The notes beneath the pieces are model-generated. The model saw nothing but the letters and a program-made list of their open reading frames with translations. It was not told the origin of the DNA and searched no databases. From an uncultured Poribacteria bacterium (GTDB taxonomy: Bacteria; Poribacteria; WGA-4E; WGA-3G): a DNA stretch of 64,000 bases. Positions 1 through 64,000 of this stretch are shown here, piece by piece. Location of the stretch: positions 5,185-69,184 of the forward strand of contig CATOTL010000002.1 in assembly GCA_951813545.1 (NCBI GenBank). Direction: 5' to 3'. The position numbers and the translations under genes were made by a program. How positions within the stretch are numbered: the stretch's first letter is position 1; every line of letters starts with the position of its first letter.

Positions 1-805
1 GGATGAATAACTGCTGCCACCCGTAGCCCTCACGGGACCCGATTTTCGCGGCTTCCCACAATTCATGGAACATATCGCCATATTCTTCGGCAGTCGATTC
101 AACGAAGATGCTCGTATCCATCACGTGCATCGGTACGGTTTCAAGCATATCGTCCATAAACTTGTTGAGATTCTCAAACTTCGCGGCTTCGGAGAGATGG
201 ATAAACTTGATTGTACGGGACACAACACGTCTTTCACCTGTTACGGCGATATACGCATCGTTCATCTGTTCGCTAAACTGAATCAGTTGACCAGAGACTT
301 CGTGTGTGACTGGCAATTGTATCGGGAAATGGTCTTTATACCGGCGGTACATATCGTAGATATTTTTACCGGAATCCTGTTTCGTTTCCGTTGCAATCAA
401 CAGATTCGCACCGATATGGCAATTCATGTGCGTAAATCCGATCGCACCTACACCGGTTGAACAGCCCTGTTGTCTGCCTTTAAGCACAACAAGCCGAACA
501 GGTCGCTGTTCAGCTCGACAGTCAAAAAAAGAATTCAGCAGCATGTGCTGCGTATTGTTGCATACCCACGGTACGATTTTATCTGTTTTTCTGTCTTTTA
601 TCTTGAGAAAGGTTTCACCGAATCTAAGGAAATTCTCTTTACTCTCTACAAAATAAAGTGGGTCCGTTTTAAGTTTCTCAATCAGATTCTGACGGGGTGC
701 GTCCTCCGCTCTCTCCCGTTTCGCTAACTCCTCCGCCAGCATCTCCTGTAACGTTTTCTGACTCAGATTCTGATGGGATGTCGATGACGTTGCCTGATTC
801 AGCAT
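1..805 (-). CDS. terL: Terminase large subunit, N-terminal ATPase part (ORF continues past the left window edge)
   Basis: Hand translation of the minus strand is open from ATG 805 (alternative ATG 742) to base 1 with no stop. It contains Walker-A-like VVLKGRQQGCSTG and Walker-B-like KFIHLSE. It is absent from the ORF track because there is no in-window stop. The + ORF 65..460 is its antisense shadow. Confidence 0.75.
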   Translation of the reverse strand, partial: MLNQATSSTSHQNLSQKTLQEMLAEELAKRERAEDAPRQNLIEKLKTDPLYFVESKENFLRFGETFLKIKDRKTDKIVPWVCNNTQHMLLNSFFDCRAEQRPVRLVVLKGRQQGCSTGVGAIGFTHMNCHIGANLLIATETKQDSGKNIYDMYRRYKDHFPIQLPVTHEVSGQLIQFSEQMNDAYIAVTGERRVVSRTIKFIHLSEAAKFENLNKFMDDMLETVPMHVMDTSIFVESTAEEYGDMFHELWEAAKIGSREGYGWQQLFI

Positions 806-1364
806 TTTTTAGTAAAGCCCTAATTTGTTCGTTTGATAAACCTTGGATATCGCGTTTCGCGAGTATCCGTGCCTGCCCTTCTTCTATACTCGCCTCAACA
901 GTTATTTTGGCGGTATCCATCTCAGCGCGTGCTTCTTTGATTAAGTCTTTCGCCGTTGAGATGCCTTGTCGAAACTGTGACGGGTCTTCCTCTGCTTCTA
1001 ACCGAAGAAGCAAATGCTCGTAGAGTTTATCCAACTCTCGCATACGGTTTCGCCGGTGTGAGAGATACGAATTATCAAGGTTTTGGAGATACGCTTCCCT
1101 AAATTCGTTATACGGACCCTGATATTTCTGTGGGAAACTCTTACGCCCCGGACTTAACGCATTCACGCGCCCGCGGAGCAGATATGTCAAAAACTCATTC
1201 TCGCCGAATGCCTCTACATCCTTCTCACAATACTCCCAAAACATCTCTACCACATTTTTACAGATATTCATGGGATTAACGAACTCAGCATACTGGCGCA
1301 CAATGAATAAATCGACTTCGGGCGTAAACTTAAACTTCAGTTGTTTCTTGTCTAATGCTTGCAT
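678..1364 (-). CDS. Hypothetical protein; candidate small terminase subunit by position only
   Basis: 228-aa ORF directly upstream of and overlapping the terL start. Central helical/coiled region and an acidic S/G/E-rich tail. No diagnostic motif. Confidence 0.35.
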   Translation of the reverse strand: MQALDKKQLKFKFTPEVDLFIVRQYAEFVNPMNICKNVVEMFWEYCEKDVEAFGENEFLTYLLRGRVNALSPGRKSFPQKYQGPYNEFREAYLQNLDNSYLSHRRNRMRELDKLYEHLLLRLEAEEDPSQFRQGISTAKDLIKEARAEMDTAKITVEASIEEGQARILAKRDIQGLSNEQIRALLKNAESGNVIDIPSESESENVTGDAGGGVSETGESGGRTPSESD

Positions 1365-1641
1365 TTTTTAATTCTTGGACAAATCCTTGAATTTCTTTCA
1401 ACGCCGCTTGGATAACCTTGTCCCGTTCAGCCGGGATCGTGCTTTTCCCAACTTCAACTTTAATCTCAGTGGAAGATATTGTATGATGCAAAGTTTGAAA
1501 GATATGAAAAGTATAGAGCGGACGTTCCGTCACGGCATCAATCGTGGCGAGACGTACTTCAATAGAAAATTGGGAAGTCTCTCCTAATTTTACTTGGTTT
1601 TCATTGGTATTTTGAGGTTTAGGCTTTCTTTTTCTTTTCAA
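1330..1641 (-). CDS. Hypothetical protein
   Basis: 103-aa ORF tightly packed in a co-directional operon. Confidence 0.5.
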   Translation of the reverse strand: MKRKRKPKPQNTNENQVKLGETSQFSIEVRLATIDAVTERPLYTFHIFQTLHHTISSTEIKVEVGKSTIPAERDKVIQAALKEIQGFVQELKNASIRQETTEV

Positions 1642-1642
1642 T

Positions 1643-1987
1643 TTAACCCTCCAATCCCATCTTGTCTATGGCTTCTGCGGCAAGCGAGTTATCCGTTGGC
1701 GGTGTCGCACCGACGCGGAGATACACGCCTTCGACTTCACCAACGTTGTTTTTAGAATCTCGGACACGGAAATGAAGGTCAGGGAATTTCTCGCGCATTG
1801 CCTCGACACCATCTTCTATGGTTTCCCGTGTGCATGCGTCAGAAAGCGTAATGAAATAGGTGTGTGACATATCGCCAATAATGCGTTTGTCTGTTTTCTC
1901 ATTCGTTGTGAGTCCAGTAATAGGCAAATACCGAAGGATTTTGATTTCAACGTTTCCAAAGGCTGGTGTATCGTGTGCGTCGTACAT
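1643..1987 (-). CDS. Hypothetical protein
   Basis: 114-aa ORF, 1-nt spacing to the next gene, plausible globular composition. Confidence 0.55.
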   Translation of the reverse strand: MYDAHDTPAFGNVEIKILRYLPITGLTTNEKTDKRIIGDMSHTYFITLSDACTRETIEDGVEAMREKFPDLHFRVRDSKNNVGEVEGVYLRVGATPPTDNSLAAEAIDKMGLEG

Positions 1988-1998
1988 GGATTACCTCA

Positions 1999-2235
1999 TT
2001 AAAAATCAGATTCTTTGACTGTTATTTTAGAAACCTCACATTTACGGAAACGGATCGTCCGCTGAAACCTTTTCAACGCGATCGCCTCAAGTTCATCGGC
2101 ACTCTCAAAACACTCACAGGCATCAAGATATTCCGCGGGGGGTAAATCAACATTAATCGCCCAGCCGAACCGAGACGCATATTCGTGGTCTGACATGCCT
2201 GTGTTCTTACGCTTCTTTGTATTCAAAAACGGCAT
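1999..2235 (-). CDS. Hypothetical protein
   Basis: 78-aa ORF in the operon. Confidence 0.5.
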   Translation of the reverse strand: MPFLNTKKRKNTGMSDHEYASRFGWAINVDLPPAEYLDACECFESADELEAIALKRFQRTIRFRKCEVSKITVKESDF

Positions 2236-2282
2236 CTAACAGCAGTCCTCTCTGTTATTGGTTCGGTATACCACCATAAATA

Positions 2283-3608
2283 TCAGAACAAGTCAAACGG
2301 AGAAGGTCCGGAGTGACCGTAGTTCCCAGGGAAATTCCAACTCCGTCCACGATTTCTTCCTGTCAAACTGTGGGGTCCACGTTCATCTAACTTGAATTTG
2401 TAGGATTTGATATTCTCGACTTCCATCCGAAACTCCGCCATGAGTCCAGCGTCCGCATTCGGATTTCGAGACATCTTTTTCTGTGCAAGGATATGCCCAT
2501 AGGCATAGACAGCGTTTAACGCCCAACTCGGTATCTCGCAATAATCCGTTCTCTTAGTCATCGGACGCGGTAGACAAGCGTTACGCACTTCCACTGACGG
2601 CGCGGCATCACGTGCAATGAGTGAAACTTTGCTTGTAGGGATTTCGTCATCACTATCTGCACGGAACACGCGCACCCTATAGGCAACGTCCTCTCGCAAT
2701 TGTACCATATCCGGGAATGAAGGAAACGAAAAATCGTTTGTCCCCACAGCAAGTCCTTTCCGCGCACCTTCGGCTACCTCTGCGTCATCTTCATCGTAAA
2801 CTTTCAGCGTGAATCGCTCATCTTCTTCAAACCCTGACGGCAGTGTGAGTATAGACGCTTCGGCTTGGAACAACACATTATCTTCTTGAAGGATAATGTT
2901 CTGCGGAAGCCCCGTGTAGACTGTTGTAAAGTTATCGACATCCACCTCGGGCCAGAAATCTATGGCATCGCGTGTTTTTTCTGCCATGTCGATTTGGAAA
3001 ATATCGCCTTTTTGGAAAATGTTGGTTTTCCCGCCTGCGAGTTCTTCAACAGAAATAGCATTAATCCCGGGGAATGTCGCGTTGACAACGCCTTGCGATT
3101 CGTCTGTCAGATTATGCACGGTATCCCCTACACGGACCGCGCTTAACCCTGAAGCTGTAATACGGGTTTCGCTTTCTTCGGAGATAATACCGCGCGGTGC
3201 AGCCATGATAGGAACTTGTTCTCGGATTTCGTAGTACCTGAAAACAAAATCCGAGTATTGTGAACGGGTTTGCGCGCGGATTTCGAGCAAATTTGCTCTC
3301 TGTACTTCATATTCTTGTCCATAAGAATGATGAAACACCGCGACGGGTCCAAGGAACAACTCCGGCAAAGTGTATCGCGTGACATTCGACAACACCTCGA
3401 TATAAAACGTATCCTCTAACAAAGAATGATTCGCTGAATAGCAAATCCACGTCACATGGCGTGCTGATTCGTTGAGTATCCGTAATAATTCGTCGAGGTT
3501 GGAGTTGATGCCGTCGTAGTAGACTTTACGGAACGTCCCTTCTCTCGGCTCACCGAGACGTAACCGGAAATTCGTGATGACTTCATCTGCACGGAGTAAT
3601 TCGCTCAT
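2283..3608 (-). CDS. Hypothetical virion-module protein (441 aa)
   Basis: Long ORF in the morphogenesis block. No motif recognised. Confidence 0.6.
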   Translation of the reverse strand: MSELLRADEVITNFRLRLGEPREGTFRKVYYDGINSNLDELLRILNESARHVTWICYSANHSLLEDTFYIEVLSNVTRYTLPELFLGPVAVFHHSYGQEYEVQRANLLEIRAQTRSQYSDFVFRYYEIREQVPIMAAPRGIISEESETRITASGLSAVRVGDTVHNLTDESQGVVNATFPGINAISVEELAGGKTNIFQKGDIFQIDMAEKTRDAIDFWPEVDVDNFTTVYTGLPQNIILQEDNVLFQAEASILTLPSGFEEDERFTLKVYDEDDAEVAEGARKGLAVGTNDFSFPSFPDMVQLREDVAYRVRVFRADSDDEIPTSKVSLIARDAAPSVEVRNACLPRPMTKRTDYCEIPSWALNAVYAYGHILAQKKMSRNPNADAGLMAEFRMEVENIKSYKFKLDERGPHSLTGRNRGRSWNFPGNYGHSGPSPFDLF

Positions 3609-3672
3609 TTGATTTTATCCTTGCCAAACGTCTTATGGGTAACACATATCATGGAACTTGCTGTGTGGCAAC

Positions 3673-3879
3673 CTATGATTGCGTATGCGATTCGTGAGTT
3701 AAATCTTTGTCTAAAACTGCTGGAAACACGGTCCGACCACAATGTGGACAAGATTGCTTTAAATTCAATAAAGTCCGTAGCGCAGAAATCGCTTCAAGTG
3801 TCCGATTCCTTATGTCGAGTTCTCTATCTTCACGACGAATACGAGCAATTAATTCAGATTTTCCGCGATCAATCTTCAT
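3673..3879 (-). CDS. Small hypothetical protein (one CxxC)
   Basis: 68-aa ORF with AGAAGG 7 nt upstream of the ATG. Confidence 0.35.
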   Translation of the reverse strand: MKIDRGKSELIARIRREDRELDIRNRTLEAISALRTLLNLKQSCPHCGRTVFPAVLDKDLTHESHTQS

Positions 3880-3973
3880 AAAAAACCTTCTCTATCAATT
3901 TCGCGAAGATATTATCGTCGCGATAGTTGTATTTATGGGAATTAGTCGTTTTGGACTTGTAAAAATTTAGAAT

Positions 3974-4002
3974 TTGACAAAAAACACAAAAAAATGTATA
4001 AT
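3974..4002 (+). promoter_or_regulatory. Consensus sigma70-type promoter TTGACA-17nt-TATAAT
   Basis: TTGACA at 3974-3979, a 17-nt spacer, TATAAT at 3997-4002. It faces opposite to all neighbouring genes. Confidence 0.7.
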
Positions 4003-4008
4003 ATTCTA

Positions 4009-4260
4009 AGCATTGTTTGGTAGGGATTGTTAGCTGCCTCGCTTGAGGCAGTCCCTACCTAACCGCCTTCCTTTTCAAAACGGAAGTGTTATTTGGTCTC
4101 CTAAATAAGCGTAACAACCTTTTCCATATAGAAGGTCTATAGTTAGGATTATAAACGTAAATACTTCCCGGTTTCATTTAAAAACTCCTTCTAAGTGTTG
4201 AACCAGAAAAGCAACCCGCTTTTTGGGTTCAAATAGGGGGCTACCAACCTCCTATTTTCT
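4009..4260 (+). ncRNA. Candidate ~250-nt non-coding RNA (promoter to terminator, no ATG)
   Basis: No ATG between the predicted start (~4009) and the terminator. Bipartite hairpin at 4019-4059 (GGTAGGGA..CTGCCTC gctt GAGGCAG TCCCTACC) plus several further hairpins. Confidence 0.4.
4232..4260 (+). terminator. Intrinsic terminator-like hairpin
   Basis: AATAGGGGG ctaccaa CCTCCTATT followed by TTCTT. One G-T pair works only in plus-strand RNA. Confidence 0.5.
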
Positions 4261-4357
4261 TATCTATATTGTATCACATAAACCCTTTATTTACAAGGGT
4301 TTAACGCACTTTTTTAACAACTTTCTGCAAGTCCAAAACGACTAATTCCGTTCACAC

Positions 4358-4717
4358 TTACTTCGGCAACTCGCCTATCCAATCGGACACTGGGATTGTC
4401 GCTGTGTTGATACCTGTTACCATAGACCAAGGGTCGAAAGATTGCACCGAGTTCAACCACCAGCGTTCCGCAACCGCTTTACCAAACCCTTTCGTCTGCA
4501 TGAATTCAACAATTTTACGGATACTGCCTCTCTTTACAGATAGATAGACGACATGCTGTTTATCGTTTAGTGGATTTACTTCAACGGTCCTAGAATACCC
4601 GAATTCAGCGTGAAGTTGCTCTGCGAATGCCGAAGCCTCCGCGCTATCCAGCACTGCATCCTTGCCTCGTGGAATAAAAGCCAATTGGTACGTCGTCAGC
4701 GGTGTGCTTTTTTTCAT
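4358..4717 (-). CDS. Hypothetical protein
   Basis: ORF track start is 4744. The ATG at 4717 (MKKSTPL) has GGAGA 9 nt upstream and is preferred. Confidence 0.6.
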   Translation of the reverse strand: MKKSTPLTTYQLAFIPRGKDAVLDSAEASAFAEQLHAEFGYSRTVEVNPLNDKQHVVYLSVKRGSIRKIVEFMQTKGFGKAVAERWWLNSVQSFDPWSMVTGINTATIPVSDWIGELPK

Positions 4718-4739
4718 AGCAGTTTCTCCAGTGATAGCA

Positions 4740-4760
4740 CCCACTACCTAAAGGTAGGGG
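4740..4760 (+). repeat. CTAAAG-loop hairpin, copy 1
   Basis: CCACTACC TAAA GGTAGGGG, flanked by GTGATAGCA on the 5' side and CTTC on the 3' side. Confidence 0.6.
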
Positions 4761-5061
4761 CTTCGGCTTCGTAGCGACTGCGGTTTTCTCTGAGAGTAGA
4801 CCGTCTTATTTTCGCTCCACCCGTAGGCGATTCCCTATCAGGTGAAAAATCCCGATAGGCATATCAAGGCAAACATTCTTGGCTATCCCCGCCTACCTCT
4901 ATCCAAAATGGATAGAAAAGTTGAAAAGTGGACAGCAATACAACGTGCAGACTTTCACCTCTGCTCCGATCCAAGCTTTCGCTCAATTACGCGTTAGCTG
5001 CCCGATACATGTTTTTAGAGTGGTATCACACTCAGCACTTTTTACCACCTCTCACAGTGGC

Positions 5062-5105
5062 GGACAACGCCTGCACAAGGTATGTGCAGGGTGAGAGTGT
5101 TGTCC
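5062..5105 (-). promoter_or_regulatory. Promoter-proximal bipartite leader hairpin
   Basis: Minus-strand RNA GGACAAC actctcac CCTGCACA tacct TGTGCAGG c GTTGTCC, starting about +8 from the predicted start. Confidence 0.5.
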
Positions 5106-5119
5106 AGAGTGTTAGGTTA

Positions 5120-5148
5120 ATTATACCACAAATTTAGCACAATGTCAA
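5120..5148 (-). promoter_or_regulatory. Consensus sigma70-type promoter TTGACA-17nt-TATAAT
   Basis: Reverse complement of 5143-5148 is TTGACA and of 5120-5125 is TATAAT. Spacer is 17 nt. Confidence 0.7.
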
Positions 5149-5187
5149 ATCTTTCTTGGAAAGATTAAGGTGTTTGCGGTCTTATAT

Positions 5188-5207
5188 CCCAAAGCTAAAG
5201 CATTGGG
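5188..5207 (+). repeat. CTAAAG-loop hairpin, copy 2
   Basis: CCCAAAGC TAAA GCATTGGG, followed by CTTT. Confidence 0.55.
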
Positions 5208-5290
5208 CTTTACGACCGAATGCCCGTAAAGTGGGGAGGTCTCACGCTAACCTTTATTCCCCTCGGCAAACGGCGTGACCCATCTATTAA

Positions 5291-5983
5291 CTATTCTTCT
5301 TCGGATGTTTCTTCCGAAGGCATATTCTGAAGTGAGAGTTTTGTTTCTATCGCAGTGAGACGTGCTTCAAAGGTTTCAACCTTCTGCCACACCCACTTCA
5401 CCAACCGTAATGCTATACCAGCGATAGTCATTGGAGACAATGATTCACCATTGCCCCAACCGGTAATTTTCTTAAACTCAGTTGCTTCAGGCGAGACATG
5501 CACTCTGTTTGGCGATCTCTTGTAGTTAAAGCGATACACAGGCAGTTTTTCAAGAATCGTTTTCATCTGATGTTCTGTCAGATCCTTCATATTCTCTTTG
5601 TATTCTGCCAGTGATGTCGCTTGGTAGACACCATCTTCATCAAAGCGTCCTGTAATAACTGCCGCACCTGATGAATCGTAGTCTAAGAATTGAATAAAGT
5701 CGCCATCGTTATTATCATCAGCATCGTATGCTTTACTGAGTTTGAGATTGACAATACCATCTCGCAAATCATCAATCTTGATGTGGAGTCCCGTCTGCGA
5801 AGCAACAGTTGCTTCTGCGTGGTACTTATCTTCGAGTATAGTAATCGGTTGCCGAATTATCATGAATTCTTCATCGGGCCCGATGACAAACCCACCAAAC
5901 TCGAACCGTTCTTTATACTGCTGAAGCATGTGTTTTTGGGTGTTGCCCCAAAACTGCTCTTTGTAAGGATCGTTTCTATTCAC
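5291..5983 (-). CDS. Hypothetical virion protein; C-terminal third resembles a fibre intramolecular-chaperone module
   Basis: 230-aa ORF after the capsid genes. The C-terminus (LPVYRFNYK..ITGWGNG..IAGIALRLV..FEARLTAIETKL) looks peptidase-S74-like by eye only. Confidence 0.4.
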   Translation of the reverse strand: MNRNDPYKEQFWGNTQKHMLQQYKERFEFGGFVIGPDEEFMIIRQPITILEDKYHAEATVASQTGLHIKIDDLRDGIVNLKLSKAYDADDNNDGDFIQFLDYDSSGAAVITGRFDEDGVYQATSLAEYKENMKDLTEHQMKTILEKLPVYRFNYKRSPNRVHVSPEATEFKKITGWGNGESLSPMTIAGIALRLVKWVWQKVETFEARLTAIETKLSLQNMPSEETSEEE

Positions 5984-5994
5984 CTGTTACCTCC

Positions 5995-6759
5995 TTACCC
6001 TGTTAGGAATACCTGAAAGTATTCATTATTAGCAGCAGCTTCGATCGAATACGCAACAATCTGCTGTCCGGCGGTTGCCGTGGCAAGTCCACCAGCGGTT
6101 GTGGATGTTAATGCCGCACCTGTGGTAACTGCAGAACTAGCTACCGCTACAGCGGGACCCTTTTTCTGCAACCAGAAATACGCATCTGCCGACACTTCGT
6201 CGGGCGGAAGACCGCCAAAACCCACGGCTCCGCTTGAAATCGCCATGTTCCGAAACGGCGATGAGACAAGCGTAACGTCAGACGTTGTATCCAACTCCAC
6301 AAATATCTCGCCGTCAATCGTGATGGTGACATTCGTTGCCGATGCGGGTGAAGCTGGAATCGCCTCACTTCTGGCAACTGGGAAATTGAGTCCTTGCCCT
6401 GTACCACTTTTGACGTAGAGATACCCGTCTTGGAAATAATCCTCCGCATACGCGGTCGCATGCGTCGTTGGAATATCTATGACCACTTTTCCCGACAATA
6501 AATCGGGGGCTTCCGGTAAATCGGTAATATCAATAACAGCGATAGCCGGCTTCACACAGATTCCACGCGCCAATGCCGTGCTACCGTTTTTAGCGACAAC
6601 GAATTCTTGCCCGTTATTGAGTACCTTTGGGAAACCGGGTTTATGTGGGAATTTGATTTCCTCACGTTCTTCCCAAACTGACCATTTATACTGGTGAAGC
6701 GGTCTCCATGGTTGACCGAGTTCAGGTATATCTGTGACGTACAAACCTTGCTTAGCCAT
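5995..6759 (-). CDS. Putative capsid decoration/accessory protein
   Basis: 254-aa ORF immediately downstream of the capsid candidate. A/G/T/S-rich beta-type composition. Call is by position only. Confidence 0.4.
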   Translation of the reverse strand: MAKQGLYVTDIPELGQPWRPLHQYKWSVWEEREEIKFPHKPGFPKVLNNGQEFVVAKNGSTALARGICVKPAIAVIDITDLPEAPDLLSGKVVIDIPTTHATAYAEDYFQDGYLYVKSGTGQGLNFPVARSEAIPASPASATNVTITIDGEIFVELDTTSDVTLVSSPFRNMAISSGAVGFGGLPPDEVSADAYFWLQKKGPAVAVASSAVTTGAALTSTTAGGLATATAGQQIVAYSIEAAANNEYFQVFLTG

Positions 6760-6769
6760 CCTCAGCCTC

Positions 6770-7843
6770 CTATGGATTTATGTTGTAGAACTTGATGGTT
6801 CGTGCGCGTTCAGTGCAACGCAAGCACAATGTGATTGTCACACGGAAAATGATGGTAAACTGGTTGTCTGGTATCACAGCCTGATGGAACGTCATATTGT
6901 CCGCAGAATGGATAACCATTTTCAAATCGCGCGGACGGAAGCCGTAAACGACATTTTCATTACCATCGGGGCCTTGGCAATAGTCGTCGGGGAAGAACGT
7001 AGCATTGAAGTGCAGTGCTTTGACGTGATCCTCGAACCCGAGTTCTTCTGCCATCTTGTTACGCGTCTTTGCACCTTCGAGCATGAGGGTCATATTATCG
7101 TAGTGTCCTGACGGCATAAACCACCAGATTTCACCGGAACGTCGCCCTCTATGCACATCGTGCATCGCCGAGTAGTAGTGATTCCAACGTGCAGACTTGT
7201 TTTGGAAATCGAAAGAAATCGGATTCCAAACAAAGTTCTGCGTCTGCGAGAGTTTCCCTTTCCGTTTGAAACGTCCGTAATCTCGATACCCGACTCCAGC
7301 GTAGGGTGTATTCGGTTCAATGATTGCACCGAAGCCTTCAAGCATATCAGGCTCACCCCGTCTGGGTGTTCCGTCTCGGTAGACATCTTCGGAGAGTCTA
7401 TCTGTCAAATCTTCGAGATGCAGTACCAATTCCGTGCCGAGTAAATCAATGAGTTTATCGCGAGCATCGGAACGCAAATCGCTCCACGAACTCATGTTCG
7501 CGATATCTTTGACTGTGAGATTACAATTCTGTAGCAATGTGCGTTGGTCGATGGTGACGGCTGCGTAGTATTCCTTCCATTCGATTGCCCCGCCAGCGAG
7601 CATCTCAACGCGTTCCGTGTTGATGGGACTTGCGCCGCGAAATGCGCCGACATTCCCACGTTTCACACGGTTTTTTATTTCAAGATTCCATCCTGTCTCA
7701 TCTACCGACATCGCTTTGAGCATACCGAACGCGCTGGATTCTCTGTCGAGCGTCGCTGTGGCAATCTCATCGCGAAATGCCGAAAGTGTAGTGAGTTGGA
7801 GTTGATCCAAAACAGGGTAGGAAATAGAGCCAAACTGACCCAT
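6770..7843 (-). CDS. Major capsid protein candidate
   Basis: 357 aa from the ATG at 7843 (AGGAG 8 nt upstream; track start is 7879). It sits directly after the scaffold-like gene, with size and position typical of an HK97-fold capsid protein. Confidence 0.55.
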   Translation of the reverse strand: MGQFGSISYPVLDQLQLTTLSAFRDEIATATLDRESSAFGMLKAMSVDETGWNLEIKNRVKRGNVGAFRGASPINTERVEMLAGGAIEWKEYYAAVTIDQRTLLQNCNLTVKDIANMSSWSDLRSDARDKLIDLLGTELVLHLEDLTDRLSEDVYRDGTPRRGEPDMLEGFGAIIEPNTPYAGVGYRDYGRFKRKGKLSQTQNFVWNPISFDFQNKSARWNHYYSAMHDVHRGRRSGEIWWFMPSGHYDNMTLMLEGAKTRNKMAEELGFEDHVKALHFNATFFPDDYCQGPDGNENVVYGFRPRDLKMVIHSADNMTFHQAVIPDNQFTIIFRVTITLCLRCTERARTIKFYNINP

Positions 7844-7931
7844 GATTTTTGCTCCTACATGTTTTGGATAGTAGCACATCCCTATAAATAGGGAACGGCA
7901 GACAGACGTGCTACCGCCTGCCTGCTATCCG

Positions 7932-8915
7932 TTAAAGATTGAATCCCGTCTGTTCTGCAATCCCATTCCTGAGAAATTCAAACATACCGGGGTCATTATC
8001 CAATGCCTTCTCAATCGCTTGTCGTCGGGACTTCGGGCTGCGTATATTCATGATGCGCGAGGCTTCAGCTTCGCGTGTGGCATCATCGCTATCATTCGTT
8101 GGCGTATAGGTAGAATTCGGGACTCCGGGATGTCCCACCGCCGCGGCTGAACGTCTGCGTTGTCTTTCCTCTTTGAGGGTTTCTCGCGCCTCTCGTGGCA
8201 GTGATGCCATCTCAAAGGCTTGTGCGAACGCGACGACATTGCCTAAATCAAACGCTTCTATCATCGTTTGTGCAGCGTCCCTGTTAACACCAAACTGGTC
8301 CTGTAGTGCAGCTACGTCGTTTTCATAAGTCTGTTCTTCTTCAAAAGTATCGAACCGTTGTTTTACGTCATCGACGTTGCTCATATATTTAGAGACAACG
8401 TTACGTAACATCTGTACTTCTGTAAGATCAGCGTCACCAGCGTCTCCGTTAGGATCGCTCCCGCCAAATGGGTCAGACGAGCGTCCTGTGTTTTCACCCG
8501 CAAGGAGACTTGCGACTTGCGATTTAAGAATGCTTACTTCATTCTGAAGGCTCGAATTCGTTTCGGTGAGTGATTTATTCTCGTTGCCTTTCTCCGTAAT
8601 TTTACGTTGGGCATCTTGCCTACGTTTTCTTTCGGTAGCAAGGCTTTGTTGGAGTTTCTCCCACTCGTTGTTATCTTCAGAATCAGCATTAGAACGTGAT
8701 GAATCACGATTAGAGAGTTCTTCTGCGGAGGAATCCGAACCATTCCTTGTATTTTCGTTGCCAGTGGATTCCTGTTTCCCGCTATCAGAGGTCTGAGCGT
8801 TTTCATCATCGGATGCAGAATCGTCCGCAGTGTCAGGAGTTCTATCATCGGGGGGTGTACCGAAATCAGAGTCTGACGGTCTGCGTGTCCGAGCTCCGCG
8901 TCTACGATTGTTCAT
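7932..8915 (-). CDS. Scaffolding protein candidate
   Basis: 327 aa, highly acidic and S/D/E/Q/R-rich with coiled-coil segments, directly upstream of the capsid candidate. Confidence 0.5.
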   Translation of the reverse strand: MNNRRRGARTRRPSDSDFGTPPDDRTPDTADDSASDDENAQTSDSGKQESTGNENTRNGSDSSAEELSNRDSSRSNADSEDNNEWEKLQQSLATERKRRQDAQRKITEKGNENKSLTETNSSLQNEVSILKSQVASLLAGENTGRSSDPFGGSDPNGDAGDADLTEVQMLRNVVSKYMSNVDDVKQRFDTFEEEQTYENDVAALQDQFGVNRDAAQTMIEAFDLGNVVAFAQAFEMASLPREARETLKEERQRRRSAAAVGHPGVPNSTYTPTNDSDDATREAEASRIMNIRSPKSRRQAIEKALDNDPGMFEFLRNGIAEQTGFNL

Positions 8916-8990
8916 GAGTTTCTCCTATATTGAATTGAGATTAATACAATAATAACAAAATTCACAAAAAAATTACAAGTCTTTTTTTTC

Positions 8991-9037
8991 AAAAAAAAAA
9001 TGCCCCCACAAAATTGTGAAGGCATTTTCCCAAAACT
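8991..9037 (-). terminator. Intrinsic terminator (bidirectional shape)
   Basis: Minus strand reads ATGCCTTCACAA tt TTGTGGGGGCAT followed by T10. An A-run on the other side suggests bidirectional function. Confidence 0.6.
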
Positions 9038-9040
9038 TTT

Positions 9041-9859
9041 CTAACTTTTCCGTCTAAAAAGACGTTTGATGCGTTCCCAAAACGACACTGTTTCCGGTGG
9101 CATCTCGGATGAATTATCCTCGTCCAAACATAACAGTCTACCAAATGCCACGTCGAAATCATTTAAGCTATAGAGCTTACTCGAATCCAACGCCAACCCT
9201 TTGCAAAGCAATTGGAAATACTCGTTTTGCGTCCGGCGTGCATAGTTATACCGTGCAAAAATGTTTTCAAGACGCAATCCAATTCGCAAGTGAGCATCCT
9301 GCTCATCTTCAAGTATAGCAAACAGTTTTTCAAACTCACTTGTAAAATGTTTCTCATCATAAACTTCATTGTTTCTCAACCCGAGCTCATGGCACAGAAA
9401 ATCGTAGGCTGGACGGTATTTGTCGCGTTCGGTTTTGATTTCCTCAAATTCAAGTCGAAGCGCAACAACCACAGCGACTTCCTGCTCGTATGCCTCTATT
9501 TTCTCACGCAACAATTTTTCGGCTTCTTCTGCTCGTTCCTGAAATACTCGCATGCCTCCGCTATACAGCTCAAATTTTTCATCAAAAAGCCGTTCCCATT
9601 TCTCACTGTCTCGCTTATGCAGTTCTACTGTATTATCAGCAGTCTTTATCTTCTCGCGAAGCGATGTATTCACCCTATTAAGATTAGCTATACGAGTTTC
9701 ATAATCGAGGACTTGATCGGCTAAATTAACATCTATCTTCTCAAGCGCGAAGCGAAATAACTGTGGCAACGTTTTCACCCCAACTTTTCCTAACTGGTAT
9801 TGTGCCGCGTTCATCTCTGAACGATTGAGGTATACCCGACAACTGAATTCACGTTTCAC
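9041..9859 (-). CDS. Hypothetical coiled-coil protein
   Basis: 272-aa ORF, heptad-rich E/K/L composition. Confidence 0.6.
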   Translation of the reverse strand: MKREFSCRVYLNRSEMNAAQYQLGKVGVKTLPQLFRFALEKIDVNLADQVLDYETRIANLNRVNTSLREKIKTADNTVELHKRDSEKWERLFDEKFELYSGGMRVFQERAEEAEKLLREKIEAYEQEVAVVVALRLEFEEIKTERDKYRPAYDFLCHELGLRNNEVYDEKHFTSEFEKLFAILEDEQDAHLRIGLRLENIFARYNYARRTQNEYFQLLCKGLALDSSKLYSLNDFDVAFGRLLCLDEDNSSEMPPETVSFWERIKRLFRRKS

Positions 9860-9868
9860 GATACCCTC

Positions 9869-10180
9869 CTATAAACCGGGATGTGAGATTTCGTAGTCCT
9901 CCAATAAATCAATCACCACAGTCCCGATTTTGACGATGAGGGCGCATTCCTTACACGGAAGCGTTTCAACGTCATAATGGATTTTCTTCGAGCGTACAAA
10001 CTTACGCTTAATCTCGACGGTTGTACCTTCCGGGACAGTCCCGAAATTTCGTTTGATGGGGACGAGGGTGACGCAGAGGTCACCTTCGTCGAAATCCGGG
10101 GGCGGTGCTTCTTCGACAACTTCTTCAACTTCTTCAACTTCGTCATCAACGATGTAGCGATTCCTGTCAGCTGCGTTCAT
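9869..10180 (-). CDS. Hypothetical protein (acidic N-terminus)
   Basis: 103-aa ORF in the operon. Confidence 0.5.
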   Translation of the reverse strand: MNAADRNRYIVDDEVEEVEEVVEEAPPPDFDEGDLCVTLVPIKRNFGTVPEGTTVEIKRKFVRSKKIHYDVETLPCKECALIVKIGTVVIDLLEDYEISHPGL

Positions 10181-10520
10181 TTCGTTTCACCTCCCCCTTG
10201 AATTCACCATCGACTGTCCTTTTGAAAGGTTCGCCGAACCGAATGGACGGCAATACACGTTCACTGACAGTGATAGATTCACCGGTTTGCGGGTTGCGTG
10301 CCGGGTATTCCGGTGAATAGCGTGCAGAGAACGTTGCAAAACCTTTGATTTGCACTGGGTGGTTCGCCGCAACATTCTCAATAACAGTTGTATTGTACAC
10401 GTTGATAACCTTCTTGACAACATTGAGAGGAACATCTAAATTATCAGCAATACTCTCACATATATGAGATTTCGTGATAGTTTCCCCTTTCGCTTCGACG
10501 ACTTCTTTCAACTTGCTCAC
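10167..10520 (-). CDS. HU/IHF-family DNA-binding protein
   Basis: Sequence ARNPQTGESITVSERVLPSIRFGEPFKRTV matches the HU/IHF beta-arm signature. The GTG at 10520 has AAGGAG 8 nt upstream (track start is 10544). Confidence 0.8.
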   Translation of the reverse strand: MSKLKEVVEAKGETITKSHICESIADNLDVPLNVVKKVINVYNTTVIENVAANHPVQIKGFATFSARYSPEYPARNPQTGESITVSERVLPSIRFGEPFKRTVDGEFKGEVKRNERS

Positions 10521-10645
10521 GTGTTCATCTCCTTTTAACAGCAAAGTAAGCTTCTATTTTCACTTCACCGTCTTTATCAGACTTCGGGCTTATAAAGAAT
10601 CTGCTTAATTTCACCATACCTCCGTAGGTATAGTGTCTATATCTA

Positions 10646-10674
10646 TATTATACAACAACTACAAAAAAGTAACA
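10646..10674 (-). promoter_or_regulatory. sigma70-type promoter TTGTTA-17nt-TATAAT
   Basis: Read on the reverse complement, upstream of the HU gene. Confidence 0.45.
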
Positions 10675-10677
10675 ACA

Positions 10678-11181
10678 TTAATTTTCATCTATGGGTAATT
10701 CACCGGTTTCTCGCCAGTGTTGTAGAAAATTCGACACGCTTTGTGATGTCTCAATATCCGGGGGTTTTGACAATGCGCGCTGTTCTTCGCGTTCTTGCTT
10801 GAATTTGGCTTGTTTCTCAGCGCGCTGTTCTTGTTCTATATCCCACGCATCTTCAGGATTAGAAATTTCAGGCAAGGGTAAAGGGTTTCCCAACAGGAAT
10901 CTATCCGCGTGTTTGAAAGCCCGCATGCCGATAGACGATTCCTTCACGTAGCAGTTTGGGTGTTTCGCGCCTAAGCGGTACATGACGCGGAGCGCGAGTA
11001 TGACGGCTTCCCTAATTTTTTCGGGTGTCGCGTCCTCGTGAAAGAACCGCAAATCCTCTTGTAGACTATTCACCATCGACGAAAACTGACGTTCCAAGCC
11101 TTTCACGTGCGAGGGGCCGATGCGGTGTCCGAAAAACGCTTCATAGAAAGGCAGCTGCTGTTGAAATTTGTCTCTGTTCAC
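10678..11181 (-). CDS. Hypothetical protein
   Basis: 167-aa ORF, GTG start with AGGAG upstream. Confidence 0.6.
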   Translation of the reverse strand: MNRDKFQQQLPFYEAFFGHRIGPSHVKGLERQFSSMVNSLQEDLRFFHEDATPEKIREAVILALRVMYRLGAKHPNCYVKESSIGMRAFKHADRFLLGNPLPLPEISNPEDAWDIEQEQRAEKQAKFKQEREEQRALSKPPDIETSQSVSNFLQHWRETGELPIDEN

Positions 11182-11206
11182 AATAAATCTCCTATCGTAA
11201 GTTGTT

Positions 11207-11230
11207 GGGATTGTTAGACAATGCCCTTCA
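11207..11230 (-). repeat. Conserved 24-nt intergenic hairpin element, copy 1
   Basis: GGGATTGTTAGACAATGCCCTTCA matches 13271-13294 at 23 of 24 positions and overlaps a stop codon. Confidence 0.6.
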
Positions 11231-11692
11231 TTCTTGCACTCCCAACGTCAACCGCCGACATTCGACACTAACGGTATTCTTACAACAACCGATAGGGTGT
11301 TTCTCATAATTCTGTGGAAACTTACACGTCGCGAAATGCCCACCGGTGTACTTCTTATCGAAGGGACAAAAGGGGTTGAAGTTGAAGTTTTTGTCAAGCA
11401 ATCGCGGCATACCTTTAGCCTCCTCTATCAGTTGCCAGCCGATATTTGTGCGTCGGTATTTATGCGTAAATTCATTGTATTTCCACGCGTAAAAAAACTT
11501 TGGAAAAAACCAGATACAGACTGTATCCGGGTGTACAATCTCATCTACATAAAACAACGCAGTTTCATGTCCTGCTGTCCACGCAATACACTGGTAATGT
11601 ACAATAGGTGATGCACCTATATCACTTTTCTTCTCAATCCCAATAATGTCTCTATATCTCATGTCTCTATATCTCATGTCTCTATATCTCAT
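11228..11692 (-). CDS. Hypothetical Cys/His-rich protein
   Basis: 154-aa ORF. The N-terminus is MRYRD x3, encoded by a 15-bp tandem repeat. Confidence 0.55.
   Translation of the reverse strand: MRYRDMRYRDMRYRDIIGIEKKSDIGASPIVHYQCIAWTAGHETALFYVDEIVHPDTVCIWFFPKFFYAWKYNEFTHKYRRTNIGWQLIEEAKGMPRLLDKNFNFNPFCPFDKKYTGGHFATCKFPQNYEKHPIGCCKNTVSVECRRLTLGVQE
11646..11690. repeat. Perfect 15-bp tandem repeat x3 (ATGTCTCTATATCTC)
   Basis: Read directly. Each unit carries an in-frame ATG on the minus strand. The first unit also holds the TAG stop of the upstream gene. Confidence 0.95.
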
Positions 11693-12148
11693 GGTAACCT
11701 TCCTTTATTTCTACATCTTCTGAACGTAAATAGTACCTTCCACGGACCTTACTTGTAACCAACTTACCCCACTTATTTGTGTATCTCGTCACTGTTATAG
11801 GAAAATGCTTTTGACTCTTAATCGTAAGACACTGCCTTTCTTTAAAAATTGGAGCGTCATTGTCTCTAAATACAACAACAACACGGGTCAATTTTCTAAC
11901 GACACACAACTCATTACAATCCGAGTATTCCACTTCACCTGTAAACTTTTTCACAGTAACCTCCGTCTGACTACAGTTTTCAAACCCTTCAAAACACGCA
12001 CAGTCCACGTCCCACAGTCGCGACACACTATATTTTCTACAATCTTCTTTTCAGCATTCGGTTCGATTTTCGCATTATCGTAGAAATTGTGCAAATGGTC
12101 TACCCAGTCATTGCATCGGGGACAATAAAATTTCGGATAGTTCTTCAC
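11682..12148 (-). pseudogene. Frameshifted paralog of the 12229..12687 zinc-ribbon gene
   Basis: ORFs 11951..12205 (N-terminal KNYPKFYCPRCNDW..CGTW) and 11682..12026 (C-terminal VKKFTGEV..DAPIFK..CLTIKSQ..NKWG..RGRYYL) together align with the intact neighbour but lie in different frames. Confidence 0.55.
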
Positions 12149-12228
12149 AGAAAGCACCCTCCTCCATGTTTTTCCTATGTAAAGCAACTGCCACCGCCAC
12201 CACAAAATAAATCAAGTGCTAACACGGT

Positions 12229-12687
12229 TCATCCTTCCTCTATTTCTACATCTTCTAAATACAGATAGTACCTTCCCCGGACCCTTTCTGTAATCAGCAT
12301 TCCCCATTTATTCGTGTGTGTGCTATATGTGGGTGGAAAATGCGCTTGACTCTTAATCGTGAGACACTGCCCTATTTTAAAAATCGGAGCGTCCCTGTTT
12401 TTATAGTAAACATAAACACGCGTCAAATTTTTAGCGACGACTAAGTTATCAGGTTCCGAGCATACCACTTCACCTGTAAACTTTTTCACGGTAGCCTCCG
12501 TTATTTCTACATCTTCTGGATACAGACGTGTGACTACATTTTTCCAACCCTTCGAAACACGCTCAGTCCACGTCCCACACTCACAACACAATGTATTTTC
12601 TACAATCTTCCTATTATTGTAGAAATCGTAAAAATGGTGTACCCAGTCATTGCATCGGGGACAATAAAATTTCGGATAATTCTTCAC
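12229..12687 (-). CDS. Hypothetical zinc-ribbon protein (intact paralog)
   Basis: CPRC...CCEC motif. The GTG at 12687 has AAGGAGG 9 nt upstream (track start is 12696). Confidence 0.65.
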   Translation of the reverse strand: MKNYPKFYCPRCNDWVHHFYDFYNNRKIVENTLCCECGTWTERVSKGWKNVVTRLYPEDVEITEATVKKFTGEVVCSEPDNLVVAKNLTRVYVYYKNRDAPIFKIGQCLTIKSQAHFPPTYSTHTNKWGMLITERVRGRYYLYLEDVEIEEG

Positions 12688-12790
12688 AGGAAGCACCCTC
12701 CTTTACTTATTTTCCTCTCGCCATCGTTTCCATCGTCTTTTTTGTCCTTGTGTTCTTCTGCGGACATTCGCTTTTTCTTTGTGATGCACT

Positions 12791-12810
12791 CCCACAGCTA
12801 AAGCAGTGGG
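12791..12810 (+). repeat. CTAAAG-loop hairpin, copy 3
   Basis: CCCACAGC TAAA GCAGTGGG, flanked by GTGATGCAC on the 5' side and CTTC on the 3' side. Confidence 0.6.
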
Positions 12811-13131
12811 CTTCTTGAAGAAGGTCCGCTTCCCAGCAAGCATACGGACAGCGTTTTGCCTCTCATCTGGAGGCTCCAACGGTATAAGTTCCGCAATGGT
12901 AACCCAAACACCGAAGTTACGTGACTTATGCAAGGAGTCACGGCACGCACCACAAATGCGACTACAGGGAACAGATTAGCTTGGGTAGCTCCCTGATACG
13001 TAACCCGAATCAGTTTCGGCATTACTTTGATTGTTTTACATTCCTGCACCGTCAAAGTTCGCTTATAGCACCTTGACGGAAGTTAAAAAGCGGAATAACC
13101 CATAACCTAATCCCATTATGCTTTTAGGGAG

Positions 13132-13171
13132 GGCGAGAGACGTGACAAGCGTCACGAAGCATATTCTCGCC
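13132..13171 (-). promoter_or_regulatory. Promoter-proximal bipartite leader hairpin
   Basis: Minus-strand RNA GGCGAGA atatgctt CGTGAC gctt GTCACG TCTCGCC, starting about +10. Confidence 0.5.
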
Positions 13172-13186
13172 ACAGGTTATGAGTAT

Positions 13187-13216
13187 ATTATATCACAATC
13201 CTTTATCTTGTGTCAA
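13187..13216 (-). promoter_or_regulatory. sigma70-type promoter TTGACA-18nt-TATAAT
   Basis: Read on the reverse complement. Confidence 0.6.
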
Positions 13217-13270
13217 CTCTTTTTTGACTCCAGCACGAGTTAGCTGGGTTGGACCCAAACCTGAAGGATT

Positions 13271-13294
13271 GGGATTGTTAGACAAGGCCCTTCA
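13271..13294 (-). repeat. Conserved 24-nt intergenic hairpin element, copy 2
   Basis: GGGATTGTTAGACAAGGCCCTTCA, 14 nt past the stop of 13308..13631. Confidence 0.6.
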
Positions 13295-13307
13295 CGTTAT
13301 TTCTCCT

Positions 13308-13631
13308 TTATTGTCGTGGGTCAGACAAAAATTTAACAAAAAACAGATTCCCACGTTTTTTGTTCTTAATTTTTACACGCTTGATAAAAAACTCTGATTC
13401 GAGATCACTAAACAATTCATACACCATAGATTTTTTATATGGCAATACCTTAATAACCGCTGGCATAAACATGTTTTTGGTGACAATCGGTGTCTTTTCC
13501 CAATTTTTCACTTGTAGCCAGAGATAATTAAATAGATAGACATGGTGCGCAGTGATTGGTGATGATTTATCAACAACACATCGCAATAATCTAAAAGGTG
13601 TAATCGCATAACCAGCGTATAATGTATTCAA
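13308..13631 (-). CDS. Hypothetical protein
   Basis: 107-aa ORF downstream of a promoter and leader hairpin. Confidence 0.5.
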   Translation of the reverse strand: MNTLYAGYAITPFRLLRCVVDKSSPITAHHVYLFNYLWLQVKNWEKTPIVTKNMFMPAVIKVLPYKKSMVYELFSDLESEFFIKRVKIKNKKRGNLFFVKFLSDPRQ

Positions 13632-13676
13632 TAATAGATCCTCGCGTTATCGCATTATAACCTTTCCTACAGGTTT

Positions 13677-13719
13677 GGTAGACACCTCCCTATGGAGAAG
13701 GGAGGTTAGGAAGTCTACC
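13677..13719 (-). promoter_or_regulatory. Promoter-proximal bipartite leader hairpin
   Basis: Minus-strand RNA GGTAGAC ttcctaa CCTCCCT tctccat AGGGAGG t GTCTACC, starting about +10. Confidence 0.5.
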
Positions 13720-13734
13720 AACGCGATTACCTAT

Positions 13735-13763
13735 AGTATACCACGAATAAAAACAAATGTCAA
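13735..13763 (-). promoter_or_regulatory. sigma70-type promoter TTGACA-17nt-TATACT
   Basis: Read on the reverse complement. Confidence 0.65.
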
Positions 13764-13778
13764 GTTAAAAATAAAAAA

Positions 13779-13822
13779 ATAAGTCCATGTGTATGGAATA
13801 ATAAGTCCATGTGTATGGAATA
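13779..13822. repeat. Perfect 22-bp tandem repeat x2 (ATAAGTCCATGTGTATGGAATA)
   Basis: Read directly. A third, palindromic version lies at 13884-13907. The repeats sit about 40-90 bp upstream of the 13735-13763 promoter start. Confidence 0.9.
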
Positions 13823-13877
13823 ATAAACGCCTAAAAAACCGCCTTGAACCCTTACCACAACTAACTTAGACGCAATT

Positions 13878-13912
13878 TTAAAAATAAGTCCATGTGTATG
13901 GACTTATTTTAG
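13878..13912. terminator. Bidirectional intrinsic terminator (palindrome of the 22-bp repeat core)
   Basis: ATAAGTCCAT gtgt ATGGACTTAT, flanked by A-run and T-run on both sides. Confidence 0.6.
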
Positions 13913-14016
13913 GGTGTTTTTGTGATGTTCAGCCCAGTGGTTATCAGTGTTTAGAGCGTTTCACTTTTGCGCCCGTTACATATATAAGAGACAAAGTAAG
14001 AGTACACAGTAAGAGG
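13878..14016 (-). ncRNA. Candidate ~135-nt sRNA unit (promoter to terminator)
   Basis: Lies between the 14023-14051 promoter and the 13884-13907 terminator. No plausible ORF. Confidence 0.35.
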
Positions 14017-14022
14017 TATCTG

Positions 14023-14051
14023 ATAATAACAACGTTTTTGGGGAATGTCAA
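14023..14051 (-). promoter_or_regulatory. sigma70-type promoter TTGACA-17nt-TATTAT
   Basis: Read on the reverse complement. Confidence 0.6.
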
Positions 14052-14132
14052 GCGTTTTAGGAAGGTGTTGTTGTTGATGTCGCGGTTGTAAAATTTTAAA
14101 TTTAAAATTCTACATCATCAACATCATCATCA

Positions 14133-14221
14133 ACTTAAAACAAAGAGACGTACAAGGTGATGGAACTTGCACGCCTCTTTGCCGAAGGTTACCGTGTACG
14201 ATTTTTCAGTTTTCCTCAATT
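14133..14221 (-). ncRNA. Candidate ~85-nt sRNA unit (promoter to terminator)
   Basis: Lies between the 14228-14256 promoter and the 14137-14180 terminator. No ATG. Confidence 0.35.
14137..14180 (-). terminator. Intrinsic terminator
   Basis: Minus-strand RNA AGAGGCGTGCAAG ttccatcac CTTGTACGTCTCT followed by TTGTTTT. Two G-U pairs make it minus-strand specific. Confidence 0.55.
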
Positions 14222-14227
14222 ACATAT

Positions 14228-14256
14228 AGGATACCACTTTCAATGTTTTCTGTCAA
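14228..14256 (-). promoter_or_regulatory. sigma70-type promoter TTGACA-17nt-TATCCT
   Basis: Read on the reverse complement. It overlaps the stop of the small ORF 14253..14408. Confidence 0.5.
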
Positions 14257-14408
14257 GAACTATCATCATCTGATTTTTTCATTTCTATATCCCTCACCTT
14301 GATGCCAACATTGAAACCCCACCACGCAATCCGCATGAAAAACTTATGCCATCTGACTCGCCATCGGTGTGGTATACGTAAAGTGTTTCTCCAAATATAG
14401 TCTTTCAT
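14253..14408 (-). CDS. Small basic/aromatic protein (51 aa), not in the ORF track
   Basis: Hand translation gives MKDYIWRNTLRIPHRWRVRWHKFFMRIAWWGFNVGIKVRDIEMKKSDDDSS. GGAG lies 5 nt upstream, and the ORF starts 10 nt after the portal stop. Confidence 0.4.
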   Translation of the reverse strand: MKDYIWRNTLRIPHRWRVRWHKFFMRIAWWGFNVGIKVRDIEMKKSDDDSS

Positions 14409-14418
14409 AAAAACTCCT

Positions 14419-16365
14419 TTATACCGGACGCTGGTTCGGGTCCCCGGCTATCCCTTCAGACGCAAAATCGCCACCCGTATCGCCCGCAATCTGGCGTTGG
14501 GGACCGCCACGCAACTGTTCGACTTGTCCTTCACCTTGTGCGACTTGCTGCTGCGCCGCGATCTCGGCTGCCATCAACTGTAACCGGAACTCACGCGGGA
14601 CACCCGGCATATAGTTTTCCAAGCTGCCACGCCGCGCCGCTTCCCGTAACGCCGGACGCATCGGGGGCTGCACCAACAATAAGTACTGCTCGAAATCTAT
14701 GACACCTTCGTTATACTGATTCCAAAAGTAGTTGTGCCGGGCGATCGGGTTGTGGGGCAATTCCGCACGGCTTTCGTAAATCGTTTTGAAAAAAAGATCA
14801 TGCACCGCATCACCCATCATCGGATGATACTTATCCATGTCATGAGTCAACTGGTAATACGGCTCACGCCAATCGACATATTGTTGCATCAACTCCAACT
14901 CCAACATCGAACGCCTGTGATGCCCTGCATCCAAATTCTGGATCTTGAACGTCGGTCCCGTCATCGACGCAGCTTGCTCGGATTCATATAACTTACCCGA
15001 CGACCCAGCAAACGGCTCTTTGCCCTGGATGCTCGGCGTTACACCGGCTACGTCCTCTTTCGCATGATACTCGGTATCCTTCAACAGATTATAGGCAGCC
15101 CGGTCCGCAACTTGCGGTTGGAACCAGTCCATCATTCTCCCGGAAATCGCACCTTTGCCGACACGCACGAAACCGCCCGCACCCTGTTGCCAGTCATTCG
15201 GGTTGAACGCACCGTCCTCATACAGCAATTTCGGATTCATCGACAACATCGCGGTCCCTATCAACGCATTAAATAATAAATTCACACCGCGCTGCGAGTC
15301 CTTCAACTTCCCCATCTCCGACAACGCACGTCCCATGAACGGAATCGGCATCGACTGTAGACATGAAAGCGGATATTGACCATGCTCAAACGGATTCGGT
15401 TGGTCCACAACGATTTTCTGCTCGTTTATCATCACTAATTGACGACCGAACGGATAATTCGCTTTCTTCGGGGCCCCATGATACGCATGCAATTCCGATG
15501 CATATTCGTCGAAATACCCCGTATGCACCTTGTAAACACGCCTTTCGTAACTTTGTTCTCGCAACATGTCTTTCCCGAAACGCTTGAACTCCGTCAAACT
15601 TCGAAAAAAACCACGCTCCTGAAAATCGTAAGCACGCTCATCAGACGCTTTCTCCTCGTTGACGTAATCGCGCTCCCGGATACCGTAGTTGTGGTATATT
15701 TCCGCAGCATCCATCTCATCCTCGAAGGCGATGTATTTGAAATCCTTGAAATCTGTGAGACGCGTACCACGCGGGTCCAAGTAAACCCGCGCACGCGGAT
15801 ATAACTTCGGCTCCAATATCGTACCAAAACCTTCGCGATACACCGGAATCGTCGTTTCAAACGCATAGCCGGCAATCATCACCTCTAACGTCGCTTCCGC
15901 TATACGGATCTCCTCATACCGTTTCTGGTGTTCAACTGCTTGCGCTTCTGTCAAAAACGCCGCGACATCGGAATTAAATAAACCCGGCACACGGTAATCG
16001 CCACGCGGACTCTCTATCACCGCTTCTATATCAGGATACGTCGCTAACGCCAATACCATCGGCGACATCTTCACCATAATCGGGCGTAACGCATCTATCG
16101 ACAACTGGATAATATCACGCTGCAACCGCAATCGCTCGCCACCCGATGTGTCCGGGACCCACCGATTGCCAATCTTCCTCAAGTAGTGACGACCCCAATA
16201 GTATTGCCAGTTACGATCTATCTCCGAAATCTCAGAGGCTGAAGCCTCACGTGACTCGGAAATCGCTTGACGAAACAGACGCACCGTCATATCCACATCA
16301 CGCACCCGGTCCATCGTCTGATTCTGAATTCTTTCGGGCATAATTTGTAAATTGCTTCCACGCAT
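14419..16365 (-). CDS. Portal protein candidate
   Basis: 648 aa, the largest head-module ORF. AGGAG lies 6 nt upstream of the ATG. The C-terminal tail is Q/G/A-rich. Called by size and context. Confidence 0.6.
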   Translation of the reverse strand: MRGSNLQIMPERIQNQTMDRVRDVDMTVRLFRQAISESREASASEISEIDRNWQYYWGRHYLRKIGNRWVPDTSGGERLRLQRDIIQLSIDALRPIMVKMSPMVLALATYPDIEAVIESPRGDYRVPGLFNSDVAAFLTEAQAVEHQKRYEEIRIAEATLEVMIAGYAFETTIPVYREGFGTILEPKLYPRARVYLDPRGTRLTDFKDFKYIAFEDEMDAAEIYHNYGIRERDYVNEEKASDERAYDFQERGFFRSLTEFKRFGKDMLREQSYERRVYKVHTGYFDEYASELHAYHGAPKKANYPFGRQLVMINEQKIVVDQPNPFEHGQYPLSCLQSMPIPFMGRALSEMGKLKDSQRGVNLLFNALIGTAMLSMNPKLLYEDGAFNPNDWQQGAGGFVRVGKGAISGRMMDWFQPQVADRAAYNLLKDTEYHAKEDVAGVTPSIQGKEPFAGSSGKLYESEQAASMTGPTFKIQNLDAGHHRRSMLELELMQQYVDWREPYYQLTHDMDKYHPMMGDAVHDLFFKTIYESRAELPHNPIARHNYFWNQYNEGVIDFEQYLLLVQPPMRPALREAARRGSLENYMPGVPREFRLQLMAAEIAAQQQVAQGEGQVEQLRGGPQRQIAGDTGGDFASEGIAGDPNQRPV

Positions 16366-16374
16366 TGGACACTC

Positions 16375-16581
16375 CTATAGGTATTCCGTAGCTACTTCCG
16401 AGATATTTGGGTTACCTTCAATCAACCTTACCAACAATTCCTTCGTGCTATGGGTGATATTATACACTGGGAAAGAATGAGATGTCGGCATTCCGTTCTC
16501 GTCCTTCTCGGTAATCGAAAAGCGATAATCCGTCTTGGCTGTTAGGCGTGTTCCACACGACCAAACTGCTATTGTATTCAC
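16375..16581 (-). CDS. Hypothetical protein
   Basis: The GTG at 16581 has GGAGG 8 nt upstream (track start is 16617). Confidence 0.5.
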   Translation of the reverse strand: MNTIAVWSCGTRLTAKTDYRFSITEKDENGMPTSHSFPVYNITHSTKELLVRLIEGNPNISEVATEYL

Positions 16582-16582
16582 G

Positions 16583-16777
16583 TTAATCACCTCCCTCTGC
16601 TTCCACGCGTTTGACACTCATATCGCTTATGAGAATGTTTCGCAAGTTTCCGGTATTTTTTTTACACCGGTTACATATTGGGTATAGAATACCGTGTTTC
16701 AGAAACTGTTCATCCGTCTCTTTTGAAACCTTATACTCTTTCTGGCAATTGCCACATTGCCAATATATCCAAGACAT
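16583..16777 (-). CDS. Small zinc-ribbon protein
   Basis: CGNC...CNRC motif, AAGGAGG upstream. First gene of the leftward block. Confidence 0.5.
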   Translation of the reverse strand: MSWIYWQCGNCQKEYKVSKETDEQFLKHGILYPICNRCKKNTGNLRNILISDMSVKRVEAEGGD

Positions 16778-16798
16778 TCAATCACCTCCTTTGTAGAA

Positions 16799-16827
16799 AG
16801 TATAGCAACTTAAAAAAAAAATTGCAA
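16799..16827 (-). promoter_or_regulatory. sigma70-type promoter TTGCAA-17nt-TATACT
   Basis: Read on the reverse complement. Divergent from the 17351 promoter. Confidence 0.55.
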
Positions 16828-17267
16828 ATTCTATGTGTACACCTACTTATGGGGCCCTTGAAAATGTTAAAGGGGACCCAAATTGGGGGTGCGATTTTCA
16901 GGCGGTGGGTTGAGGCGTGATAAGGTGGTGGTGTGTAGTGATGGCGTGGCATTTCTCACGCGTCAAGCTGTGGTAAGTGGTGCGAACTTAACATAATAGG
17001 TAAAACGTTAAGTTGGGATTGTGGCAACATGGCAAGCATCAAACGCTTTTGGGCAAAATACTTGCGTCAAGGGTATCACGAGGGGTAAACCACAGGGTTA
17101 TCACTTCAAACGTGTTTTAGGGGCAATTCTGAACGTTTTACGAAAGGCGGGCTTCAGTGTGCAGGGTAAATCTATCCTACTCGGTTTTGCTCATATTTTA
17201 CCAGTTCAGTGACGTATGGCGTAGGTTTCAAGCGTGCTTTTTGCTGCTCTCTGTCACGGTTTCACGT

Positions 17268-17300
17268 CTTTTTTGGTGTTTTTTTGGTGCTTTTTTGGTG
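17268..17300 (+). repeat. 11-bp tandem repeat x3 (YTTTTTTGGTG), phased T-tracts
   Basis: Read directly. Further T5-6 tracts occur at 17324, 17335 and 17343, immediately upstream of the -35 box. Confidence 0.85.
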
Positions 17301-17350
17301 CTACTCGTTGTGGTGCTTGTGGGTTTTTGTAAGGTTTTTGCGTTTTTTCC

Positions 17351-17379
17351 TTGACTTTTTCTGTGTTTTGTGTTATCAT
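17351..17379 (+). promoter_or_regulatory. Early promoter TTGACT-17nt-TATCAT
   Basis: Read directly. The first rightward gene starts at 17435. Confidence 0.6.
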
Positions 17380-17434
17380 ACTATCACAATCAAAATCATA
17401 GTCGTTGTATATCAATGACTTTCGGAGGTTTAGC

Positions 17435-17635
17435 ATGGATGACTTAATTCACGTGGTAAGGGTGGAAGATAGGTATTACACGAAGCAAGGCTTTAATCGG
17501 ATACGTGGGCGTGTTGCCGAATTACCTCTAACAATCGATTACTTCAACGAAGTAGCAAACTCGGATAATCCGAAGATCTATGAAACGCACGGCGTTATCA
17601 TTGATGACACGGATAAAACTAACTCGGAGGTTTAG
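17435..17635 (+). CDS. Early hypothetical protein
   Basis: The ATG at 17435 is preceded by GGAGG (track start is 17405). Confidence 0.55.
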   Translation: MDDLIHVVRVEDRYYTKQGFNRIRGRVAELPLTIDYFNEVANSDNPKIYETHGVIIDDTDKTNSEV

Positions 17636-17790
17636 ACATGGAAAGGGTTTATAGTGGATTTTGGCAGGTATTAGAAGGTTACAAGGGCTGGAGTTTCGAC
17701 AGAACACTTGACTTTTATTGTATTGTTGGTTGAAGGGTTAGCAATCGGCACGCGTCTTATGGCGCGTGCTTTCACGGAGGTTTTATCATA

Positions 17791-18333
17791 ATGATAACTA
17801 TATTTGAGAACTTTCAATTCCATGTCTACTTTGACAGAGAAAAACACACAATCAGATATTGCGTGGGTGATAAGTCTCTATCACTGACTTGTGTTAATAT
17901 AGACATTCATGAACAGGTTGTTGATGAAGACGATGTTGGCACACTTGCAATTATAGCTGATTATCATGATAATCTTCAGTTCTGCTTTGACAAAGCAGAT
18001 GATTATGATGAATTTAAGCAAATGCTGCGTGAAGACGTAGTTGCGAAAGCTACTGAACTCTTTGATTTCTCTTTCAAAATGAAAGAGAGTCACGAGAGTG
18101 AAGCAGCGTACTATAAGAGATTATACGAAGCATGCTTTGATTCGGTGTCGTGTCTCGATATTGTCAAACAAGTTGCTAAATTCTCTCATGACTTATCAGA
18201 TAAACATGTAAGCGTTTACATGTTTGATGATGAAAGTATCTATGAATGCTCAGATTGTTCTGATTTCTTTTATAATAGCATAGAAGCATATCATAAAGAT
18301 TTAGAACAACGAAAAGAAGATGCATTTAACTAA
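17791..18333 (+). CDS. Early hypothetical acidic protein
   Basis: 180-aa ORF with GGAGG upstream. Confidence 0.6.
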   Translation: MITIFENFQFHVYFDREKHTIRYCVGDKSLSLTCVNIDIHEQVVDEDDVGTLAIIADYHDNLQFCFDKADDYDEFKQMLREDVVAKATELFDFSFKMKESHESEAAYYKRLYEACFDSVSCLDIVKQVAKFSHDLSDKHVSVYMFDDESIYECSDCSDFFYNSIEAYHKDLEQRKEDAFN

Positions 18334-18340
18334 CCAATGC

Positions 18341-18440
18341 GGGGCGCGTCCTTCGGGGTGCGTCAAATCCTGCAAGGTGCTTGGTGCTGGGGGTGCAGGG
18401 TAAGACTTGAGGGTATCAAGTCAGGCATCAAGCAAAACTT
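18341..18440 (+). ncRNA. Conserved three-hairpin RNA element, copy A
   Basis: Aligns with 22127-22240. Stems CCTGCA/TGCAGG and GACTTGA/TCAAGTC are replaced there by CCCACA/TGTGGG and TCCCTAA/TTAGGGG. Confidence 0.5.
18343..18364 (+). promoter_or_regulatory. GGCGCG-stem intercistronic hairpin
   Basis: GGCGCGTCC ttcg GGGTGCGTC (G-U pairs, plus-strand specific). Confidence 0.55.
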
Positions 18441-18457
18441 ACGGAGGTTTTACGATA

Positions 18458-18796
18458 ATGAGAAATGAAACGTTAGAACACTTGCAAAACAGTGTTAATG
18501 CAGTAGTACAAGAACCTGCAGGGTATTTTTGCTACGAAGATGAATATGAGTCGGATGATGGCGATGTCCTTTTTGGATCCGTGCTTGATATTGAGTACAT
18601 AATCGGATCGGATGGCGGATTTATCGGCGTGACGGTTTGCGTTGGAACGGGCGGCCCCCATCTTGAACTATCTACGAAAGAAAATCAAGTTATCGGTTAT
18701 TGGTCCGGTTGTGAACCGGTCCGAAAGTATTATCCGAATTCTCAAGAGGTTGCAGAGTTTTGGCAAGAGATGTACGAAAGCTTGCGAACCTACTAA
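18458..18796 (+). CDS. Early hypothetical protein
   Basis: The ATG at 18458 has GGAGG upstream (track start is 18407). Confidence 0.6.
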   Translation: MRNETLEHLQNSVNAVVQEPAGYFCYEDEYESDDGDVLFGSVLDIEYIIGSDGGFIGVTVCVGTGGPHLELSTKENQVIGYWSGCEPVRKYYPNSQEVAEFWQEMYESLRTY

Positions 18797-18803
18797 CCTA
18801 ACC

Positions 18804-18830
18804 GGCGCGTCTCCATCTCGGAGGCGTGCC
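18804..18830 (+). promoter_or_regulatory. GGCGCG-stem intercistronic hairpin
   Basis: GGCGCGTCTCC atct CGGAGGCGTGCC. Confidence 0.55.
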
Positions 18831-18851
18831 TAACTAATGGAGGTTTACCCA

Positions 18852-19067
18852 GTGGACGAACACACGAGAGAATTAGCAGAGCAAGCGATTGCTCTGCACA
18901 TGTACGGACACGGATTTTTTAGATGGGATATTAAGCGGGCAATTCTTCAGATCGTCAACGAACAGGACATGCCGGATCTCGTTTCTGTCGGTCAAGTTTC
19001 CGACTATCGGGAGGCTTTGATTGATGAAGTCACGGCAGAAGTTGAAGCACTACAAGGAGATGAATAG
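18852..19067 (+). CDS. Early hypothetical protein
   Basis: The GTG at 18852 has GGAGG 8 nt upstream (track ATG is 18837). Confidence 0.55.
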   Translation: MDEHTRELAEQAIALHMYGHGFFRWDIKRAILQIVNEQDMPDLVSVGQVSDYREALIDEVTAEVEALQGDE

Positions 19068-19175
19068 ATGAGCGGCAATACGGCTTTTATATGTCTCGGT
19101 TACATGTCAAAATCAGATATTGAGGAATTACCGAATTATAATCCTGATTATGATGTGTCTGATTATAGATATTAA
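19068..19175 (+). CDS. Small early protein (35 aa), not in the ORF track
   Basis: AAGGAG lies 8 nt upstream. The ATG directly follows the previous stop. Confidence 0.4.
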   Translation: MSGNTAFICLGYMSKSDIEELPNYNPDYDVSDYRY

Positions 19176-19200
19176 CGGATACATGAAAGCATAACCACAA

Positions 19201-19222
19201 GGCGCGTCCAGTCGGGCGCGTC
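19201..19222 (+). promoter_or_regulatory. GGCGCG-stem intercistronic hairpin
   Basis: GGCGCGTCC agtc GGGCGCGTC. Confidence 0.55.
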
Positions 19223-19355
19223 GGGGCGGGGGCGTGGTAATTCAGATGGCGGACCGCCTAACAAAGCACCGTCACAACAGTCGGACGCACCGACACAAAC
19301 GATTGAAACTGTGAAAGATGTCGGAGTATACGTAACGCTAAACGGAGGCGAACAG

Positions 19356-19514
19356 ATGAGCAAACGCTTTACAAGACTGCATGAAATAATGGAATATGCA
19401 CGCAAATTGCCGTGGTCCACCAAACATCTCGGCGTGGCGTTGGAAGGCATAGACGAGGACACACACGTTAACGTACCTTCTCCTGATGATGACGGAGAAG
19501 GGGGGCGGAAGTAA
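19356..19514 (+). CDS. Early hypothetical protein
   Basis: The ATG at 19356 has GGAGG 7 nt upstream (track start is 19311). Confidence 0.5.
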   Translation: MSKRFTRLHEIMEYARKLPWSTKHLGVALEGIDEDTHVNVPSPDDDGEGGRK

Positions 19515-19594
19515 AGACTTAACATAACCGACTTGGCAACCGTCTAACAAAGTCACCAAGTCTCAACACGAAGGTACAACCGCGGTACAACTGC

Positions 19595-19620
19595 TGACGC
19601 TTGATAAAGTCAAAGCGTCA
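19595..19620 (+). promoter_or_regulatory. Intercistronic hairpin (GACGC stem)
   Basis: TGACGCTT ... AAGCGTCA. Confidence 0.45.
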
Positions 19621-19634
19621 CTGGAGGCGACTAC

Positions 19635-19838
19635 GTGAACACGATAGGAAACGACCAGGATCGCATTATTCCGACTCGTAGACTCAAAACATCGCTAAAG
19701 AAAGACGGACAAATTTTTGAGTTTTATTTTGTGACGGAAGTCGGGCGTGACGTTATCATCGGTCACGAAGATAGCACAGGCAATGATATTTATGAAAAAG
19801 TCCGTGCATTAGAAGCGGACGGCTGGACATACCGATAA
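19635..19838 (+). CDS. Early hypothetical protein
   Basis: GTG start with GGAGG 7 nt upstream. Confidence 0.55.
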   Translation: MNTIGNDQDRIIPTRRLKTSLKKDGQIFEFYFVTEVGRDVIIGHEDSTGNDIYEKVRALEADGWTYR

Positions 19839-19992
19839 AGGAGGCGACTAATTGAATTCACCACCGACCACATCAGCATTGATTTGTTGGACCCCGTCAA
19901 CTGGGCAACTATCAAATCAATGAAATTGGATATTGACGGCTAATACACCGCGACGCATGGAGGCGGCGCGTCTACCACTGGAGACTTACACA

Positions 19993-20115
19993 ATGTTAAT
20001 CATTTTTGTGTGTTTATGTGTCGTGACGGTATTCTATACTGTCGATGAGATAGGGAAAGTAATCGGACGGCGCAGAATGAAAAGGCGAGTCAACCAAGTT
20101 TTTAGGAGGTTTTAA
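19993..20115 (+). CDS. Small single-pass membrane protein (40 aa)
   Basis: MLIIFVCLCVVTVFYTV followed by a basic tail. Start preferred over the track start 19933. Confidence 0.45.
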   Translation: MLIIFVCLCVVTVFYTVDEIGKVIGRRRMKRRVNQVFRRF

Positions 20116-20116
20116 C

Positions 20117-20701
20117 ATGGCAAGGTTAGGATGGGGAAAAAAAGCAATAACCGAGGGATGCATCAATGACTGGTATAAGGACCGTCCTATCGGTACTATG
20201 GCGAGAGATATGCGAGACAATCATCGCTTACTGGCACAGGAGTACGGCGGCGGTAAGTATAAGGATTCAATCCTTGTATACGACCGGTGCAAGTTTATGA
20301 AAATACTCAACTTGCCGGAACCGGACGTTAAGGCGGACCCCGCGCAAACGTACATTGAATTAGCTGTAGCCGTGAAATATTATCAAGGCGTGGCGAAATA
20401 TAAGGAACTCACAACCGAACGCGTCGGCGAGCCTTTTCCGGTTTGTTGGAGTTGCTACGAACCTATGCAGGTGATTTTAGCGGACAGACAACCCACGCTT
20501 GAAATGCTACTGCACGGCGATGAAGAAGTAGACGCGCCATGTGAGATATGCGGGGCGGACTATTTGAAGCATCGCGACGTGGTGATTGTCCACGTGGCTG
20601 AAGAACCAGAGATAGACGACACTGTGAGGGCAGACCAACTCAAGTCGTTTGATTGTGATGCACAATATCCTGACTCTGAACGTAGTTATGACACGGAATA
20701 A
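20117..20701 (+). CDS. Early hypothetical protein with a zinc-ribbon-like CxxC...CxxC
   Basis: 194 aa, AGGAGG upstream. Confidence 0.6.
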   Translation: MARLGWGKKAITEGCINDWYKDRPIGTMARDMRDNHRLLAQEYGGGKYKDSILVYDRCKFMKILNLPEPDVKADPAQTYIELAVAVKYYQGVAKYKELTTERVGEPFPVCWSCYEPMQVILADRQPTLEMLLHGDEEVDAPCEICGADYLKHRDVVIVHVAEEPEIDDTVRADQLKSFDCDAQYPDSERSYDTE

Positions 20702-20710
20702 CGAGGTTGG

Positions 20711-20730
20711 GGCGCGGCACCGTCCGCGTC
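20711..20730 (+). promoter_or_regulatory. GGCGCG-stem intercistronic hairpin
   Basis: GGCGCGG caccgt CCGCGTC. Confidence 0.5.
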
Positions 20731-20755
20731 CACAACTTACAATGGAGATTTACAG

Positions 20756-20935
20756 ATGAAATTGATGATTGAGATTTCAGATGACACGCTGCCCCCCCAC
20801 ACGGAAAGCCTGCTTGTTGAGAAAATCCGAGTGGCGATCGAGGATTTTGGGATTGACTGGGATGATGTGGCGTTTACAGATGGCGAAGATTCGGATCAAA
20901 TTGGGTTTGTCGATGTTTACGTCATATATTTTTGA
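20756..20935 (+). CDS. Small acidic early protein (59 aa), not in the ORF track
   Basis: GGAG lies 8 nt upstream. Preferred over the overlapping track ORF 20769..21023. Confidence 0.5.
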   Translation: MKLMIEISDDTLPPHTESLLVEKIRVAIEDFGIDWDDVAFTDGEDSDQIGFVDVYVIYF

Positions 20936-21075
20936 TGTGATGTGGACACACGACTCGGAAGTAAAAAACCTATTGGAACATGAGGCAAAGGTTTTATTCC
21001 TTGCGGCGAGTGATATTTTTTAAACCGCCACTACTACCACGAATCGTAACTGATACACGACAGGAGGATACCCTG

Positions 21076-21414
21076 ATGGGACTCACAGCACATTTTTATC
21101 GAACACGAGGCAAGGGAATATGCACACCGTTATCGGAGAAAAACGATATTCAACTTGCCTATTTCCGCAATAATCACGGGCTTCACCGTATCCTTGATAT
21201 GGATATCTGTTTACTCGATTTAGAGACGTTAGAATATATCAAAAGCAAAGCAAAAGAATCCCAAGAGCTTGTTGACGAAGGCTATTATCATGGCAGCGAC
21301 TTTGAGAATGTCAACAAAGATTGGGGCGAAGGAGATAGCGTACTCAGCGTCATTGACAAGGCTATCGAAGCCGTCAATGACGGTTATTTTGTTTATTACA
21401 CCGCCAGTTACTAA
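21076..21414 (+). CDS. Early hypothetical protein
   Basis: The ATG at 21076 has AGGAGG upstream (track start is 20980). Confidence 0.6.
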   Translation: MGLTAHFYRTRGKGICTPLSEKNDIQLAYFRNNHGLHRILDMDICLLDLETLEYIKSKAKESQELVDEGYYHGSDFENVNKDWGEGDSVLSVIDKAIEAVNDGYFVYYTASY

Positions 21415-21425
21415 CTGGCGGAGGC

Positions 21426-21442
21426 GGGGCGCGTCAAGCCCC
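21426..21442 (+). promoter_or_regulatory. GC-rich intercistronic hairpin
   Basis: GGGGC gcgtcaa GCCCC. Confidence 0.45.
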
Positions 21443-21457
21443 TAACGGAGGTATCTG

Positions 21458-21682
21458 ATGAAAGAAAAATTGCGTACATACGAAAACTTTTTGACAGAGA
21501 ACAGCAGAATTGAATTTAACAATGGCTTTGTTTTGAACAAAATAGAGCAAGTTTCTGAAAATGCATCTCTAAATGATCCTGATGTCAAAGCGATCTTCGC
21601 ATTATTCAGAAATATAATTCTGCAACATGCGAAACCTCAGCGAGCCAAGTTCTTTGCCAAGATGAAAGAAATCTTTGCTTAG
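21458..21682 (+). CDS. Early hypothetical protein
   Basis: 74 aa, GGAGG upstream. Confidence 0.6.
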   Translation: MKEKLRTYENFLTENSRIEFNNGFVLNKIEQVSENASLNDPDVKAIFALFRNIILQHAKPQRAKFFAKMKEIFA

Positions 21683-21705
21683 AACGCTATGCTATAAAAA
21701 AGTAA

Positions 21706-21762
21706 CTCCAACCGTCTGCGGGGAGCGCATCCCCGCATCTTCTAATCGCACCAGTTTGGAAT
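21706..21762 (+). repeat. ~55-nt intergenic repeat with GCGGGGA/TCCCCGC hairpin, copy A
   Basis: CTCCAACCGTCTGCGGGGAGCGCATCCCCGCATCTTCTAATCGCACCAGTTTGGAAT. Compare with 23351-23403. Confidence 0.7.
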
Positions 21763-21785
21763 CACAATAAAAGGAGGTGAGAAAC

Positions 21786-22055
21786 TTGACAGGTAAAGCT
21801 TTGAAAGATGCTATTGAATTGCGCACTCAATTGAGCTCGCTCAAGATGCATTTTTGGAGGCGCGGATGTCGCTTTGCTGAGTTACAACAGCAAGCGCGGA
21901 CGGTTCTGCATAAGGCTATTTTGGATGGAAATCCGACAGCTGAAATGCAGAATCGAGTTGACAGGCTCGATTATCTGAGGATAAGAGCCTATCAGCTGCA
22001 TCGAGTTTATGCTACAAAGCAAAGCGCGGTGCATGCAGACATCTGCGCAGCATGA
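21786..22055 (+). CDS. Early hypothetical protein
   Basis: The TTG at 21786 has AAGGAGG 8 nt upstream (track start is 21777). Confidence 0.5.
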   Translation: MTGKALKDAIELRTQLSSLKMHFWRRGCRFAELQQQARTVLHKAILDGNPTAEMQNRVDRLDYLRIRAYQLHRVYATKQSAVHADICAA

Positions 22056-22126
22056 GTAAGCCTCCGCGCTTTACTGGTTGAGCGTGTGAACAGAATCAAT
22101 CAGCTCTTGAAGCTGTAAAACGCTTA

Positions 22127-22240
22127 GGGCGCGTCCAAGAGGCGTGCCAAATCCCACAACATGCAAGCGAGTGCATGACTTGGTGCTGGAGGTGTGGGGT
22201 AAGTCCCTAAAGGTTAGGGGCAGGCATCAGGTAAAACTAC
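22127..22240 (+). ncRNA. Conserved three-hairpin RNA element, copy B
   Basis: See copy A. It carries an extra inserted hairpin ATGCA agcgag TGCAT. Confidence 0.5.
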
Positions 22241-22276
22241 AATGAGGCGGGAGTCGGTGACGGCTTTCGTAGATTA

Positions 22277-22540
22277 ATGGAAACGGATGCAATCCGTTCC
22301 GTCCGGTGCGGAAATACCACAATCAACCTGACGCATTACGAGACGATACGCTCGGTCAAAAGCACATCACGCGCAGACGGCAAAGACGTGTATCTCGTGT
22401 GCATCCAATTCGTTAGCGGGAAGGTGCTGGAGTTGGAACACAACACGCCCGAAAATGCCGACGCGACGCGGGTGTTCATTGAGGCGGCGATTGGACCCGT
22501 CCCAGTGATGCCACTCATAGAAAAGGAGGCGGACAAGTGA
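22277..22540 (+). CDS. Early hypothetical protein
   Basis: 87-aa ORF. Confidence 0.5.
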   Translation: METDAIRSVRCGNTTINLTHYETIRSVKSTSRADGKDVYLVCIQFVSGKVLELEHNTPENADATRVFIEAAIGPVPVMPLIEKEADK

Positions 22541-23019
22541 GCCAATCAATCATGCGCAAGGAAATTATAGCACGCATCGAAAATTCAAGCCTGAAAGGGC
22601 TTATCCCGCATGACTTTCAAATAGACGATGCGGAGCAGATTACTTTTATCCCGCGCCAACCATTTTGGAGTAAATGGCGCGGTGGCTGGCAGAACTGGAT
22701 GACCTCTGTCGGTTGCTCGGTCTACCCAATAAATCATCTCTCACCGCTCTCCCAGCAAACACGACAGAAAAAGGACTGGCGATGCACACTCACGCTCGCT
22801 ATGCTGGATGAAGGGACCGGCGCAACGCTGGTCAGGCTCGGGTTCTGGAGTGTGAAGCAATCTACGGTCGCCAAGACTGTAGAGGAAATCCAGCGGCAAT
22901 TGGGCAATCTCAAATGCCGCAATCGTGATGCTGAGTTCAAAAAGGAGCTGTGGGAATCAGGTCTCACAGAATCGGAATGGATATGCGAGACGGCTGAAAA
23001 GCTACACAACAAGTATTAA
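22537..23019 (+). CDS. Early hypothetical protein
   Basis: GTG start with AAGGAGG 7 nt upstream. Overlaps the previous stop by 4 nt. Confidence 0.6.
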   Translation: MSQSIMRKEIIARIENSSLKGLIPHDFQIDDAEQITFIPRQPFWSKWRGGWQNWMTSVGCSVYPINHLSPLSQQTRQKKDWRCTLTLAMLDEGTGATLVRLGFWSVKQSTVAKTVEEIQRQLGNLKCRNRDAEFKKELWESGLTESEWICETAEKLHNKY

Positions 23020-23075
23020 CTCACAACCGCTCGCGGGAGCGTTTAATCCCGCAGCAACCCTAAAGGATATTTTAA

Positions 23076-23348
23076 ATGGCAGTCTATTATGCAGTCATGA
23101 AATATTGGTCCTCCCCTCCAAAAGAGATTGTAATCCTCGCGTTTCCAGACGAGGAAACGATGGAAGAAGCTATCACAATTTGGCACGAGGAAAGAGAAAG
23201 TCGAGCGGCAAATGCAAACCTCGACCACCGGATCGAGATGTTCCAGAGCAGCTTTGCAGCTTGCACAGCTCCGCCGCCAATTTATGCGCGTCCCGCGGTA
23301 GGCGAGCAGCGGAGGTTAAAACACAGAGATGAGCATTTAGTATCTTGA
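23076..23348 (+). CDS. Early hypothetical protein
   Basis: 90-aa ORF with AAGGA upstream. Confidence 0.5.
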   Translation: MAVYYAVMKYWSSPPKEIVILAFPDEETMEEAITIWHEERESRAANANLDHRIEMFQSSFAACTAPPPIYARPAVGEQRRLKHRDEHLVS

Positions 23349-23350
23349 AA

Positions 23351-23403
23351 TCCAACCGCTCGCGGGGAGCGTATCCCCGCTTCTAATCGAACCATTCTGG
23401 AAT
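23351..23403 (+). repeat. ~55-nt intergenic repeat, copy B (partial copy C at 23024-23052)
   Basis: TCCAACCGCTCGCGGGGAGCGTATCCCCGCTTCTAATCGAACCATTCTGGAAT. Confidence 0.7.
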
Positions 23404-23406
23404 TTT

Positions 23407-23871
23407 ATGGCTGGCGAGCCGAAAACGCGTGGGGAAAATATGAAAATAGATGATCCTAAATCCGAGAAAGCGACCATAGAGAACTTCTCCTTTTTAGATA
23501 AAGACGGAGAATACATCGGGAAGGTTTCCCGGACAGTATCCAAGAACTATCCCAATCCCAAGTGGACAGCGTTTTTGGGGATATTCGGGATCAAAAGTTT
23601 TGAAAACATAGAGGACGCAATAGAATGCGTCAAAGAGACAGCAAAGCATCCTGAAAACATTCAGGAACGCTATGCTATAAAAAAGATGCAACCTGACCCA
23701 AAACCTGAAATGCAAGTGTTTATAGATGAAGGCAAGTCGGAAATTGAGGCGACTGTCGCAGTCGTGAATTTGGACACTGGACAACGCTCGTATGGCACAG
23801 CCGTTCAGGACAAGTCCAAGAAATCGGACGTGTGCGCGAAGCAGAAGGCTATCTCAAAACCGCACAGATAA
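23407..23871 (+). CDS. Hypothetical protein with a truncated Rad52-like annealing motif at the C-terminus
   Basis: LDTGQRSYGTAVQ..DVCAKQKAISK parallels the motif in 24251..25258. Alternative start at 23440. Confidence 0.45.
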   Translation: MAGEPKTRGENMKIDDPKSEKATIENFSFLDKDGEYIGKVSRTVSKNYPNPKWTAFLGIFGIKSFENIEDAIECVKETAKHPENIQERYAIKKMQPDPKPEMQVFIDEGKSEIEATVAVVNLDTGQRSYGTAVQDKSKKSDVCAKQKAISKPHR

Positions 23872-23963
23872 GGAGGCGGGGTCGGTGATGTCCCCGTTCA
23901 AACAGATGGCTACAGGCAACCGCAACCGGTGGGTACTACCCGCCACAATGAAGGAGACCCCTC

Positions 23964-24242
23964 GTGATTTCAGCCAACGAGTTAAATGCCCGACTTGACG
24001 ACCAGCTCCGCGACGATTTAGATACCTACGCGGAACGGTTTTTCAAGAAGCCGAACAATCGGGGCGACCGCTCAAAAGCGGCTCGCCACTTGCTCGCTTC
24101 AATTTTTGACCTGGAGAGAATGCCACAAGTCGCCAGCATTCTTGACGGTGATATGATAATCAACGGCGACATCACCATCCTTATCCGAACCGCGATGGCA
24201 GAATACATCGCGTCACTGGATAAGGAACACGAATTACAATAG
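23964..24242 (+). CDS. Putative ribbon-helix-helix (Arc/CopG-like) regulator
   Basis: N-terminal beta-strand plus helix pattern ANELNARLDDQLRDDLDTYAE ... RSKAARHLL. GTG start with AAGGAG upstream. Confidence 0.4.
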   Translation: MISANELNARLDDQLRDDLDTYAERFFKKPNNRGDRSKAARHLLASIFDLERMPQVASILDGDMIINGDITILIRTAMAEYIASLDKEHELQ

Positions 24243-24250
24243 GAGACATA

Positions 24251-25258
24251 ATGTCTGACGAAAAAAATGTTGAGGAAACTCAACAACCGGAAGAACAAGC
24301 AGAACAATTACCTGTTGCTACTGAAGGTGAGGCGTGGGAAGTTGTCGAGACAATTGACGACCTGGTAGCATCGGGACAGTCTAACGAGTTCATGAAAAAT
24401 CAGTTCTATTTTGAATTCAAGCAAGGGGACCGCATCGTGCGCGGACTCACCGTCGCGGCTTATGCGCATCTCGCACTTGTAGAAAACGTCTCTATCGAGG
24501 ACTTGGAAGTTGTTGGGCTCAAGACGGGGTATGAAGCCAATGCCATTGCCGTGAAGTTGGACACCGGACAGCGTGCGCATGGTACAGCCTTTCAGCCCTA
24601 TATGGACTCGTACGGAAAATTGGACGTGTTCGCGAAGCAGAAGGCGATATCGAAGGCGTGCAGGAACGCTCGCAAGCAACTATTGCCTTACCAGTTAGTG
24701 GTAGAGGCTATCAGCAATCTCGCTGGCTTGCCGAATGCACTACCACCCGCACCCACCAAAGACGCTAATGGCAAGACGCTCAAGGAACGTAAGCAAGGCG
24801 AAATGTTTGCTGTATTCGCGGAGCGCGAAAAAGAATTAGCGGACATGGGTATCGACAAATTCACTTTTTGGGCTGCTGTCAAGGTCAGAAGCGGAATCTT
24901 GTCAAGAGCGGAGATGACCGAAGTCCAAATGGTTAGCGTCATTGAATCTCTGCGTACCAAACCTCTGCCGAAATGGATTGCGGACTTGAAAGAACCAAAT
25001 CATAAGGTTCGCTTATTCGCGATTACAGAGGAATATAAGAGCGAATTACCCGAAGACATTTGGGACAAAATCAAGCAAAAGACGGGTGTCAAGGACATTA
25101 AGCGTCTCACGTTAGCGCATGCCAAAATCTGTTACGATGAGATACGTGCTGAACTCGGCATGGACGTGGATACCGATGAGCCGCCTGAAGGAGACGCTGC
25201 TGAAGAAAAGCAAGAGGCTTCAGAACCCGAAACGTCGGAGAGCAATATCCCATTTTAA
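24251..25258 (+). CDS. Putative Rad52-like single-strand annealing protein with an SSB-like acidic IPF C-terminus
   Basis: The motif HGTAFQP..GKLDVFAKQKAISKACRNARKQL resembles Rad52/Sak-type SSAPs. The C-terminus is EPETSESNIPF. Confidence 0.45.
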   Translation: MSDEKNVEETQQPEEQAEQLPVATEGEAWEVVETIDDLVASGQSNEFMKNQFYFEFKQGDRIVRGLTVAAYAHLALVENVSIEDLEVVGLKTGYEANAIAVKLDTGQRAHGTAFQPYMDSYGKLDVFAKQKAISKACRNARKQLLPYQLVVEAISNLAGLPNALPPAPTKDANGKTLKERKQGEMFAVFAEREKELADMGIDKFTFWAAVKVRSGILSRAEMTEVQMVSVIESLRTKPLPKWIADLKEPNHKVRLFAITEEYKSELPEDIWDKIKQKTGVKDIKRLTLAHAKICYDEIRAELGMDVDTDEPPEGDAAEEKQEASEPETSESNIPF

Positions 25259-25275
25259 CCAACAACGAGGTAGAG
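24785..25275 (+). repeat. ~490-bp direct repeat, copy 1
   Basis: Encodes a 165-aa C-terminal module about 95 percent identical to that of 25301..25933. Confidence 0.9.
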
Positions 25276-25293
25276 ACGCGGCAACGCGTCTCT
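25272..25293 (+). promoter_or_regulatory. GCGCG-stem intercistronic hairpin
   Basis: AGAGACGCG gcaa CGCGTCTCT. Confidence 0.55.
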
Positions 25294-25300
25294 GTTAACA

Positions 25301-25933
25301 ATGCCAGAAAATCTTGAGCGTCGAGGCAACAAACGATACCATATCTATGACTGCGAACGCTGCGGTATACATGTTGAAGAGTGGGTAGATGTCCAAATCC
25401 CACCCGGATTCAAGTATTGTGACGTATGTGCAATAATCTTTATAGATGAATTACTTACGGAACTTAAGCAAGGCGAAATGTTTGTTGTGTTCGAGGAGCA
25501 CGAAAAAGAATTAGCGGACATGGGTATCGACAAATTCACTTTTTGGGCTGCTGTCAAAGTCAGAAGCGGAATCTTGTCAAGAGCGGAGATGACCGAAGTC
25601 CAAATGGTTAGCGTCATTGAATCTCTGCGTACCAAACCTCTGCCGAAATGGATTGCGGACTTGAAAGAACCAAATCATAAGGTTCGCTTATTCGCAATTA
25701 CAGAGGAATATAAGAGCGAATTACCGGAAGAGATTTGGGACAAAATCAAGCAAAAGACGGGTGTCAAGGACCTTAGACGGCTGACGTTAGCGCATGCGAA
25801 AACATGTTACGATGAGATACGCGCTGAACTCGGCATGGACGTGGATACCGATGAGCCGCCTGAAGGAGACACTGCTGAAGAAAAGCAAGAGGCTTCAGAA
25901 CCCGAAACGTCGGAGAGCAATATCCCATTTTAA
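25301..25933 (+). CDS. Zinc-ribbon protein sharing the C-terminal module and IPF tail of the SSAP-like gene
   Basis: N-terminal CERC...CDVC motif. The C-terminal 165 aa are near-identical to 24251..25258. Confidence 0.6.
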   Translation: MPENLERRGNKRYHIYDCERCGIHVEEWVDVQIPPGFKYCDVCAIIFIDELLTELKQGEMFVVFEEHEKELADMGIDKFTFWAAVKVRSGILSRAEMTEVQMVSVIESLRTKPLPKWIADLKEPNHKVRLFAITEEYKSELPEEIWDKIKQKTGVKDLRRLTLAHAKTCYDEIRAELGMDVDTDEPPEGDTAEEKQEASEPETSESNIPF

Positions 25934-25945
25934 CCAACGAGGCAG
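25460..25945 (+). repeat. ~490-bp direct repeat, copy 2
   Basis: See copy 1. Confidence 0.9.
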
Positions 25946-25964
25946 GGGCGCGGTGACGTGTCCC
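25943..25964 (+). promoter_or_regulatory. GGCGCG-stem intercistronic hairpin
   Basis: AGGGGCGCG gtga CGTGTCCCT. Confidence 0.5.
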
Positions 25965-25992
25965 TGTATCTCAAGAGATTGGAGGATAAATC

Positions 25993-26217
25993 ATGAAAGA
26001 CGCAAAATTTAAAGTTGGGGACGTTGTGAGCTATGACGGCAACACAGCCAAGATACGGGGCATGCGTTTCGTCTGCTCCGATCTCGGGACCGAAGGTTGG
26101 GAATACTATTGCAAAGAAACCGCGATGATGCGCCCTGACAAAACTGGCGCAACACACGGAACAATCACCCGATACTACTGGGTACAGGAGGATAAAATCA
26201 GTGGCATATCCACGTGA
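25993..26217 (+). CDS. Early hypothetical protein
   Basis: 74 aa, GGAGG upstream. Confidence 0.6.
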   Translation: MKDAKFKVGDVVSYDGNTAKIRGMRFVCSDLGTEGWEYYCKETAMMRPDKTGATHGTITRYYWVQEDKISGIST

Positions 26218-26395
26218 TACAGGTGTTTGTAAATTCTGTGGTAAGACTATCTATTGGATACGCACCGCAAAGAACGATAAGCCTACACCGATTGAAATCA
26301 AACTCACCACCATCTACAACAAGGATAGGGAGATTGTGCAAGGACACGAACCCCATCATGCGCATTGCCCCAATTATCCGGGAAATAAGAGGTGA
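26201..26395 (+). CDS. Small zinc-binding-like protein
   Basis: CKFC ... HHAHC motif. GTG start with AGGAGG upstream. Confidence 0.5.
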   Translation: MAYPRDTGVCKFCGKTIYWIRTAKNDKPTPIEIKLTTIYNKDREIVQGHEPHHAHCPNYPGNKR

Positions 26396-26760
26396 AATTC
26401 ATGAACGTCGTCTTGGCAGAGTTTCTACACGCAAACGAAGCCATCAAACTGATTCGAGAAAAACATTCTGATGTCGTTGACGCTGAAGCTGTAGAGATTT
26501 TACAACAGAACGTCGATATGTATTACCAGCGATGTCTCTATTGCTCAGAAAATGAGCAGACAGAACTCATAGGACAGATGAAGGTGATGTTTGTTCAGTT
26601 TCAGGAACGGTTTCTCGCATTCCTACCGGTTGAGAAACGCCCGATTGTGTACGCACCCGAAGTGCCAGCCGGCGCGTTGGCGAAAGCGGAAGGTGAAGTG
26701 TCTGATGATGAAATCGATGCACTGCTTGAAGAAATAGATGCTTTACTCGAAGATGTGTAG
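26392..26760 (+). CDS. Early hypothetical protein with an acidic C-terminal repeat (DDEIDALLEEIDALLEDV)
   Basis: 122-aa ORF. Alternative ATG at 26401. Confidence 0.55.
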   Translation: MKFMNVVLAEFLHANEAIKLIREKHSDVVDAEAVEILQQNVDMYYQRCLYCSENEQTELIGQMKVMFVQFQERFLAFLPVEKRPIVYAPEVPAGALAKAEGEVSDDEIDALLEEIDALLEDV

Positions 26761-26803
26761 TGGGGTATCCTATGCGACAGGAGGTTCTAATCGGTCAGAA
26801 AAG

Positions 26804-26830
26804 CCGTCAATAGACTTGACGGTTTTTTTT
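26804..26830 (+). terminator. Intrinsic terminator CCGTCAA tagac TTGACGG plus T8
   Basis: Read directly. Its twin lies at 27110-27136. Confidence 0.8.
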
Positions 26831-26899
26831 GTTTTTTTTTTCTGGACACAAAATGTTATACTTGTTAGTATATCTACTATATTTTCTAAAAAGGACAAA

Positions 26900-27049
26900 A
26901 TGATGAAAATAGTGATATGTTTTCTAATTGCTTTATTTTTCTGCGGGGTTGTCCCTTACTTTTTGGTGTGGTATGATGAAAAAAATTGGTATCAGGAAGG
27001 AGAGCGTTTAAGAAAACTATACTGGTTTGATAAGGAATATTGGAGGTAA
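26900..27049 (+). CDS. Small membrane protein (49 aa), moron-like
   Basis: MMKIVICFLIALFFCGVVPYFLVWY..., with AAGGA upstream. Bracketed by duplicated terminators. AT-rich. Confidence 0.5.
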   Translation: MMKIVICFLIALFFCGVVPYFLVWYDEKNWYQEGERLRKLYWFDKEYWR

Positions 27050-27109
27050 ATTAATGCTTATCCAAGTATTTGACATTGGCAATTCGCACTTGAAAATCGG
27101 TAAGAAAAA

Positions 27110-27136
27110 CCGTCAATAGATTTGACGGTTTTTTTT
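27110..27136 (+). terminator. Intrinsic terminator CCGTCAA tagat TTGACGG plus T8
   Basis: Read directly. Confidence 0.8.
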
Positions 27137-27157
27137 ATGTGTGGTATTATATTAAAC

Positions 27158-27478
27158 ATGAGAGACAATACACTTCGAGAACCCCTTAATTTCTCTGTTA
27201 TTGAGAAAATTAATACTGATGCGACAGCGGAGCCGATATGGTCAGAATTACCAACACTCACAGTTGCACCCGGTGAAGTTGTTCGTTTTCTGTTCCGAGA
27301 TTATATCTACAATGTGGGGGATCTCGAATATATCGTTGATGGTGATGAAAATGAGACAGGTGAGTTGCTTTACGTTGTCCCTAATGCGGCTGGTACATTT
27401 ATAAGTTTGGTGATCCGAGCCATAGATGCCGAAACGCGGGTTTACAAAGAGGCAACACTCACGTTAATGGTTGAATAA
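27158..27478 (+). CDS. Hypothetical protein, beta-rich (Ig-like?)
   Basis: ATG at 27158 (track start 27122 lies inside the terminator). TGGTATTAT, an extended -10-like box, ends 7 nt upstream. Confidence 0.5.
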   Translation: MRDNTLREPLNFSVIEKINTDATAEPIWSELPTLTVAPGEVVRFLFRDYIYNVGDLEYIVDGDENETGELLYVVPNAAGTFISLVIRAIDAETRVYKEATLTLMVE

Positions 27479-27480
27479 CT

Positions 27481-27891
27481 ATGAATTATCAGAAACGTCC
27501 AGCCCCACGTGCAGCTGTCCGATTGATGACACGGGTGGTACAACGATTCACACCAGAGCCGCCAGTTTTTGAAGGTGTGCCAGCGTCTATCGACATTGAC
27601 GAACCGGTTGAATTGTATCCGGGCTTTGAAAAATTTGTCAAGATGCGCTATTTCACTGGTACACCTGTAGCAGATGGACCCTTCACGATAGATTATTATC
27701 TATCGGAAGGCGAAGCAGAAAATAATATCAACCGACTCATAGCGGATAAACCCTTGCATAAGATCAACCCGACTAAACCCTTTGGGTTTCCAAATTCACA
27801 TTTTGATGGCACAGTCAAGTTTTATGTGCCAGAGGATTGGGTGTATATTGGTAGGACATTATGGGGAGTAATCACGATTTATCAAGGGTAA
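27481..27891 (+). CDS. Hypothetical protein
   Basis: 136-aa ORF, 2 nt after the previous stop. Confidence 0.55.
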   Translation: MNYQKRPAPRAAVRLMTRVVQRFTPEPPVFEGVPASIDIDEPVELYPGFEKFVKMRYFTGTPVADGPFTIDYYLSEGEAENNINRLIADKPLHKINPTKPFGFPNSHFDGTVKFYVPEDWVYIGRTLWGVITIYQG

Positions 27892-27896
27892 GGGTG

Positions 27897-28913
27897 TTAT
27901 TCGATTTCCAACAATTCGCGCAACTCCTTTTCAAATGCCAAGTTGATGACCCCGTGCAGGATGTTGCCCGGCGGATTAGACCGAAAATAATAGGACAGAT
28001 CGTTTGTAAGGATACCTGCTGCCTTGTATAAATTCGTTACATCCAACCCGAATTTCTGTGTCCAATAGCCTGCGATAATTTCATCGTTGCCCCAATAAGG
28101 TGCGTATGTGCGCATCCACTCTATAAAATCTTTGTGATGCGTGTGGTAATGTTTCGCCGGATACGTCCATAGCGAACATGCGGGTTTTAGGATCGTTGTC
28201 CGTTGCGTCGATACGCCTGACATCTCCAGCAATGCATCGACAGATATTCCGCTTTTCTCTATATCCAACGCGAGTTTATGGAGAAGATGCGCCTCTAAAT
28301 CTTTATTATCGGTAATCGAAATATGGAGATACCCTGCCTGTTTCGGCAAGTTAGGCGTATGCGTGAACATCTTGTTCGGTAGAAGTTCCTCTGGGTTGTT
28401 TAAATCCCGTGTGCTTTCGTTGGGCATGAACAATATATCCGCATCCCAAACCCAAAGCCATTCATACCCCGCAAACCGTTCGTCCCAGTAAGCAACCATC
28501 TGTCTACCAAGATACCCCCAACTCCCGTCTTTGCTTTTTTCAAGCGGCTCCGTGGTGAACCAAATCACATCGTTGTCTATGTCCACAAAGTTTTTTTCAA
28601 AAGTCGGAATGACACGATCTGCGAGGATGTCCTCTACAAAAAATTTGATTTCAACCGCGCGCAATATAGCATCTGTGTACTTCAGACACGACCACCGAGA
28701 ATAAATTGCATACCGAACCCACGCCTCGATGTTCGCAACACGGGTATAGTCATCCCGAAAAAGCGGGATCAGGCACAATATATCTGGATTGACGAAAGGG
28801 GGAACATCAATCGGTGCTTGTAAGTCAGGCAACCGCCATGCCCCCCGATACATCGGATCAATCCAATCAGAGGTTGTCCCATGTGCTGGAAACGGCTTAT
28901 TGTTAATTCGCAT
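27897..28913 (-). CDS. Putative GT-A-type glycosyltransferase (DxD)
   Basis: 338 aa. WLWVWDADILF is DxD-like. Sits in the glycan island. Confidence 0.35.
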   Translation of the reverse strand: MRINNKPFPAHGTTSDWIDPMYRGAWRLPDLQAPIDVPPFVNPDILCLIPLFRDDYTRVANIEAWVRYAIYSRWSCLKYTDAILRAVEIKFFVEDILADRVIPTFEKNFVDIDNDVIWFTTEPLEKSKDGSWGYLGRQMVAYWDERFAGYEWLWVWDADILFMPNESTRDLNNPEELLPNKMFTHTPNLPKQAGYLHISITDNKDLEAHLLHKLALDIEKSGISVDALLEMSGVSTQRTTILKPACSLWTYPAKHYHTHHKDFIEWMRTYAPYWGNDEIIAGYWTQKFGLDVTNLYKAAGILTNDLSYYFRSNPPGNILHGVINLAFEKELRELLEIE

Positions 28914-28916
28914 ACT

Positions 28917-29336
28917 TTAGTTGTTTAGTGCCGCTTGACGGATCGCAACAAGCCCATAATAGGATTTATTCGCCGCAAGATTTGAAGGTACAGTGCCGTC
29001 CACCTGCCCTGCATGTTCCCCCCGAGTGACATTCATCTCAGCTGCACCACTCGGTGTCATGGTCGCTGCAAGCACATTAGTTCCAGAACCGAAAGACCAA
29101 TTCGAGTCTGCTGTGCCAGCCAAGATATTGTTTTGGACTGTCTGTCGCGCAGCAGCAGTCTCATAGATCGCGAAACCAATATCTGTCGCCGCAGGATCAA
29201 ATCCAGGGTTATATTTAATCGGCACAGTAAAACTCTCACTTGCACCCACAGTAGAATCATAACTTTCCACACGTATTGAAGCTGTTTCAGACTCTACTCT
29301 TGCATTAATCAAAAATACATCAACATCATTTGGCAT
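28917..29336 (-). CDS. Hypothetical S/T/A/N-rich beta protein
   Basis: 139-aa ORF. A possible substrate or structural protein. Confidence 0.5.
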   Translation of the reverse strand: MPNDVDVFLINARVESETASIRVESYDSTVGASESFTVPIKYNPGFDPAATDIGFAIYETAAARQTVQNNILAGTADSNWSFGSGTNVLAATMTPSGAAEMNVTRGEHAGQVDGTVPSNLAANKSYYGLVAIRQAALNN

Positions 29337-29352
29337 GATATGCCTCCTTTTT

Positions 29353-29634
29353 TTAGTCGTTTAAGTTTTCTGTTTCGCCCATATTTTTGAGTTCGTTCAG
29401 GCTGGTGTCGTAATAATTAACATCTTCGACACGGACACGGTAATACTCGAGGAGAATGGCTTTATACATTTCTCCTTCATGTTCCACTTCCACGATATAG
29501 TATGTGCGTTCTAACGCGTTTATCGCGTGAAGCGGCACATCCGGGTTAAGAAGCAAACAGGGAAACGGGTCTGTGATCGATTTTTCAAACATCACACTTT
29601 CTTCTATAAAATCTCCGTTAAGATCAAAAGGCAT
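29353..29634 (-). CDS. Hypothetical protein
   Basis: 93-aa ORF. Confidence 0.5.
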   Translation of the reverse strand: MPFDLNGDFIEESVMFEKSITDPFPCLLLNPDVPLHAINALERTYYIVEVEHEGEMYKAILLEYYRVRVEDVNYYDTSLNELKNMGETENLND

Positions 29635-29643
29635 TTTTATTCC

Positions 29644-30216
29644 TCATAGATTGAGTTTGACCAAAGCAATGTTATCCGTTTGTGGGTGGTGCGCGGGGAC
29701 CTGCACAACTAACAGCCGCGGGTCTCCAATCGCCTGAAGTCGGGTATAAAGCCGAGAGATGCGCACGTCCTCACAAACCATGATAGATGGCTCTGCACAA
29801 AGTGCTGAATACAAAGTAAAGAAAACATTTTGTTGTTCGTCATGGTGGTCGCCATCGTCAATAATCAGATGATAAGGACCGTGTTCTTTCGCTGCAGCGA
29901 CCCCCTCGGCTGTATAAGCATCCACTTGGAGAAACGTCCCTTTCTCGCCGAATTCAGATGTTAGGGGCAGAATATCCAACCCTACAAACTTTTCAACAAA
30001 CGGCATCTGTGAAAAAGCGTGTCCACTCCCTTCACCGAAACGGCTTACCCCTATCTCTAAAATCCGTATAGGCACTTCAACGATCGCTAACAATGCAATA
30101 AAGATAAAATCGTAGAGATCGCTATAATCGTGCGCGGATACGGTCTTATCGGAAGCAGATGCTTTTAGATAGTTTGATGGACGGTCTTTTAAGATATTTC
30201 TAATCATCATCACCAT
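29644..30216 (-). CDS. Class I SAM-dependent methyltransferase, CmcI/rhamnosyl-O-methyltransferase-like
   Basis: ILEIGVSRFGEGSG (motif I), VGLDI, LIIDDGDHH. Confidence 0.5.
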   Translation of the reverse strand: MVMMIRNILKDRPSNYLKASASDKTVSAHDYSDLYDFIFIALLAIVEVPIRILEIGVSRFGEGSGHAFSQMPFVEKFVGLDILPLTSEFGEKGTFLQVDAYTAEGVAAAKEHGPYHLIIDDGDHHDEQQNVFFTLYSALCAEPSIMVCEDVRISRLYTRLQAIGDPRLLVVQVPAHHPQTDNIALVKLNL

Positions 30217-30317
30217 TGCCGCTGTAAACTGCGTTTATGATAAACGTGCTTGTGGCGTTGGGCATCCCGAACACCGATACAAAAACCGGTAATACTGTCA
30301 ATAAAAGATTCCGACGT

Positions 30318-30740
30318 TTACGAAACATCTCCCACCTCTATTCCAACAACAATCAACCCGTGTTTCCTATTCAGTGCTTCTAAGGATGTAAAGATATTGC
30401 CCATCAATCCGGATGTGCCTTCCAAAATCTCTAAAGCCTTATCAGACACAAGAAACGGATCATCAGAGACCGCATATTCCAGATCCTTGTAGTTTGATAC
30501 TGGAATATGATATAGAGACGGGGTGTATGGAGAACTGTTAAATAACGGAGCAGAACATAATTCCATTTCTTTCATCTGAAAAATGATAACAGGATTCCTA
30601 ATCATATGTGCCAGTTGAAACTTTCTATATATCTCTATCAATTTTGTATCTGTTCCCTCATGTGAAACGATAGCAAACGCAAGCGGTTCTTCTCGAGATT
30701 TATAGACATCTAACGTGAAATGGTCTAAGTTTAGGTTCAT
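30318..30740 (-). CDS. Hypothetical protein
   Basis: 140-aa ORF abutting the GT gene. Confidence 0.5.
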   Translation of the reverse strand: MNLNLDHFTLDVYKSREEPLAFAIVSHEGTDTKLIEIYRKFQLAHMIRNPVIIFQMKEMELCSAPLFNSSPYTPSLYHIPVSNYKDLEYAVSDDPFLVSDKALEILEGTSGLMGNIFTSLEALNRKHGLIVVGIEVGDVS

Positions 30741-31688
30741 CTATAACACCCTCCGTATGATGTCGTTCAGTTGACCCAGCGATGCATCATAAGACCAATT
30801 CTCTTTCGCAAATTCCACATTATCTGCCGATGTTGCATCCGCGTCATCAAAATTATTAAGGATGGCGAGGCACTCTTGTAGTGTCGTGAACCGATGCGCG
30901 TTCGGCCACTCGTCAAAACACAGATGCGGACCCGCGACAATCTCTAAACCGGCAGCGTGTGCCTCCATGCCCATACGGTTACAGGTTTCGTAATGTGAGT
31001 TGACGACAAAAAATCGGGCTTCACCCATAATGGTGGCAACCTTGTTAGCGGGCTGTTGTCCGTGAAATACGTCTACAGACGCTTTAAGCGATCTTTCTAA
31101 CATAAGAGATTTGTAATCCGGGTTCCCCCACCCTGATGCCGATCCTATATAGCCTGTCTCAACCGTTTTTAGATTATTGAAAAGCTCGATAAAAAATTCA
31201 GAGTTCTTAGCGGTGGATATATTGCCACCAGATAACACGGTATCCCCCCGTGTTCTGCTGGGACGGAACAGGTCGCAATCAATAGGTTCGCGCACGATAC
31301 CCAAGACAGGGAGTTGGAAGTCCTGCATATAGTTGAGTTGCCATTTGCAGTTAGCAATCCAGCCATCAACGCATTTCTTTAGTTCTTCAATCGCAAAGCC
31401 GGGCCATCTCAACAATTCGCTATCTGAACCATATACAAAAACAAAAGCATCGTGTGCTTTGAGGTCTTTTGAAAGTTGTTCTATCCGCTCAAAATCGTTG
31501 ATAGCAAGAAGCTCACAGATGATTACATCAACTTCGGCATTTCTAAAAGTGTCCTGCGTTGCGATCTCGATGGTGTGGATACCGCTGTCTTCCCACGCCT
31601 TTGTGACCGCACTTGTTTTTGTGCCCATTCCCCCGGCACTTCTGTTGTTGATGAAGTGGGGGTTTGAGATATAGCAGATTCGGGACAT
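30741..31688 (-). CDS. GT-B (GT4-like) glycosyltransferase
   Basis: N-terminal ICYISNP..SAGGMG and C-terminal FVVNSHYETCNRMGMEAHAAGLEIVAG (E-x7-E-like). GAGGAGG lies 7 nt upstream. Confidence 0.6.
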   Translation of the reverse strand: MSRICYISNPHFINNRSAGGMGTKTSAVTKAWEDSGIHTIEIATQDTFRNAEVDVIICELLAINDFERIEQLSKDLKAHDAFVFVYGSDSELLRWPGFAIEELKKCVDGWIANCKWQLNYMQDFQLPVLGIVREPIDCDLFRPSRTRGDTVLSGGNISTAKNSEFFIELFNNLKTVETGYIGSASGWGNPDYKSLMLERSLKASVDVFHGQQPANKVATIMGEARFFVVNSHYETCNRMGMEAHAAGLEIVAGPHLCFDEWPNAHRFTTLQECLAILNNFDDADATSADNVEFAKENWSYDASLGQLNDIIRRVL

Positions 31689-32308
31689 TTACCTTCCTCC
31701 TCGATCTTCGTTACTATAGCAGAAAATACGTCGTTTATGGGTAGATGGGCTTCAATAACATGGAAGCAAGGAATATGTCTGCCTGCCCACTGACAGAAAT
31801 CGCCCGCTCTTTTGTCTATCAGTTCGGCTTCTTCAGGCTGTATCTCAGAAGTTTTGTCGCGTGCGACGCAGCGCTGCATCGCACGCCTACAACTTAGTTT
31901 TAAGAAAATAGACATGTCAGGGGCCCTGACAAACTCGCAAAGCACTTTGAAATATCTATGCCAGTAGTCTTCTTCAAGATTCCAAATCTCGCTCCAGAAG
32001 GTATCTATAAACACAGGGATATTTTCAAAAGACGCATTTGACTGGATAACTTTCTGACGTATCAGGTTTTCCAAAAACATAACGTTGCTTCGACCGCTAT
32101 TTTTGTAGGTCCCTTCATCGAACAAAGACCTGAGATATGCTCTATATTCCGACATCGTTTTTATAGCATCTCGAAAATCAGACGCTTTCTCCTCCCCATC
32201 CCAAGGGTGCGGATCCACACGGGCTATCTCACCATTATACCTATTAGCGAGCAACGCACACAGTTCAGTTTTACCGCTGCCGCTGATACCGTCTAAAGAA
32301 ATCAGCAT
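31523..32308 (-). CDS. P-loop nucleoside/nucleotide-kinase-like protein
   Basis: ISLDGISGSGKTEL is a Walker A motif. The last ~55 aa overlap the GT gene out of frame. Confidence 0.5.
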   Translation of the reverse strand: MLISLDGISGSGKTELCALLANRYNGEIARVDPHPWDGEEKASDFRDAIKTMSEYRAYLRSLFDEGTYKNSGRSNVMFLENLIRQKVIQSNASFENIPVFIDTFWSEIWNLEEDYWHRYFKVLCEFVRAPDMSIFLKLSCRRAMQRCVARDKTSEIQPEEAELIDKRAGDFCQWAGRHIPCFHVIEAHLPINDVFSAIVTKIEEEGKCPESAISQTPTSSTTEVPGEWAQKQVRSQRRGKTAVSTPSRSQRRTLLEMPKLM

Positions 32309-32309
32309 G

Positions 32310-32993
32310 TTATTCCTCTCTCAAAAGTCGCGATAAATTACCTAAACATCTATTATACCATTTCTCAACGACTTCATGTGTGGTGAGCGCGTCATCAAAA
32401 ATACTTGCATCTAATTTGATTTCTGACGGATATTCCATACCGAGCCATTGATATAAACCCTTACACACCGCGTTAGGGTCGGTCTGAAAATCTTCACTGC
32501 GTATACGATAAGGTGCTATATCGTGCTTTGTGAAATAGTCGTCCCATGCCTGATAGCCTATGATGATCTGGGCGACGCGCCGCTTGATTTTTTTGACAGG
32601 CACTTTATCCGGGGCATCTTGTAGCGAAGATTCTATCGCCTGTCGCCACGGGTCACGTTCAACATAGATATATCGCGTATCCGGTAAGCAGGTATCCGTG
32701 AATTCTTTTATGCCGATACTTAGACATTCATGCATTGCACGGACATGACTCCAGACCATACGCATACCCAATATGCCATTTGATCTTCGCGCTTCTAAGG
32801 CATCTTTGACGCTGTCAATGGTTGCGTTCTCGTTGAGCACATCAAATCGAGCCACTTCAAAAAACTCATTGGGTTCACCGCATCCGAGAGTGCTTAGATG
32901 TGCCGCTAATACGCCTGACCGAGAACGACCTGTAGAAACTATCAAATAATTCAAAAGAGTTTTGTGTACGATGCCATGACGGAGTTGTACCAC
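32310..32993 (-). CDS. Stf0-family sulfotransferase-like protein 2
   Basis: LIVSTGRSRSGVLAAHL (5'-PSB-like loop), MRMVWSH, YIYVERDPWRQAIES. Alternative TTG start at 32954, overlapping the upstream stop as TTGA. Confidence 0.55.
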   Translation of the reverse strand: MVQLRHGIVHKTLLNYLIVSTGRSRSGVLAAHLSTLGCGEPNEFFEVARFDVLNENATIDSVKDALEARRSNGILGMRMVWSHVRAMHECLSIGIKEFTDTCLPDTRYIYVERDPWRQAIESSLQDAPDKVPVKKIKRRVAQIIIGYQAWDDYFTKHDIAPYRIRSEDFQTDPNAVCKGLYQWLGMEYPSEIKLDASIFDDALTTHEVVEKWYNRCLGNLSRLLREE

Positions 32994-33613
32994 TCCTTGT
33001 TAGTGTTTGTGAAAGTCCGCAATATGTTGTCAGTGATGTTTCTGCTTTTAGCACGAATCCCTAAAAACCTACAAATAGTTGCGAGCGTCCCTGTTTTATC
33101 CGCTATAAAATCTTCAAATTCTATGGTGAGTGGCGTGATACCGTATTTATCAAAAAAACGCAACCATGCTATATTCTCGATAGAATTTAGATGTATGCGA
33201 TCCCATATAGCGTCTTCTGGCACTTCCTGTGCTGCTAATTCCGCATCAGCGGCACGATATTTTTCCATTTCTACTGGGTCATGCACATGCTGTGAGTCAA
33301 GCCGTAAATGCTTTTCTCGTGAGAGCGCCTGCATCACTCTGTTTCTGCGCGTTAGATGTATCCATTTCGGGTCAGGCAAAACTTTCGTGAGAAACTTAAA
33401 TGCATCTTCACAATGGTATTGCAAAGCGTCCCAAGATACTTTTGCACCGACTGCATTGCCTACCTTCTCATTATCCAAATAGGCTCGGTATGCTTCTATG
33501 TTATCAAACCTTTTATTGAAGATAGCATCGGGGGAGCCTGCACCAATCTGCTTCAAATAATCGCAGAGTAGCGTACTACCTGTCCTGCCTTCTGTGACTA
33601 TGTAGTAGTTCAT
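32951..33613 (-). CDS. Stf0-family sulfotransferase-like protein 1
   Basis: YYIVTEGRTGSTLLCDYL, GAKVSW, WIHLTRRNRVMQALS. ATGA overlap with the upstream kinase gene. Confidence 0.65.
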   Translation of the reverse strand: MNYYIVTEGRTGSTLLCDYLKQIGAGSPDAIFNKRFDNIEAYRAYLDNEKVGNAVGAKVSWDALQYHCEDAFKFLTKVLPDPKWIHLTRRNRVMQALSREKHLRLDSQHVHDPVEMEKYRAADAELAAQEVPEDAIWDRIHLNSIENIAWLRFFDKYGITPLTIEFEDFIADKTGTLATICRFLGIRAKSRNITDNILRTFTNTNKEWYNSVMASYTKLF

Positions 33614-34203
33614 AAATTATCAATACGCTGAACAGCGGCATCAAAAACATCATCCGCACTTTTGTTGCCGTCTATGGTGATAATAGGATACGGCAATGTT
33701 TGTGATAGGAGCCTGAATGTTTTTCGGTTTTCAGGGGTGGAATCATGTGTTTTATAAGGCAGGGTTCGCGCTTCTACATGTTCCATGTTCTCATTTTCCC
33801 TGCGAAGTAAACGTTCCATTTGGGTATCATACGACACATCTAAAAATATAGAAGCGGTTGGCAACATATCTGCTGCGTAAGTTAGATAATCGGAGAAAGC
33901 CTGTGCTTCTTCTATATCAAAAAAAATACATCTTGTTAGAAATAAATCAACGATGATATTATCTTCCCAAAGTTGCATAGCTGTTTTTGCGACTAAAAGC
34001 CTTTCTATATTTCGTGTGACGCTATCGCCTTTGAAAATATCGCAGAAGATGAACGCGGCATTTTGAAGATTAATCGGCAATTTTGTTATAGGCAGCGGGT
34101 AGAACCCGTATGGCTGATACGACACTAACCTATAATGTTCTGATAGTCGTTCCTTAAGCGTGGATTTACCGGACCCAGAACAGCCCTCAATTGTGATAAT
34201 CAT
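33610..34203 (-). CDS. P-loop nucleoside/nucleotide-kinase-like protein
   Basis: IITIEGCSGSGKSTL is a Walker A motif. About 197 aa, dNK/dNMP-kinase-like length. Confidence 0.5.
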   Translation of the reverse strand: MIITIEGCSGSGKSTLKERLSEHYRLVSYQPYGFYPLPITKLPINLQNAAFIFCDIFKGDSVTRNIERLLVAKTAMQLWEDNIIVDLFLTRCIFFDIEEAQAFSDYLTYAADMLPTASIFLDVSYDTQMERLLRRENENMEHVEARTLPYKTHDSTPENRKTFRLLSQTLPYPIITIDGNKSADDVFDAAVQRIDNL

Positions 34204-34211
34204 AATGAAAA

Positions 34212-35036
34212 CTACCTTTCAAACGGTATTTTTAAGTCTTCCATTAATTTATATGAATAATCTCTTGTCTCAACAGCACGCTCTCTATTTGCGGTTATTA
34301 GCGGGTTGGTATCTATTAGCACAGACAAGCTATTGCCGTTCATCGCCATCATATAACGAACCAATCCTCTCTGCACGATAGTATACATCCAGTCCTCTTT
34401 GTACCAATATAAAGGCGGCATCACCTCAAGGGTGGTAAGACGGGGTGGATTTCTCAAAAACGCTAACACCTTTTCTGCGCCGTATGGCGTAACAAAGAGA
34501 GCACTTACGCTTTGACCTAAAACGCCCTGAAAAAACTCTGAGGGGCCAGGCACTACATTATGTGCGTAAGAACGGGCTTTGCTGTAAGCACCGTGAGGAT
34601 CCACGCCATAATCCAACTGACAAATACCTACACGGTTTGGTGTGTCTCGCGTGGCGTTAACCAAACTATTCAATATATTGTATAAGTCGTGATATGTTTT
34701 AGTGAAACGAACATCGTCTGAAATTAATAATACATTCTTCTGCACATCCACACATCTTAGAAGTCCGCGTATTTGCACTTCTAACAATGATAAATCCCAG
34801 TATTTCATGATGTTTGCGTCATCAAGATTAAGGACTTCTTTCCACGCATCAAAGCCAAGTTCTTCAAAAGAGACCAACAATTCTTCTGTGCTATATTCTC
34901 CGTAGGGTTTCACCCATACAACTTCATAAATATCTTCATGCACAGGGAATTCTAAAGCCTCTAATGCACCTATCTGCGAAGCACGCCTATACCATTGATC
35001 CTCGCATGATGTCGCTAACACCTTTTCAAATGCCAT
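34212..35036 (-). CDS. GT25-like glycosyltransferase candidate
   Basis: NVLLISDDVRF and SALFVTPYGAEKVL resemble GT25 (LPS glycosyltransferase) motifs by eye. Confidence 0.35.
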   Translation of the reverse strand: MAFEKVLATSCEDQWYRRASQIGALEALEFPVHEDIYEVVWVKPYGEYSTEELLVSFEELGFDAWKEVLNLDDANIMKYWDLSLLEVQIRGLLRCVDVQKNVLLISDDVRFTKTYHDLYNILNSLVNATRDTPNRVGICQLDYGVDPHGAYSKARSYAHNVVPGPSEFFQGVLGQSVSALFVTPYGAEKVLAFLRNPPRLTTLEVMPPLYWYKEDWMYTIVQRGLVRYMMAMNGNSLSVLIDTNPLITANRERAVETRDYSYKLMEDLKIPFER

Positions 35037-35043
35037 AAATTTC

Positions 35044-36111
35044 CTATATGAAGTTGAGATGCTGCGTAGGCTCTATAAGTTGTTTTATTAGGTCATTGTT
35101 AGGCTTCAAATGACAACGAACGCATTCTTTACTTATATCAAAAGCCTCATAGAACGAATCTAACGCACCTGAACGCCAAGCATCTGCGAGTCGCACTTCG
35201 TTAAGGTCAGCAATCACCGCTTTCGGACGGTATTTCATTATGCAGCATGGATAGAGTTTGCCATCAGCACCTATCGTTGGCGCGATATTTGAATAGTAGC
35301 AAATATCGCCAGAGGTGTATTTCGGAAAATCTTCAAGGGATCTATCTGAAAAATGGTTGACGATCTGGACATCCGAAGTCGTTTCTGCTATATCTTTGAT
35401 AATAGCATCGGCTTCAATATGTTGTTCAGGGGTGAGTTCTATATCAGGGATATAGTCGCCCTCAAAAACGACACCGCCATACCGGACATAATCCGCACCT
35501 AACTTCGCACCTAACTTCGCAATCTCTCGGAGTTCGTGCTGGTTGCCTTGCTGGACAATAAAGGATATGCCAATAGTGGCTTTAGCATCGGATAATGCTT
35601 TTATTGCTTTGCACGCTTTCTCAAAATCATTCTCCCGAGAGACATGCACCTTGCAATGCGTTTCGGGCGTTGCTGAATCTAAAGAAACTCTCATCCATGT
35701 TGCTTCGCGCATTAAATTTGCAATGTCGTCAAAGTGTTTATCTCTCCATGCACCATTTGTTACCATCCCGTAATCAAACCCACGCGCTTTGATGGATTCT
35801 AACACAACCGGGATTTCAGGATGGAGTGTCGGCTCGCCACCACCTGTAAGTTCTATGGCTTTAACGCCTAAATCTGCTGAGTCATCAAGTATTTCTATGA
35901 TGGTTTCAAGCGATAGCCAATCTTTGAGTTCAAAGTTCGCATTGATGTTGTCGTCTTTCGTGTACCGATACATACAGAACGGGCAGTCGTGATTACAGAA
36001 CGCTACAGGATCAAACTGGACTTTTCGCGGAAATACCCTCTCGCCTTTTTTGAATTGCTCTATTTCTTTATAGTATTTTGTTATTTTTACCAACGAACTT
36101 TGCATAATCAC
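35044..36111 (-). CDS. Radical SAM enzyme with a C-terminal SPASM/twitch-like Cys cluster
   Basis: CNHDCPFCMY (CxxxCxxC), ELTGGGEPT, and C-terminal CYYS..CC..CVRC. Confidence 0.75.
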   Translation of the reverse strand: MIMQSSLVKITKYYKEIEQFKKGERVFPRKVQFDPVAFCNHDCPFCMYRYTKDDNINANFELKDWLSLETIIEILDDSADLGVKAIELTGGGEPTLHPEIPVVLESIKARGFDYGMVTNGAWRDKHFDDIANLMREATWMRVSLDSATPETHCKVHVSRENDFEKACKAIKALSDAKATIGISFIVQQGNQHELREIAKLGAKLGADYVRYGGVVFEGDYIPDIELTPEQHIEADAIIKDIAETTSDVQIVNHFSDRSLEDFPKYTSGDICYYSNIAPTIGADGKLYPCCIMKYRPKAVIADLNEVRLADAWRSGALDSFYEAFDISKECVRCHLKPNNDLIKQLIEPTQHLNFI

Positions 36112-36239
36112 ACCAACTTGTATTTTTCCAACGCTCTCTTTGTTCTTGCATGGGTTTTAGGATCTATCTGAGATCTTATAGATTTGCCCAGCGCGTCTGT
36201 AAGGCTGATAGTCCATCGTTAGTATTATAATTTTATCAA

Positions 36240-36953
36240 TCATACGTCCTCTTTATTTATCTGAATTCTGTCCTGATCGTCCTTATAGCGTTCGTGGCCA
36301 AACCAACGAGTGTCCACAACATTAGTGCCTTCCGCATCTTTTGATCTGCTATAGATACCGGGAACCCCCCACATACCAGCTATCAAATCTTCAAAGGCAT
36401 CTGGCTCTTTAAGGAACTCAGTAATAATATAATCTGCACCCGATTTTGACATAAGCAGCCCACTATCGCCCCTTCCCAGAGCACCCTTCATAATTTTCAA
36501 ATCGGGGCATACCCATATTTCTTCATGATCAACATCGTTAAATCGAGACCACCTCAACTGTAAAAATAAAAAGTCTTCGTTAAAATCATGGGTTAAAGTC
36601 ATGCAAATTTCATAGAGTTCATGCGCTTTTAAGAGTAATACATTATCGTCTTGATTGTAATACCCATAAGAATATTCTTGGCAATCTCTGATAGACTCAA
36701 GAATCCTTAAAGTTCCCCACAAATATCCTATATCACCCCGTGGCTGCTTACGCAGGTAATCACAATCAAAGATCGGGTATCCGTCTTTTATCGCAGCATC
36801 ACCCATCGTAGCTGATGTTTCATAATCCAGACCGTGAGGGGCTTTATGGATAATGACATCTTCAATACTAATACCGAGCGTTTGATAGTTGCCAAACAAC
36901 ATATATTTCCGATCTGTGCGATGTTCAAGATTTAAGTTGTTGAAAGAGATCAT
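36240..36953 (-). CDS. GT25-like glycosyltransferase candidate
   Basis: N-terminal ISFNNLNLEHRTDR, GDIGYLWG, and GLLMSKSGADYI. Confidence 0.35.
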   Translation of the reverse strand: MISFNNLNLEHRTDRKYMLFGNYQTLGISIEDVIIHKAPHGLDYETSATMGDAAIKDGYPIFDCDYLRKQPRGDIGYLWGTLRILESIRDCQEYSYGYYNQDDNVLLLKAHELYEICMTLTHDFNEDFLFLQLRWSRFNDVDHEEIWVCPDLKIMKGALGRGDSGLLMSKSGADYIITEFLKEPDAFEDLIAGMWGVPGIYSRSKDAEGTNVVDTRWFGHERYKDDQDRIQINKEDV

Positions 36954-37204
36954 CAGTCAAGACATCCTTGTAGCACGGAATGGGTATGATGGCATTTAAA
37001 GCAGTAAGGAACGGTCGCAGTCTCAAGAAACGCAGCATCTAAATCCTGTTGCGGCTGCGCACCTTTTTCGGGGTTACGTGAAACCACTTCGCCTGCGAGG
37101 TGTTCGGAGACTTCTTCAGGGCATCCAATTTCGGGGTTTAAGGACGCTCGCCCGGCTTCAAGCGAGTTTTGAATTGTAATATACTCGTCACTCCATACTT
37201 CCAT
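36953..37204 (-). CDS. Hypothetical protein
   Basis: 83-aa ORF with a 1-nt overlap to the next gene. Confidence 0.45.
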   Translation of the reverse strand: MEVWSDEYITIQNSLEAGRASLNPEIGCPEEVSEHLAGEVVSRNPEKGAQPQQDLDAAFLETATVPYCFKCHHTHSVLQGCLD

Positions 37205-37342
37205 CTGATACTCCTTTCGCTAATTTGAAAAGTGGGTACACGACCACCGCTTCATTAGTGTCACCGCCACTGTGAAAGACATCCGGTAAAGCTATCTCCT
37301 CAAAATAACTTTTATTCATCATCAAAATCTTCAGTGTGGAAA

Positions 37343-37362
37343 CCCCTGTCTTTAGGCAGGGG
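37343..37362 (-). repeat. CTAAAG-loop hairpin, copy 5
   Basis: Plus strand reads CCCCTGTC TTTA GGCAGGGG. Confidence 0.6.
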
Positions 37363-37748
37363 AGGAAACACTGCTCCTTTTTTAGTTTAGATTCCCCGAA
37401 GTGGGGTGCGAGTTGTTTTTTCACCACAAACTCGTAGGTGATTTTCTCCGAGTGGGATGCTTCTTTTCGGAAGTGCTGTCACCATCTCCAATCCGACCTG
37501 ACCCGGTGTCTTTGAAAAAACAGGTAATAGGCTTTCGCCCTCCCTTTCGGGTTGTATGTTGCCCCGTCGAGATCGCAATGCTCACGGTTACCTGAGACTT
37601 GGGGAGCATCCTTAAGTAAATACCTACCACAGATACCTACTGTTTCACAGACATGTTGAAGCTGCCACACTCCAGCATTGCGATATATTACTCTATTCAG
37701 CAAATTTACAATCATTCAACCTATAGGACGGCTACCGTATTGAACAAT

Positions 37749-37768
37749 CTCCTGCCTTTAGGCAGGAG
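37749..37768 (-). repeat. CTAAAG-loop hairpin, copy 6
   Basis: Plus strand reads CTCCTGCC TTTA GGCAGGAG, a perfect 8-bp stem. Confidence 0.6.
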
Positions 37769-37848
37769 TCACTGAACTCCATAAGGCAAAACGTTGACTG
37801 TAAGACAACGTACTTTTTAGTTTAACAGTTTTTTGCGTTTCCTGTCAA

Positions 37849-38568
37849 TCAAAATTTGAAAACGATAGCACCCATCGGCGTAAATGAAATTTCCGCTCCA
37901 TCATTATGGATATAGGTTCGAGTGTCTACGACTAACGATAAACCAAGTCCTTCTGTAACATCAATACCCATTTGAGAACGACCTATCAAAACTACAGGAA
38001 CAACCTCTCGCTCAGTTATGGGAACGTATGCAGTTACGGAATTCTCAACCTTCCACCTCTCAAAAGCGGTCCGAACTACACCGTTGACGTTATCTACATC
38101 AGGAAGGGTGTATGTGTTAGAAGGGTCATCGGTAAAGTATTTGATTGGGTTGCCGTCAGCATCAAAGCCATCAAGCCCCCCGTCTGTGACAGGATCACTA
38201 CCGCGAAATGAAGCCCCCGCGGAAATGTCCAACGCCCCGATGCTGAAGTTGACAACTCCACCTACATCAACGACACCCCCTAATTCGTCTTTGTTGTAAG
38301 ATCCGAAAGGTTGGAAACCTACCGTATCGTTAAAGTTATACTGTAAGGACACATTGCCTATCAGCGAAGTCGTGTCGGATTTCTGTGCCTGTGCATCAAC
38401 AGCGAATTCAATATCCTCTACAGATTTTTCATAATCACCCAACACGCCGATAGTATTTTCGGTGAAATTCACACCCACCTGATTCGCAAAGACATTGGAT
38501 ACAAAAAGTATCATCAGTACAAACAACACAAAGACAAAAATCGGAATTCCAAAACGTACGTATTTCAA
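37849..38568 (-). CDS. Outer-membrane beta-barrel protein (signal peptide, C-terminal Phe)
   Basis: TTG start with AAGGAG 6 nt upstream. The N-terminus ...VSNVFA looks like a signal peptide. Alternating beta pattern, ending VFKF. Confidence 0.6.
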   Translation of the reverse strand: MKYVRFGIPIFVFVLFVLMILFVSNVFANQVGVNFTENTIGVLGDYEKSVEDIEFAVDAQAQKSDTTSLIGNVSLQYNFNDTVGFQPFGSYNKDELGGVVDVGGVVNFSIGALDISAGASFRGSDPVTDGGLDGFDADGNPIKYFTDDPSNTYTLPDVDNVNGVVRTAFERWKVENSVTAYVPITEREVVPVVLIGRSQMGIDVTEGLGLSLVVDTRTYIHNDGAEISFTPMGAIVFKF

Positions 38569-38819
38569 AACAGTCTCCTTTATACGTCAGATATAGGCTC
38601 AACAGCCACGAAATAGCAAGCGAAAGATACGTCATCTCTTATTCACCTTCACGGCTTCTCTCGCTTTCTTTTGTAGTGATTGTTTTTGTTTTTCGCGTTC
38701 CTGTCTCCGTGTCAGAAACGGAATTGAGAAACCTTTTTTGGGTTTACTACGTTTATCCTGCATACACAATCGGGTGTCCTTATCCTTTGGCGAGACGCGG
38801 GACACCCGCCTCCTTCTAC

Positions 38820-39272
38820 TTACTTGATGCCGAAATCGGCTTTTTTGTCAAAAACGTCTACCACAAGACGATTGTGATAAGGTTCATGTTCTAACATAGT
38901 GCTATCAAGTGTAAAATCACCTTTATCAGCAATCTTTATTTTACGAGTATCGTCCTTGCTCGTAATATAGAGGTATTTATCATGGATAGAGATATTGAAA
39001 TATCTCTGTTTTGGTCGTACATGAGGTGGTAATGCTATCCAGTCAATAAGTAGTGTATAGCCGTATCTTCCCCTATTACTATCGAACACTGATAACACTG
39101 TTACCTCTAAATCAGCGAGAGAAGGCAGTTTTTGGATAGGAACAACCGGCAGTTTAGCAGCTTCCAATTTTCCAATTTTATTGCTTTGAATACCCAAATT
39201 AATACCAACAACAACAAACAACACCAGCAATGATATAAAAATAATGGTAGTTATTTTTTGTGTATAAATCAT
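38820..39272 (-). CDS. Membrane-anchored hypothetical protein
   Basis: The ATG at 39272 overlaps the upstream stop (ATGA). N-terminal TM segment IIFISLLVLFVVVGINLGI. Confidence 0.5.
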   Translation of the reverse strand: MIYTQKITTIIFISLLVLFVVVGINLGIQSNKIGKLEAAKLPVVPIQKLPSLADLEVTVLSVFDSNRGRYGYTLLIDWIALPPHVRPKQRYFNISIHDKYLYITSKDDTRKIKIADKGDFTLDSTMLEHEPYHNRLVVDVFDKKADFGIK

Positions 39273-39856
39273 CGCATTGCGCCTTCGGATAATTTTTCCC
39301 AATCGAGTTCGACCTTCCGCCCACCGTCATACGGCAATGCGTGTCCGTTCTCGATGAGGTATTGTGCGGCATCCATGCCGTCAACTTTGACGATAGCGAC
39401 GATCCTACCGGCGTATTTGCCGATTGTTGGGTTTAAAACAGTTAAGTTGAGTTCGTTGTCTTTCAGTAAGTTCAGGAGCGCGAGTCTGGATTGCGCCGCG
39501 GCGTATTTCTCGTTAGCACGGCTTTCGGCGGAACGGAGCGTCCCATCTCGCTTCTTTTTGAGAGGTCGTTTCTCCGGTGTGTCAATGCCGTTGAGACGGA
39601 TGTCTGTCTCAATTTCAATCGTGTCCTGTGGTGTCAGAAAGACACCGGGCCAGATCTCGCCAGCCGCTGCTTTCTGATTAATATCAAGGATTTGGATGCG
39701 GACATCTTTGAGCGTGTCGCCATCGTAAACCTGTTTCTCTGATGTTAGTTTTGAGGGATACGACAGCAAGTCCGCAGATTTCCCAAATAGAAACGCGATG
39801 CCGTAAATCAGTAACATTGCCATCAATATCCCGTATATGATAATAATTCGTCTCAT
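39269..39856 (-). CDS. Staphylococcal-nuclease (SNase/thermonuclease)-like nuclease with an N-terminal membrane anchor
   Basis: YDGDT, RLNGIDTPE, and KYAGRIVAIVKVDGMDAAQYLIENGHA. N-terminal TM segment IIIIYGILMAMLLIYGIAFLF. Confidence 0.75.
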   Translation of the reverse strand: MRRIIIIYGILMAMLLIYGIAFLFGKSADLLSYPSKLTSEKQVYDGDTLKDVRIQILDINQKAAAGEIWPGVFLTPQDTIEIETDIRLNGIDTPEKRPLKKKRDGTLRSAESRANEKYAAAQSRLALLNLLKDNELNLTVLNPTIGKYAGRIVAIVKVDGMDAAQYLIENGHALPYDGGRKVELDWEKLSEGAMR

Positions 39857-40495
39857 TTACGTAGTTACTCCTGTTTGTACAGGGGGTTTAAATCCTTTTG
39901 GATACCGGTAACCAACAGGTATTCCAAATCCGTATCTTGTTGGATATTCACATATTTTATCAGATTGATTACCACCAAGAATTTTGATTTCGGGTTCAAT
40001 AGCAGTAACAAATGCAACGTGCGATGGAAACACTGCAATAGCACCGATAATTTTTTCACAATCTTGTCCCCAATTCAGAAAATTCAAACTATTACCACTT
40101 GGCAATTCACTTATACCCACTTTGTTCAAGATACCTCTAACAAACCATGTACACCAAGCGTTCTGTGTTCCACTTAAACTGGTAAGTGTACATCCGGCAA
40201 GTCGTAACATCGCAAGGATTTCCTCTTTATCTCCATCTTCGTGTTTACCAACCCATTTCCATGCTTCGTCCATCCACGGTTGTGTCTGTTCTACATTAGG
40301 AACCATCTGCGGTTGCATCACTTCTGCATGAGACTGAATAAGGGAAGGTGTCGGTTCTGTAAAACTTTCTTCAACAACTTCAACATCTTCAAGAATTTTT
40401 AAGATTTTATCCGCTTTTCCGTCTAAAGCGGAGAGAACGCTTTCTATTCGGCTCAGGCGTTGGGGAATCTCTTGGTATCTCTGTTCCTGATTCAT
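39857..40495 (-). CDS. Endolysin, TIGR02594/NlpC-P60 (CHAP-like) type
   Basis: WCTWFV, LNFLNWG, GAIAVFPSHVAFV, and LGGNQSDKI..GYRYP. AAGGAG lies 6 nt upstream. Confidence 0.75.
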   Translation of the reverse strand: MNQEQRYQEIPQRLSRIESVLSALDGKADKILKILEDVEVVEESFTEPTPSLIQSHAEVMQPQMVPNVEQTQPWMDEAWKWVGKHEDGDKEEILAMLRLAGCTLTSLSGTQNAWCTWFVRGILNKVGISELPSGNSLNFLNWGQDCEKIIGAIAVFPSHVAFVTAIEPEIKILGGNQSDKICEYPTRYGFGIPVGYRYPKGFKPPVQTGVTT

Positions 40496-40793
40496 CGGAT
40501 TCTCCTTCTGGTTCGGTTATAGCTTCTGGTTCGGTTGTAGGTGGTGTAGGTGGTGTCGGTGGTGTCGGTGTAATGTTTTGTTGGTGATTCCGTGCTTGTG
40601 TATGGTCTTCTGTTGTATGATAAGCGACATAGGCAGCGGGCCATGTCAATGCACTCCCTACTATCATACCAAGTATACCCTCGGTCATAAGGTCAGTAGT
40701 AGAAAATATCCAATCTGTTAAGAAAATCCCTATCATCAACAGCGCAGCGAATGCGAAAACTAAATACATGAGTCGCCGACGTTCTTGTTGCAT
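40407..40793 (-). CDS. Holin-like two-TM protein with a Pro/Thr/Glu-rich tail
   Basis: Two hydrophobic helices, followed by (TPPTPP)n. The 3' end overlaps the endolysin start by 89 nt. Confidence 0.4.
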   Translation of the reverse strand: MQQERRRLMYLVFAFAALLMIGIFLTDWIFSTTDLMTEGILGMIVGSALTWPAAYVAYHTTEDHTQARNHQQNITPTPPTPPTPPTTEPEAITEPEGESDESGTEIPRDSPTPEPNRKRSLRFRRKSG

Positions 40794-40848
40794 AATTTTC
40801 CTTTGTTATTTACAATTTTGACAGTGAAGAACGATTTTTTTTGGGATA

Positions 40849-41127
40849 TTACTTAAAAAATATAGTAAGGAGGGTAACAATAACGATGGCGACAGATAGA
40901 ATAATTTGTCCAAGATTGTTGGACCCCATAGATTTGCCTCGCATTTCAGCAACTTCTTCTTTAAGGTTAGCTATCTGTTCGCCATGTTTTTTTAGATTTT
41001 CAGCATCAGACTCGATATTCTTCTCTACCATTTCTTTGATAGATGAAATATCGCTCTTCATAACCTCTATGTTGGTTTGAATGGTATGAAGACATTGACT
41101 ATGCTGATCATCTTTGTTTATGTTCAT
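40849..41127 (-). CDS. Coiled-coil protein with a C-terminal TM anchor
   Basis: 92 aa with ...LGQIILSVAIVIVTLLTIFFK at the C-terminus. Confidence 0.5.
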   Translation of the reverse strand: MNINKDDQHSQCLHTIQTNIEVMKSDISSIKEMVEKNIESDAENLKKHGEQIANLKEEVAEMRGKSMGSNNLGQIILSVAIVIVTLLTIFFK

Positions 41128-41130
41128 CTC

Positions 41131-41904
41131 TTATTTTAAACCAAGTTTACCGAACTCATACGCAATTACCTGATCAATTTGATCAGCTGTGTAGGTGGGA
41201 CCGTTGCCAAAAACTGTGACCTCGAAACTCGTTGGTGCTAATGCGAGTATCATTGCTTCTATCTGCTTCGCACCTTTAGGTGGGTTTTTAGCATAACCCT
41301 TTATTATTGGCAACCGTTCATTGACTTCATCTATTTCTGCTTTAAAACCAACGTTCAAAAACTCGAATCCTACAGTATAAATTGCCGGCAAGATAGGTAA
41401 TTTTTCAAGCTCGGTAATAGAAGTCTTAAGACATTTACCAATCAGTCCGCTCTCAACAGCTTTGACAAACAGACCCTGAAAATCTTGGAGTTCGTCTAAT
41501 ACTTTGTCAACGGCTTCTTCCACTTCATTTTTCACCGTGTTAGCAGCATGTTCTATTGCTTTAACATCGTGGTTTAGCTCGTCTTTCGCTGCGTTAACGA
41601 TATGGTTTATCTCGTCTTTTGCAGCTTTAGCAGTATGCTTGATTGTATTAACATCATGCTCCAGCTCGTCTTTTGCAACGTCAGCAGTATGCTTGATTGT
41701 ATCAACATCATGCTTCAGATCCTCTTTTGCAGCTTTAGCAGTATGCTTGATTGTATTAACATCATGCTCCAGCTCCTTTTTTGCCCCCTTAACAAACTGA
41801 TTCAAATCGTTTTTTGCTGAGTTTGCAAGATGATTCACCTCGTTTTTGATTTTATCAAAAGGGTTACTTATTTTCAGTTCTGCTGATTGAACAACATTAT
41901 CCAT
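41131..41904 (-). CDS. Hypothetical protein with ~5 tandem 18-aa amphipathic repeats (HDVNTIKHTAKAAKDELx)
   Basis: Repeats are encoded at about 41515-41847 and are also visible as 54-bp DNA repeats. Confidence 0.6.
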   Translation of the reverse strand: MDNVVQSAELKISNPFDKIKNEVNHLANSAKNDLNQFVKGAKKELEHDVNTIKHTAKAAKEDLKHDVDTIKHTADVAKDELEHDVNTIKHTAKAAKDEINHIVNAAKDELNHDVKAIEHAANTVKNEVEEAVDKVLDELQDFQGLFVKAVESGLIGKCLKTSITELEKLPILPAIYTVGFEFLNVGFKAEIDEVNERLPIIKGYAKNPPKGAKQIEAMILALAPTSFEVTVFGNGPTYTADQIDQVIAYEFGKLGLK

Positions 41905-41949
41905 TTTTTCTCCTTTTTTATTTGTAAAAAGCGCATTTCGCTTTTTATA

Positions 41950-43116
41950 TTACTCAGCAGCAGTGACTGCTGAGGTTTCTTCACTTGTTACTGTGTTATC
42001 GTCTGCTGCGTTGTCGGTATAGGTCGCTGTTACGCGCAGTATTTTGTCAACATCGGCAGCGACAGGCGTGTAACTTGATGTTGTTGAGGTTGAGGTGACA
42101 GTACCAGTAGCATCTGTCCAATCACCATCTGTTGCTTTGGTTTCCCAACTCCACGTGGTATCACTTGTGATACCGCCATCAGGGTCGGAAAGCGTTGCTG
42201 CTAAAGCAGTACCCGAAACAGGTGTTGTTGAGTCAAGGCTTACACTCCCCTCCTGATTGATAACGAGCCACGAGTCGTCAAAAGTATTGAAACCGTCTGG
42301 CAAAGTGCCTTCACCTAACTGCACAGCATCTGTGAGATTGGTACGCGTAACGTTACCTTCAGCATCTATAGAAACCCACCCATACGCCTGTGTGGGACCT
42401 GTTGGCAATAAGGCTTTGAAAGTCCGGATATTTTCAGCAAATTTATCGACTGTCGTAATATCTGCTGCACCTTGCGCCATCTCTTTGATGACATTTTCGG
42501 TAGTGGTTGGCGTAATATCGGGGTCCTGAAACCTGTTTTTGATAAACGCACACGCCGCGCGCATGTAGTAACCGACCTGCTCCACAATATCAGGGACACC
42601 ATCGGAATACTCGGGTGCTTCTCCTAACCATGCACGTTTCTGTGGTTGCCAAATATCTCTGTAAGCATCGATAACCGCTGTCTGTTTCTCGGCATACGTT
42701 AGATCATCAACACTCATCGGTAGCCAAGAAACTACGGTCGCTGTATCAGTCTCTTCTGTTTCCGTTTCACCTTCTGCGGTATAAATATAACGCGGATAGG
42801 TCACAGTGCCTTCATACGAATCAGTGTGTCGTTCTGTACGTGGGACATCCATATAACCGCGGATGTTAGCAGCGACAAAATCATTTTCTGATTTCGCAAT
42901 ATAGACACCATTATCAAAAACCTCATTTCCCTCCGAGTCCGTATGTGTGTATTCACCTTCAGGCGTATTGTTTAAATCTACCTTGTATAGTTCTGTTGCA
43001 TCTGTATCCGCATTCTGCAACTTGATAATCCATGTTTTTGTGCTGGGTTGGTAGATTTTTGATATTGTGGGGCGACCGGTATGTTTTGAAAAAGCGTAAC
43101 CTGTAATCTGTTGCAC
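41950..43116 (-). CDS. Tail fibre/receptor-binding candidate with a C-terminal Ig/cadherin-like repeat
   Basis: 388 aa. C-terminus TWSWETKATDGDWTDATG..YTPVAADVDKILRVTATYTD. Confidence 0.45.
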   Translation of the reverse strand: MQQITGYAFSKHTGRPTISKIYQPSTKTWIIKLQNADTDATELYKVDLNNTPEGEYTHTDSEGNEVFDNGVYIAKSENDFVAANIRGYMDVPRTERHTDSYEGTVTYPRYIYTAEGETETEETDTATVVSWLPMSVDDLTYAEKQTAVIDAYRDIWQPQKRAWLGEAPEYSDGVPDIVEQVGYYMRAACAFIKNRFQDPDITPTTTENVIKEMAQGAADITTVDKFAENIRTFKALLPTGPTQAYGWVSIDAEGNVTRTNLTDAVQLGEGTLPDGFNTFDDSWLVINQEGSVSLDSTTPVSGTALAATLSDPDGGITSDTTWSWETKATDGDWTDATGTVTSTSTTSSYTPVAADVDKILRVTATYTDNAADDNTVTSEETSAVTAAE

Positions 43117-43134
43117 TAAAAAAACTCTCCTTTT

Positions 43135-44670
43135 TTATAATCCGTAAATCGTGTAAAGTCTCATTCCTGATGCGCCAGAATAAAACCTGAATGTTGTATT
43201 ACTGACCCGATAAAGTGTAAAATAATCATCTTGATACGAACCGCCAATACGTCTGTTATTCGTTGTGTTTGTCCAAATTTCTAATGGTACAAATGGTGTG
43301 ACAACTCTAGCATTATTTAAACGCATATCAAAAATGATAGCACTAAAATTGTCAAAGCCTTCATCTACGGTTCTATTCGCTCCCGTCGATGGTGATACTC
43401 CACTATCATCGCTAAAAATTTCTGTAAATGCTTTCAAGTTAAGTATCGTTTCAATAGTTTCTCTTCTGACTGAATTGCTTGTCTTATCAATGAAAATTAA
43501 TTCGTCATCAGCCTCTGGGTCTATCTTCGGTATATTATTGAGTAGGTCAAATATATCACTAATACTTTCCTGTTTAATTACATTTTCTGTAGCATCAGAA
43601 AAGACTAATTTGTCACTAAGAACCGCGGTGCCATCTTCCTTACTATCGAGCAAGTCAAGCATGGTGTCAAAAGTTACCTGTCTAATGACATTCTCATCAC
43701 CAGATGTATCAACAAAAAACATCTTGTTAGTAAGAGCAGGTGTATCATCTGCTTTGTTAACGAGCAAGTCAAACATGGTGCTAATAGTCACCTGTTTAAT
43801 AATACTATCTGTAGCATCAACAAAGACTAATTTGTCACCATCAACTGCAGTCCCATCTTCCTTGCTACCAAGCAAGTCAAGCATGGTGCTAATAGTAGAC
43901 TGTTTAACGACATTATCTGTAGCATCAACGAAAGCTATTGAGTCACCAGCAACCGCGGTGCCATCTGCTTTGCTACCAAGTAAGTCAAGGATAGCGTCAA
44001 TTTCTACTTGTCTAACGACACTATCTGTAGCATCAGTAAAGACTATTTTATCACCAACAACCGCAGTGCCATCTTCCTTGCTACCGAGCAAGTCAAAGAG
44101 AACCTTAATAGTCGACCTTTTACTCCCATTGTCCGTTTGGTCAATGAAGACCAATTGGTCATCAAGCACCGCAGTGCCGTCAGCATTTTTAAAGAAAGTG
44201 TCTGATGTATGTTTTATTTCTATAACAGCATCGTCATCAGCTACAAATGTGGTCGTTTCTGACACGTCACACGTAAGTCGAACAAACGACGATGGGGATG
44301 AAACACGAGTTATCTGTTTCAGTACACCTTTCCATGTTTCTCCATCAAAAGTTGTTATAATAATTTCTGTATCAAGCGGGATATTATCTAAAAACGCATA
44401 CGGAAAATCAGCGTCATTCAGACCTATACTACGCTGCTCATTCGCTTGTTGGGCTTCAGTAAATTCACCAGCCTCAGGCGGAAATATTGTAAAAGTTAGT
44501 GTTGCACGCGTATACTCAAAAAAGAGTTCATAAAGATTTCGTGCGAGTAAACGATATGCCAGAGCCTTACCGTCATACCCTGTACCTGTTTTTTTCGTAA
44601 AAAACGGTAATAACGCTTCTCGTAATTCATCTTCTGTGGTTTCCGTAAGATCTCTTGCAAGTATACCCAT
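43135..44670 (-). CDS. Tail fibre-like protein with seven ~36-aa tandem repeats
   Basis: Repeats read (E/A)DGTAVxxDKLVFxDATDxVxKQxTIxxxxDLLxSK. Confidence 0.55.
   Translation of the reverse strand: MGILARDLTETTEDELREALLPFFTKKTGTGYDGKALAYRLLARNLYELFFEYTRATLTFTIFPPEAGEFTEAQQANEQRSIGLNDADFPYAFLDNIPLDTEIIITTFDGETWKGVLKQITRVSSPSSFVRLTCDVSETTTFVADDDAVIEIKHTSDTFFKNADGTAVLDDQLVFIDQTDNGSKRSTIKVLFDLLGSKEDGTAVVGDKIVFTDATDSVVRQVEIDAILDLLGSKADGTAVAGDSIAFVDATDNVVKQSTISTMLDLLGSKEDGTAVDGDKLVFVDATDSIIKQVTISTMFDLLVNKADDTPALTNKMFFVDTSGDENVIRQVTFDTMLDLLDSKEDGTAVLSDKLVFSDATENVIKQESISDIFDLLNNIPKIDPEADDELIFIDKTSNSVRRETIETILNLKAFTEIFSDDSGVSPSTGANRTVDEGFDNFSAIIFDMRLNNARVVTPFVPLEIWTNTTNNRRIGGSYQDDYFTLYRVSNTTFRFYSGASGMRLYTIYGL
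43435..44187 (-). repeat. ~108-bp coding tandem repeats x7
   Basis: Derived from the protein periodicity at aa 162-412. Confidence 0.8.
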
Positions 44671-44689
44671 TTGCTATTTCTCCAAAGTC

Positions 44690-44875
44690 TTATTCATCAA
44701 TTTCTAATTCAAAGTATTCTTCATTACCATCGTCATCTTCCCATACAAACCACTCCCGTTTGCCGATAGCGTTCTCCCATGAAAAGACATTAAGTGTGGC
44801 AGGTGTGGTAGGTGGTGTTGTCAGTGGATATTGCAGTCGGACATCTGATACGAACCGATTGATTTCACGTGTCAT
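44690..44875 (-). CDS. Small hypothetical protein
   Basis: 61-aa ORF in the operon. Confidence 0.45.
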   Translation of the reverse strand: MTREINRFVSDVRLQYPLTTPPTTPATLNVFSWENAIGKREWFVWEDDDGNEEYFELEIDE

Positions 44876-44877
44876 GA

Positions 44878-45288
44878 TTAACTTCCCGGAAATTCCATAA
44901 TCTCAATCTCAGTGTCCGCTGTCTCACTGGTGAAATACCACCGCTGTTCGAGTTGTGTGCCATCTTCTACATCAACAGGATTACCATCACTGTCAGGTGC
45001 AGGTGCATCCTCTACCATCATCCGCATCCCTAAGAAACCCTCGTAATGTTCATCTGCAGGGACTGTCCAAAATAGAGGTTTCGGATCCGCTGAGATCGCT
45101 TTCGAGACTTCGCCTTTGATATTAGATATACGCAACACTGCCGACGTAACGCTCGCTCCCGATCTCACCTGTATTCTGAAACCACGACTGCCAATCCCTA
45201 AATCAATGTGGTGTTCATCAAGTGCTGTATCAACAGTGATGATGGGGTGGAAGATAACAGGTCCACGTCCTAATTCATAACCGCGCAT
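44878..45288 (-). CDS. Hypothetical virion-module protein
   Basis: The ATG at 45288 has AAGGAG 5 nt upstream (track start is 45303). Confidence 0.55.
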   Translation of the reverse strand: MRGYELGRGPVIFHPIITVDTALDEHHIDLGIGSRGFRIQVRSGASVTSAVLRISNIKGEVSKAISADPKPLFWTVPADEHYEGFLGMRMMVEDAPAPDSDGNPVDVEDGTQLEQRWYFTSETADTEIEIMEFPGS

Positions 45289-45374
45289 ATTAACTCCTTT
45301 CAAATGGCAATCGCTGAGTAAACATAATTCCTTCTTTTAGGATATTATACAATTAACATGGTTTTTTGTCTACA

Positions 45375-48300
45375 TTATTTACGCAGATCTCTGCGTTCTA
45401 AAGTACGGCGTTTCGGTGTCCGCCTGTTCCTACGCGTTGTTGTAGGTGCGGGTGGCATTGTTGATTCTCCAAAGGATTCAAGGAATTGGTACGCACTTGG
45501 ACCATAACCGGGCGGGCGTATCAATCGTAACGGTGTACGCAGACCTCGCTTCAAATTTTGCTGACGGACACCTTGTACAACATCTGTCGTCAAATCTGCC
45601 ATTGTCCCGAATGCGGGACCTAAAAACGCTTCCTCTGCACCTTGCGCCCAATGCGTCAACTGGTAAAGTATCTCGCCAAAGGTTGTTGCACCGCCTGCCT
45701 GCACGACACCAGCAAAGAAACTTAAATCTTCTTCATCGGGTTCTTGAAATCGGCTAATCCGTCCCAGCAGATTTGTTGCTGTTCCCCACATCCCCGTCGC
45801 TAATAGAATATGCGGAATCAAAACGAACCCGGTTTTGCCGACAGCCAATGCCTTCGTTACAGCTTTGTTTTGAATGCCCATGTCCTCATTCATCCAAGTA
45901 TGCATCACCTTCCACTCCATCTTCAGTCTATCCTTCAACATCTTCGTCTGTGCGAATGAAAACGAACGGAACAACGCTGCAGTCATCAGTACCGGATTAT
46001 CGCGCATCCACTTAAACCTATCCAAGGATTCAACGCGGTGCTGCGTAAAATCCGCCATTTCTTTTGCGTACTCCGCTAAGAAATCATAGACAGGATATAA
46101 GTGTGGCATTTGCTCGCGCACCTCTTTCTCTGTAAGATTCCGAATCGTGTTCATATCCTTCACTGATAAATTCGGGACAGATAGCGCTGCGTTTAACTTC
46201 GGTTTAAGCGTGTGGGCATGCGGAATCGAAAGCAACCGTTCACGTGCTGCGTTTGAACGTTCAGGGTTACGTATCATTTTCTTTATCTTCGCGATCGCAT
46301 GATGTTTGCCTGCACGTGCTGAAATACCCCTATTTAATCTTTCTACTTGGAAAAACGGTGACCATGGCACTGTTTTTATACTCGGATCTTCCCAGTGTTT
46401 TGCAAACGGTGAAAGTGATTTCGGTCCGAATTTCCCGACTTGGTAGCGCGGGGTTGCACCTAACTGCTGATGTAGGGCGCGACTCAAGAAACTGCCAACA
46501 CCCCCGAATTCATGCATCACATCTATTGCAAATGCCCCGACATCCTGTGCTTCGCCGCGTGCTTTATCACTTGTGATAAAGTCAAAGAACCCGCGTATCA
46601 TATTCCGCCAACCTGTTGTCAGCCCAACGTTCACTGTCTGCGACAAGTTCGGAATGAACGCTCTGCCGAGATATGTTAATCCAAAGAAGTTACGCACATT
46701 CCTCGCGACGTTTTTACCGACTTCATCGAATCTATCGCCTTTCCGCCAACCTAACTGCCCGATAATGATGTCCTCCGCAATATGAATGCGTTCTATACCT
46801 TTCGCAAATACCCCTTTAAGCAATATCGGGTTTTCAAGGAAAGGAATACCTTTCGGTGTAAATTGCATGTTCCCATTATCCAACACCTCGATAAACTCAG
46901 CCTCTATCAACGCTTGCCAATCTGCGGGCGACATCGGTGTGATGTTCAACGCACCTACAGGTCTGTTGAAGGTATCCGGCGTAAATTCGAGACGCGTACC
47001 GCTTTCGTTTCTAAACGGTAACCCCGCTTGCGGTTTCCCGCCTTTCTCGAAATCGGAATATCCCGCGGCATACCGCAATTTCGCAACTGCCAATTCTGTC
47101 GGTGACATTGTTGACAATGTTTCATCGTCCGAAAGGAACTCTAACAACTTCGCTTCCAACAAATCGTTACGCTGTCCAAACTCTTTTATCGCCTGCAACC
47201 GATGTCCAGCACGGATGATGTAATAGTCCAACACATTGAAAAAATCCTTACGATAATTTGGAAACACATATTGCCGGGTCTGTTCCAAATTCCCATACTT
47301 CTTTGTTTTCGCTTCTTCTATCCGCGTCGATAAAATATCCAACGCCTCTACAAGCGGTATCTGGTTCGCGTCCGCAACCTCTTGTGCATACGCCTCAAAC
47401 CCCGCACGATTGCGTTCAGGGTCGAGTGCGTTCCAATCAACAATATGTGGGAAATAGTTTTCAACTGGAGTCCACACTTTATGCGGGACTTTGCCTTTGA
47501 ATAGGAAAATCGGATCTCGCGCTTCTCCTGCTTTATAGACAAGCAACTTCTGTGTAAAGTCCGCATACGCATCATGCACACCGCTATAGGTTTTGAAACT
47601 GCCAAACGGTGTCGGTTGGACGGCTTCTTCGGCAGGCACAATCCGCTTGATAATATACAACGGATGCCCGTCCTTCACAATCTCCCACTGTTGGATATTC
47701 GCTATTTTGGAATAAATGATATTCGCACCATCAGGATATTCTAACCCGTTATCAGCAAACGCATCGCGAAGTGGATCCGGCATACCGTCTCGCACCGCAT
47801 CGTCCCATATCGTTCGCGCAGCGTTCCTATCCCCTGTCCATCGTTGGCGACCAGGGTCTCGGTATGCCAGTAATGTGTAATCCGGGTGGTTGCCTAACAA
47901 CGGATTGATAGCCTTCGTTTCGCCTAACAAATCTTGAGAGGCTTCCGTTGCTTCAATCTTAACCTTGTTTCCAAAGGGGTCCTCAAGCATATAGGTTTCC
48001 GAACCCTCTATAATTTCGCTCTGTTGGGTATCTCTATTGTAAAACGTTTTTGATTGCACAAAAACGGCATACACATTGCCAGATGCCTTATCTTGCACGA
48101 AACCTTGCACAACACCCTTTTCACGCGCCTGTTGTCCCATGCTACGCATAAATTTGTCGAACAAAGGACGATCCTGTTCAACTTCGTTTCGGTGTTCTTG
48201 CTTCAAGTACCCTTTATCTACAAAGTCTTCGTTTATATCAAACAACAAGCCCTGACGGAATATATTGTTATTTTCTGATAGGATACGAACTTCAAAGTTT

Positions 48301-51300
48301 TCTTTGAGATACCCGCTCGTCGCTTTTACTATTTTATCAACAATATCCGGGACTTCCGTGTTGCTATCACCTTGCATGTGACGCACCAACATCTCATTCA
48401 ATTCTTCATAAACCTCTTTGAAAGTTCTATTATCTGCTTTTGCCCGTTCTCTCACAAAGTCTTTCCATTCCGGGTGCAGTCTATCTAAAAGATGCGTACC
48501 ACTCCCAGAGGTATTATCTCCAAAATTCCGTATCCGTTTCAGACTTGTCACCAAGTCTTGACCCGTTTTCCCCATCATGTCCAATACCTGTTTCCCCGTC
48601 TGCGGTAAAACCGCATACGCTCCCGCTGTTGTTAGCAAACTGCGTAATCGAGAAGGTATCTGTGTCGGTGTGTTCTCTGGCACATCGTCGGCATCGCGCT
48701 CAACAGATCGCGTCACTGGGATACCTAACTCGGTATCTTGCCTAACGCTACCTGTCTGATAGCCACCGATTCCTGAAACAGACAACAGAGTTCCATCTTC
48801 AACAGATGTCTGTCCGCTCGCAATACGCGTTCGCGCGCCGCGCGCCCCTGCCGAAACTTGTCCTTCCTGTAAAGGCATTTGCCCGGCGGTTGGTTCAGCT
48901 GCCATTTCGGGATCCACATCTGCTCCGCTTCCAACGCTGCCTGCACCGAGTCCACCGAGTTCGGATCCACTTCCTCCCATTGGTGTTGTTGTGGGTGTAG
49001 CGGACATACCAGAAAGTGCATCAGTTTGTGTTGGAACGTCTGATACTTCGCTTCCGCGTTCAGCGTCAGATACTCCATCGCCAACACCAGGTCGAGATGG
49101 TATTGCGGGGCGTGCAACGCCTTGACTCTCTCCCGGACCGCCTCTATCAGTAGGGGGTAAAGATAGAGACTGCCCTCCGGCAAGTCGTAGTCCTGCGGGC
49201 AGATCTGGGTTGCTAATTGGTTGAGTAAATGTCTGTTCGCTTGGACCAACTCCTGTGAACTCCGCGCCAATAGCTTCTTCCGTAAGTGGATATCTTTCAT
49301 GTCGTAACTCCTCTATTTTCGCAAATAATTCGTCAGTGTCTTTTGCAGTGTCTAACATCAGTGAGGATAACTTCCCGCGTTTATCTATCACATAAGCAGT
49401 CCTATTACCGCCAATATCCAAACGTCTCATATAGTAGCGGTCGCTAATTGTATTCCAATACGTGTCCATGCGTTGACGACCCATCGTTATGAATTCTATC
49501 GAAGTGATTGGCATAAGAAAGACAACCCGACCCTTCGGTGCAAGTATCTTCATCGCCTCGTCTAACTTTTGCGCTATATCTTCAACGACATTCAGCAATA
49601 TCACTGTCGGACGTGGCCCCACCCATTCACGAGCGATATTATCCGGGTCTATGTTGTGAACGGCATCAGCAACACCGGGTAGCACTTGATGAAACAAATC
49701 TCGCACATAGCCGTCTGTGTTCGTCGTCTCAACGGTTGCCGCGCCTGCAGCACGCGCGAAAGTTGCGAGTTCACCGTTGTCATCATTTATCGTAAGTACA
49801 CGGTCCTTGTCGGTAATCGCAGCTAAACGCGTACCTAGATAAGATTCCGCATGCGTTAGTGTAGTTCTCACGGTTCTGAATTCATCATAAGTCGATACTG
49901 CGTCTGTTGGGGACTTTACATTCGGGTCGAAGTTTTTAGACAATATCCACTGGTTGGTAACGAAGTGTATGAACTTATTTATTAAAGCGTCATGTCTGCT
50001 TCCCATCGCGACTGATTCGTTGAAATGAATCCTGTAGAGATCATAAGGATTTATGTTATCACCATTTTCAAGGTCTGTGATAACATCTTCGATAAAAGCA
50101 TCGCGTTCTTTTGATGGCGTTGTTAAACCGTGTTCAACGCCATAATCGGAGTCAATCGTCGTCTCATGTAAACGTCCTGAAATACCGAGTGCAGCTTCAA
50201 ATTCATAGGTCGGTATCATCTGTTGGTATGCATCTTTGTAGCGATTATCTTCTTTTAAACCGTCAAACCATGCAAATTGGATACCAGCATCTGTACCTCC
50301 CCTACCTGGATGTTTGTGTTGGGTATTCAGCACCTGATTCCAACTTGATTTCGCAATATCCGCTTTCGTTTTATACCAATCACCTTCACCGACAAATACA
50401 TCAACATACAGACCGCCCCGAGATCGCGCTTCACCTTCAATGAAACTCCATAACTGTGCAGGTTCAAGAAGATGCAAATCCTTGTATTCTTGGACATCCA
50501 AAATTTCACCATGACGTCCCTTGAAAAATATCGTTGTCCAATTTAACTCTGTTTGCAGATATTTTGCTAATTTTGCGATACCTTTTAGATAGGATTCTTC
50601 TCTTTTAACATTCGTTCTTGGCAGCCCCGCGGATTCATTATACAATTTCAAAAGTTTTCCTGTCTCAGAATTGACATCATATTGGTAAAGTGGATCCCCC
50701 GGACGGATACTCGTATTACGTCTAAAAAAGCCTTTTTGTTGGGTTTTCTCCCACCCTAATTCCGCTTCACTTAACCCTATATTGTCGCGGTTACGGATTT
50801 TCCAATTACCCCTCTCATCTTGGTACGGTTTGGCTTCCGCATATTCGAGCGAGTTGACAACAATCTGTCCGAGATACTGTTCGCCATACTGCGTTAGGTC
50901 CGCTTTCGCACTCAATTTATCGCCATCTGAGAACATCGCGGGACCACCGGGATGGTTGTGCATCTGAATGAAATACTTTGCATTTAACCGGCGCATGTGG
51001 TAGTTGACGCGGGGGTAGTTGGGGGGGACAGCTTGACCGGGTACACCGAAAGATACCACCTCGTGTCCAACGATATTGTAATTCTCGTCTAAATAGAAAT
51101 CGACAAACCTTTCGAGTCCGGGATGTCTGAACAACTGTCCCATCACGGCTAACTCTTTGTGTGACGTGATTTTGTAGCCGCGTAAGTCGATATGCAACCC
51201 TTTACGGAGGTTCGTAAACACACCGCGTACACGTCTTTCTATTGCTGGCGTTGTCGCAAATTGACGACGATTGATTGCGTTCTGTACCGAGTCGATTTCG

Positions 51301-54300
51301 GTGTAGATACCGCCTTTGTAGAGCGGTTTCCATTTATAGTCCTTACCTTCAATGTCCTTGAGTACTTCGTTGACAGCACCTTTCGCAGTTTTCGCATAAG
51401 AGATACCCTCTGCAGCATTGTATCGAGGATACCGTATCTCCACAGCCCACATCGGATCGTCTTTTGTGCCTAACCGTCTTACCGTCACCTGTGGTGTTTC
51501 TTTGTGTCCGTCAAACATATAGATTTGCGTGTCACCGCTTTTACTGTATTTCTCACGTTCCATTGCAACCCTATCGACGCGCAACTCACCAAACGGTCTC
51601 TCTGTCGATTTCACTGGCGGTGGCAAACTCTCAAGCAAGGTATCGTTTGTCGATTGATAAGGTTCGCCACTCGGTGAGCCTAACCCACCTTTCCCTATCT
51701 CAAACTGACGGAGATTCGCAATTGCTGCGATCGCGGCTTCTTCAGGGCTGTTTCCTGCTGCCATCTCCATAATAGCGTCAATATTCTTGTGATTCGGGAA
51801 TCGGACAGTGACTTCCATTGTACCGTCATCAAGTCCGTGTGGGTCTGGGTCCACAGTGATGGAATAGTCAGGGTTCTCGTTACCCGCTGCGTCCGCGATT
51901 TTCAACCATACCAACCCGTCTGTCGTTTGCTTGGGTTTCAAGTGGATTTCGGATGGCAGTGGACTCGGCATGTTCCCTGCCACGCCTTGTGCATCCAACG
52001 CATCATCAACGGGGTCCGGATCCTCGTTCAATCCGTCCCATACACTGTCGTCAAAGTAATCAGCAAGAAACCGCTGAACCGCATCTAACGGGCTTTCAGC
52101 GAAATTTCTAACAATGACAAAACCTGTTTCCGACTGTACCATCTCCGATTCCACATAAATATAGTACTCGTTATCACCCAAAAAATCTACCTTGATACGC
52201 ATCGCGGGGTCAAGTCCGGGAATTGCGTACGCCATGCCCGCGCGGCTACCAGTATCTTTATCCTTGAACGCCTTTTCTTCTGCAATCGGGGGCATTTTGT
52301 CGATACGACGCTGTTGAACTTCTGTCAGCGCTGGGGCATAGGTGCGGGGGTTGTCGCCGTAGGTGAATTTGATGTCTAAATTAGAGAGAGCAGCATTAAT
52401 CGCGCCACGTGCCTGTTTATCTGTAAACCGTCCGAAAATTCTTTCTTCTACTGTGTTCTTTGCATAACCCGGTATATCAAACGTGATTTCTACCTTTCCT
52501 TCTTCCGGGTCACGGACAACAGAGATGAAAATATCACCATTCTCGCCTGCACTATAGATACGCTTTGCCGGTGTATCCTTCGTTTTCGGGGCATAGTGAA
52601 TCAATGTTGGCGTAGAGAAACTCACCTCATTGTGCGCGCGTTCACTAACCGCACGGTCATATTGCTGAAGCACATGCGCACCGAATTGCGTTTGAACATC
52701 TTCGCGCAACCTCGCTTCATCTATAATCTCGCCACGATACTGACTTATCGTTTTTTGGATCTCAACCAAGTCGTTTATCACATCTTCGGGCATGTGACGC
52801 GGCAGTGTATATTTTTCAGCGAATTCGACTTTATTCGGTAAACGTTTCGCACCCTTGAAATCGCCTTGAAGGATACCTCTGAAATACTGTTGGGCAAGCG
52901 CACGGATATTCTGACGGTATGCCCTATCTGCTTGCTCATATTCCTCGTCTGTAACGGCTTCGGGTTCAGGCTCAGCATCTTCAGGTTCTGTTTCTGTATC
53001 TTTTCCTTCCTGTTTTTGTTCAGACTTTACATAAAATTTACCATCTTCTACAACACCTAAAATATATTTATTCAGATCAATTTCATTTTCAACAAGAACT
53101 TCATGAACATTACCCTCTTGTAATAAAGTGATAGCCTCTTCACCTGAAAACCTATATTGCGATTTTAGTTTATCAACTTGTTCTTGAAAATTTTGGTAAA
53201 GTTTTTCTTCAATTTCAGGTGCAACTTCTACTCCAAATCCATCACCTCTAAAAGACTTTAACTCAAAAACACCTGTTTCTCTTGCAGCTGCCATAAATGA
53301 TTTTGAAAGAGCTTCAGTAGCAACTATAGCCCCGTCTCGAACCAACGACTCTATATCTAAAATAACTCCATACCTTTTAATATTTTGATAAACATCTCCT
53401 TTTTTTGTTGCCAAAAACACATATTTTTGATCTCCTGCAGCAACATCTGCCAAACTTAATATGCCTGTACCAAGAGTTTGTTCTTCAGTAGATTGCTTTA
53501 ACATGTCTGAGGAAAAGATTTTGCCACTTTCCAGAATTTTATCATATACTTGTTGTGCTTCTATTGTATCCAAAATAAGATGTATAGCTGCATTTTCGGG
53601 CAATGTTTCCGTCTCAACCATTCCATAATTAACACCTGAAACAGATATGGTTTTTACTGCTGGTGTGGGTTCTTCGCCTTCTTCTTCATCAACTTTATCT
53701 TCATGTTCTTCCTCCTCAATAGGTTCAGGTTGGGGTTCTGGCGGTGTCGGTTCTACGCTACGCTGATTCGCTTGCCGACGTATCTGTTCCATCAGGTTAT
53801 CAACGTAGGCACGCGTGATGTCCTTCGCCCTCGCAATGTCACCCGCTTCCAACTGCTTCTGTAGAATTTCTGTAGGATTCGCCCATAGCAAATCGTATAA
53901 CTGCTGTTCAAAAAACACTTCTTTCGTAAACGGGTCTGCGAACAATTCTTCCTTCGCGGGGTCCAATTCCAACACTTCATTGACATACCGCATAAATATC
54001 GACGCGAGTTGTTGGTACGCACCTATCCGATGATCCATGATATAGAGCATCTGCAACGTCGGCACATTCAAATCACCGATGTTCGTTTTCGGTTGAAACA
54101 ATAAATCTTGCTTGAAAAAATCGCCAACGATGTCACCGTTCTCTTTGAGTGTGTTCAGCATGCCGACGGCGCGCGCTAATTCCTCTGCGATAGAATGATG
54201 TGCTTCGCGTCGGTTGCTACGGAAATAGGATTCAAGTAATGCTAACTGGGGGACAATAACATCGAGCATGTTATTGATATTTTGGATTTCGCCAAATTTA

Positions 54301-57300
54301 CTTTCAATCAGAATTTTGGACATGTGGAGTCCATATTCACCATTGAAAACGTACCGAAGCATCATTGCCCGGACACGTTCACCACCACGCGATGAAAAAC
54401 TTTCACCATCGCTTTGTAGGAACGCATTCCGCATACGCGCCGGTATGTTTTTTAGCAATTTTTGACGGAATTCTAAATTGTCTTTATGGTTAAGTGCCTC
54501 CGCGAAAGTCAAGCCCGCCTTGCCTTTCCACTCTAACATAATATCATCTCTGAGGTAAGATGCGTCGCTACTTGCTTGCTCGGAAGAAGTATCCTCTAAT
54601 CCCGCGAATTGGTTTGCATCTTTGGCAAGTTGCACTTCATCGACATCATCAACAATCCGACGAATCAAAATGGACTCCGGGTCTCCGTCCACATCTGCTG
54701 CGTCTTTGCCATAGCGATGCACATTCTTTCGCAGATAATCTCGATACTTTTCCCACTGCTCCGGGTAGTCCTGAAGCATCTTTTTCAATATATATAGCCG
54801 TCCTGAACCAGATACGGATGCGTCAGGATACTCTTTAGACAATGCTGGTGCGCCATCAGATAATTGCGCAAAATGGTCAATAAGGAATTCGGGGGCAACG
54901 TCTCTCGCTTTTTCATCAAGGAATTCTAAATCGACTGTGCTACCGCGCTGATCTCGGGGTTGAAGTCCGGCTGGATAGTTTTCGTTCTCGCTGCCATCAA
55001 GGTTATGCGATCCTTGCACTTCGTTGATATTGACCAAATCGTACTCGACACGATACCGCCCTTTCCGCGCTGAATCGCGCACAAACCTGTCCGGTGTGCC
55101 TTCAAGGGTCCCACCCAAGCGTTTATCCGTTTCTTTCTCCATGTAGTCTATCATGTCGGAAAGTGAATCAAACGTCGGATAAAAGGCTTCGGCTTCCTCA
55201 TGGTCTGTCCATTTGTGCTTTGTTGTCTGGTAAATCGTATCACTGCCGGATACGTTCATCGCTTCAGCTTCGGTGCGTTTCGGGTCGTTGGCGAAATAAA
55301 GAACACGCCCACCGCCGCGCACTGCACCGCCAACGTTTTTCATATCTTGGTAGACATTGAAATGGCTACCCTCCTCGGTAGACATCGCAGCGTCGATGCT
55401 GATACGGTCGGGGTCGTCGATTGCTGATACCTGTTCGTCAGAGAATTCTTCGCCATACTGTTCTTGCGCCTGTCCGAGCGTCAACCGTTCGCGCGGTTCG
55501 GTATCCTCAGCAGTTTCTTCAGGCTCCACGGCTCCTTCGGTATCTTCCGGTGCTGCTTCCTGTGTTTCTTCTTCAGCAGCTGCTTCTTCGGGTTCAACCG
55601 GAGATTCGCCTTCAGCGTCCTCGTCAGTAGGTTTGGCTTCATCTTTCGTCTCCCATGCTTCTCTTTTTGCATCAAACGCAATACTGTGCCACACATTCGG
55701 ATTCTTTAAATTATCAGGTAAATTTGTACCATTAATCAAAGCATCCATCATACCAAGATACAATAAATCAACCTGTTGTCCTACTAAACGCGTAGCATGC
55801 ATAAAATCATCCTGTGATAAATTCGGATTCATTGTAGTCAAAACCTCTATTTCATGTTTATAGAATTCTATAAGCATGGATTTCAATGTGGCTTCATCTA
55901 CAACATTTGCAGGATTGAGTTTTTCTGCTATTTGTTTATCATGAATTGGAATACTCTCTAATTTATTCTCTGGTTTGGTATAAACAACCTTATCCTGTAC
56001 AATACCAATCAAATACTCATGAAGATCTAACTTTTGTGGAGCAATCAACTCAAAATGATTACCTGCTACTGAAAACCTTCTAATAAATTCAAGTGTTTTA
56101 TTTACATCTGCGTTTGGATACCTTAATAAACGCAGTCCACCTTCTTTTACCGCTTTTTCAAGATTTAGTATAAATCCGTAGTTATGGCGATCTGTATTTT
56201 TTCGGTAATAAGCACCATGTGAAGCATATACATACTGCGTACGATAGTTTGGATTATCCGGGTCAAAATTTGCAGCATCAGGAGCCCATATTGCCTCCTG
56301 ATTTAAGATGTTTGAAAAAGCAACAAGTTCGTCCTCACCTGATTCAGCAATCTCTGAAACCATGTGGTCTGCATCATTTGCATCACTATATCCAGCAGAA
56401 CGTACATCGTCCCTTACATACTCATGCGGAGTATTACCAATATTAAAAGTAATACTTTCAGGTCCAGGAGCAGGTTGAATTTCATCAGCAACTTCTTCAT
56501 CGCCTTCAGGGGCTGCGTCCTGTGTGGGTTCGGCATCACCAGCAGTTTCATCATCGGGTATAGGTACATCATCATCGGGTTCGACGGCTTCCTGCTGATC
56601 CTCGATAGGAATAATAGCATCTTCTTCTGGCGGTGTCCAACCCGGTGCTTGCTCATACTCTTTCGCGAAGTCTTGCGCTGCTAAATCTAAAGCGTCCTCG
56701 AAAGAGATACCCTTACGTTTGATATTCAACATTCCATCAAACAGTATTTTTTGACCGACATATCCTAACAGCTCCAACAACAGTTCATCGTTCTGGATAT
56801 ACAGATTTAAAGTCTCTATTCCATATTCCACAAATTTACTGATTTTGCCTGACTTTTTTAATTCGTGAAATTTCTTTTGGAGTGCTGGACCATAAAATTC
56901 ATCGTTCATCATATCTCGTAGAAGTTTTTTCGAGATATGTACCCGCTTTTTATCTTTTAAGAGTGCTTTCTCAACCTGATCGCGCACAAGGTCGTGGACC
57001 TTGTTCATTTTCTGCATCCGAAGTGCTTTGTGTGCTATCCCCAAATCGCTTGCAGCTTTACGCAACCCACTCCTGAGCGATGCTGCCCGTGTCGCACCGG
57101 AGATAATCGTTAACACGTCCAAAAGATCGCCTATGTCGCTTCCTGTTGTCGTCAATGCTTTCGCTGAATAAAACGTACCGACAAAAGATTTCGGCAGCTC
57201 AATAACCGCAACCGTTCCTTGTCCAATCGCTTCATTCCCCGTAATTTCACCGAGAAACCGCCCCGTCGCTCCTTGCGCTTTCTCAATAGCACCCATTGCA

Positions 57301-57716
57301 CCTTCGGCTAATTCTTCACCTTCATAAACACGTCCCACCTGTCCCGTAAAATCTTCTACGATTTGCTCCGGGTTATTCATTCTACGTCTAAATTCTCCAT
57401 GCGCCATAAACGCGCTTTCACCAAACCGTAAGTACGTACCGGGCCACCATGACCGCCGTTTTTGTGCAAAGTCTAAAGTATACCCTTTATCCATTTCTTC
57501 AAGGATCACAAGCGCACGCTTTTCGTTCAATGCACCACTTTCCACCATTTGTTTGAATTTCTGACCATCAGGCGTTTTTTCAAATTCCGACCATTCATGA
57601 GACCGAAATTGTGGGTTTGCTGATGCATCCGATTCTTCGGAAAGGGGTTCTTCTGTTTCAACTTCAGGTTGAATTTTTTCTTCTTGCATGTCAGCCAACC
57701 TTTTCATGCTTCTCAT
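45375..57716 (-). CDS. Giant (4113 aa) multidomain polyvalent virion/ejection-type protein
   Basis: Uninterrupted 12.3-kb ORF. It contains a RadC/JAB motif, a duplicated ~160-210-aa module, a ParB-like GLQPRDQR motif, a Rossmann MTase-like segment, acidic and G/S/P linkers, C-terminal hydrophobic helices and an Arg-rich tail. Confidence 0.8.
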   Translation of the reverse strand: MRSMKRLADMQEEKIQPEVETEEPLSEESDASANPQFRSHEWSEFEKTPDGQKFKQMVESGALNEKRALVILEEMDKGYTLDFAQKRRSWWPGTYLRFGESAFMAHGEFRRRMNNPEQIVEDFTGQVGRVYEGEELAEGAMGAIEKAQGATGRFLGEITGNEAIGQGTVAVIELPKSFVGTFYSAKALTTTGSDIGDLLDVLTIISGATRAASLRSGLRKAASDLGIAHKALRMQKMNKVHDLVRDQVEKALLKDKKRVHISKKLLRDMMNDEFYGPALQKKFHELKKSGKISKFVEYGIETLNLYIQNDELLLELLGYVGQKILFDGMLNIKRKGISFEDALDLAAQDFAKEYEQAPGWTPPEEDAIIPIEDQQEAVEPDDDVPIPDDETAGDAEPTQDAAPEGDEEVADEIQPAPGPESITFNIGNTPHEYVRDDVRSAGYSDANDADHMVSEIAESGEDELVAFSNILNQEAIWAPDAANFDPDNPNYRTQYVYASHGAYYRKNTDRHNYGFILNLEKAVKEGGLRLLRYPNADVNKTLEFIRRFSVAGNHFELIAPQKLDLHEYLIGIVQDKVVYTKPENKLESIPIHDKQIAEKLNPANVVDEATLKSMLIEFYKHEIEVLTTMNPNLSQDDFMHATRLVGQQVDLLYLGMMDALINGTNLPDNLKNPNVWHSIAFDAKREAWETKDEAKPTDEDAEGESPVEPEEAAAEEETQEAAPEDTEGAVEPEETAEDTEPRERLTLGQAQEQYGEEFSDEQVSAIDDPDRISIDAAMSTEEGSHFNVYQDMKNVGGAVRGGGRVLYFANDPKRTEAEAMNVSGSDTIYQTTKHKWTDHEEAEAFYPTFDSLSDMIDYMEKETDKRLGGTLEGTPDRFVRDSARKGRYRVEYDLVNINEVQGSHNLDGSENENYPAGLQPRDQRGSTVDLEFLDEKARDVAPEFLIDHFAQLSDGAPALSKEYPDASVSGSGRLYILKKMLQDYPEQWEKYRDYLRKNVHRYGKDAADVDGDPESILIRRIVDDVDEVQLAKDANQFAGLEDTSSEQASSDASYLRDDIMLEWKGKAGLTFAEALNHKDNLEFRQKLLKNIPARMRNAFLQSDGESFSSRGGERVRAMMLRYVFNGEYGLHMSKILIESKFGEIQNINNMLDVIVPQLALLESYFRSNRREAHHSIAEELARAVGMLNTLKENGDIVGDFFKQDLLFQPKTNIGDLNVPTLQMLYIMDHRIGAYQQLASIFMRYVNEVLELDPAKEELFADPFTKEVFFEQQLYDLLWANPTEILQKQLEAGDIARAKDITRAYVDNLMEQIRRQANQRSVEPTPPEPQPEPIEEEEHEDKVDEEEGEEPTPAVKTISVSGVNYGMVETETLPENAAIHLILDTIEAQQVYDKILESGKIFSSDMLKQSTEEQTLGTGILSLADVAAGDQKYVFLATKKGDVYQNIKRYGVILDIESLVRDGAIVATEALSKSFMAAARETGVFELKSFRGDGFGVEVAPEIEEKLYQNFQEQVDKLKSQYRFSGEEAITLLQEGNVHEVLVENEIDLNKYILGVVEDGKFYVKSEQKQEGKDTETEPEDAEPEPEAVTDEEYEQADRAYRQNIRALAQQYFRGILQGDFKGAKRLPNKVEFAEKYTLPRHMPEDVINDLVEIQKTISQYRGEIIDEARLREDVQTQFGAHVLQQYDRAVSERAHNEVSFSTPTLIHYAPKTKDTPAKRIYSAGENGDIFISVVRDPEEGKVEITFDIPGYAKNTVEERIFGRFTDKQARGAINAALSNLDIKFTYGDNPRTYAPALTEVQQRRIDKMPPIAEEKAFKDKDTGSRAGMAYAIPGLDPAMRIKVDFLGDNEYYIYVESEMVQSETGFVIVRNFAESPLDAVQRFLADYFDDSVWDGLNEDPDPVDDALDAQGVAGNMPSPLPSEIHLKPKQTTDGLVWLKIADAAGNENPDYSITVDPDPHGLDDGTMEVTVRFPNHKNIDAIMEMAAGNSPEEAAIAAIANLRQFEIGKGGLGSPSGEPYQSTNDTLLESLPPPVKSTERPFGELRVDRVAMEREKYSKSGDTQIYMFDGHKETPQVTVRRLGTKDDPMWAVEIRYPRYNAAEGISYAKTAKGAVNEVLKDIEGKDYKWKPLYKGGIYTEIDSVQNAINRRQFATTPAIERRVRGVFTNLRKGLHIDLRGYKITSHKELAVMGQLFRHPGLERFVDFYLDENYNIVGHEVVSFGVPGQAVPPNYPRVNYHMRRLNAKYFIQMHNHPGGPAMFSDGDKLSAKADLTQYGEQYLGQIVVNSLEYAEAKPYQDERGNWKIRNRDNIGLSEAELGWEKTQQKGFFRRNTSIRPGDPLYQYDVNSETGKLLKLYNESAGLPRTNVKREESYLKGIAKLAKYLQTELNWTTIFFKGRHGEILDVQEYKDLHLLEPAQLWSFIEGEARSRGGLYVDVFVGEGDWYKTKADIAKSSWNQVLNTQHKHPGRGGTDAGIQFAWFDGLKEDNRYKDAYQQMIPTYEFEAALGISGRLHETTIDSDYGVEHGLTTPSKERDAFIEDVITDLENGDNINPYDLYRIHFNESVAMGSRHDALINKFIHFVTNQWILSKNFDPNVKSPTDAVSTYDEFRTVRTTLTHAESYLGTRLAAITDKDRVLTINDDNGELATFARAAGAATVETTNTDGYVRDLFHQVLPGVADAVHNIDPDNIAREWVGPRPTVILLNVVEDIAQKLDEAMKILAPKGRVVFLMPITSIEFITMGRQRMDTYWNTISDRYYMRRLDIGGNRTAYVIDKRGKLSSLMLDTAKDTDELFAKIEELRHERYPLTEEAIGAEFTGVGPSEQTFTQPISNPDLPAGLRLAGGQSLSLPPTDRGGPGESQGVARPAIPSRPGVGDGVSDAERGSEVSDVPTQTDALSGMSATPTTTPMGGSGSELGGLGAGSVGSGADVDPEMAAEPTAGQMPLQEGQVSAGARGARTRIASGQTSVEDGTLLSVSGIGGYQTGSVRQDTELGIPVTRSVERDADDVPENTPTQIPSRLRSLLTTAGAYAVLPQTGKQVLDMMGKTGQDLVTSLKRIRNFGDNTSGSGTHLLDRLHPEWKDFVRERAKADNRTFKEVYEELNEMLVRHMQGDSNTEVPDIVDKIVKATSGYLKENFEVRILSENNNIFRQGLLFDINEDFVDKGYLKQEHRNEVEQDRPLFDKFMRSMGQQAREKGVVQGFVQDKASGNVYAVFVQSKTFYNRDTQQSEIIEGSETYMLEDPFGNKVKIEATEASQDLLGETKAINPLLGNHPDYTLLAYRDPGRQRWTGDRNAARTIWDDAVRDGMPDPLRDAFADNGLEYPDGANIIYSKIANIQQWEIVKDGHPLYIIKRIVPAEEAVQPTPFGSFKTYSGVHDAYADFTQKLLVYKAGEARDPIFLFKGKVPHKVWTPVENYFPHIVDWNALDPERNRAGFEAYAQEVADANQIPLVEALDILSTRIEEAKTKKYGNLEQTRQYVFPNYRKDFFNVLDYYIIRAGHRLQAIKEFGQRNDLLEAKLLEFLSDDETLSTMSPTELAVAKLRYAAGYSDFEKGGKPQAGLPFRNESGTRLEFTPDTFNRPVGALNITPMSPADWQALIEAEFIEVLDNGNMQFTPKGIPFLENPILLKGVFAKGIERIHIAEDIIIGQLGWRKGDRFDEVGKNVARNVRNFFGLTYLGRAFIPNLSQTVNVGLTTGWRNMIRGFFDFITSDKARGEAQDVGAFAIDVMHEFGGVGSFLSRALHQQLGATPRYQVGKFGPKSLSPFAKHWEDPSIKTVPWSPFFQVERLNRGISARAGKHHAIAKIKKMIRNPERSNAARERLLSIPHAHTLKPKLNAALSVPNLSVKDMNTIRNLTEKEVREQMPHLYPVYDFLAEYAKEMADFTQHRVESLDRFKWMRDNPVLMTAALFRSFSFAQTKMLKDRLKMEWKVMHTWMNEDMGIQNKAVTKALAVGKTGFVLIPHILLATGMWGTATNLLGRISRFQEPDEEDLSFFAGVVQAGGATTFGEILYQLTHWAQGAEEAFLGPAFGTMADLTTDVVQGVRQQNLKRGLRTPLRLIRPPGYGPSAYQFLESFGESTMPPAPTTTRRNRRTPKRRTLERRDLRK
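50832..51239 (-). other. RadC-like JAB/MPN metalloprotease domain inside the giant ORF (aa ~2160-2295)
   Basis: LERFVDFYLDENYNIVGHEVVSFG ... FIQMHNHPGGPAMFSDGD, matching the E ... HxHP-x6-S-xx-D JAMM signature. Confidence 0.75.
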
Positions 57717-57942
57717 GATGGAAACATTCTAAAATGCCATCTGTGTTATACGCAAAAAGATAAGTCCCTTCGCTTAACACAACAGAAAGTGATGTTTGAG
57801 ACTTCGCTTCTTTCGCACTACACCGCTTTTCGTCCATATATAAAACAACAGCATCAAGCAAGTCTCTGTGAATAGATTCTATTTCTTCAGACGAAAACAT
57901 TTCACAAATATCTTCAAACGAAAGCGAATTGTGGGTAGACAT
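57691..57942 (-). CDS. Hypothetical protein
   Basis: 83-aa ORF overlapping the annotated giant-ORF start by 26 nt. Confidence 0.5.
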   Translation of the reverse strand: MSTHNSLSFEDICEMFSSEEIESIHRDLLDAVVLYMDEKRCSAKEAKSQTSLSVVLSEGTYLFAYNTDGILECFHHEKHEKVG

Positions 57943-57954
57943 AGGAACTCCTCG

Positions 57955-59523
57955 TTATTGCACCAAAATAAATTTATCCCACACACTCTGCGGGATCGCA
58001 ATTTTTGTTTTGCTTACCGATTGCCTTCTATTCATTGGGCTTCGATAGACAAGCACACCATCATAAGCATAGCCTTCACTTTTACTCGCAATACCTGAAA
58101 CAACCAATACAGTGTTCGGTGAAATCAACAAACTAAAAGGCTTCAATTTTAAATTTTTTTCGCCAATATATCTAATACGACTGCCGATGTCCCACCCTTG
58201 TTGCGCGATTGCATCCGACATATTTCGGATTTCAGATTGTATGCGTTCATATTCAGCCACCATCCGATCCCGACCGTATGAAGGGGAGCGTCCCGCCTTT
58301 ATGCGCTCATAGATGGATTTTCCTTTTTCAGTTTGTGTTGAATCCGGTTCTTCTGTCGATTGCGTCTGTTCTGTCTGCGTCTCTTGCTGCGTCCCTTGCT
58401 GTGATTGTTGCTGTGATTGTTCTTCCAGCGATACTGGGAGATTCAGCCAAGCCGAGCGTCCTTGCTGAAACGAGTTAGTCACAGATGCATTCACCCAATT
58501 ATAGTACTGTTTCCCGGGTTCAGATTCAAAGAAATCGTTAATTTGGATTGCTTCTTGAATACTGATAATAATACTTCTCAACGTTTCTTGATCTTTCAGT
58601 TCGCTTCCAGCATCTTGATCGTTAAAGACGATTCCTCTATCGGTTTCATCAAGATAATCAGCATACTTTTTCAAAGTCTCAGACGCACTGTCCTTTAAAT
58701 TATTAATGATACGCATCATTCTGTTCGGTGGGATTCCTTGATGCGCCGCTTGTCTCGCCTTTTTGTACAAATTGTCGGCAGCTTTCATGTAATCCGCCTC
58801 AGTCGCTTTCCGTCCTTCAACCTCATCTTTACCCCCGAATATATCAGGCACTCTATTTATATCCGTTATCTTCACTGGTATTTCATACAACGGTGCAAGT
58901 GCTGCTAATCCAACATCCGTAGATTCAAGTTGCCCAAGCGACGGTGGCTCCCAGTCGTTGGTTTTCTTGGAATCATCAATCTTGTTGTAGGCACGCCAGA
59001 AATCGCGTCCTCTATCACCGTCCCGGATTGTCGCTTCATAGATAGCAACCGCTTCCTGTTGTGGGTCTGTATTCCCCAACGCTCGGATAATATCCGTTTG
59101 CGTCTGTTTCGAGAGTCTGTGCTTCTCTGCCAACTCTAATGCCCGGTTGGTTCTGTAGTCCAACATCTCTTTGTCGTAAGTTTGCTCTTGCTGTAACACA
59201 GCAAGTTTGGTTTTCCGATCCTGTCGTCCCTTGACTTGCTCCTGTTCGACATCGAAACGCCCTTCAGTTTCCGCAACAGCAACATCAGAGGAATACTTAA
59301 ACGCAGCAATGTTCGACTCTGCTGTACGCAAATCGGTGTATGCTTTCTTCAACTCACTGCTTACAGTGTTGTACTGTTTTTCATATTGCGCTGCTTCCAT
59401 TTGCGCGATTTTCGCCTTAAAACTCTCGCGCGCGATGTCCTCGCCAACCTTATCACCTTCTGCACGGGCGAGTTTTATTTTCTGTAAATCTGTTGCAATT
59501 GCGGGGACTGTTCTGCCTGCCAT
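57955..59523 (-). CDS. Coiled-coil/Q-rich internal virion protein candidate
   Basis: 522 aa with GGAG upstream. Contains the low-complexity stretch QQSQQGTQQETQTEQTQ. Confidence 0.5.
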   Translation of the reverse strand: MAGRTVPAIATDLQKIKLARAEGDKVGEDIARESFKAKIAQMEAAQYEKQYNTVSSELKKAYTDLRTAESNIAAFKYSSDVAVAETEGRFDVEQEQVKGRQDRKTKLAVLQQEQTYDKEMLDYRTNRALELAEKHRLSKQTQTDIIRALGNTDPQQEAVAIYEATIRDGDRGRDFWRAYNKIDDSKKTNDWEPPSLGQLESTDVGLAALAPLYEIPVKITDINRVPDIFGGKDEVEGRKATEADYMKAADNLYKKARQAAHQGIPPNRMMRIINNLKDSASETLKKYADYLDETDRGIVFNDQDAGSELKDQETLRSIIISIQEAIQINDFFESEPGKQYYNWVNASVTNSFQQGRSAWLNLPVSLEEQSQQQSQQGTQQETQTEQTQSTEEPDSTQTEKGKSIYERIKAGRSPSYGRDRMVAEYERIQSEIRNMSDAIAQQGWDIGSRIRYIGEKNLKLKPFSLLISPNTVLVVSGIASKSEGYAYDGVLVYRSPMNRRQSVSKTKIAIPQSVWDKFILVQ

Positions 59524-59640
59524 AATTTACTCCATATTGAAATGCGAACGTCTGCGCGAATTTCGTTGGGTATTCTGTGGCATTACCGGTTTCCGATACC
59601 CCAAGAAATTCGTCTTTTTATCCAAATCTTCGGTTCTAAA

Positions 59641-59662
59641 ACCCCCAGTCTTTAGACGGGGG
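59641..59662 (-). repeat. CTAAAG-loop hairpin, copy 7
   Basis: Plus strand reads ACCCCCAGTC TTTA GACGGGGG. On the minus strand it is followed by TTTT. Confidence 0.6.
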
Positions 59663-59699
59663 ATACAGAACCGCTCCTGTATTGTGGCAAAAAAAACCT

Positions 59700-59728
59700 T
59701 TGACTTTTGACGAAAAATGTGATACACT
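59700..59728 (+). promoter_or_regulatory. Possible antisense promoter TTGACT-17nt-TACACT
   Basis: Read directly. It faces opposite to the flanking genes. Confidence 0.35.
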
Positions 59729-60057
59729 TTTCTTTGTATTCGGCATTGGTTGCAGTTGATGCACTGGTATATTGCTTGGTATTTGAGACAACTGTGTAAA
59801 AGCCTCATACGCCTCAAGAAATATCTAAAATATGCTCGTCACGTGTTCGGGAAATCCGAGTCATGTCGTATCCCACGAGAATGTAAAGAGGTTAATAGCC
59901 TCTCGCAGCACGTCAAAATGTTCATAAGGCACTTCGGTGCGGGGGCGGGGTAGCGTCCCTTGTGCTTAGGCATCGTGAGACTTTCGTTTTTGACATTCTC
60001 AAAATGAAAGCAATGTCGTTTGAAGCCACAAATGCTTTCGCATAAAGTTTGCGGAAG

Positions 60058-60078
60058 CCCCCATGCTTTAGCTGGGGG
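60058..60078 (-). repeat. CTAAAG-loop hairpin, copy 8
   Basis: Minus strand reads GTGATAGA CCCCCAGC TAAA GCATGGGGG CTTC, with the same flanks as copies 1 and 3. Confidence 0.6.
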
Positions 60079-60136
60079 TCTATCACCTACAATCGTAACC
60101 CCGTCTTTCTGGTTACCATCAAGTATTTTCATCCTC

Positions 60137-61594
60137 TTACCGAAATCGACGCATCGAGGTATCCGCACGCTGTTGACGCGACGGCAACGGATTCGGTTTC
60201 CCGCGCCTTTCCGCACTCGGAGGCTCAACTGGTGTTTGTCTGCGTCTATCCCTAAAGTTCACTATCGTTGTATCTGATGGTGGGTTTTTAATATTTTGCC
60301 ATGCTTGTGTAAGATTTACGTCCGCACCAGATGTACCTGCATCTGCGCCACCGGGCCACATACGATTCTGTATCTCTTGACCAATAAGGGCTATCTGTTG
60401 TTGCGCTCGTTGTTTAAAAGCATCTGTCTGGTTAGGATTTGCGATTTCGGTTTCCATAGCATCTAACATATCCAACAACTTTTCATCTGTCTGTTGACTC
60501 AAAAAATCAGAATGCCATAACGGCTCATCGGCTGGCATGGATTCAACAGGTGTTTCGGTGCGGGTATCCCGCGTATCTTGCCACGATGTAGTCAAGTTCG
60601 GTTTGACATCCGCAGGCGTATCACCCGTAAGTAAACTCCTCAAATCGGGTTCGAGGGCTTCGAGTACCTCAAAGTCGTCTTTCGGAATTGTTCGTTTCAC
60701 CATTCTCACAATTTCGCTATCACCCGGCTCAATCGGCATAATCGGTTTGCCTTCGATATTCACGGATTCGCCACTTTCACCCTGTTCACCGCCTTCAGTA
60801 GTTTTCCCTCCGCCTAACCGCTTTATCGCAGCGTGCATTCCGCTCCATGACCTTGCCCGTTCACCTGTCGGTAGATTGGCTTCCGGGACTGGACCTTGCC
60901 CCGCGCCTACATTGTTCTCTAAATCAGAGAAACGTCTTTGCATCGTTCCGGGTTCGCCATGCAACTTTCCATAACGCGTGTAGATACCAACTAAATCCTC
61001 GTCCGACAACGTACCACTTAACCATTTATTCACTTCGTCTGGATGGCTTGCGCGTAAAGAGGCAAGCATGCCTTCAGACACTTGCGTATTTGAAAACTCA
61101 CCAGAGATTGCCATCAAGCCTAACTGTCCAGCGAGGTCTAACCACCCTTGACGCGTCAACTCATCGTCCGCCATCTCCGCTTGCTGTTCGGCTTGCGCGA
61201 TCCGTAAGTTGATGTCCGCAGCGAAGGTCGCAATATCAGTTTCAGCGTCTCGCATAAAGCGTCCACGATTCGCTGAAATTGCACCCGCCGCGAGTTCAGA
61301 TGTATTTAATCCACGACGCTGAAAAGCAGCACCGCTTTGCGCACCGTGTTCGTCCGCGGCAACACGTGCGCGCCGCCGTCTTAACTGCGAAAACTCGCCA
61401 ATCGCTCTATCATACGGCGCACGGTCTATCGACGTATCTCGTCCTGTCAAGCCACCGGTAACACCACCGGTAAAAGCACCAACAACTGCACCTTTGGGGC
61501 CAGCAACTGACCCGCCAGTAGCAGCTCCTGAAACAGCACCCTGAATTGCTCTCTCCCAATTAAACCTTGATTTACGACGATTGTAACGGGGCAA
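60137..61594 (-). CDS. Gly-rich internal virion/ejection protein candidate
   Basis: The TTG at 61594 has AAGGAG 6 nt upstream (track start is 61612). N-terminus GAVSGAATGGSVAGPKGAVVGAFTGGVTGGLTG. Confidence 0.5.
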   Translation of the reverse strand: MPRYNRRKSRFNWERAIQGAVSGAATGGSVAGPKGAVVGAFTGGVTGGLTGRDTSIDRAPYDRAIGEFSQLRRRRARVAADEHGAQSGAAFQRRGLNTSELAAGAISANRGRFMRDAETDIATFAADINLRIAQAEQQAEMADDELTRQGWLDLAGQLGLMAISGEFSNTQVSEGMLASLRASHPDEVNKWLSGTLSDEDLVGIYTRYGKLHGEPGTMQRRFSDLENNVGAGQGPVPEANLPTGERARSWSGMHAAIKRLGGGKTTEGGEQGESGESVNIEGKPIMPIEPGDSEIVRMVKRTIPKDDFEVLEALEPDLRSLLTGDTPADVKPNLTTSWQDTRDTRTETPVESMPADEPLWHSDFLSQQTDEKLLDMLDAMETEIANPNQTDAFKQRAQQQIALIGQEIQNRMWPGGADAGTSGADVNLTQAWQNIKNPPSDTTIVNFRDRRRQTPVEPPSAERRGKPNPLPSRQQRADTSMRRFR

Positions 61595-61604
61595 AATAAA
61601 CTCC

Positions 61605-62117
61605 TTAATCAAATAATGTCAGTTGTAAGGGATTTCGCTTTTTTTCTCGCCAACTCCGTTTAGTAGACTCAGACATTTTTTGCTTAGATTCAGCAGTATG
61701 TCTTTTGCCATAAAAATGGTTCTTTTTCCCAAGTGATGCAGCAGATAAATTCCTTCGTGCTTGTTCAGTAGGTGGTGGACGTTTCTTGCCAATTTTTCCT
61801 TTAGATATTTTTTGCTTTGATAATTCCGAGTGTCTACCTCTGGCTCCCCCTGAACGCAAATTATATCCATTTGGGTGCATGCAATCCAACACTGCTATCC
61901 AATGGCATTCGCGACTATCAAGGTTTTCCTCAGAACACAACTCAAGGTATTCAAAAACAAACGCTTCTCTGCCATATTTACGAATGGCATTTCCTAAATA
62001 AAATCCTACTTGATATTCAAAGTGTTCTTTAATTCGCTTTTGAATATCAACTGACTGTCCAACATAACATTTACCACTGCTGATGTGGCGGATGCAGTAG
62101 ATGCCTGTAAGTTTCAT
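61605..62117 (-). CDS. GIY-YIG homing endonuclease with NUMOD3-like repeats
   Basis: GIYCIRH..GKCYVGQS, R..EH, and NGYN. C-terminal SxxxKxKIS-type repeats. The ATG at 62117 has GAGG 6 nt upstream. Confidence 0.8.
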   Translation of the reverse strand: MKLTGIYCIRHISSGKCYVGQSVDIQKRIKEHFEYQVGFYLGNAIRKYGREAFVFEYLELCSEENLDSRECHWIAVLDCMHPNGYNLRSGGARGRHSELSKQKISKGKIGKKRPPPTEQARRNLSAASLGKKNHFYGKRHTAESKQKMSESTKRSWREKKRNPLQLTLFD

Positions 62118-62162
62118 GGTATACCTCATGCTTGGTAAAATTCTCATGCCCGTTGTCGCGGT

Positions 62163-62188
62163 GTAGTGGGTGCAACAACACCCACTAC
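62163..62188 (-). promoter_or_regulatory. Perfect 10-bp hairpin in the endonuclease 5' leader, downstream of an extended -10 (TGGTATAAT, 62203-62211)
   Basis: GTAGTGGGTG caacaa CACCCACTAC. Confidence 0.5.
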
Positions 62189-62227
62189 TGCATGAGACCT
62201 ATATTATACCATAATCTGCTTTTTTAT

Positions 62228-62277
62228 ACCTCAAAGAATATGTCGCGAATCCGTTTCGGTGGCACTTCGTAGTGGTT
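62228..62277 (-). repeat. 50-bp direct repeat, copy R2
   Basis: Identical to 62944-62993 at 48 of 50 positions. Confidence 0.9.
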
Positions 62278-62440
62278 GCTCAACTTGTGACGCGGCATAT
62301 TCTTCTACCTCAGTCTGTTGTAAAGCCTTTGCTGTAACATACACCAACTTCTCAAAGATAGTAGCATCTTCGGAAGGTTTCTCTAACGGTTCACACCTAT
62401 CATCAGGGTCAGGAAATCCCCAATTCTCATCCCAAACCAT
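62231..62440 (-). CDS. Small hypothetical protein
   Basis: 69-aa ORF with GAGGTG upstream. Its 3' end reads the R2 repeat in a different frame from gene 62940..63308. Confidence 0.45.
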   Translation of the reverse strand: MVWDENWGFPDPDDRCEPLEKPSEDATIFEKLVYVTAKALQQTEVEEYAASQVEQPLRSATETDSRHIL

Positions 62441-62442
62441 AT

Positions 62443-62937
62443 CTACACCTCAAAGAAATAGCGAATTTTCCTAAATAGTAATCTTACTTTAAATTTAAAA
62501 CTATTTGCTCTCCCGGCATTTCTGAACATCTCTTGTGATAACTCCAAGTATTCCAATAAAGGTTCATCATCATACCGCTGAATCCATCTATTAATAGATC
62601 TATTGCGTTCCCTTACTTTTGGCATCTGAAGTATCTTCGTCAATTCTTTACTTCTTGCCTTTATTACCTCGCGGTAACAAGCAAGGCACTTATATTTGAA
62701 AACAGGCGTAATTTGCAATTCAGAAATATCAACAGATACACTTCCGGTCAATCCCTCACAATACTTTAACGCTGCATCATGCAAAGCGGTTGCCCGTAGC
62801 AATTGATATTCGTGTTTGGTGATACCATGTTCCAAACATTTCCTAAAAATCAAGGAATCTTCCGTTATATCATTGGCTGTCACTTCAACAGAAAACAATT
62901 TCTCCATATCTTCGGGCCATATTTTAAGTAGTTGCAT
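62443..62937 (-). CDS. Hypothetical protein
   Basis: The ATG at 62937 has GAGG 7 nt upstream. Ends ...KIRYFFEV. Confidence 0.55.
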   Translation of the reverse strand: MQLLKIWPEDMEKLFSVEVTANDITEDSLIFRKCLEHGITKHEYQLLRATALHDAALKYCEGLTGSVSVDISELQITPVFKYKCLACYREVIKARSKELTKILQMPKVRERNRSINRWIQRYDDEPLLEYLELSQEMFRNAGRANSFKFKVRLLFRKIRYFFEV

Positions 62938-62939
62938 AT

Positions 62940-63308
62940 TCAAACCTCAAAAAATATGTCGCGAATCCGTTTCGGTGGCACTTCGTAATGGTTAGAGAGC
63001 AACAGATACACTGAATCTGAATTGACATGAACATGTGCTGGTGATACAGATACCATCTCGCCATCGGTATTCTTACTGCCGTCCTCGTTAACTTTTTCGA
63101 GTGCCTTGTCGAAAGAGTTGAATACCCGCTCTATTTTCCGGGATGTCGGCAACTCACGTGGCAAGTTTTTCTGTTCCCTGTCCCACCATTTGTTTAACCG
63201 TTGGGATGCTTCCTTTTTCTGATACTCATCTCCCCATATACCCCAAAATTCAGGGTCTTTCGTGTTTAAATTACGATTGACATTATGTACAGCCTCTGAT
63301 TGGTACAT
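62940..63308 (-). CDS. Hypothetical protein
   Basis: 122-aa ORF. Confidence 0.55.
   Translation of the reverse strand: MYQSEAVHNVNRNLNTKDPEFWGIWGDEYQKKEASQRLNKWWDREQKNLPRELPTSRKIERVFNSFDKALEKVNEDGSKNTDGEMVSVSPAHVHVNSDSVYLLLSNHYEVPPKRIRDIFFEV
62944..62993 (-). repeat. 50-bp direct repeat, copy R1
   Basis: Encodes the C-terminus NHYEVPPKRIRDIFFEV of 62940..63308 plus the next gene's RBS. Confidence 0.9.
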
Positions 63309-63319
63309 CAGTTACCTCC

Positions 63320-64000
63320 TTATGGCACAACAAAAATTTCTAGCTGTATACGATCACATAACGGAAAGCCTTCATCAGTTTCCAAACGGACGCTCACACG
63401 GGATCCCGAACCGTGTATACCGTAACGATAGTCGTTTGATTTATCAGGTTCAAATTCCTCTGCAACCCCTTCAACATCATCAATGTCCACTCGGACTCGG
63501 ACTGTTGGTGCGGGTGTTGTTGTATGAACACATAAAACACCTGTAATACTTGCTTCCGACGGTACGGGAATCGGAACGCTCTGCCAGATACCGCCAATCG
63601 GTTCGTCGTCGTCCGTGTCGCCTTTGAACAGCTCTACCAGTGTGTCGTCTTGGCGTACACCGTATAGGATACTTTCAGCATTGACACCGCCACGGGACCA
63701 GAATGCGTCTTTGAGCCGCCATGAAGCGGATGCCCAATACTTTCGCGTCATATCCAATATAATTACACGCTCAGGTGTAATTAAATGATAACAATTTTGA
63801 TAGAGAAAAGCAACAAGATTCTCTAATTCCGCGACTGTCAAATCATCCAAATACTGCTGAATCGGTAAGCCTACGTCGCGTACATCTACTTGACCCCGCC
63901 AATTTGTGCCATACTGATAAAACCGACTATCACTTCCCACGAAATAGACAGCACCGCCGACGGTAAGCACACTGCGCGGCGACATTGTGCCAACACCATC
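63320..64000 (-). CDS. Hypothetical virion protein, C-terminal part (frame stays open to the right window edge)
   Basis: There is no stop between 63985 and 64000 in frame. Beta-rich sequence GGAVYFVGSDSRFYQYG. Confidence 0.5.
   Translation of the reverse strand, partial: DGVGTMSPRSVLTVGGAVYFVGSDSRFYQYGTNWRGQVDVRDVGLPIQQYLDDLTVAELENLVAFLYQNCYHLITPERVIILDMTRKYWASASWRLKDAFWSRGGVNAESILYGVRQDDTLVELFKGDTDDDEPIGGIWQSVPIPVPSEASITGVLCVHTTTPAPTVRVRVDIDDVEGVAEEFEPDKSNDYRYGIHGSGSRVSVRLETDEGFPLCDRIQLEIFVVP

What the first reader, a model, noticed from the sequence alone, without database searches (positions are those of the whole stretch)
27897..37204. Phage-borne glycan-tailoring island with sulfotransferases, kinases, glycosyltransferases, a methyltransferase and a radical SAM enzyme
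Fourteen co-directional, tightly packed genes sit between the early block and the lysis/envelope cassette.

Seen in the sequence:
- two proteins with the Stf0-type PAPS-binding loop (EGRTGSTLLCDYL and STGRSRSGVLAAHL), plus the downstream W-S-W/H and R-R/D..QA..S motifs;
- two Walker-A kinases of dNK/dNMP-kinase size;
- a GT-B enzyme;
- a DxD protein;
- two GT25-like proteins (ISDDVRF, GA..L motifs);
- a CmcI-like SAM methyltransferase;
- a CxxxCxxC radical SAM enzyme with a SPASM-like Cys cluster.

Established knowledge: Stf0-family enzymes sulfate sugars using PAPS. GT25 enzymes act on LPS/LOS cores. CmcI-like enzymes O-methylate sugars.

Inference: the phage encodes a pathway that makes or remodels a sulfated, methylated glycan. 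The target could be host LPS/LOS or capsule (seroconversion, superinfection exclusion) or a virion protein, for example the S/T/N-rich 139-aa product of 28917..29336. An alternative is DNA hypermodification, because a P-loop kinase plus radical SAM plus GT combination recalls the thymidine hypermodification clusters of phages. I do not know of a described phage system that combines paired sulfotransferases with this gene set.
Basis: partly seen in the sequence, partly recalled or inferred. Interest (0 to 1): 0.85.

Follow-up and report, generated by a model that had tools for sequence, protein, structure and literature searches.

The report
Phage–host shared glycan sulfation gene cassette
A phage of sponge-symbiont bacteria (probably Poribacteria) carries a 9-kb block of sugar-adding, sugar-tailoring and sulfate-adding enzymes; the same block also sits in Poribacteria chromosomes, so it looks like a new mobile kit for making a sulfated glycan whose target is still unknown.

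Summary
Window 27897-37204 carries 14 co-directional, tightly packed minus-strand genes.

Confirmed by HMM or structure:
- two Stf0-family sulfotransferases;
- two dNK/Tmk-like P-loop kinases;
- a radical SAM/SPASM enzyme;
- a GT4-type GT-B;
- an orphan DxD GT-A (gp338).

Weaker calls:
- The two "GT25-like" proteins fail PF01755 directly. They join GT25 only through relatives.
- The "CmcI-like" protein is at best a weak TylF/MycE-type sugar O-methyltransferase.

New findings:
- The phage is a very divergent podovirus from sponge metagenomes.
- A core Stf0-A, Stf0-B, kinase, GT-B, gp140 recurs in other phage contigs. The same order occurs in a 6-Mb Poribacteria chromosome among cellular genes.
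- GT-B + gp140 occur in all seven other gene arrangements that reach that position. Three small non-enzymatic protein families recur beside them.

My reading: a mosaic, phage-host-exchanged cassette builds a sulfated, tailored glycan on a non-DNA acceptor. I rank protein above envelope polysaccharide above small molecule.

DNA hypermodification is disfavoured. No base-hydroxymethylating gene was found, the GT-B resembles GT4 enzymes rather than T4 beta-GT, and all 14 proteins are acidic.

The acceptor is not established. I rate this a new variant of a known kind, moderately high interest.

The parts
36953..37204 (-). gp83, a small acidic protein with a C-terminal Cys/His cluster (CFKCHHTH...C). 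First gene of the block. Function unknown.
   Evidence: ORF. No Pfam or PHROG hit. Homologous segments occur in L089 5834-6418 and L001 6507-6977, next to the cassette.
36240..36953 (-). gp237, a divergent GT25-like (GT-A) glycosyltransferase.
   Evidence: No Pfam, PHROG or NCBIfam hit. A jackhmmer run on the ORFs of the 10 sources joins it to gp274 and more than 15 paralogues in L001, L085 and L086-L089. The local BLAST match to gp274 has E=0.001.
35044..36111 (-). Radical SAM enzyme with a C-terminal SPASM domain (CNHDCPFC cluster plus auxiliary Cys cluster).
   Evidence: PF04055 at 1.1e-21 and PF13186 at 2.6e-7. Best PDB relatives are PqqE, SkfB, MoaA and BlsE. NCBIfam hits are all far below cut-off. 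A 52%-identical orthologue lies in L086/L087 beside an SDR epimerase and a PhyH dioxygenase.
34212..35036 (-). gp274, a divergent GT25-like glycosyltransferase (motifs YRR, SDD, GA..L).
   Evidence: No direct Pfam hit. The profile search finds P0007 and P0009, which pass PF01755 (27 bits against 24). The best PDB match is non-significant (E 0.09) but spans the full length of the GT25 domain of procollagen galactosyltransferase 1.
33610..34203 (-). Kinase A, a P-loop kinase of the dNK/Tmk/NMP-kinase type. Substrate unknown.
   Evidence: AAA_18 at 3.4e-8, Thymidylate_kin at 5.6e-6 and dNK at 9e-6. The profile matches dGK 2jaq at 1.7e-10 and Tmk, and no APS kinase appears among the best 60 hits. 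The orthologue in L086/L087 is 50% identical.
32951..33613 (-). Stf0-A, a Stf0-family PAPS-dependent sulfotransferase.
   Evidence: PF09037 at 1.1e-19 and 1TEX at 4.8e-11. Orthologues at 38-49% identity lie in L001, L002, L086/L087, L088 and L089, always next to Stf0-B.
32310..32993 (-). Stf0-B, a second Stf0-family sulfotransferase. It is 25% identical to Stf0-A and forms a separate orthologous lineage.
   Evidence: PF09037 at 2.3e-9. Orthologues at 32-60% identity lie in the same loci, and each pairs with an A-type gene.
31523..32308 (-). Kinase B, a Tmk/dNK-like P-loop kinase. It has an S/T/P/K-rich tail that overlaps the next gene by 166 nt.
   Evidence: Thymidylate_kin at 3.5e-8, 33.8 bits against 27. 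Orthologues lie in L001, L002, L086/L087, L088 and L089, directly upstream of the GT-B. The overlap is shown.
30741..31688 (-). GT-B fold glycosyltransferase of GT4 (retaining) type. It is the most widely conserved enzyme of the cassette.
   Evidence: PF00534 at 26.6 bits against 26.4. The AF2 model has pLDDT 93.9. Foldseek top hits are ManT 7qsg, MshA 3c4q, SenB 8jjn (TM 0.75-0.79), PglA, PimA and BshA, with no T4 beta-GT in the top 50. The family has 77 members, mostly on 30-125 kb contigs.
30318..30740 (-). gp140, a conserved partner of the GT-B. Function unknown.
   Evidence: An equivalent follows the GT-B directly in L001, L085, L088, L089 and L090. In L002 the match is weak. No Pfam, PHROG or PDB relative was found.
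29644..30216 (-). gp190, a probable class-I SAM methyltransferase, closest to TylF/MycE sugar O-methyltransferases. The evidence is weak.
   Evidence: PDB phmmer gives 8ia9 (demethylmacrocin O-MT) at 6.9e-4 and 3ssm (MycE) at 0.042. phrog_21658 methyltransferase scores 0.004. There is no Pfam hit, including PF04989. Motifs ILEIGVSRFGEGSG and IIDDGDH are visible in the sequence.
29353..29634 (-). gp93, a single-domain member of a family that elsewhere occurs as about 160-176-aa tandem double domains. Function unknown.
   Evidence: The jackhmmer run on the ORFs of the 10 sources gives two matches each in L002 16288-16776, L088 15530-16051, L089 13564-14043, L001 14402-14887 and L090 11949-12479, all beside the cassette.
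28917..29336 (-). gp139, a small acidic protein (17% S+T).
   Evidence: The only homologue is L089 14027-14485, covering the N-terminal 76 aa. The resemblance to the L088 160/174/366-aa family is not significant (hhalign E 0.013, probability 3%).
27897..28913 (-). gp338, an orphan-family GT-A fold DxD glycosyltransferase (WVWDADILF).
   Evidence: AF2 pLDDT is 94.2. Foldseek PDB hits are all GT-A enzymes (B3GNT2, Ktr4p, XXYLT1, BoGT6a, LgtC, glycogenin) but TM is only 0.35-0.46. There are 114 relatives among 1.84 billion representatives; none of 40 scanned hits a glycosyltransferase Pfam family, and one hits a cytidylyltransferase family. Homologues lie in L002, L085, L089 and L090.
27481..27891 (+). 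p136, a convergent neighbour outside the stated limits. It belongs to a small-protein family that travels with the cassette.
   Evidence: The jackhmmer run on the ORFs of the 10 sources finds it in L088 (x2), L089 and L002, and twice within one 532-aa protein in L090. In L088 and L089 a copy lies directly after the gp140 homologue. No PHROG hit.
37205..37848 (.). A 640-nt non-coding spacer upstream of the block. It is the likely site of the block's own promoter and holds two copies of a GC-rich hairpin.
   Evidence: Sequence. A promoter-like site on the minus strand lies at 37848-37819 (10/12; not above chance overall). The hairpin CCCTGYCTTTAGGCAGGG occurs twice against 0 expected. One copy is 95% identical to a Poribacteria contig. 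No Rfam family matches.

Best explanation
The block is a mosaic auxiliary cassette exchanged between Poribacteria (sponge-symbiont) chromosomes and their phages. It builds and decorates a short glycan in the cytoplasm on a non-DNA acceptor.

Shown:
- The block encodes four soluble glycosyltransferases: a GT4-type GT-B that always comes with gp140, two divergent GT25-like GT-A enzymes, and one orphan DxD GT-A.
- It encodes two non-redundant Stf0-family sulfotransferases that form separate orthologous lineages.
- It encodes two dNK/Tmk-like kinases and a radical SAM/SPASM enzyme. It also encodes a candidate O-methyltransferase, supported only by weak hits.

Inferred:
- The glycosyltransferases add sugars from host NDP-sugars.
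- The radical SAM enzyme and the methyltransferase tailor a sugar or the acceptor.
- Stf0-A and Stf0-B transfer sulfate from host PAPS to two different hydroxyls.
- The kinases either phosphorylate the glycan or a precursor, or feed a nucleotide pool.

My ranking of acceptors within this explanation, as shares that sum to the 0.6 confidence: a protein (about 0.3), an envelope polysaccharide or lipoglycan (about 0.2), and a small molecule (about 0.1). The protein could be one of the small families p136, gp93 or gp139 that travel with the cassette, or a virion or cell-surface protein.
For: Conserved core:
- Stf0-A, Stf0-B, kinase, GT-B and gp140 occur in the same order in the window, L001, L088 and L089. 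L002 has a gp338-like gene between Stf0-B and the kinase. The short contigs L086/L087 end at the start of the GT-B.
- GT-B + gp140 also occur without Stf0 in L085 and L090.

Sugar-nucleotide logic in variants:
- L086/L087 carry an SDR epimerase/dehydratase (PF01370 at 1.4e-18) and a PhyH dioxygenase.
- L085 carries a cytidylyltransferase (PF01467 at 4.3e-16).
- One relative of gp338 also hits a cytidylyltransferase family.

Host link:
- L088 is chromosome OZ244616.1 of a Poribacteria MAG. There the cassette lies after LON-N, DctM, SSF and GT4 genes.
- L088 and L089 share about 80% nucleotide identity over the core but have different flanks, and L089 has transposases.
- L004 joins near-identical phage DNA to Poribacteria DNA.

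For a protein acceptor:
- The non-enzymatic families p136 and gp93 recur with the cassette in phage and chromosomal loci.
- The nearest relatives of the radical SAM enzyme include peptide and cofactor maturases (PqqE, SkfB).
- The only solved GT25 relative is a protein (collagen) galactosyltransferase.
- L086/L087 place a 2OG hydroxylase directly before the GT25-like gene.
- The block has no membrane protein, flippase, polymerase or initiating transferase.
- In L002, L085 and L090 the cassette is co-directional with neighbouring genes. These include terminase and adaptor genes in L085 and an MCP homologue in L002.
Against: - No acceptor is demonstrated. All function is inferred from family membership and gene order.
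- GT25, GT4, Stf0 and TylF-like enzymes fit LPS or capsule tailoring equally well.
- Top structural matches of the GT-B include several small-molecule glycosyltransferases (MshA, SenB, BshA).
- The role of two nucleoside/nucleotide-kinase-like proteins in a glycan pathway is unexplained.
- Co-occurrence of the small proteins could reflect linkage in a mobile island rather than an enzyme-substrate relation. None of them has a recognisable family.
- The Poribacteria host assignment rests on MAG and metagenome contigs, one of which (L004) may be chimeric.
Confidence: 0.6

Rival explanations
1. Host envelope remodelling. The cassette modifies Poribacteria LPS/LOS, capsule or another envelope polysaccharide with sulfated, methylated sugars. 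During infection or lysogeny this masks the receptor (superinfection exclusion) or alters recognition by the sponge.
For: - The GT25 family is defined on LOS/LPS galactosyltransferases, and relatives pass PF01755.
- GT4 fold matches include PglA, PimA and LPS glycosyltransferases.
- The nearest relatives of gp190 are sugar O-methyltransferases.
- The chromosomal copy, L088, lies next to a canonical 438-aa GT4.
- SDR and cytidylyltransferase genes occur in variants.
- Sulfated LPS and capsule exist in bacteria such as Sinorhizobium (own knowledge), and Pontiella makes sulfated GAG-like exopolymers (PMC7356697, title listed).
Against: - The block has no Und-P initiating transferase, flippase, polymerase, ligase or acyl/Gtr-type membrane protein, and no transmembrane segment at all.
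- No integrase or repressor module was recognised in the window, so lysogenic conversion is unsupported.
- The cassette sits in late-oriented gene blocks.
- This reading does not explain the conserved small proteins.
Confidence: 0.2
2. DNA hypermodification. The kinases, glycosyltransferases and sulfotransferases act on a modified base in phage DNA (glycosylation, then sulfation) to block host nucleases.
For: - Phage clusters with GT-A/GT-B enzymes plus sugar-nucleotide enzymes (cytidylyltransferase, kinase) put diverse glycans on 5hmC (bioRxiv 10.1101/2023.12.21.572611).
- P-loop kinase plus radical SAM occur in thymidine hypermodification (PMC5889632 and PMC8989533).
- Ghaly et al. 2024 cite Iyer et al. 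2013 for predicted phage nucleotide glycosylation and sulfation systems.
- L001 has a partial C5 DNA methylase five genes upstream.
- L086/L087 have a 2OG dioxygenase.
Against: - No thymidylate-synthase-like hydroxymethylase, C5-MTase, TET/JBP, aGPT-Pplase or any nucleotide-metabolism or polymerase gene was found among 73 other ORFs.
- The GT-B resembles GT4 enzymes, and T4 beta-GT is absent from the top 50.
- All 14 proteins are acidic, pI 4.2-6.6.
- The cassette also sits in a bacterial chromosome among cellular genes.
- The L086/L087 dioxygenase is PhyH-type, not TET/JBP.
- About 3 kb (by comparison with L003), and up to 16 kb, of the contig is unseen, so absence is not complete.
Confidence: 0.1
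3. Small-molecule product. The GT4 enzyme glycosylates a small acceptor. The Stf0 pair sulfates the resulting glycoside, as Stf0 sulfates trehalose. The product is a sulfated metabolite or a nucleoside-derived compound, which would also involve the kinases and the radical SAM enzyme.
For: - The best-fitting GT-B structures by TM-score are small-acceptor enzymes: SenB at TM 0.75-0.79, plus MshA, BshA, tetrahydrobiopterin glucosyltransferase and sucrose-phosphate synthase.
- A weak SenB NCBIfam hit was seen.
- The characterised Stf0 acts on free trehalose (NCBIfam NF047724 name).
- The kinases are nucleoside/nucleotide-kinase-like.
- The radical SAM enzyme has weak similarity to MoaA, viperin and BlsE, which act on nucleotides.
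Against: - Four glycosyltransferases of three types suggest an oligosaccharide rather than a single glycoside.
- There is no transporter or exporter.
- The viperin match is only 59 bits against a cut-off of 180, and the enzyme has a SPASM domain that viperins lack.
- The conserved non-enzymatic proteins are unexplained.
Confidence: 0.1

Closest known systems
Stf0 (PF09037), the trehalose 2-sulfotransferase of mycobacteria, and related bacterial carbohydrate sulfotransferases
   Same: Both phage proteins pass the PF09037 gathering score. They align to 1TEX over the PAPS 5'-phosphosulfate loop and the 3'-phosphate R...S motif.
   Different: - Identity is low: 38.7 and 22.1 bits against the 400-bit equivalog cut-off.
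- They are shorter, 220-227 aa against 287.
- They occur as an obligate A/B pair next to dNK-like kinases and a GT4 enzyme, on a phage.
- The acceptor is unknown.
Virus-encoded virion glycosylation: mycobacteriophage capsid and tail glycosylation, and chlorovirus/mimivirus glycan machineries (own knowledge; phage example mentioned in PMC11256854)
   Same: In both, soluble virus-encoded glycosyltransferases (plus methyltransferases) act in the cytoplasm. In some relatives the cassette lies in late-oriented gene blocks that include terminase, adaptor or capsid genes. gp338 has GT8-like structural neighbours in giant viruses and uncultured phages.
   Different: - I know of no sulfotransferases, kinases or radical SAM enzyme in those systems.
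- No glycosylated virion protein is identified here.
- The cassette also occurs in a bacterial chromosome.
Phage DNA glycan hypermodification clusters: C5-MT + 5mYOX/TET + GT (bioRxiv 10.1101/2023.12.21.572611), and thymidine hypermodification with 5-HMUDK (PMC5889632, PMC8989533)
   Same: Both are phage gene clusters that combine glycosyltransferases, a kinase, a radical SAM enzyme and sugar-nucleotide enzymes.
   Different: - The defining base-activating enzymes (ThyA-like hydroxymethylase, C5-MT + TET, aGPT-Pplase) were not found.
- The GT-B is not T4 beta-GT-like.
- The proteins are acidic.
Phage seroconversion modules (GtrABC, O-acetyltransferases; own knowledge) and rhizobial sulfation loci (NodH with NodPQ, LpsS; own knowledge)
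   Same: Both are mobile or accessory genes that change a surface glycan. In the rhizobial loci a sulfotransferase is accompanied by a dedicated kinase (the APS kinase in NodQ).
   Different: - The block has no membrane Gtr-type proteins.
- The kinases here match dNK/Tmk, not APS kinase.
- No lysogeny module was seen.
GT25 family (LOS beta-1,4-galactosyltransferases; procollagen galactosyltransferase 1)
   Same: The motif pattern and length agree. Relatives P0007 and P0009 pass PF01755. The best PDB match is the GT25 domain of COLGALT1 over its full length.
   Different: - gp274 and gp237 themselves fail PF01755.
- The PDB match is not significant (E 0.09).
- The family is strongly expanded in these loci, with about 7 paralogues in L085.

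Membership tests
Stf0 sulfotransferase (PF09037) | HMM score above the Pfam gathering cut-off | tested here: met
   Scores are 71.4 and 37.6 bits against a cut-off of 22. 1TEX is the best PDB hit at 4.8e-11.
Stf0 sulfotransferase (PF09037) | PAPS-binding 5'-PSB loop and 3'-PB Arg/Ser motif | tested here: met
   GRTGST / GRSRSG align to QRSGST of 1TEX. R89 is invariant in 7 sequences and is followed by QA..S.
Stf0 sulfotransferase (PF09037) | Equivalog of trehalose 2-sulfotransferase (NF047724) | tested here: not met
   Scores are 38.7 and 22.1 bits against a cut-off of 400. The proteins belong to the family but are not the trehalose enzyme.
Stf0 sulfotransferase (PF09037) | PAPS-dependent sulfate transfer to a sugar | not testable with these tools
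   This needs an enzyme assay.
Radical SAM / SPASM | CxxxCxxC cluster, PF04055, and a C-terminal PF13186 auxiliary-cluster domain | tested here: met
   CNHDCPFC is present at the start of the PF04055 match (residues 37-199). PF04055 scores 78.2 bits against 29.5, and PF13186 scores 31.2 bits against 21.5.
Prokaryotic viperin (pVip) with kinase | Score above the NF038283 cut-off and a viperin C-terminal domain | tested here: not met
   The score is 59.4 bits against 180, covering the radical SAM core only. A SPASM domain replaces the viperin C-terminus. The PADLOC pVip hit at 6e-18 is a generic core match.
GT25 (PF01755) | Direct HMM match above the gathering score | tested here: not met
   gp274 and gp237 give no hit at E<=0.1.
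GT25 (PF01755) | Homology to proteins that do pass PF01755 | tested here: met
   P0007 and P0009 are found with the gp274 profile at 1e-70 to 1e-74. They score 27.3 and 27.2 bits against 24. gp237 joins the family in the jackhmmer run on the ORFs of the 10 sources.
GT4 / GT-B (PF00534) | HMM match and a two-Rossmann-domain GT-B fold resembling GT4 enzymes | tested here: met
   PF00534 scores 26.6 bits against 26.4, which is marginal. The AF2 model has pLDDT 93.9. Foldseek gives E about 1e-12 to ManT, MshA, SenB, PglA and PimA.
GT-A DxD glycosyltransferase (gp338) | GT-A Rossmann-like fold with a conserved DxD | tested here: met
   The AF2 model has pLDDT 94.2. All top PDB hits are GT-A enzymes, but TM is 0.35-0.46. 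D157 and D159 are >=90% conserved. None of the 40 relatives scanned hits a glycosyltransferase Pfam family.
CmcI / TylF-type O-methyltransferase | Match to PF04989 or a significant match to a solved family member | tested here: inconclusive
   There is no Pfam hit. Hits are 8ia9 at 6.9e-4, 3ssm at 0.042 and a PHROG methyltransferase at 0.004.
dNK / thymidylate kinase P-loop kinases | Walker A motif plus an HMM match across the whole domain | tested here: met
   Kinase B scores 33.8 bits on Thymidylate_kin against 27. Kinase A scores 34.4 bits on AAA_18 against 29.4. The profile matches 2jaq at 1.7e-10 over positions 1-196. Substrate specificity was not tested.
APS kinase (CysC/NodQ) | Closest relatives are APS kinases | tested here: not met
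   No APS kinase appears among the 60 best PDB matches or the Pfam hits.
Thymidine / cytosine DNA hypermodification clusters | A base-activating enzyme on the same genome (ThyA-like hydroxymethylase, or C5-MT + TET/5mYOX) | tested here: not met
   These families are not among the 14 Pfam families found in 73 non-island ORFs. About 3-16 kb of the contig was not seen.
Phage seroconversion (Gtr-type) | Membrane GtrA/GtrB/Gtr(type) proteins or an acyltransferase | tested here: not met
   No island protein has a convincing transmembrane segment, and there are no such Pfam hits.

The most novel reading that the evidence does not exclude
Phages of Poribacteria use this cassette to coat a virion or phage-released protein with a sulfated, methylated glycan that imitates the sulfated matrix glycans of the sponge. 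This would let the particle persist in, or adhere to, the sponge mesohyl, or escape sponge phagocytes. It would be the first sulfated glycoprotein made by a bacteriophage. It would also be a second route, besides ankyrin 'Ankyphage' proteins, by which symbiont phages act on the animal host.
Probability: 0.1. Interest if true: 0.9.

Novelty: new variant of a known kind. Interest (0 to 1): 0.62.

Why it matters
Virus-encoded glycosylation is known, and sulfotransferases are listed as viral auxiliary genes in metagenome surveys. I found no described phage system with these three features together:
- a conserved pair of Stf0 sulfotransferases;
- nucleotide-kinase-like enzymes;
- several glycosyltransferases.

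I also found none shown to be shared with its host's chromosome.

The hosts are uncultivated sponge symbionts that live in a matrix rich in sulfated glycans. A phage-borne sulfation kit is therefore a concrete, testable handle on phage, symbiont and animal interactions.

The work also defines several families that can be expressed and assayed:
- the GT-B + gp140 pair;
- the gp338 GT-A family;
- the expanded GT25-like clade;
- the p136 and gp93 families.

Tried and rejected
- Known phages. Megablast of the block against INPHARED phages gave no match. tblastn of Stf0-A, the 511-aa protein and the portal also gave none. The phage is too divergent for annotated references.
- Pattern scans. Scans of IMG/VR and GTDB with the Stf0-A alignment found no relative.
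- Look-ups of window proteins. Look-ups of 63320-63985, 37849-38568, 27481-27891 and P0001 found nothing on record. I therefore could not see whether the closest relatives, L003 and L004, carry the block.
- APS-kinase idea for the two kinases. Rejected on sequence, because the best relatives are dNK/Tmk.
- attP idea for the 60-nt match to Poribacteria DNA at 37319-37378. It is a short GC-rich hairpin present twice in the spacer and near a lipoprotein gene in L088. It is not a tRNA or an obvious attachment site.
- Rfam. No family matched in the window or the spacer.
- gp139. The link to the L088 160/174/366-aa family is not significant by hhalign.
- PHROGs and PDB searches for gp140, p136, gp93-like and neighbouring proteins found nothing.
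- PADLOC. The pVip and VakA hits were judged generic.
- Iyer et al. 2013, which predicted phage nucleotide glycosylation and sulfation, is not held in the library. That precedent is cited second-hand only.

Full report
**1. Observation**

The region 27897-37204 holds 14 ORFs, all on the minus strand. Gaps run from -166 to +128 nt. GC content and skew match the rest of the window.

Pfam confirms the following:
- Two Stf0 sulfotransferases. PF09037 scores 1.1e-19 for 32951-33613 and 2.3e-9 for 32310-32993.
- Two P-loop kinases with dNK/thymidylate-kinase matches (33610-34203 and 31523-32308).
- A radical SAM enzyme with a SPASM domain (35044-36111).
- A borderline GT1/GT4 match for 30741-31688.

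Five proteins had no Pfam hit: 237 aa, 274 aa, 190 aa, 140 aa and 338 aa. NCBIfam and PHROGs added nothing specific.

A profile of seven Stf0-like sequences finds the mycobacterial Stf0 structure 1TEX first (4.8e-11). The PAPS loop and the R...S motif align to it.

**2. Proteins without a family**

gp338:
- A full HMMER search of 1.84 billion representatives found 114 relatives.
- None of 40 relatives scanned hit a glycosyltransferase Pfam family. One hit a cytidylyltransferase family.
- AF2 with that alignment gave pLDDT 94.2.
- Foldseek returned only GT-A glycosyltransferases (B3GNT2, Ktr4p, XXYLT1, BoGT6a, LgtC, glycogenin) at low TM, 0.35-0.46.
- D157 and D159 (the DxD) are at least 90% conserved.
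- I conclude that gp338 is an orphan GT-A family.

gp274 and gp237:
- The gp274 profile search found six proteins. Two of them (P0007, P0009) pass PF01755 with about 27 bits against a cut-off of 24.
- The best PDB match is not significant (E 0.09). It nevertheless spans the full GT25 domain of procollagen galactosyltransferase 1.
- gp237 converges on the same family in a jackhmmer run on the ORFs of the 10 sources.
- 'GT25-like' is therefore fair as remote homology, but not as direct membership.

gp190:
- Its only relatives are a TylF-type macrolide-sugar O-methyltransferase (8ia9, 6.9e-4) and MycE (0.042).
- This is a weak call.

GT-B:
- The model (49-sequence alignment, pLDDT 93.9) matches retaining GT4 enzymes at E about 1e-12. 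These are ManT, MshA, SenB (TM 0.75-0.79), tll1591, PglA, PimA and BshA.
- T4 beta-glucosyltransferase is not in the top 50.

Kinases:
- The kinase profile matches deoxyguanosine kinase and thymidylate kinases.
- No APS kinase appears among the best 60 hits.

**3. The phage**

- No nucleotide or protein match exists in INPHARED.
- The window has a P22/SU10-type portal, a weak major-head-protein match, a CHAP lysin, an SNase homologue, HU, and a 4113-aa ORF.
- Among 73 non-island ORFs, Pfam found only 14 families.
- None is a DNA polymerase, thymidylate-synthase-like enzyme, C5-methyltransferase, TET-like dioxygenase, PAPS-pathway enzyme or integrase.

Contigs L003 and L004 are 90-99% identical to the window in the structural genes they share. 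They indicate a circularly permuted genome of about 67 kb.

L004 joins phage DNA, at window position about 5230, to DNA that is 98% identical to a Poribacteria chromosome. Other relatives come from the 'JAHN19-1' samples, which I take to be the sponge viromes of Jahn et al. 2019 (inference from the record name). The likely host is therefore Poribacteria, sponge symbionts. The L004 junction could still be an assembly chimera.

**4. Comparative anatomy**

Loci with the Stf0 core:
- Stf0-A and Stf0-B form two orthologous lineages. A/B identity is about 25%, and orthologues are 32-60% identical.
- They sit side by side in L001, L002, L086/L087, L088 and L089, followed by a kinase. L002 has a gp338-like gene between Stf0-B and the kinase.
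- Where the contig continues, the GT-B and gp140 follow.
- L086/L087 keep the order radical SAM, GT25-like, kinase A, Stf0-A, Stf0-B, kinase B. They add an SDR NDP-sugar epimerase/dehydratase and a PhyH dioxygenase.

Loci without Stf0:
- L085 and L090 keep GT-B + gp140, GT25-like paralogues and gp338.
- L085 also has a cytidylyltransferase.

GT-B family:
- It has 77 members, mostly on 30-125 kb contigs.
- One cluster has members on contigs of 0.24-6.07 Mb.

Chromosomal copies:
- L088 is that locus in Poribacteria chromosome OZ244616.1.
- It reads GT25-like, Stf0-A, Stf0-B, kinase, GT-B, gp145. Upstream are LON-N, DctM, SSF and GT4 genes.
- Downstream are p136 homologues, an fn3 protein, three HExxH lipoproteins and gp93-like proteins.
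- L089 shares about 80% nucleotide identity over the core but has other flanks and transposases.

Mosaicism and small proteins:
- A 1.2-kb piece (gp338 plus part of gp139) is 92% identical in otherwise unrelated contigs.
- The small families p136 and gp93 occur beside the cassette in phage and chromosomal loci alike.

**5. Mechanism**

Shown: the enzyme families and their conserved linkage.

Inferred:
- The four glycosyltransferases assemble a short glycan from host NDP-sugars.
- The radical SAM enzyme and the methyltransferase tailor it.
- The two Stf0 paralogues sulfate two positions using host PAPS, since no PAPS-synthesis gene was found on the phage.
- The role of the kinases is open.

All 14 proteins are soluble and acidic. 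No initiating transferase, flippase or polymerase is present.

I favour a protein acceptor for these reasons:
- the conserved small proteins;
- relatives of the radical SAM enzyme that are peptide or cofactor maturases;
- the collagen-type GT25 relative;
- the hydroxylase placed before the GT25-like gene in L086/L087;
- the late-block position of the cassette.

An envelope polysaccharide comes close behind.

A small-molecule product is suggested by the GT-B's resemblance to SenB and MshA.

DNA hypermodification has precedent. It lacks its defining base-activating enzymes here, and it fits poorly with the GT4-like fold, the acidic proteins and the chromosomal copy.

**6. Comparison and novelty**

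Each enzyme belongs to, or resembles, a known family.

The combination is not in the phage references or the literature I could search. That combination is:
- a paired Stf0-A/B with a dNK-like kinase;
- a GT4 enzyme with a fixed partner;
- expanded GT25-like enzymes;
- carriage on phages and exchange with the host chromosome.

I rate it a new variant of a known kind, namely virus-borne glycan-modifying auxiliary cassettes. The acceptor and the biological role remain to be shown.

Noticed in passing
window 37205-37848: A 640-nt non-coding spacer holds two copies of the hairpin CCCTGYCTTTAGGCAGGG (0 expected by chance). One copy plus its flank (37319-37362) is 95% identical to a Poribacteria WGA-3G contig (L046 1566-1609). 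It is 90% identical to L088 18334-18384, just upstream of a lipoprotein gene. No Rfam family matches. It could be a shared terminator or regulatory element.
   Followed up: partly
window ~5230 (intergenic, between 4744 and 5291); L004 1-4774: Contig L004 joins phage DNA (99.8% identical to window 4361-5230) to Poribacteria chromosomal DNA (98% identical to OX639973.1). This is either a prophage junction or a chimeric assembly. No integrase was recognised in the window.
   Followed up: partly
window 45375-57716 (-): A 4113-aa ORF has only a weak RadC/JAB match (residues 2191-2270). It is only about 70% identical at nucleotide level to L003 and L004 over the stretches compared, while the neighbouring structural genes are 90-97% identical.
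   Followed up: no
window 31523-31688 (-): The kinase B reading frame continues 166 nt into the GT-B gene in another frame, giving an S/T/P/K/R-rich tail. Orthologues in L001 and L087 have similar tails but no overlap.
   Followed up: partly
window 24251-25258 and 25301-25933 (+); also 23407-23871: Neighbouring early genes share a 159-aa segment at 94% identity, which suggests a recent tandem duplication. A third gene shares a 48-aa segment.
   Followed up: no
window 11682-12696 (-): Three adjacent ORFs (114, 84 and 155 aa) are about 62% identical paralogues.
   Followed up: no
window 27897-29113; L091 2690-3953; L092 428-1691: gp338 plus the 3' part of gp139 is 92% identical at nucleotide level to two small contigs (one from a 'JAHN19-1' sample). 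The rest of those contigs is unrelated. This looks like cassette-level mosaic exchange.
   Followed up: yes
L001 4620-5288: A 222-aa ORF five genes upstream of the L001 cassette matches the N-terminal part of C5 cytosine DNA methylase (PF00145, 2.3e-6). No counterpart was found in the window.
   Followed up: partly
L088 12947-14083, 14352-15521, 18378-19721: Three paralogous lipoproteins with an HExxH motif lie just downstream of the chromosomal cassette. Relatives occur in phage contig L085 (16231-17271 and 20090 onward).
   Followed up: no
window, whole: No tRNA genes were found. No recognisable DNA polymerase, primase/helicase or large terminase was found by Pfam in 64 kb of an approximately 67-kb phage genome.
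   Followed up: partly

What the first reader, a model, noticed from the sequence alone, without database searches (positions are those of the whole stretch)
31523..34203. Translationally coupled kinase-sulfotransferase-sulfotransferase-kinase core
The four genes are arranged symmetrically as kinase, ST, ST, kinase. Their junctions are coupled: ATGA at 33610-33613, TTGA at 32951-32954, and a stop placed 1 nt before the ATG at 32308. This implies stoichiometric co-expression.

The kinases do not show the APS-kinase LDGDNxR motif, so they are probably not simply making PAPS. They may phosphorylate the acceptor (a sugar or a DNA base). If so, phosphate and sulfate decorations would be installed by paired enzymes.
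Basis: partly seen in the sequence, partly recalled or inferred. Interest (0 to 1): 0.7.

Follow-up and report, generated by a model that had tools for sequence, protein, structure and literature searches.

The report
Phage sugar-tailoring operon with sulfotransferases
An uncultured phage carries two sulfate-adding enzymes flanked by two unusual nucleotide-kinase-like proteins, but comparison with related phages shows that these belong to separate modules of a larger sugar-building operon rather than forming one four-part machine.

Summary
Four tightly packed minus-strand genes encode a P-loop kinase (K1), two Stf0-family sulfotransferases (ST1, ST2) and a second kinase (K2). The ATGA, TTGA and stop-1nt-ATG junctions are exactly where stated.

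The kinases are indeed not APS kinases. They are distant paralogs in a small clade seen only on phage-like contigs, with a dNK/dTMP-kinase fold (27 cluster representatives among 1.84 billion proteins).

Synteny in about ten related metagenomic phage lineages breaks the kinase-ST-ST-kinase symmetry into three modules:
- radical SAM, GT25-like glycosyltransferase and K1, seen in two lineages only;
- ST1-ST2, always adjacent and present in seven of the ten lineages;
- K2, a GT-B glycosyltransferase and a ~140-aa protein. This trio is complete wherever enough sequence was read, including three lineages with no sulfotransferase.

Tight junctions are the rule across the whole 14-gene operon, so they do not mark out these four genes.

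Best reading: this is a phage glycan-assembly and tailoring operon with four putative glycosyltransferases, a methyltransferase-like gene, a radical SAM enzyme and two sulfotransferases. The kinases probably act on nucleotide or nucleotide-sugar substrates. The sulfotransferases probably sulfate the glycan using host PAPS. The acceptor (virion, host envelope or DNA) is unresolved.

The parts
33610..34203 (-). K1: P-loop kinase, 197 aa. A distant paralog of K2 and an accessory gene, found only where the radical SAM gene is present.
   Evidence: Walker A GCSGSGKST. Pfam AAA_18 3e-8, Thymidylate_kin 6e-6, dNK 9e-6. PHROG 761 'thymidylate kinase' 3e-11. hhalign against the K2 family gives probability 98.5%, E 2e-15 over 187 columns. 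PADLOC VakA 1.4e-6. Only one homolog cluster was found among 5.8 billion proteins.
32951..33613 (-). ST1: Stf0-family sulfotransferase, 220 aa.
   Evidence: PF09037 E 1e-19, 71 bits against a cutoff of 22. The family profile hits Stf0 structure 1tex at 4e-12. The 5'-PSB motif (GRTGST) and 3'-PB motif (TRRNRVMQALS) are conserved.
32310..32954 (-). ST2: Stf0-family sulfotransferase paralog, 214 aa from a TTG start.
   Evidence: PF09037 E 2e-9. 26% identical to ST1, E 2e-17. The TTGA overlap recurs in L005. It keeps the G-x-P-x-E-F-F segment that aligns with Stf0.
31523..32308 (-). K2: P-loop kinase of a small clade seen only on phage-like contigs, with a dNK/TMK-like fold. 261 aa, including a C-terminal tail that overlaps the GT gene by 166 nt.
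   Evidence: AF2 pLDDT 90. Foldseek top hits are M. mycoides deoxyadenosine kinase and dTMP kinases, TM 0.6-0.7. The family has 27 representatives among 1.84e9 proteins. Near-invariant residues are K13, T14, R84, D102, W109 and R146.
30741..31688 (-). GT-B glycosyltransferase (Glycos_transf_1-like), 315 aa. The constant downstream partner of K2.
   Evidence: PF00534 5e-6. Orthologs lie after K2 in L002, L004, L005, L006, L008, L010, L012, L017 and L018. Strong SD GAGGAGG.
30318..30740 (-). u140: conserved ~140-aa protein of unknown function that follows the GT.
   Evidence: Positional and weak sequence conservation in L004, L005, L008, L010, L012 and L018. No family hit.
34212..35036 (-). u274: GT25-like putative glycosyltransferase.
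   Evidence: The family profile hits the catalytic domain of procollagen galactosyltransferase 1 at E 2e-4, including the EDD motif. Orthologs and paralogs occur in L001-3 and L005.
35044..36111 (-). Radical SAM / SPASM enzyme, 355 aa.
   Evidence: PF04055 1e-21 and SPASM 3e-7. Nearest solved structures are PqqE, MoaA, SkfB and cytosylglucuronate decarboxylase. Ortholog in L001/L002.
36240..36953 (-). u237: second GT25-like paralog.
   Evidence: Aligns with the u274 family, with an invariant DD and the GA motif.
29644..30216 (-). Methyltransferase-like protein, 190 aa (weak call).
   Evidence: PHROG 21658 methyltransferase, E 0.004. The ILEIGV..G.G and DDGDH motifs read in the sequence are my own inference.
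27897..28913 (-). u338: putative GT-A-like transferase with a DxD motif. Its family is expanded to as many as 5 paralogs in related phages.
   Evidence: Invariant D144, D157 and D159 (DADxxF) in a 10-sequence alignment. Paralogs in L004, L008, L010, L012 and L018. No Pfam or PDB hit.
28917..29634 (-). u139 and u93: small operon genes of unknown function.
   Evidence: ORFs. No family hits.

Best explanation
The four genes are a real, co-transcribed stretch of a larger late-region operon (about 37204-27897, minus strand). The operon sits in an uncultured phage with a P22-like portal.

The operon most likely builds and tailors an oligosaccharide. It encodes four putative glycosyltransferases (two GT25-like, one GT-B, one DxD protein), a radical SAM/SPASM enzyme, a methyltransferase-like protein and two Stf0-type sulfotransferases.

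Comparative synteny splits the kinase-ST-ST-kinase block into three independent modules:
1. Radical SAM, GT25-like protein and K1.
2. The ST1-ST2 pair, an optional sulfation cassette. I infer that the two paralogs either take different positions on the glycan or work as a heterodimer.
3. K2, GT-B and u140, the invariant core.

K1 and K2 are divergent paralogs of a nucleoside/nucleotide-kinase-fold clade. I infer that they phosphorylate a nucleotide-like substrate (an NMP, NDP or nucleotide sugar) that feeds the adjacent GT-B (K2) and the radical SAM enzyme (K1). I do not think they partner the sulfotransferases or make PAPS.

I also infer that the sulfotransferases use host PAPS to O-sulfate sugar hydroxyls of the product.

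Shown: gene identities, folds, paralogy and module boundaries. Inferred: kinase substrate, sulfation target and final acceptor. I rank the acceptor as virion or cell-envelope glycan first and DNA base second.
For: Gene families:
- ST1 and ST2 are Stf0-family, with the PAPS-binding motifs conserved.
- The u274/u237 profile matches the GT25 catalytic domain.
- GT315 matches Glycos_transf_1.
- u338 has an invariant DxD.
- The L001/L002 relatives add an NAD-dependent sugar epimerase/dehydratase and a PhyH dioxygenase to the cluster.

Kinases:
- The K2 model has pLDDT 90, and its top matches are dNK and TMK structures.
- Of 25 K2-family members, 22 hit Pfam Thymidylate_kin, 19 hit dNK and one hits APS_kinase, at E 0.009.
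- K1 is a paralog of K2.

Module structure:
- K2-GT-u140 is present without any ST in L010/11, L012/13 and L018.
- ST1-ST2 are adjacent in all seven ST-bearing lineages.
- K1 occurs only with the radical SAM gene.

Position:
- The cluster sits among structural genes. In L004 it lies between the portal and major-capsid homologs.

Against: - No biochemical data exist, and the acceptor is unknown.
- No sugar-1-phosphate nucleotidylyltransferase, flippase or polymerase was detected, so the source of the donor sugars and the carrier is unexplained.
- The kinase substrate cannot be read from sequence. The dNK catalytic Glu and the TMK DR[YFH] Arg are not conserved.
- The K1 structure model was poor, pLDDT 47.
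- 16 kb of the 80-kb contig lies outside the window and could not be retrieved.
- The related loci are short metagenomic fragments, so absence of STs is established only within the DNA read around K2 (2-10 kb on each side, depending on the locus).
Confidence: 0.55

Rival explanations
1. The operon is a DNA hypermodification pathway. K2 (and K1) would be dNMP kinases for a non-canonical deoxynucleotide. The GT-B and the other glycosyltransferases would glycosylate the modified base after replication. The sulfotransferases and the methyltransferase-like protein would then tailor the DNA-linked glycan.
For: - K2 has a deoxynucleoside/dTMP-kinase fold.
- In phages RB69, DLP3 and RL38J1, which glycosylate 5-hydroxycytosine in DNA, a TMK-like 'nucleotide kinase' gene lies next to the first GT-B glycosyltransferase (PMC13326640).
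- Phage glycosyltransferase clusters that hypermodify DNA have been reported in neighbourhoods with structural genes and with epimerases and secondary glycosyltransferases (bioRxiv 10.1101/2023.12.21.572611).
- Radical SAM enzymes act on DNA-linked groups in thymidine hypermodification (PMC8989533).
Against: - No thymidylate-synthase homolog, TET/5mYOX dioxygenase or aGPT-Pplase was found among the scanned window ORFs of at least 120 aa, and none is flagged in the DNA read around K2 in the related loci. No cytosine methyltransferase was found in the window, and L005 shows only a faint DNA_methylase hit about 6 kb upstream of K2.
- In the RB69-type clusters the ThyA homolog is adjacent to the kinase and GT.
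- RB69 ORF045c matches the K2 profile only at the P-loop.
- The putative M6 5-hmdU DNA kinase ORF matches only the P-loop and LID, at 14 bits.
- No DNA polymerase was detected in the window.
Confidence: 0.2
2. Each kinase is functionally paired with a sulfotransferase, so that phosphate and sulfate are installed on the same acceptor by a stoichiometric K-ST-ST-K complex.
For: - Adjacency and overlapping or abutting stop/start codons.
- The kinases lack APS-kinase motifs.
- K1 is found only in loci that also carry sulfotransferases.
Against: - Most ST-bearing lineages have only one kinase (L004, L005, L006, L008, L016).
- K2 persists without any ST in three lineages and tracks the GT-B gene instead.
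- In L004 a DxD-protein gene separates the STs from the kinase.
- Tight junctions occur along the whole operon.
Confidence: 0.1
3. One or both kinases are non-canonical APS kinases that boost or supply PAPS for the sulfotransferases, in a host that makes little of it.
For: - Sulfotransferases need PAPS, and no CysC or CysDN homolog is visible in the window.
- APS kinases share the P-loop kinase fold.
- K1 occurs only where sulfotransferases occur.
- One of 25 K2-family members gives a marginal APS_kinase hit, E 0.009.
Against: - There is no LDGDNxR motif and no PF01583 hit for K1 or K2.
- No APS kinase appears among the top 50 structural matches.
- K2 is retained in ST-less phages.
- K1 is absent from five of seven ST-bearing lineages.
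Confidence: 0.07
4. The operon makes a diffusible sulfated glycosylated nucleoside-type small molecule rather than decorating a macromolecule. In this reading the radical SAM enzyme and K1 act as a viperin-plus-kinase-like pair on a nucleotide.
For: - The radical SAM enzyme hits prokaryotic viperin models (PADLOC pVip 6e-18), and K1 hits the viperin-associated kinase VakA at 1.4e-6.
- The radical SAM enzyme also resembles MoaA and cytosylglucuronate decarboxylase, both of which act on nucleotides or nucleosides.
Against: - The viperin NCBIfam score is 59 bits against a cutoff of 180, and this enzyme carries a SPASM domain. The match is probably to the generic radical SAM core.
- Four glycosyltransferases, and up to five DxD paralogs in relatives, fit polymer or oligosaccharide assembly better.
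- The radical SAM enzyme and K1 are absent from most lineages.
Confidence: 0.05

Closest known systems
Stf0 (Mycobacterium trehalose 2-sulfotransferase; Pfam PF09037, PDB 1tex)
   Same: ST1 and ST2 score above the Pfam gathering threshold. Their N-terminal 5'-phosphosulfate-binding loop and 3'-phosphate-binding motif align with Stf0.
   Different: They are about 40-60 residues shorter than Stf0. They fall far below the NCBIfam equivalog cutoff for the trehalose enzyme (39 and 22 bits against 400). They are phage-encoded, always occur as an adjacent paralog pair, and their acceptor is unknown. The ST1 clade lacks the acidic residue of the P-x-E-F-F segment that ST2 and Stf0 share.
Deoxynucleoside kinases and dTMP kinases (Pfam PF01712 and PF02223; PDB 2jaq/2jas, 2ccg, 2pbr)
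   Same: P-loop, overall fold and an Arg-bearing LID helix. Best sequence-profile and structure matches: 2jaq at 7e-5 and TM 0.6-0.7.
   Different: Only 14-19% identity. The Arg of the DR[YFH]/ERS motif is missing (K2 has D-T-F-W, K1 has D-L-F). No conserved Glu sits at the dNK catalytic-base position. Scores are far below the equivalog cutoffs. The family is tiny (27 representatives). All ten lineages examined are phage-like contigs, and in nine of them a GT-B gene follows K2.
TMK-like 'nucleotide kinase' plus GT-B pairs in the 5-hydroxycytosine glycosylation clusters of RB69, DLP3 and RL38J1 (PMC13326640)
   Same: A TMK-fold kinase gene directly adjacent to a GT-B glycosyltransferase inside a multi-glycosyltransferase phage cluster.
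   Different: Those clusters have an adjacent thymidylate-synthase homolog, and none is found here. The gene order differs (ThyA-GT-K there, K-GT-u140 here). RB69 ORF045c shares only the P-loop with K2. None of those clusters has a sulfotransferase.
5-hmdU DNA kinases of thymidine hypermodification (M6 gp54, ViI gp67; PMC8989533)
   Same: Phage P-loop kinases that sit in modification clusters, which can include radical SAM enzymes.
   Different: Similarity of K2 to the P-loop-kinase ORF in the M6 region is limited to the P-loop and LID, at 14 bits. No aGPT-Pplase, PLP enzyme or dUMP hydroxymethylase is present.
Phage virion glycosylation cassettes (mycobacteriophage glycosyltransferase genes near the capsid genes; recalled from my own knowledge)
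   Same: Cytoplasmic glycosyltransferase and tailoring genes embedded among structural genes of a tailed phage.
   Different: Those cassettes have no sulfotransferase, kinase or radical SAM enzyme that I know of. No glycosylated virion protein has been identified here.

Membership tests
Stf0-type sulfotransferase (PF09037) | Score above the Pfam gathering threshold | tested here: met
   ST1 scores 71.4 bits and ST2 37.6 bits, against a cutoff of 22. The family profile hits 1tex at 4e-12.
Stf0-type sulfotransferase (PF09037) | PAPS-binding motifs: a 5'-PSB loop (R-x-G-S/T near the N-terminus) and a 3'-PB motif (R...S) | tested here: met
   R10, S13 and R89 are invariant across 9 phage ST sequences. 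The segment aligns with Stf0 YLVLASQRSGSTLL.
Stf0-type sulfotransferase (PF09037) | Trehalose 2-sulfotransferase equivalog (NF047724) | tested here: not met
   38.7 and 22.5 bits against a cutoff of 400. The match is at family level only, and the acceptor is unknown.
Stf0-type sulfotransferase (PF09037) | PAPS-dependent sulfate transfer | not testable with these tools
   Needs an enzyme assay.
APS kinase (CysC, PF01583) | Pfam or profile match | tested here: not met
   No PF01583 hit for K1 or K2 at E<=0.1. Only one of 25 K2-family members hits it, at E 0.009.
APS kinase (CysC, PF01583) | LDGDNxR motif after strand 2 | tested here: not met
   Absent from both sequences. No conserved Asp follows strand 2 in the K2 family.
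APS kinase (CysC, PF01583) | Closest structural neighbours are APS kinases | tested here: not met
   The top 50 Foldseek PDB matches are dNK, TMK and adenylate-kinase structures.
dTMP kinase (PF02223 / TIGR00041) | Equivalog-level score | tested here: not met
   K1 29.4 and K2 33.7 bits, against a cutoff of 83.25. The Pfam hit is partial: for K2 it covers only the C-terminal half, at 33.8 bits.
dTMP kinase (PF02223 / TIGR00041) | D-R-[YFH] motif at the end of strand 3 | tested here: not met
   K2 and its family have F-I-D-T-F-W, and K1 has I-V-D-L-F. The Asp is kept and the Arg is absent. The motif definition is from my own knowledge.
Deoxynucleoside kinase (PF01712) | Pfam gathering score and fold | tested here: inconclusive
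   K1 26.0 and K2 22.7 bits, just under the cutoff of 27, although 19 of 25 family members hit at E<=0.01. The best structural match is M. mycoides dAK, E 2e-8, TM 0.62.
5-hmdU DNA kinase (5-HMUDK) | Sequence similarity to M6 gp54-type kinases | tested here: not met
   The K2 HMM matches the P-loop-kinase ORF of the M6 region at 14 bits, covering only the P-loop and LID. The identity of that ORF as gp54 is inferred, because the record is unannotated.
5-hmdU DNA kinase (5-HMUDK) | Co-occurrence with aGPT-Pplase and dUMP hydroxymethylase | tested here: not met
   No such Pfam or PHROG families in the window ORFs or the related loci.
RB69-type DNA glycosylation cluster | Thymidylate-synthase homolog adjacent to the kinase and GT | tested here: not met
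   None in the 64-kb window or in the related loci. 16 kb of the contig was not seen.
RB69-type DNA glycosylation cluster | TMK-like kinase adjacent to a GT-B | tested here: met
   K2-GT315 adjacency is conserved. This is an analogy only, because the proteins are not detectably orthologous.
Prokaryotic viperin plus viperin-associated kinase | Radical SAM enzyme scores as viperin | tested here: not met
   NF038283 scores 59.4 bits against a cutoff of 180. A SPASM domain is present. The PADLOC pVip hit of 6e-18 covers only the radical SAM core.
GT25 glycosyltransferase | Profile match to the catalytic domain, including the EDD motif | tested here: inconclusive
   The u274/u237 profile hits COLGALT1 at E 2e-4 over 129 positions, with EDD aligned. 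There is no Pfam PF01755 hit for the single sequences.

The most novel reading that the evidence does not exclude
This phage lineage attaches a sulfated, and possibly methylated, oligosaccharide to its own particle or to its own DNA. I know of no report of a sulfated virion or DNA modification in a bacteriophage. The pathway would depend on a previously unrecognised clade of nucleotide-kinase-fold enzymes that works obligately with a GT-B glycosyltransferase.
Probability: 0.3. Interest if true: 0.85.

Novelty: new variant of a known kind. Interest (0 to 1): 0.55.

Why it matters
Sulfotransferase genes have been noted in marine phage genomes, but their role is explicitly described as unclear (PMC10580990). 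Five phrase searches for a phage- or virus-encoded sulfotransferase returned no paper.

This operon places a conserved sulfotransferase pair in a defined biosynthetic context: four putative glycosyltransferases plus tailoring enzymes, next to structural genes. That turns the question "what do phage sulfotransferases do?" into an experiment, namely expressing the cassette and looking for sulfated glycans on virions, DNA or the cell envelope.

The work also defines a small clade of nucleotide-kinase-fold proteins, found so far only on phage-like contigs, that nearly always sits next to a GT-B glycosyltransferase. The same unexplained pairing occurs in the RB69, DLP3 and RL38J1 DNA-glycosylation clusters. 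A shared role for such kinases in phage glycosylation pathways may therefore be general.

A sulfated, polyanionic coat on a particle or genome would bear on host recognition, mucus adherence and evasion of nucleases.

Tried and rejected
- GenBank phages: megablast of the 12-kb region found nothing. tblastn of K1, K2, ST1 and the portal also found nothing. The lineage has no cultured relative.
- Collection scans: pattern scans of IMG/VR with ST1 and K2, of GTDB genomes and of JGI metagenomes gave no relatives. The full K2 alignment was too diverse to scan with.
- Rest of the contig: attempts to recover the missing 16 kb failed.
- Word-index search with K2 returned nothing. The exhaustive search was needed.
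- K1 structure: the prediction from a 2-sequence alignment was unusable (pLDDT 47.6) and was not sent to fold search.
- Single-sequence PDB searches of ST1 and ST2 gave only chance hits. The 9-sequence profile was needed.
- The u338 profile had no PDB match. Proteins downstream of the module in relatives had no PHROG match.
- Promoter and terminator scans gave counts equal to shuffled sequence, so they say nothing about the transcription unit.
- Collagen-like acceptor idea: this was prompted by the GT25 and PhyH genes. No G-X-Y repeats were found in any ORF.
- Viperin reading of the radical SAM enzyme: rejected as a membership claim because of the score and the SPASM domain.
- Tandem duplication of a K-ST unit as the origin of the symmetry: rejected, because the order K1-ST1-ST2-K2 on one strand is not a tandem repeat and the modules vary independently.

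Full report
**What is there**

The window is phage DNA. It has a P22-like portal (14419-16365) and a major head protein (6770-7879), a tail-lysozyme-like protein and homing endonucleases, and a 4113-aa ORF. The source contig is 80,316 bp. Neither the 12-kb region nor the portal, K1, K2 or ST1 has any match in 50,697 GenBank phage records.

The finding's four genes all lie on the minus strand:
- K1, 34203-33610
- ST1, 33613-32951
- ST2, 32954-32310
- K2, 32308-31523

The TTG start of ST2 is credible because it restores an N-terminus parallel to ST1's. The L005 ortholog has the identical TTGA arrangement.

**Identity of the proteins**

ST1 and ST2 are Stf0-family sulfotransferases.
- They hit Pfam PF09037 at 1e-19 and 2e-9.
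- A 9-sequence profile hits the Stf0 structure 1tex at 4e-12.
- Both PAPS-binding motifs are conserved.
- They are 26% identical paralogs.
- They are not equivalogs of the trehalose enzyme.

K1 and K2 carry classical Walker A motifs and give only weak dTMP-kinase, dNK and AAA hits. Neither gives an APS-kinase hit.

An exhaustive HMMER scan of 1.84 billion cluster representatives found only 27 K2 relatives. A 25-sequence alignment of these gave a confident AlphaFold model, pLDDT 90. Its best matches are Mycoplasma deoxyadenosine kinase and bacterial dTMP kinases in the PDB, at TM 0.6-0.7. In the viral structure library the best matches are deoxynucleoside and dTMP kinases.

The near-invariant residues of the family are the P-loop Lys and Thr, R84, D102, W109 and R146. 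This pattern resembles an NMP kinase. It lacks the Arg of the DR[YFH] motif, and no acidic residue is conserved where dNKs place their catalytic base.

K1 looks unrelated to K2 by BLASTP beyond the P-loop. Profile-profile comparison shows that it is a distant paralog (probability 98.5%, E 2e-15, 187 columns). The K1 model was too poor to use.

**Context in the window**

The four genes sit inside a 14-gene minus-strand operon, about 37204-27897. In transcription order it contains:
- u83
- a GT25-like protein, u237
- a radical SAM/SPASM enzyme
- a second GT25-like protein, u274. The family profile hits the procollagen galactosyltransferase catalytic domain at E 2e-4 with the EDD motif aligned.
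- K1, ST1, ST2 and K2
- a GT-B glycosyltransferase (PF00534)
- a 140-aa protein
- a methyltransferase-like protein
- two small proteins
- a 338-aa protein with an invariant DxD motif

Ten of the 13 junctions overlap or have gaps of 16 nt or less. Translational coupling therefore does not single out the four-gene block.

**Comparative synteny**

This is the decisive evidence. I read the DNA around relatives of K1, ST1 and K2 in about ten metagenomic lineages. I then re-scanned all loci with HMMs and tblastn.

| Lineage | Gene order |
|---|---|
| L001-3 | epimerase, rSAM, PhyH, GT25-like, K1, ST1, ST2, K2, GT |
| L005 | two GT25-like, a broken ST, ST, ST1, ST2, K2, GT, u140 (no K1, no rSAM) |
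| L006/7 | ST, ST, K2, GT |
| L016 | ST, ST, K2 |
| L008/9 | ST, ST, K2, short DxD protein, GT, u140 |
| L004 | ST1, ST2, DxD protein, divergent kinase, GT, u140 |
| L010/11, L012/13, L018 | 2-5 DxD paralogs, K2, GT, u140, and no sulfotransferase in the DNA read |
| L017 | K2, GT |

Three conclusions follow.
- K2 tracks the GT-B gene, not the sulfotransferases.
- ST1-ST2 is an optional cassette, but the two genes are always adjacent.
- K1 appears only where the radical SAM gene appears.

The kinase-ST-ST-kinase symmetry in the window is therefore three modules lying next to one another.

**How it most likely works**

The gene content fits assembly and tailoring of an oligosaccharide. It includes four putative glycosyltransferases, plus a sugar epimerase/dehydratase and a dioxygenase in relatives, along with methyl, sulfate and radical chemistry.

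I infer that the sulfotransferases O-sulfate the glycan using host PAPS. No PAPS-synthesis gene is visible.

I infer that the kinases act on nucleotide-like substrates that serve the neighbouring GT-B (K2) and the radical SAM enzyme (K1). The weak K1 match to viperin-associated kinases, together with the radical SAM enzyme's resemblance to NTP- and nucleoside-utilising enzymes, is a lead in that direction. It is not a membership claim.

The acceptor is unresolved. The cluster lies among structural genes, and in L004 it lies between the portal and capsid homologs. This favours virion or envelope glycans.

**The DNA alternative**

This rival is serious for three reasons. TMK-like kinase plus GT-B pairs are a feature of the RB69, DLP3 and RL38J1 clusters that glycosylate 5-hydroxycytosine (PMC13326640). 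Phage glycosyltransferase clusters that hypermodify DNA are widespread (bioRxiv 10.1101/2023.12.21.572611). K2 also has a deoxynucleotide-kinase fold.

Against it, no thymidylate-synthase homolog, TET-like dioxygenase or aGPT-Pplase is detectable in the window or in the related loci. K2 shares only the P-loop with RB69 ORF045c. It shares only the P-loop and LID with the M6 kinase-like ORF.

I give the glycan-tailoring explanation with nucleotide-directed kinases 0.55.

**Novelty and verdict**

Phage glycosyltransferase cassettes are known, and phage sulfotransferase genes have been noted, with their function called unclear (PMC10580990).

Three things are new here:
- a conserved sulfotransferase pair embedded in a multi-glycosyltransferase phage operon;
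- a small kinase clade, seen only on phage-like contigs, tied to a GT-B;
- a lineage without cultured relatives.

This is a new variant of a known kind. Interest is 0.55.

Noticed in passing
window 31523-31688 (minus strand); L006 about 2090-2260: The K2 ORF runs 166 nt into the GT-B gene in another frame. The same overlap, with the stop at the same GT codons (V-I, GTAATC), occurs in L006, whose K2 is about 34% identical. In L002 and L017, K2 ends just before the GT start. The similar tail ends (PKLM and PKWM) may simply reflect the conserved GT sequence in the other frame.
   Followed up: partly
K2-family proteins P0007, P0010, P0014, P0019, P0020; P0011, P0015, P0016, P0021, P0022 (alignment A6): Many K2-family members carry a low-complexity linker followed by one of two short conserved C-terminal motifs, (S/R)-x-DPWGH or SLRQRSLQR-like. 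These look like docking peptides for an unknown partner.
   Followed up: no
window 45375-57716 (minus strand): A 4113-aa ORF whose only family hit is a RadC-like JAB domain at residues 2191-2270 (E 1e-4). It may be a giant virion or ejected protein.
   Followed up: partly
L012 4318-10017; L010 7987-10011; L018 4994-8014: The DxD protein family (window u338, 27897-28913) is expanded to 2-5 tandem paralogs directly upstream of K2 in the sulfotransferase-less lineages. This suggests longer or more varied glycans in those phages.
   Followed up: partly
L005 8545-9283: A fourth sulfotransferase-like gene upstream of three intact ones is split into two ORFs and is probably a pseudogene. Sulfotransferase copy number therefore varies from 0 to 4 between lineages.
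   Followed up: partly
L001/L002 (L002 434-1189 and 2240-3052): The closest relatives carry an NAD-dependent sugar epimerase/dehydratase and a PhyH-family dioxygenase (E 3e-34). These sit around the radical SAM gene and the GT25-like gene, and neither is present in the window's operon.
   Followed up: partly
window 35044-36111 and 33610-34203: The radical SAM enzyme hits prokaryotic viperin models in PADLOC (6e-18), and K1 hits the viperin-associated kinase VakA (1.4e-6). The two genes co-occur in both lineages that have either. The radical SAM enzyme has a SPASM domain and scores far below the viperin cutoff.
   Followed up: partly
window 37849-38568 (minus strand): A 239-aa protein with an N-terminal hydrophobic signal-like segment lies just upstream of the operon. 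It is 47% identical to a protein in L005 and has no family hit.
   Followed up: no
window, whole: No tRNA genes were found. Several homing-endonuclease-like ORFs (GIY-YIG, NUMOD3) and an HU-like DNA-binding protein are present. No recognisable replication genes were found in the 64 kb.
   Followed up: partly
ST alignment A5, columns after the G-x-G-x-P segment: The ST2 clade keeps the P-x-E/D-F/Y-F segment that aligns with Stf0's GEPQEFF, whereas the ST1 clade has P-x-A/S-x there. From memory, this acidic residue has been proposed as the catalytic base in Stf0, and Stf0 binds trehalose at a dimer interface. If so, ST1 and ST2 might work as an asymmetric heterodimer. I could not check this against the literature held here.
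   Followed up: no
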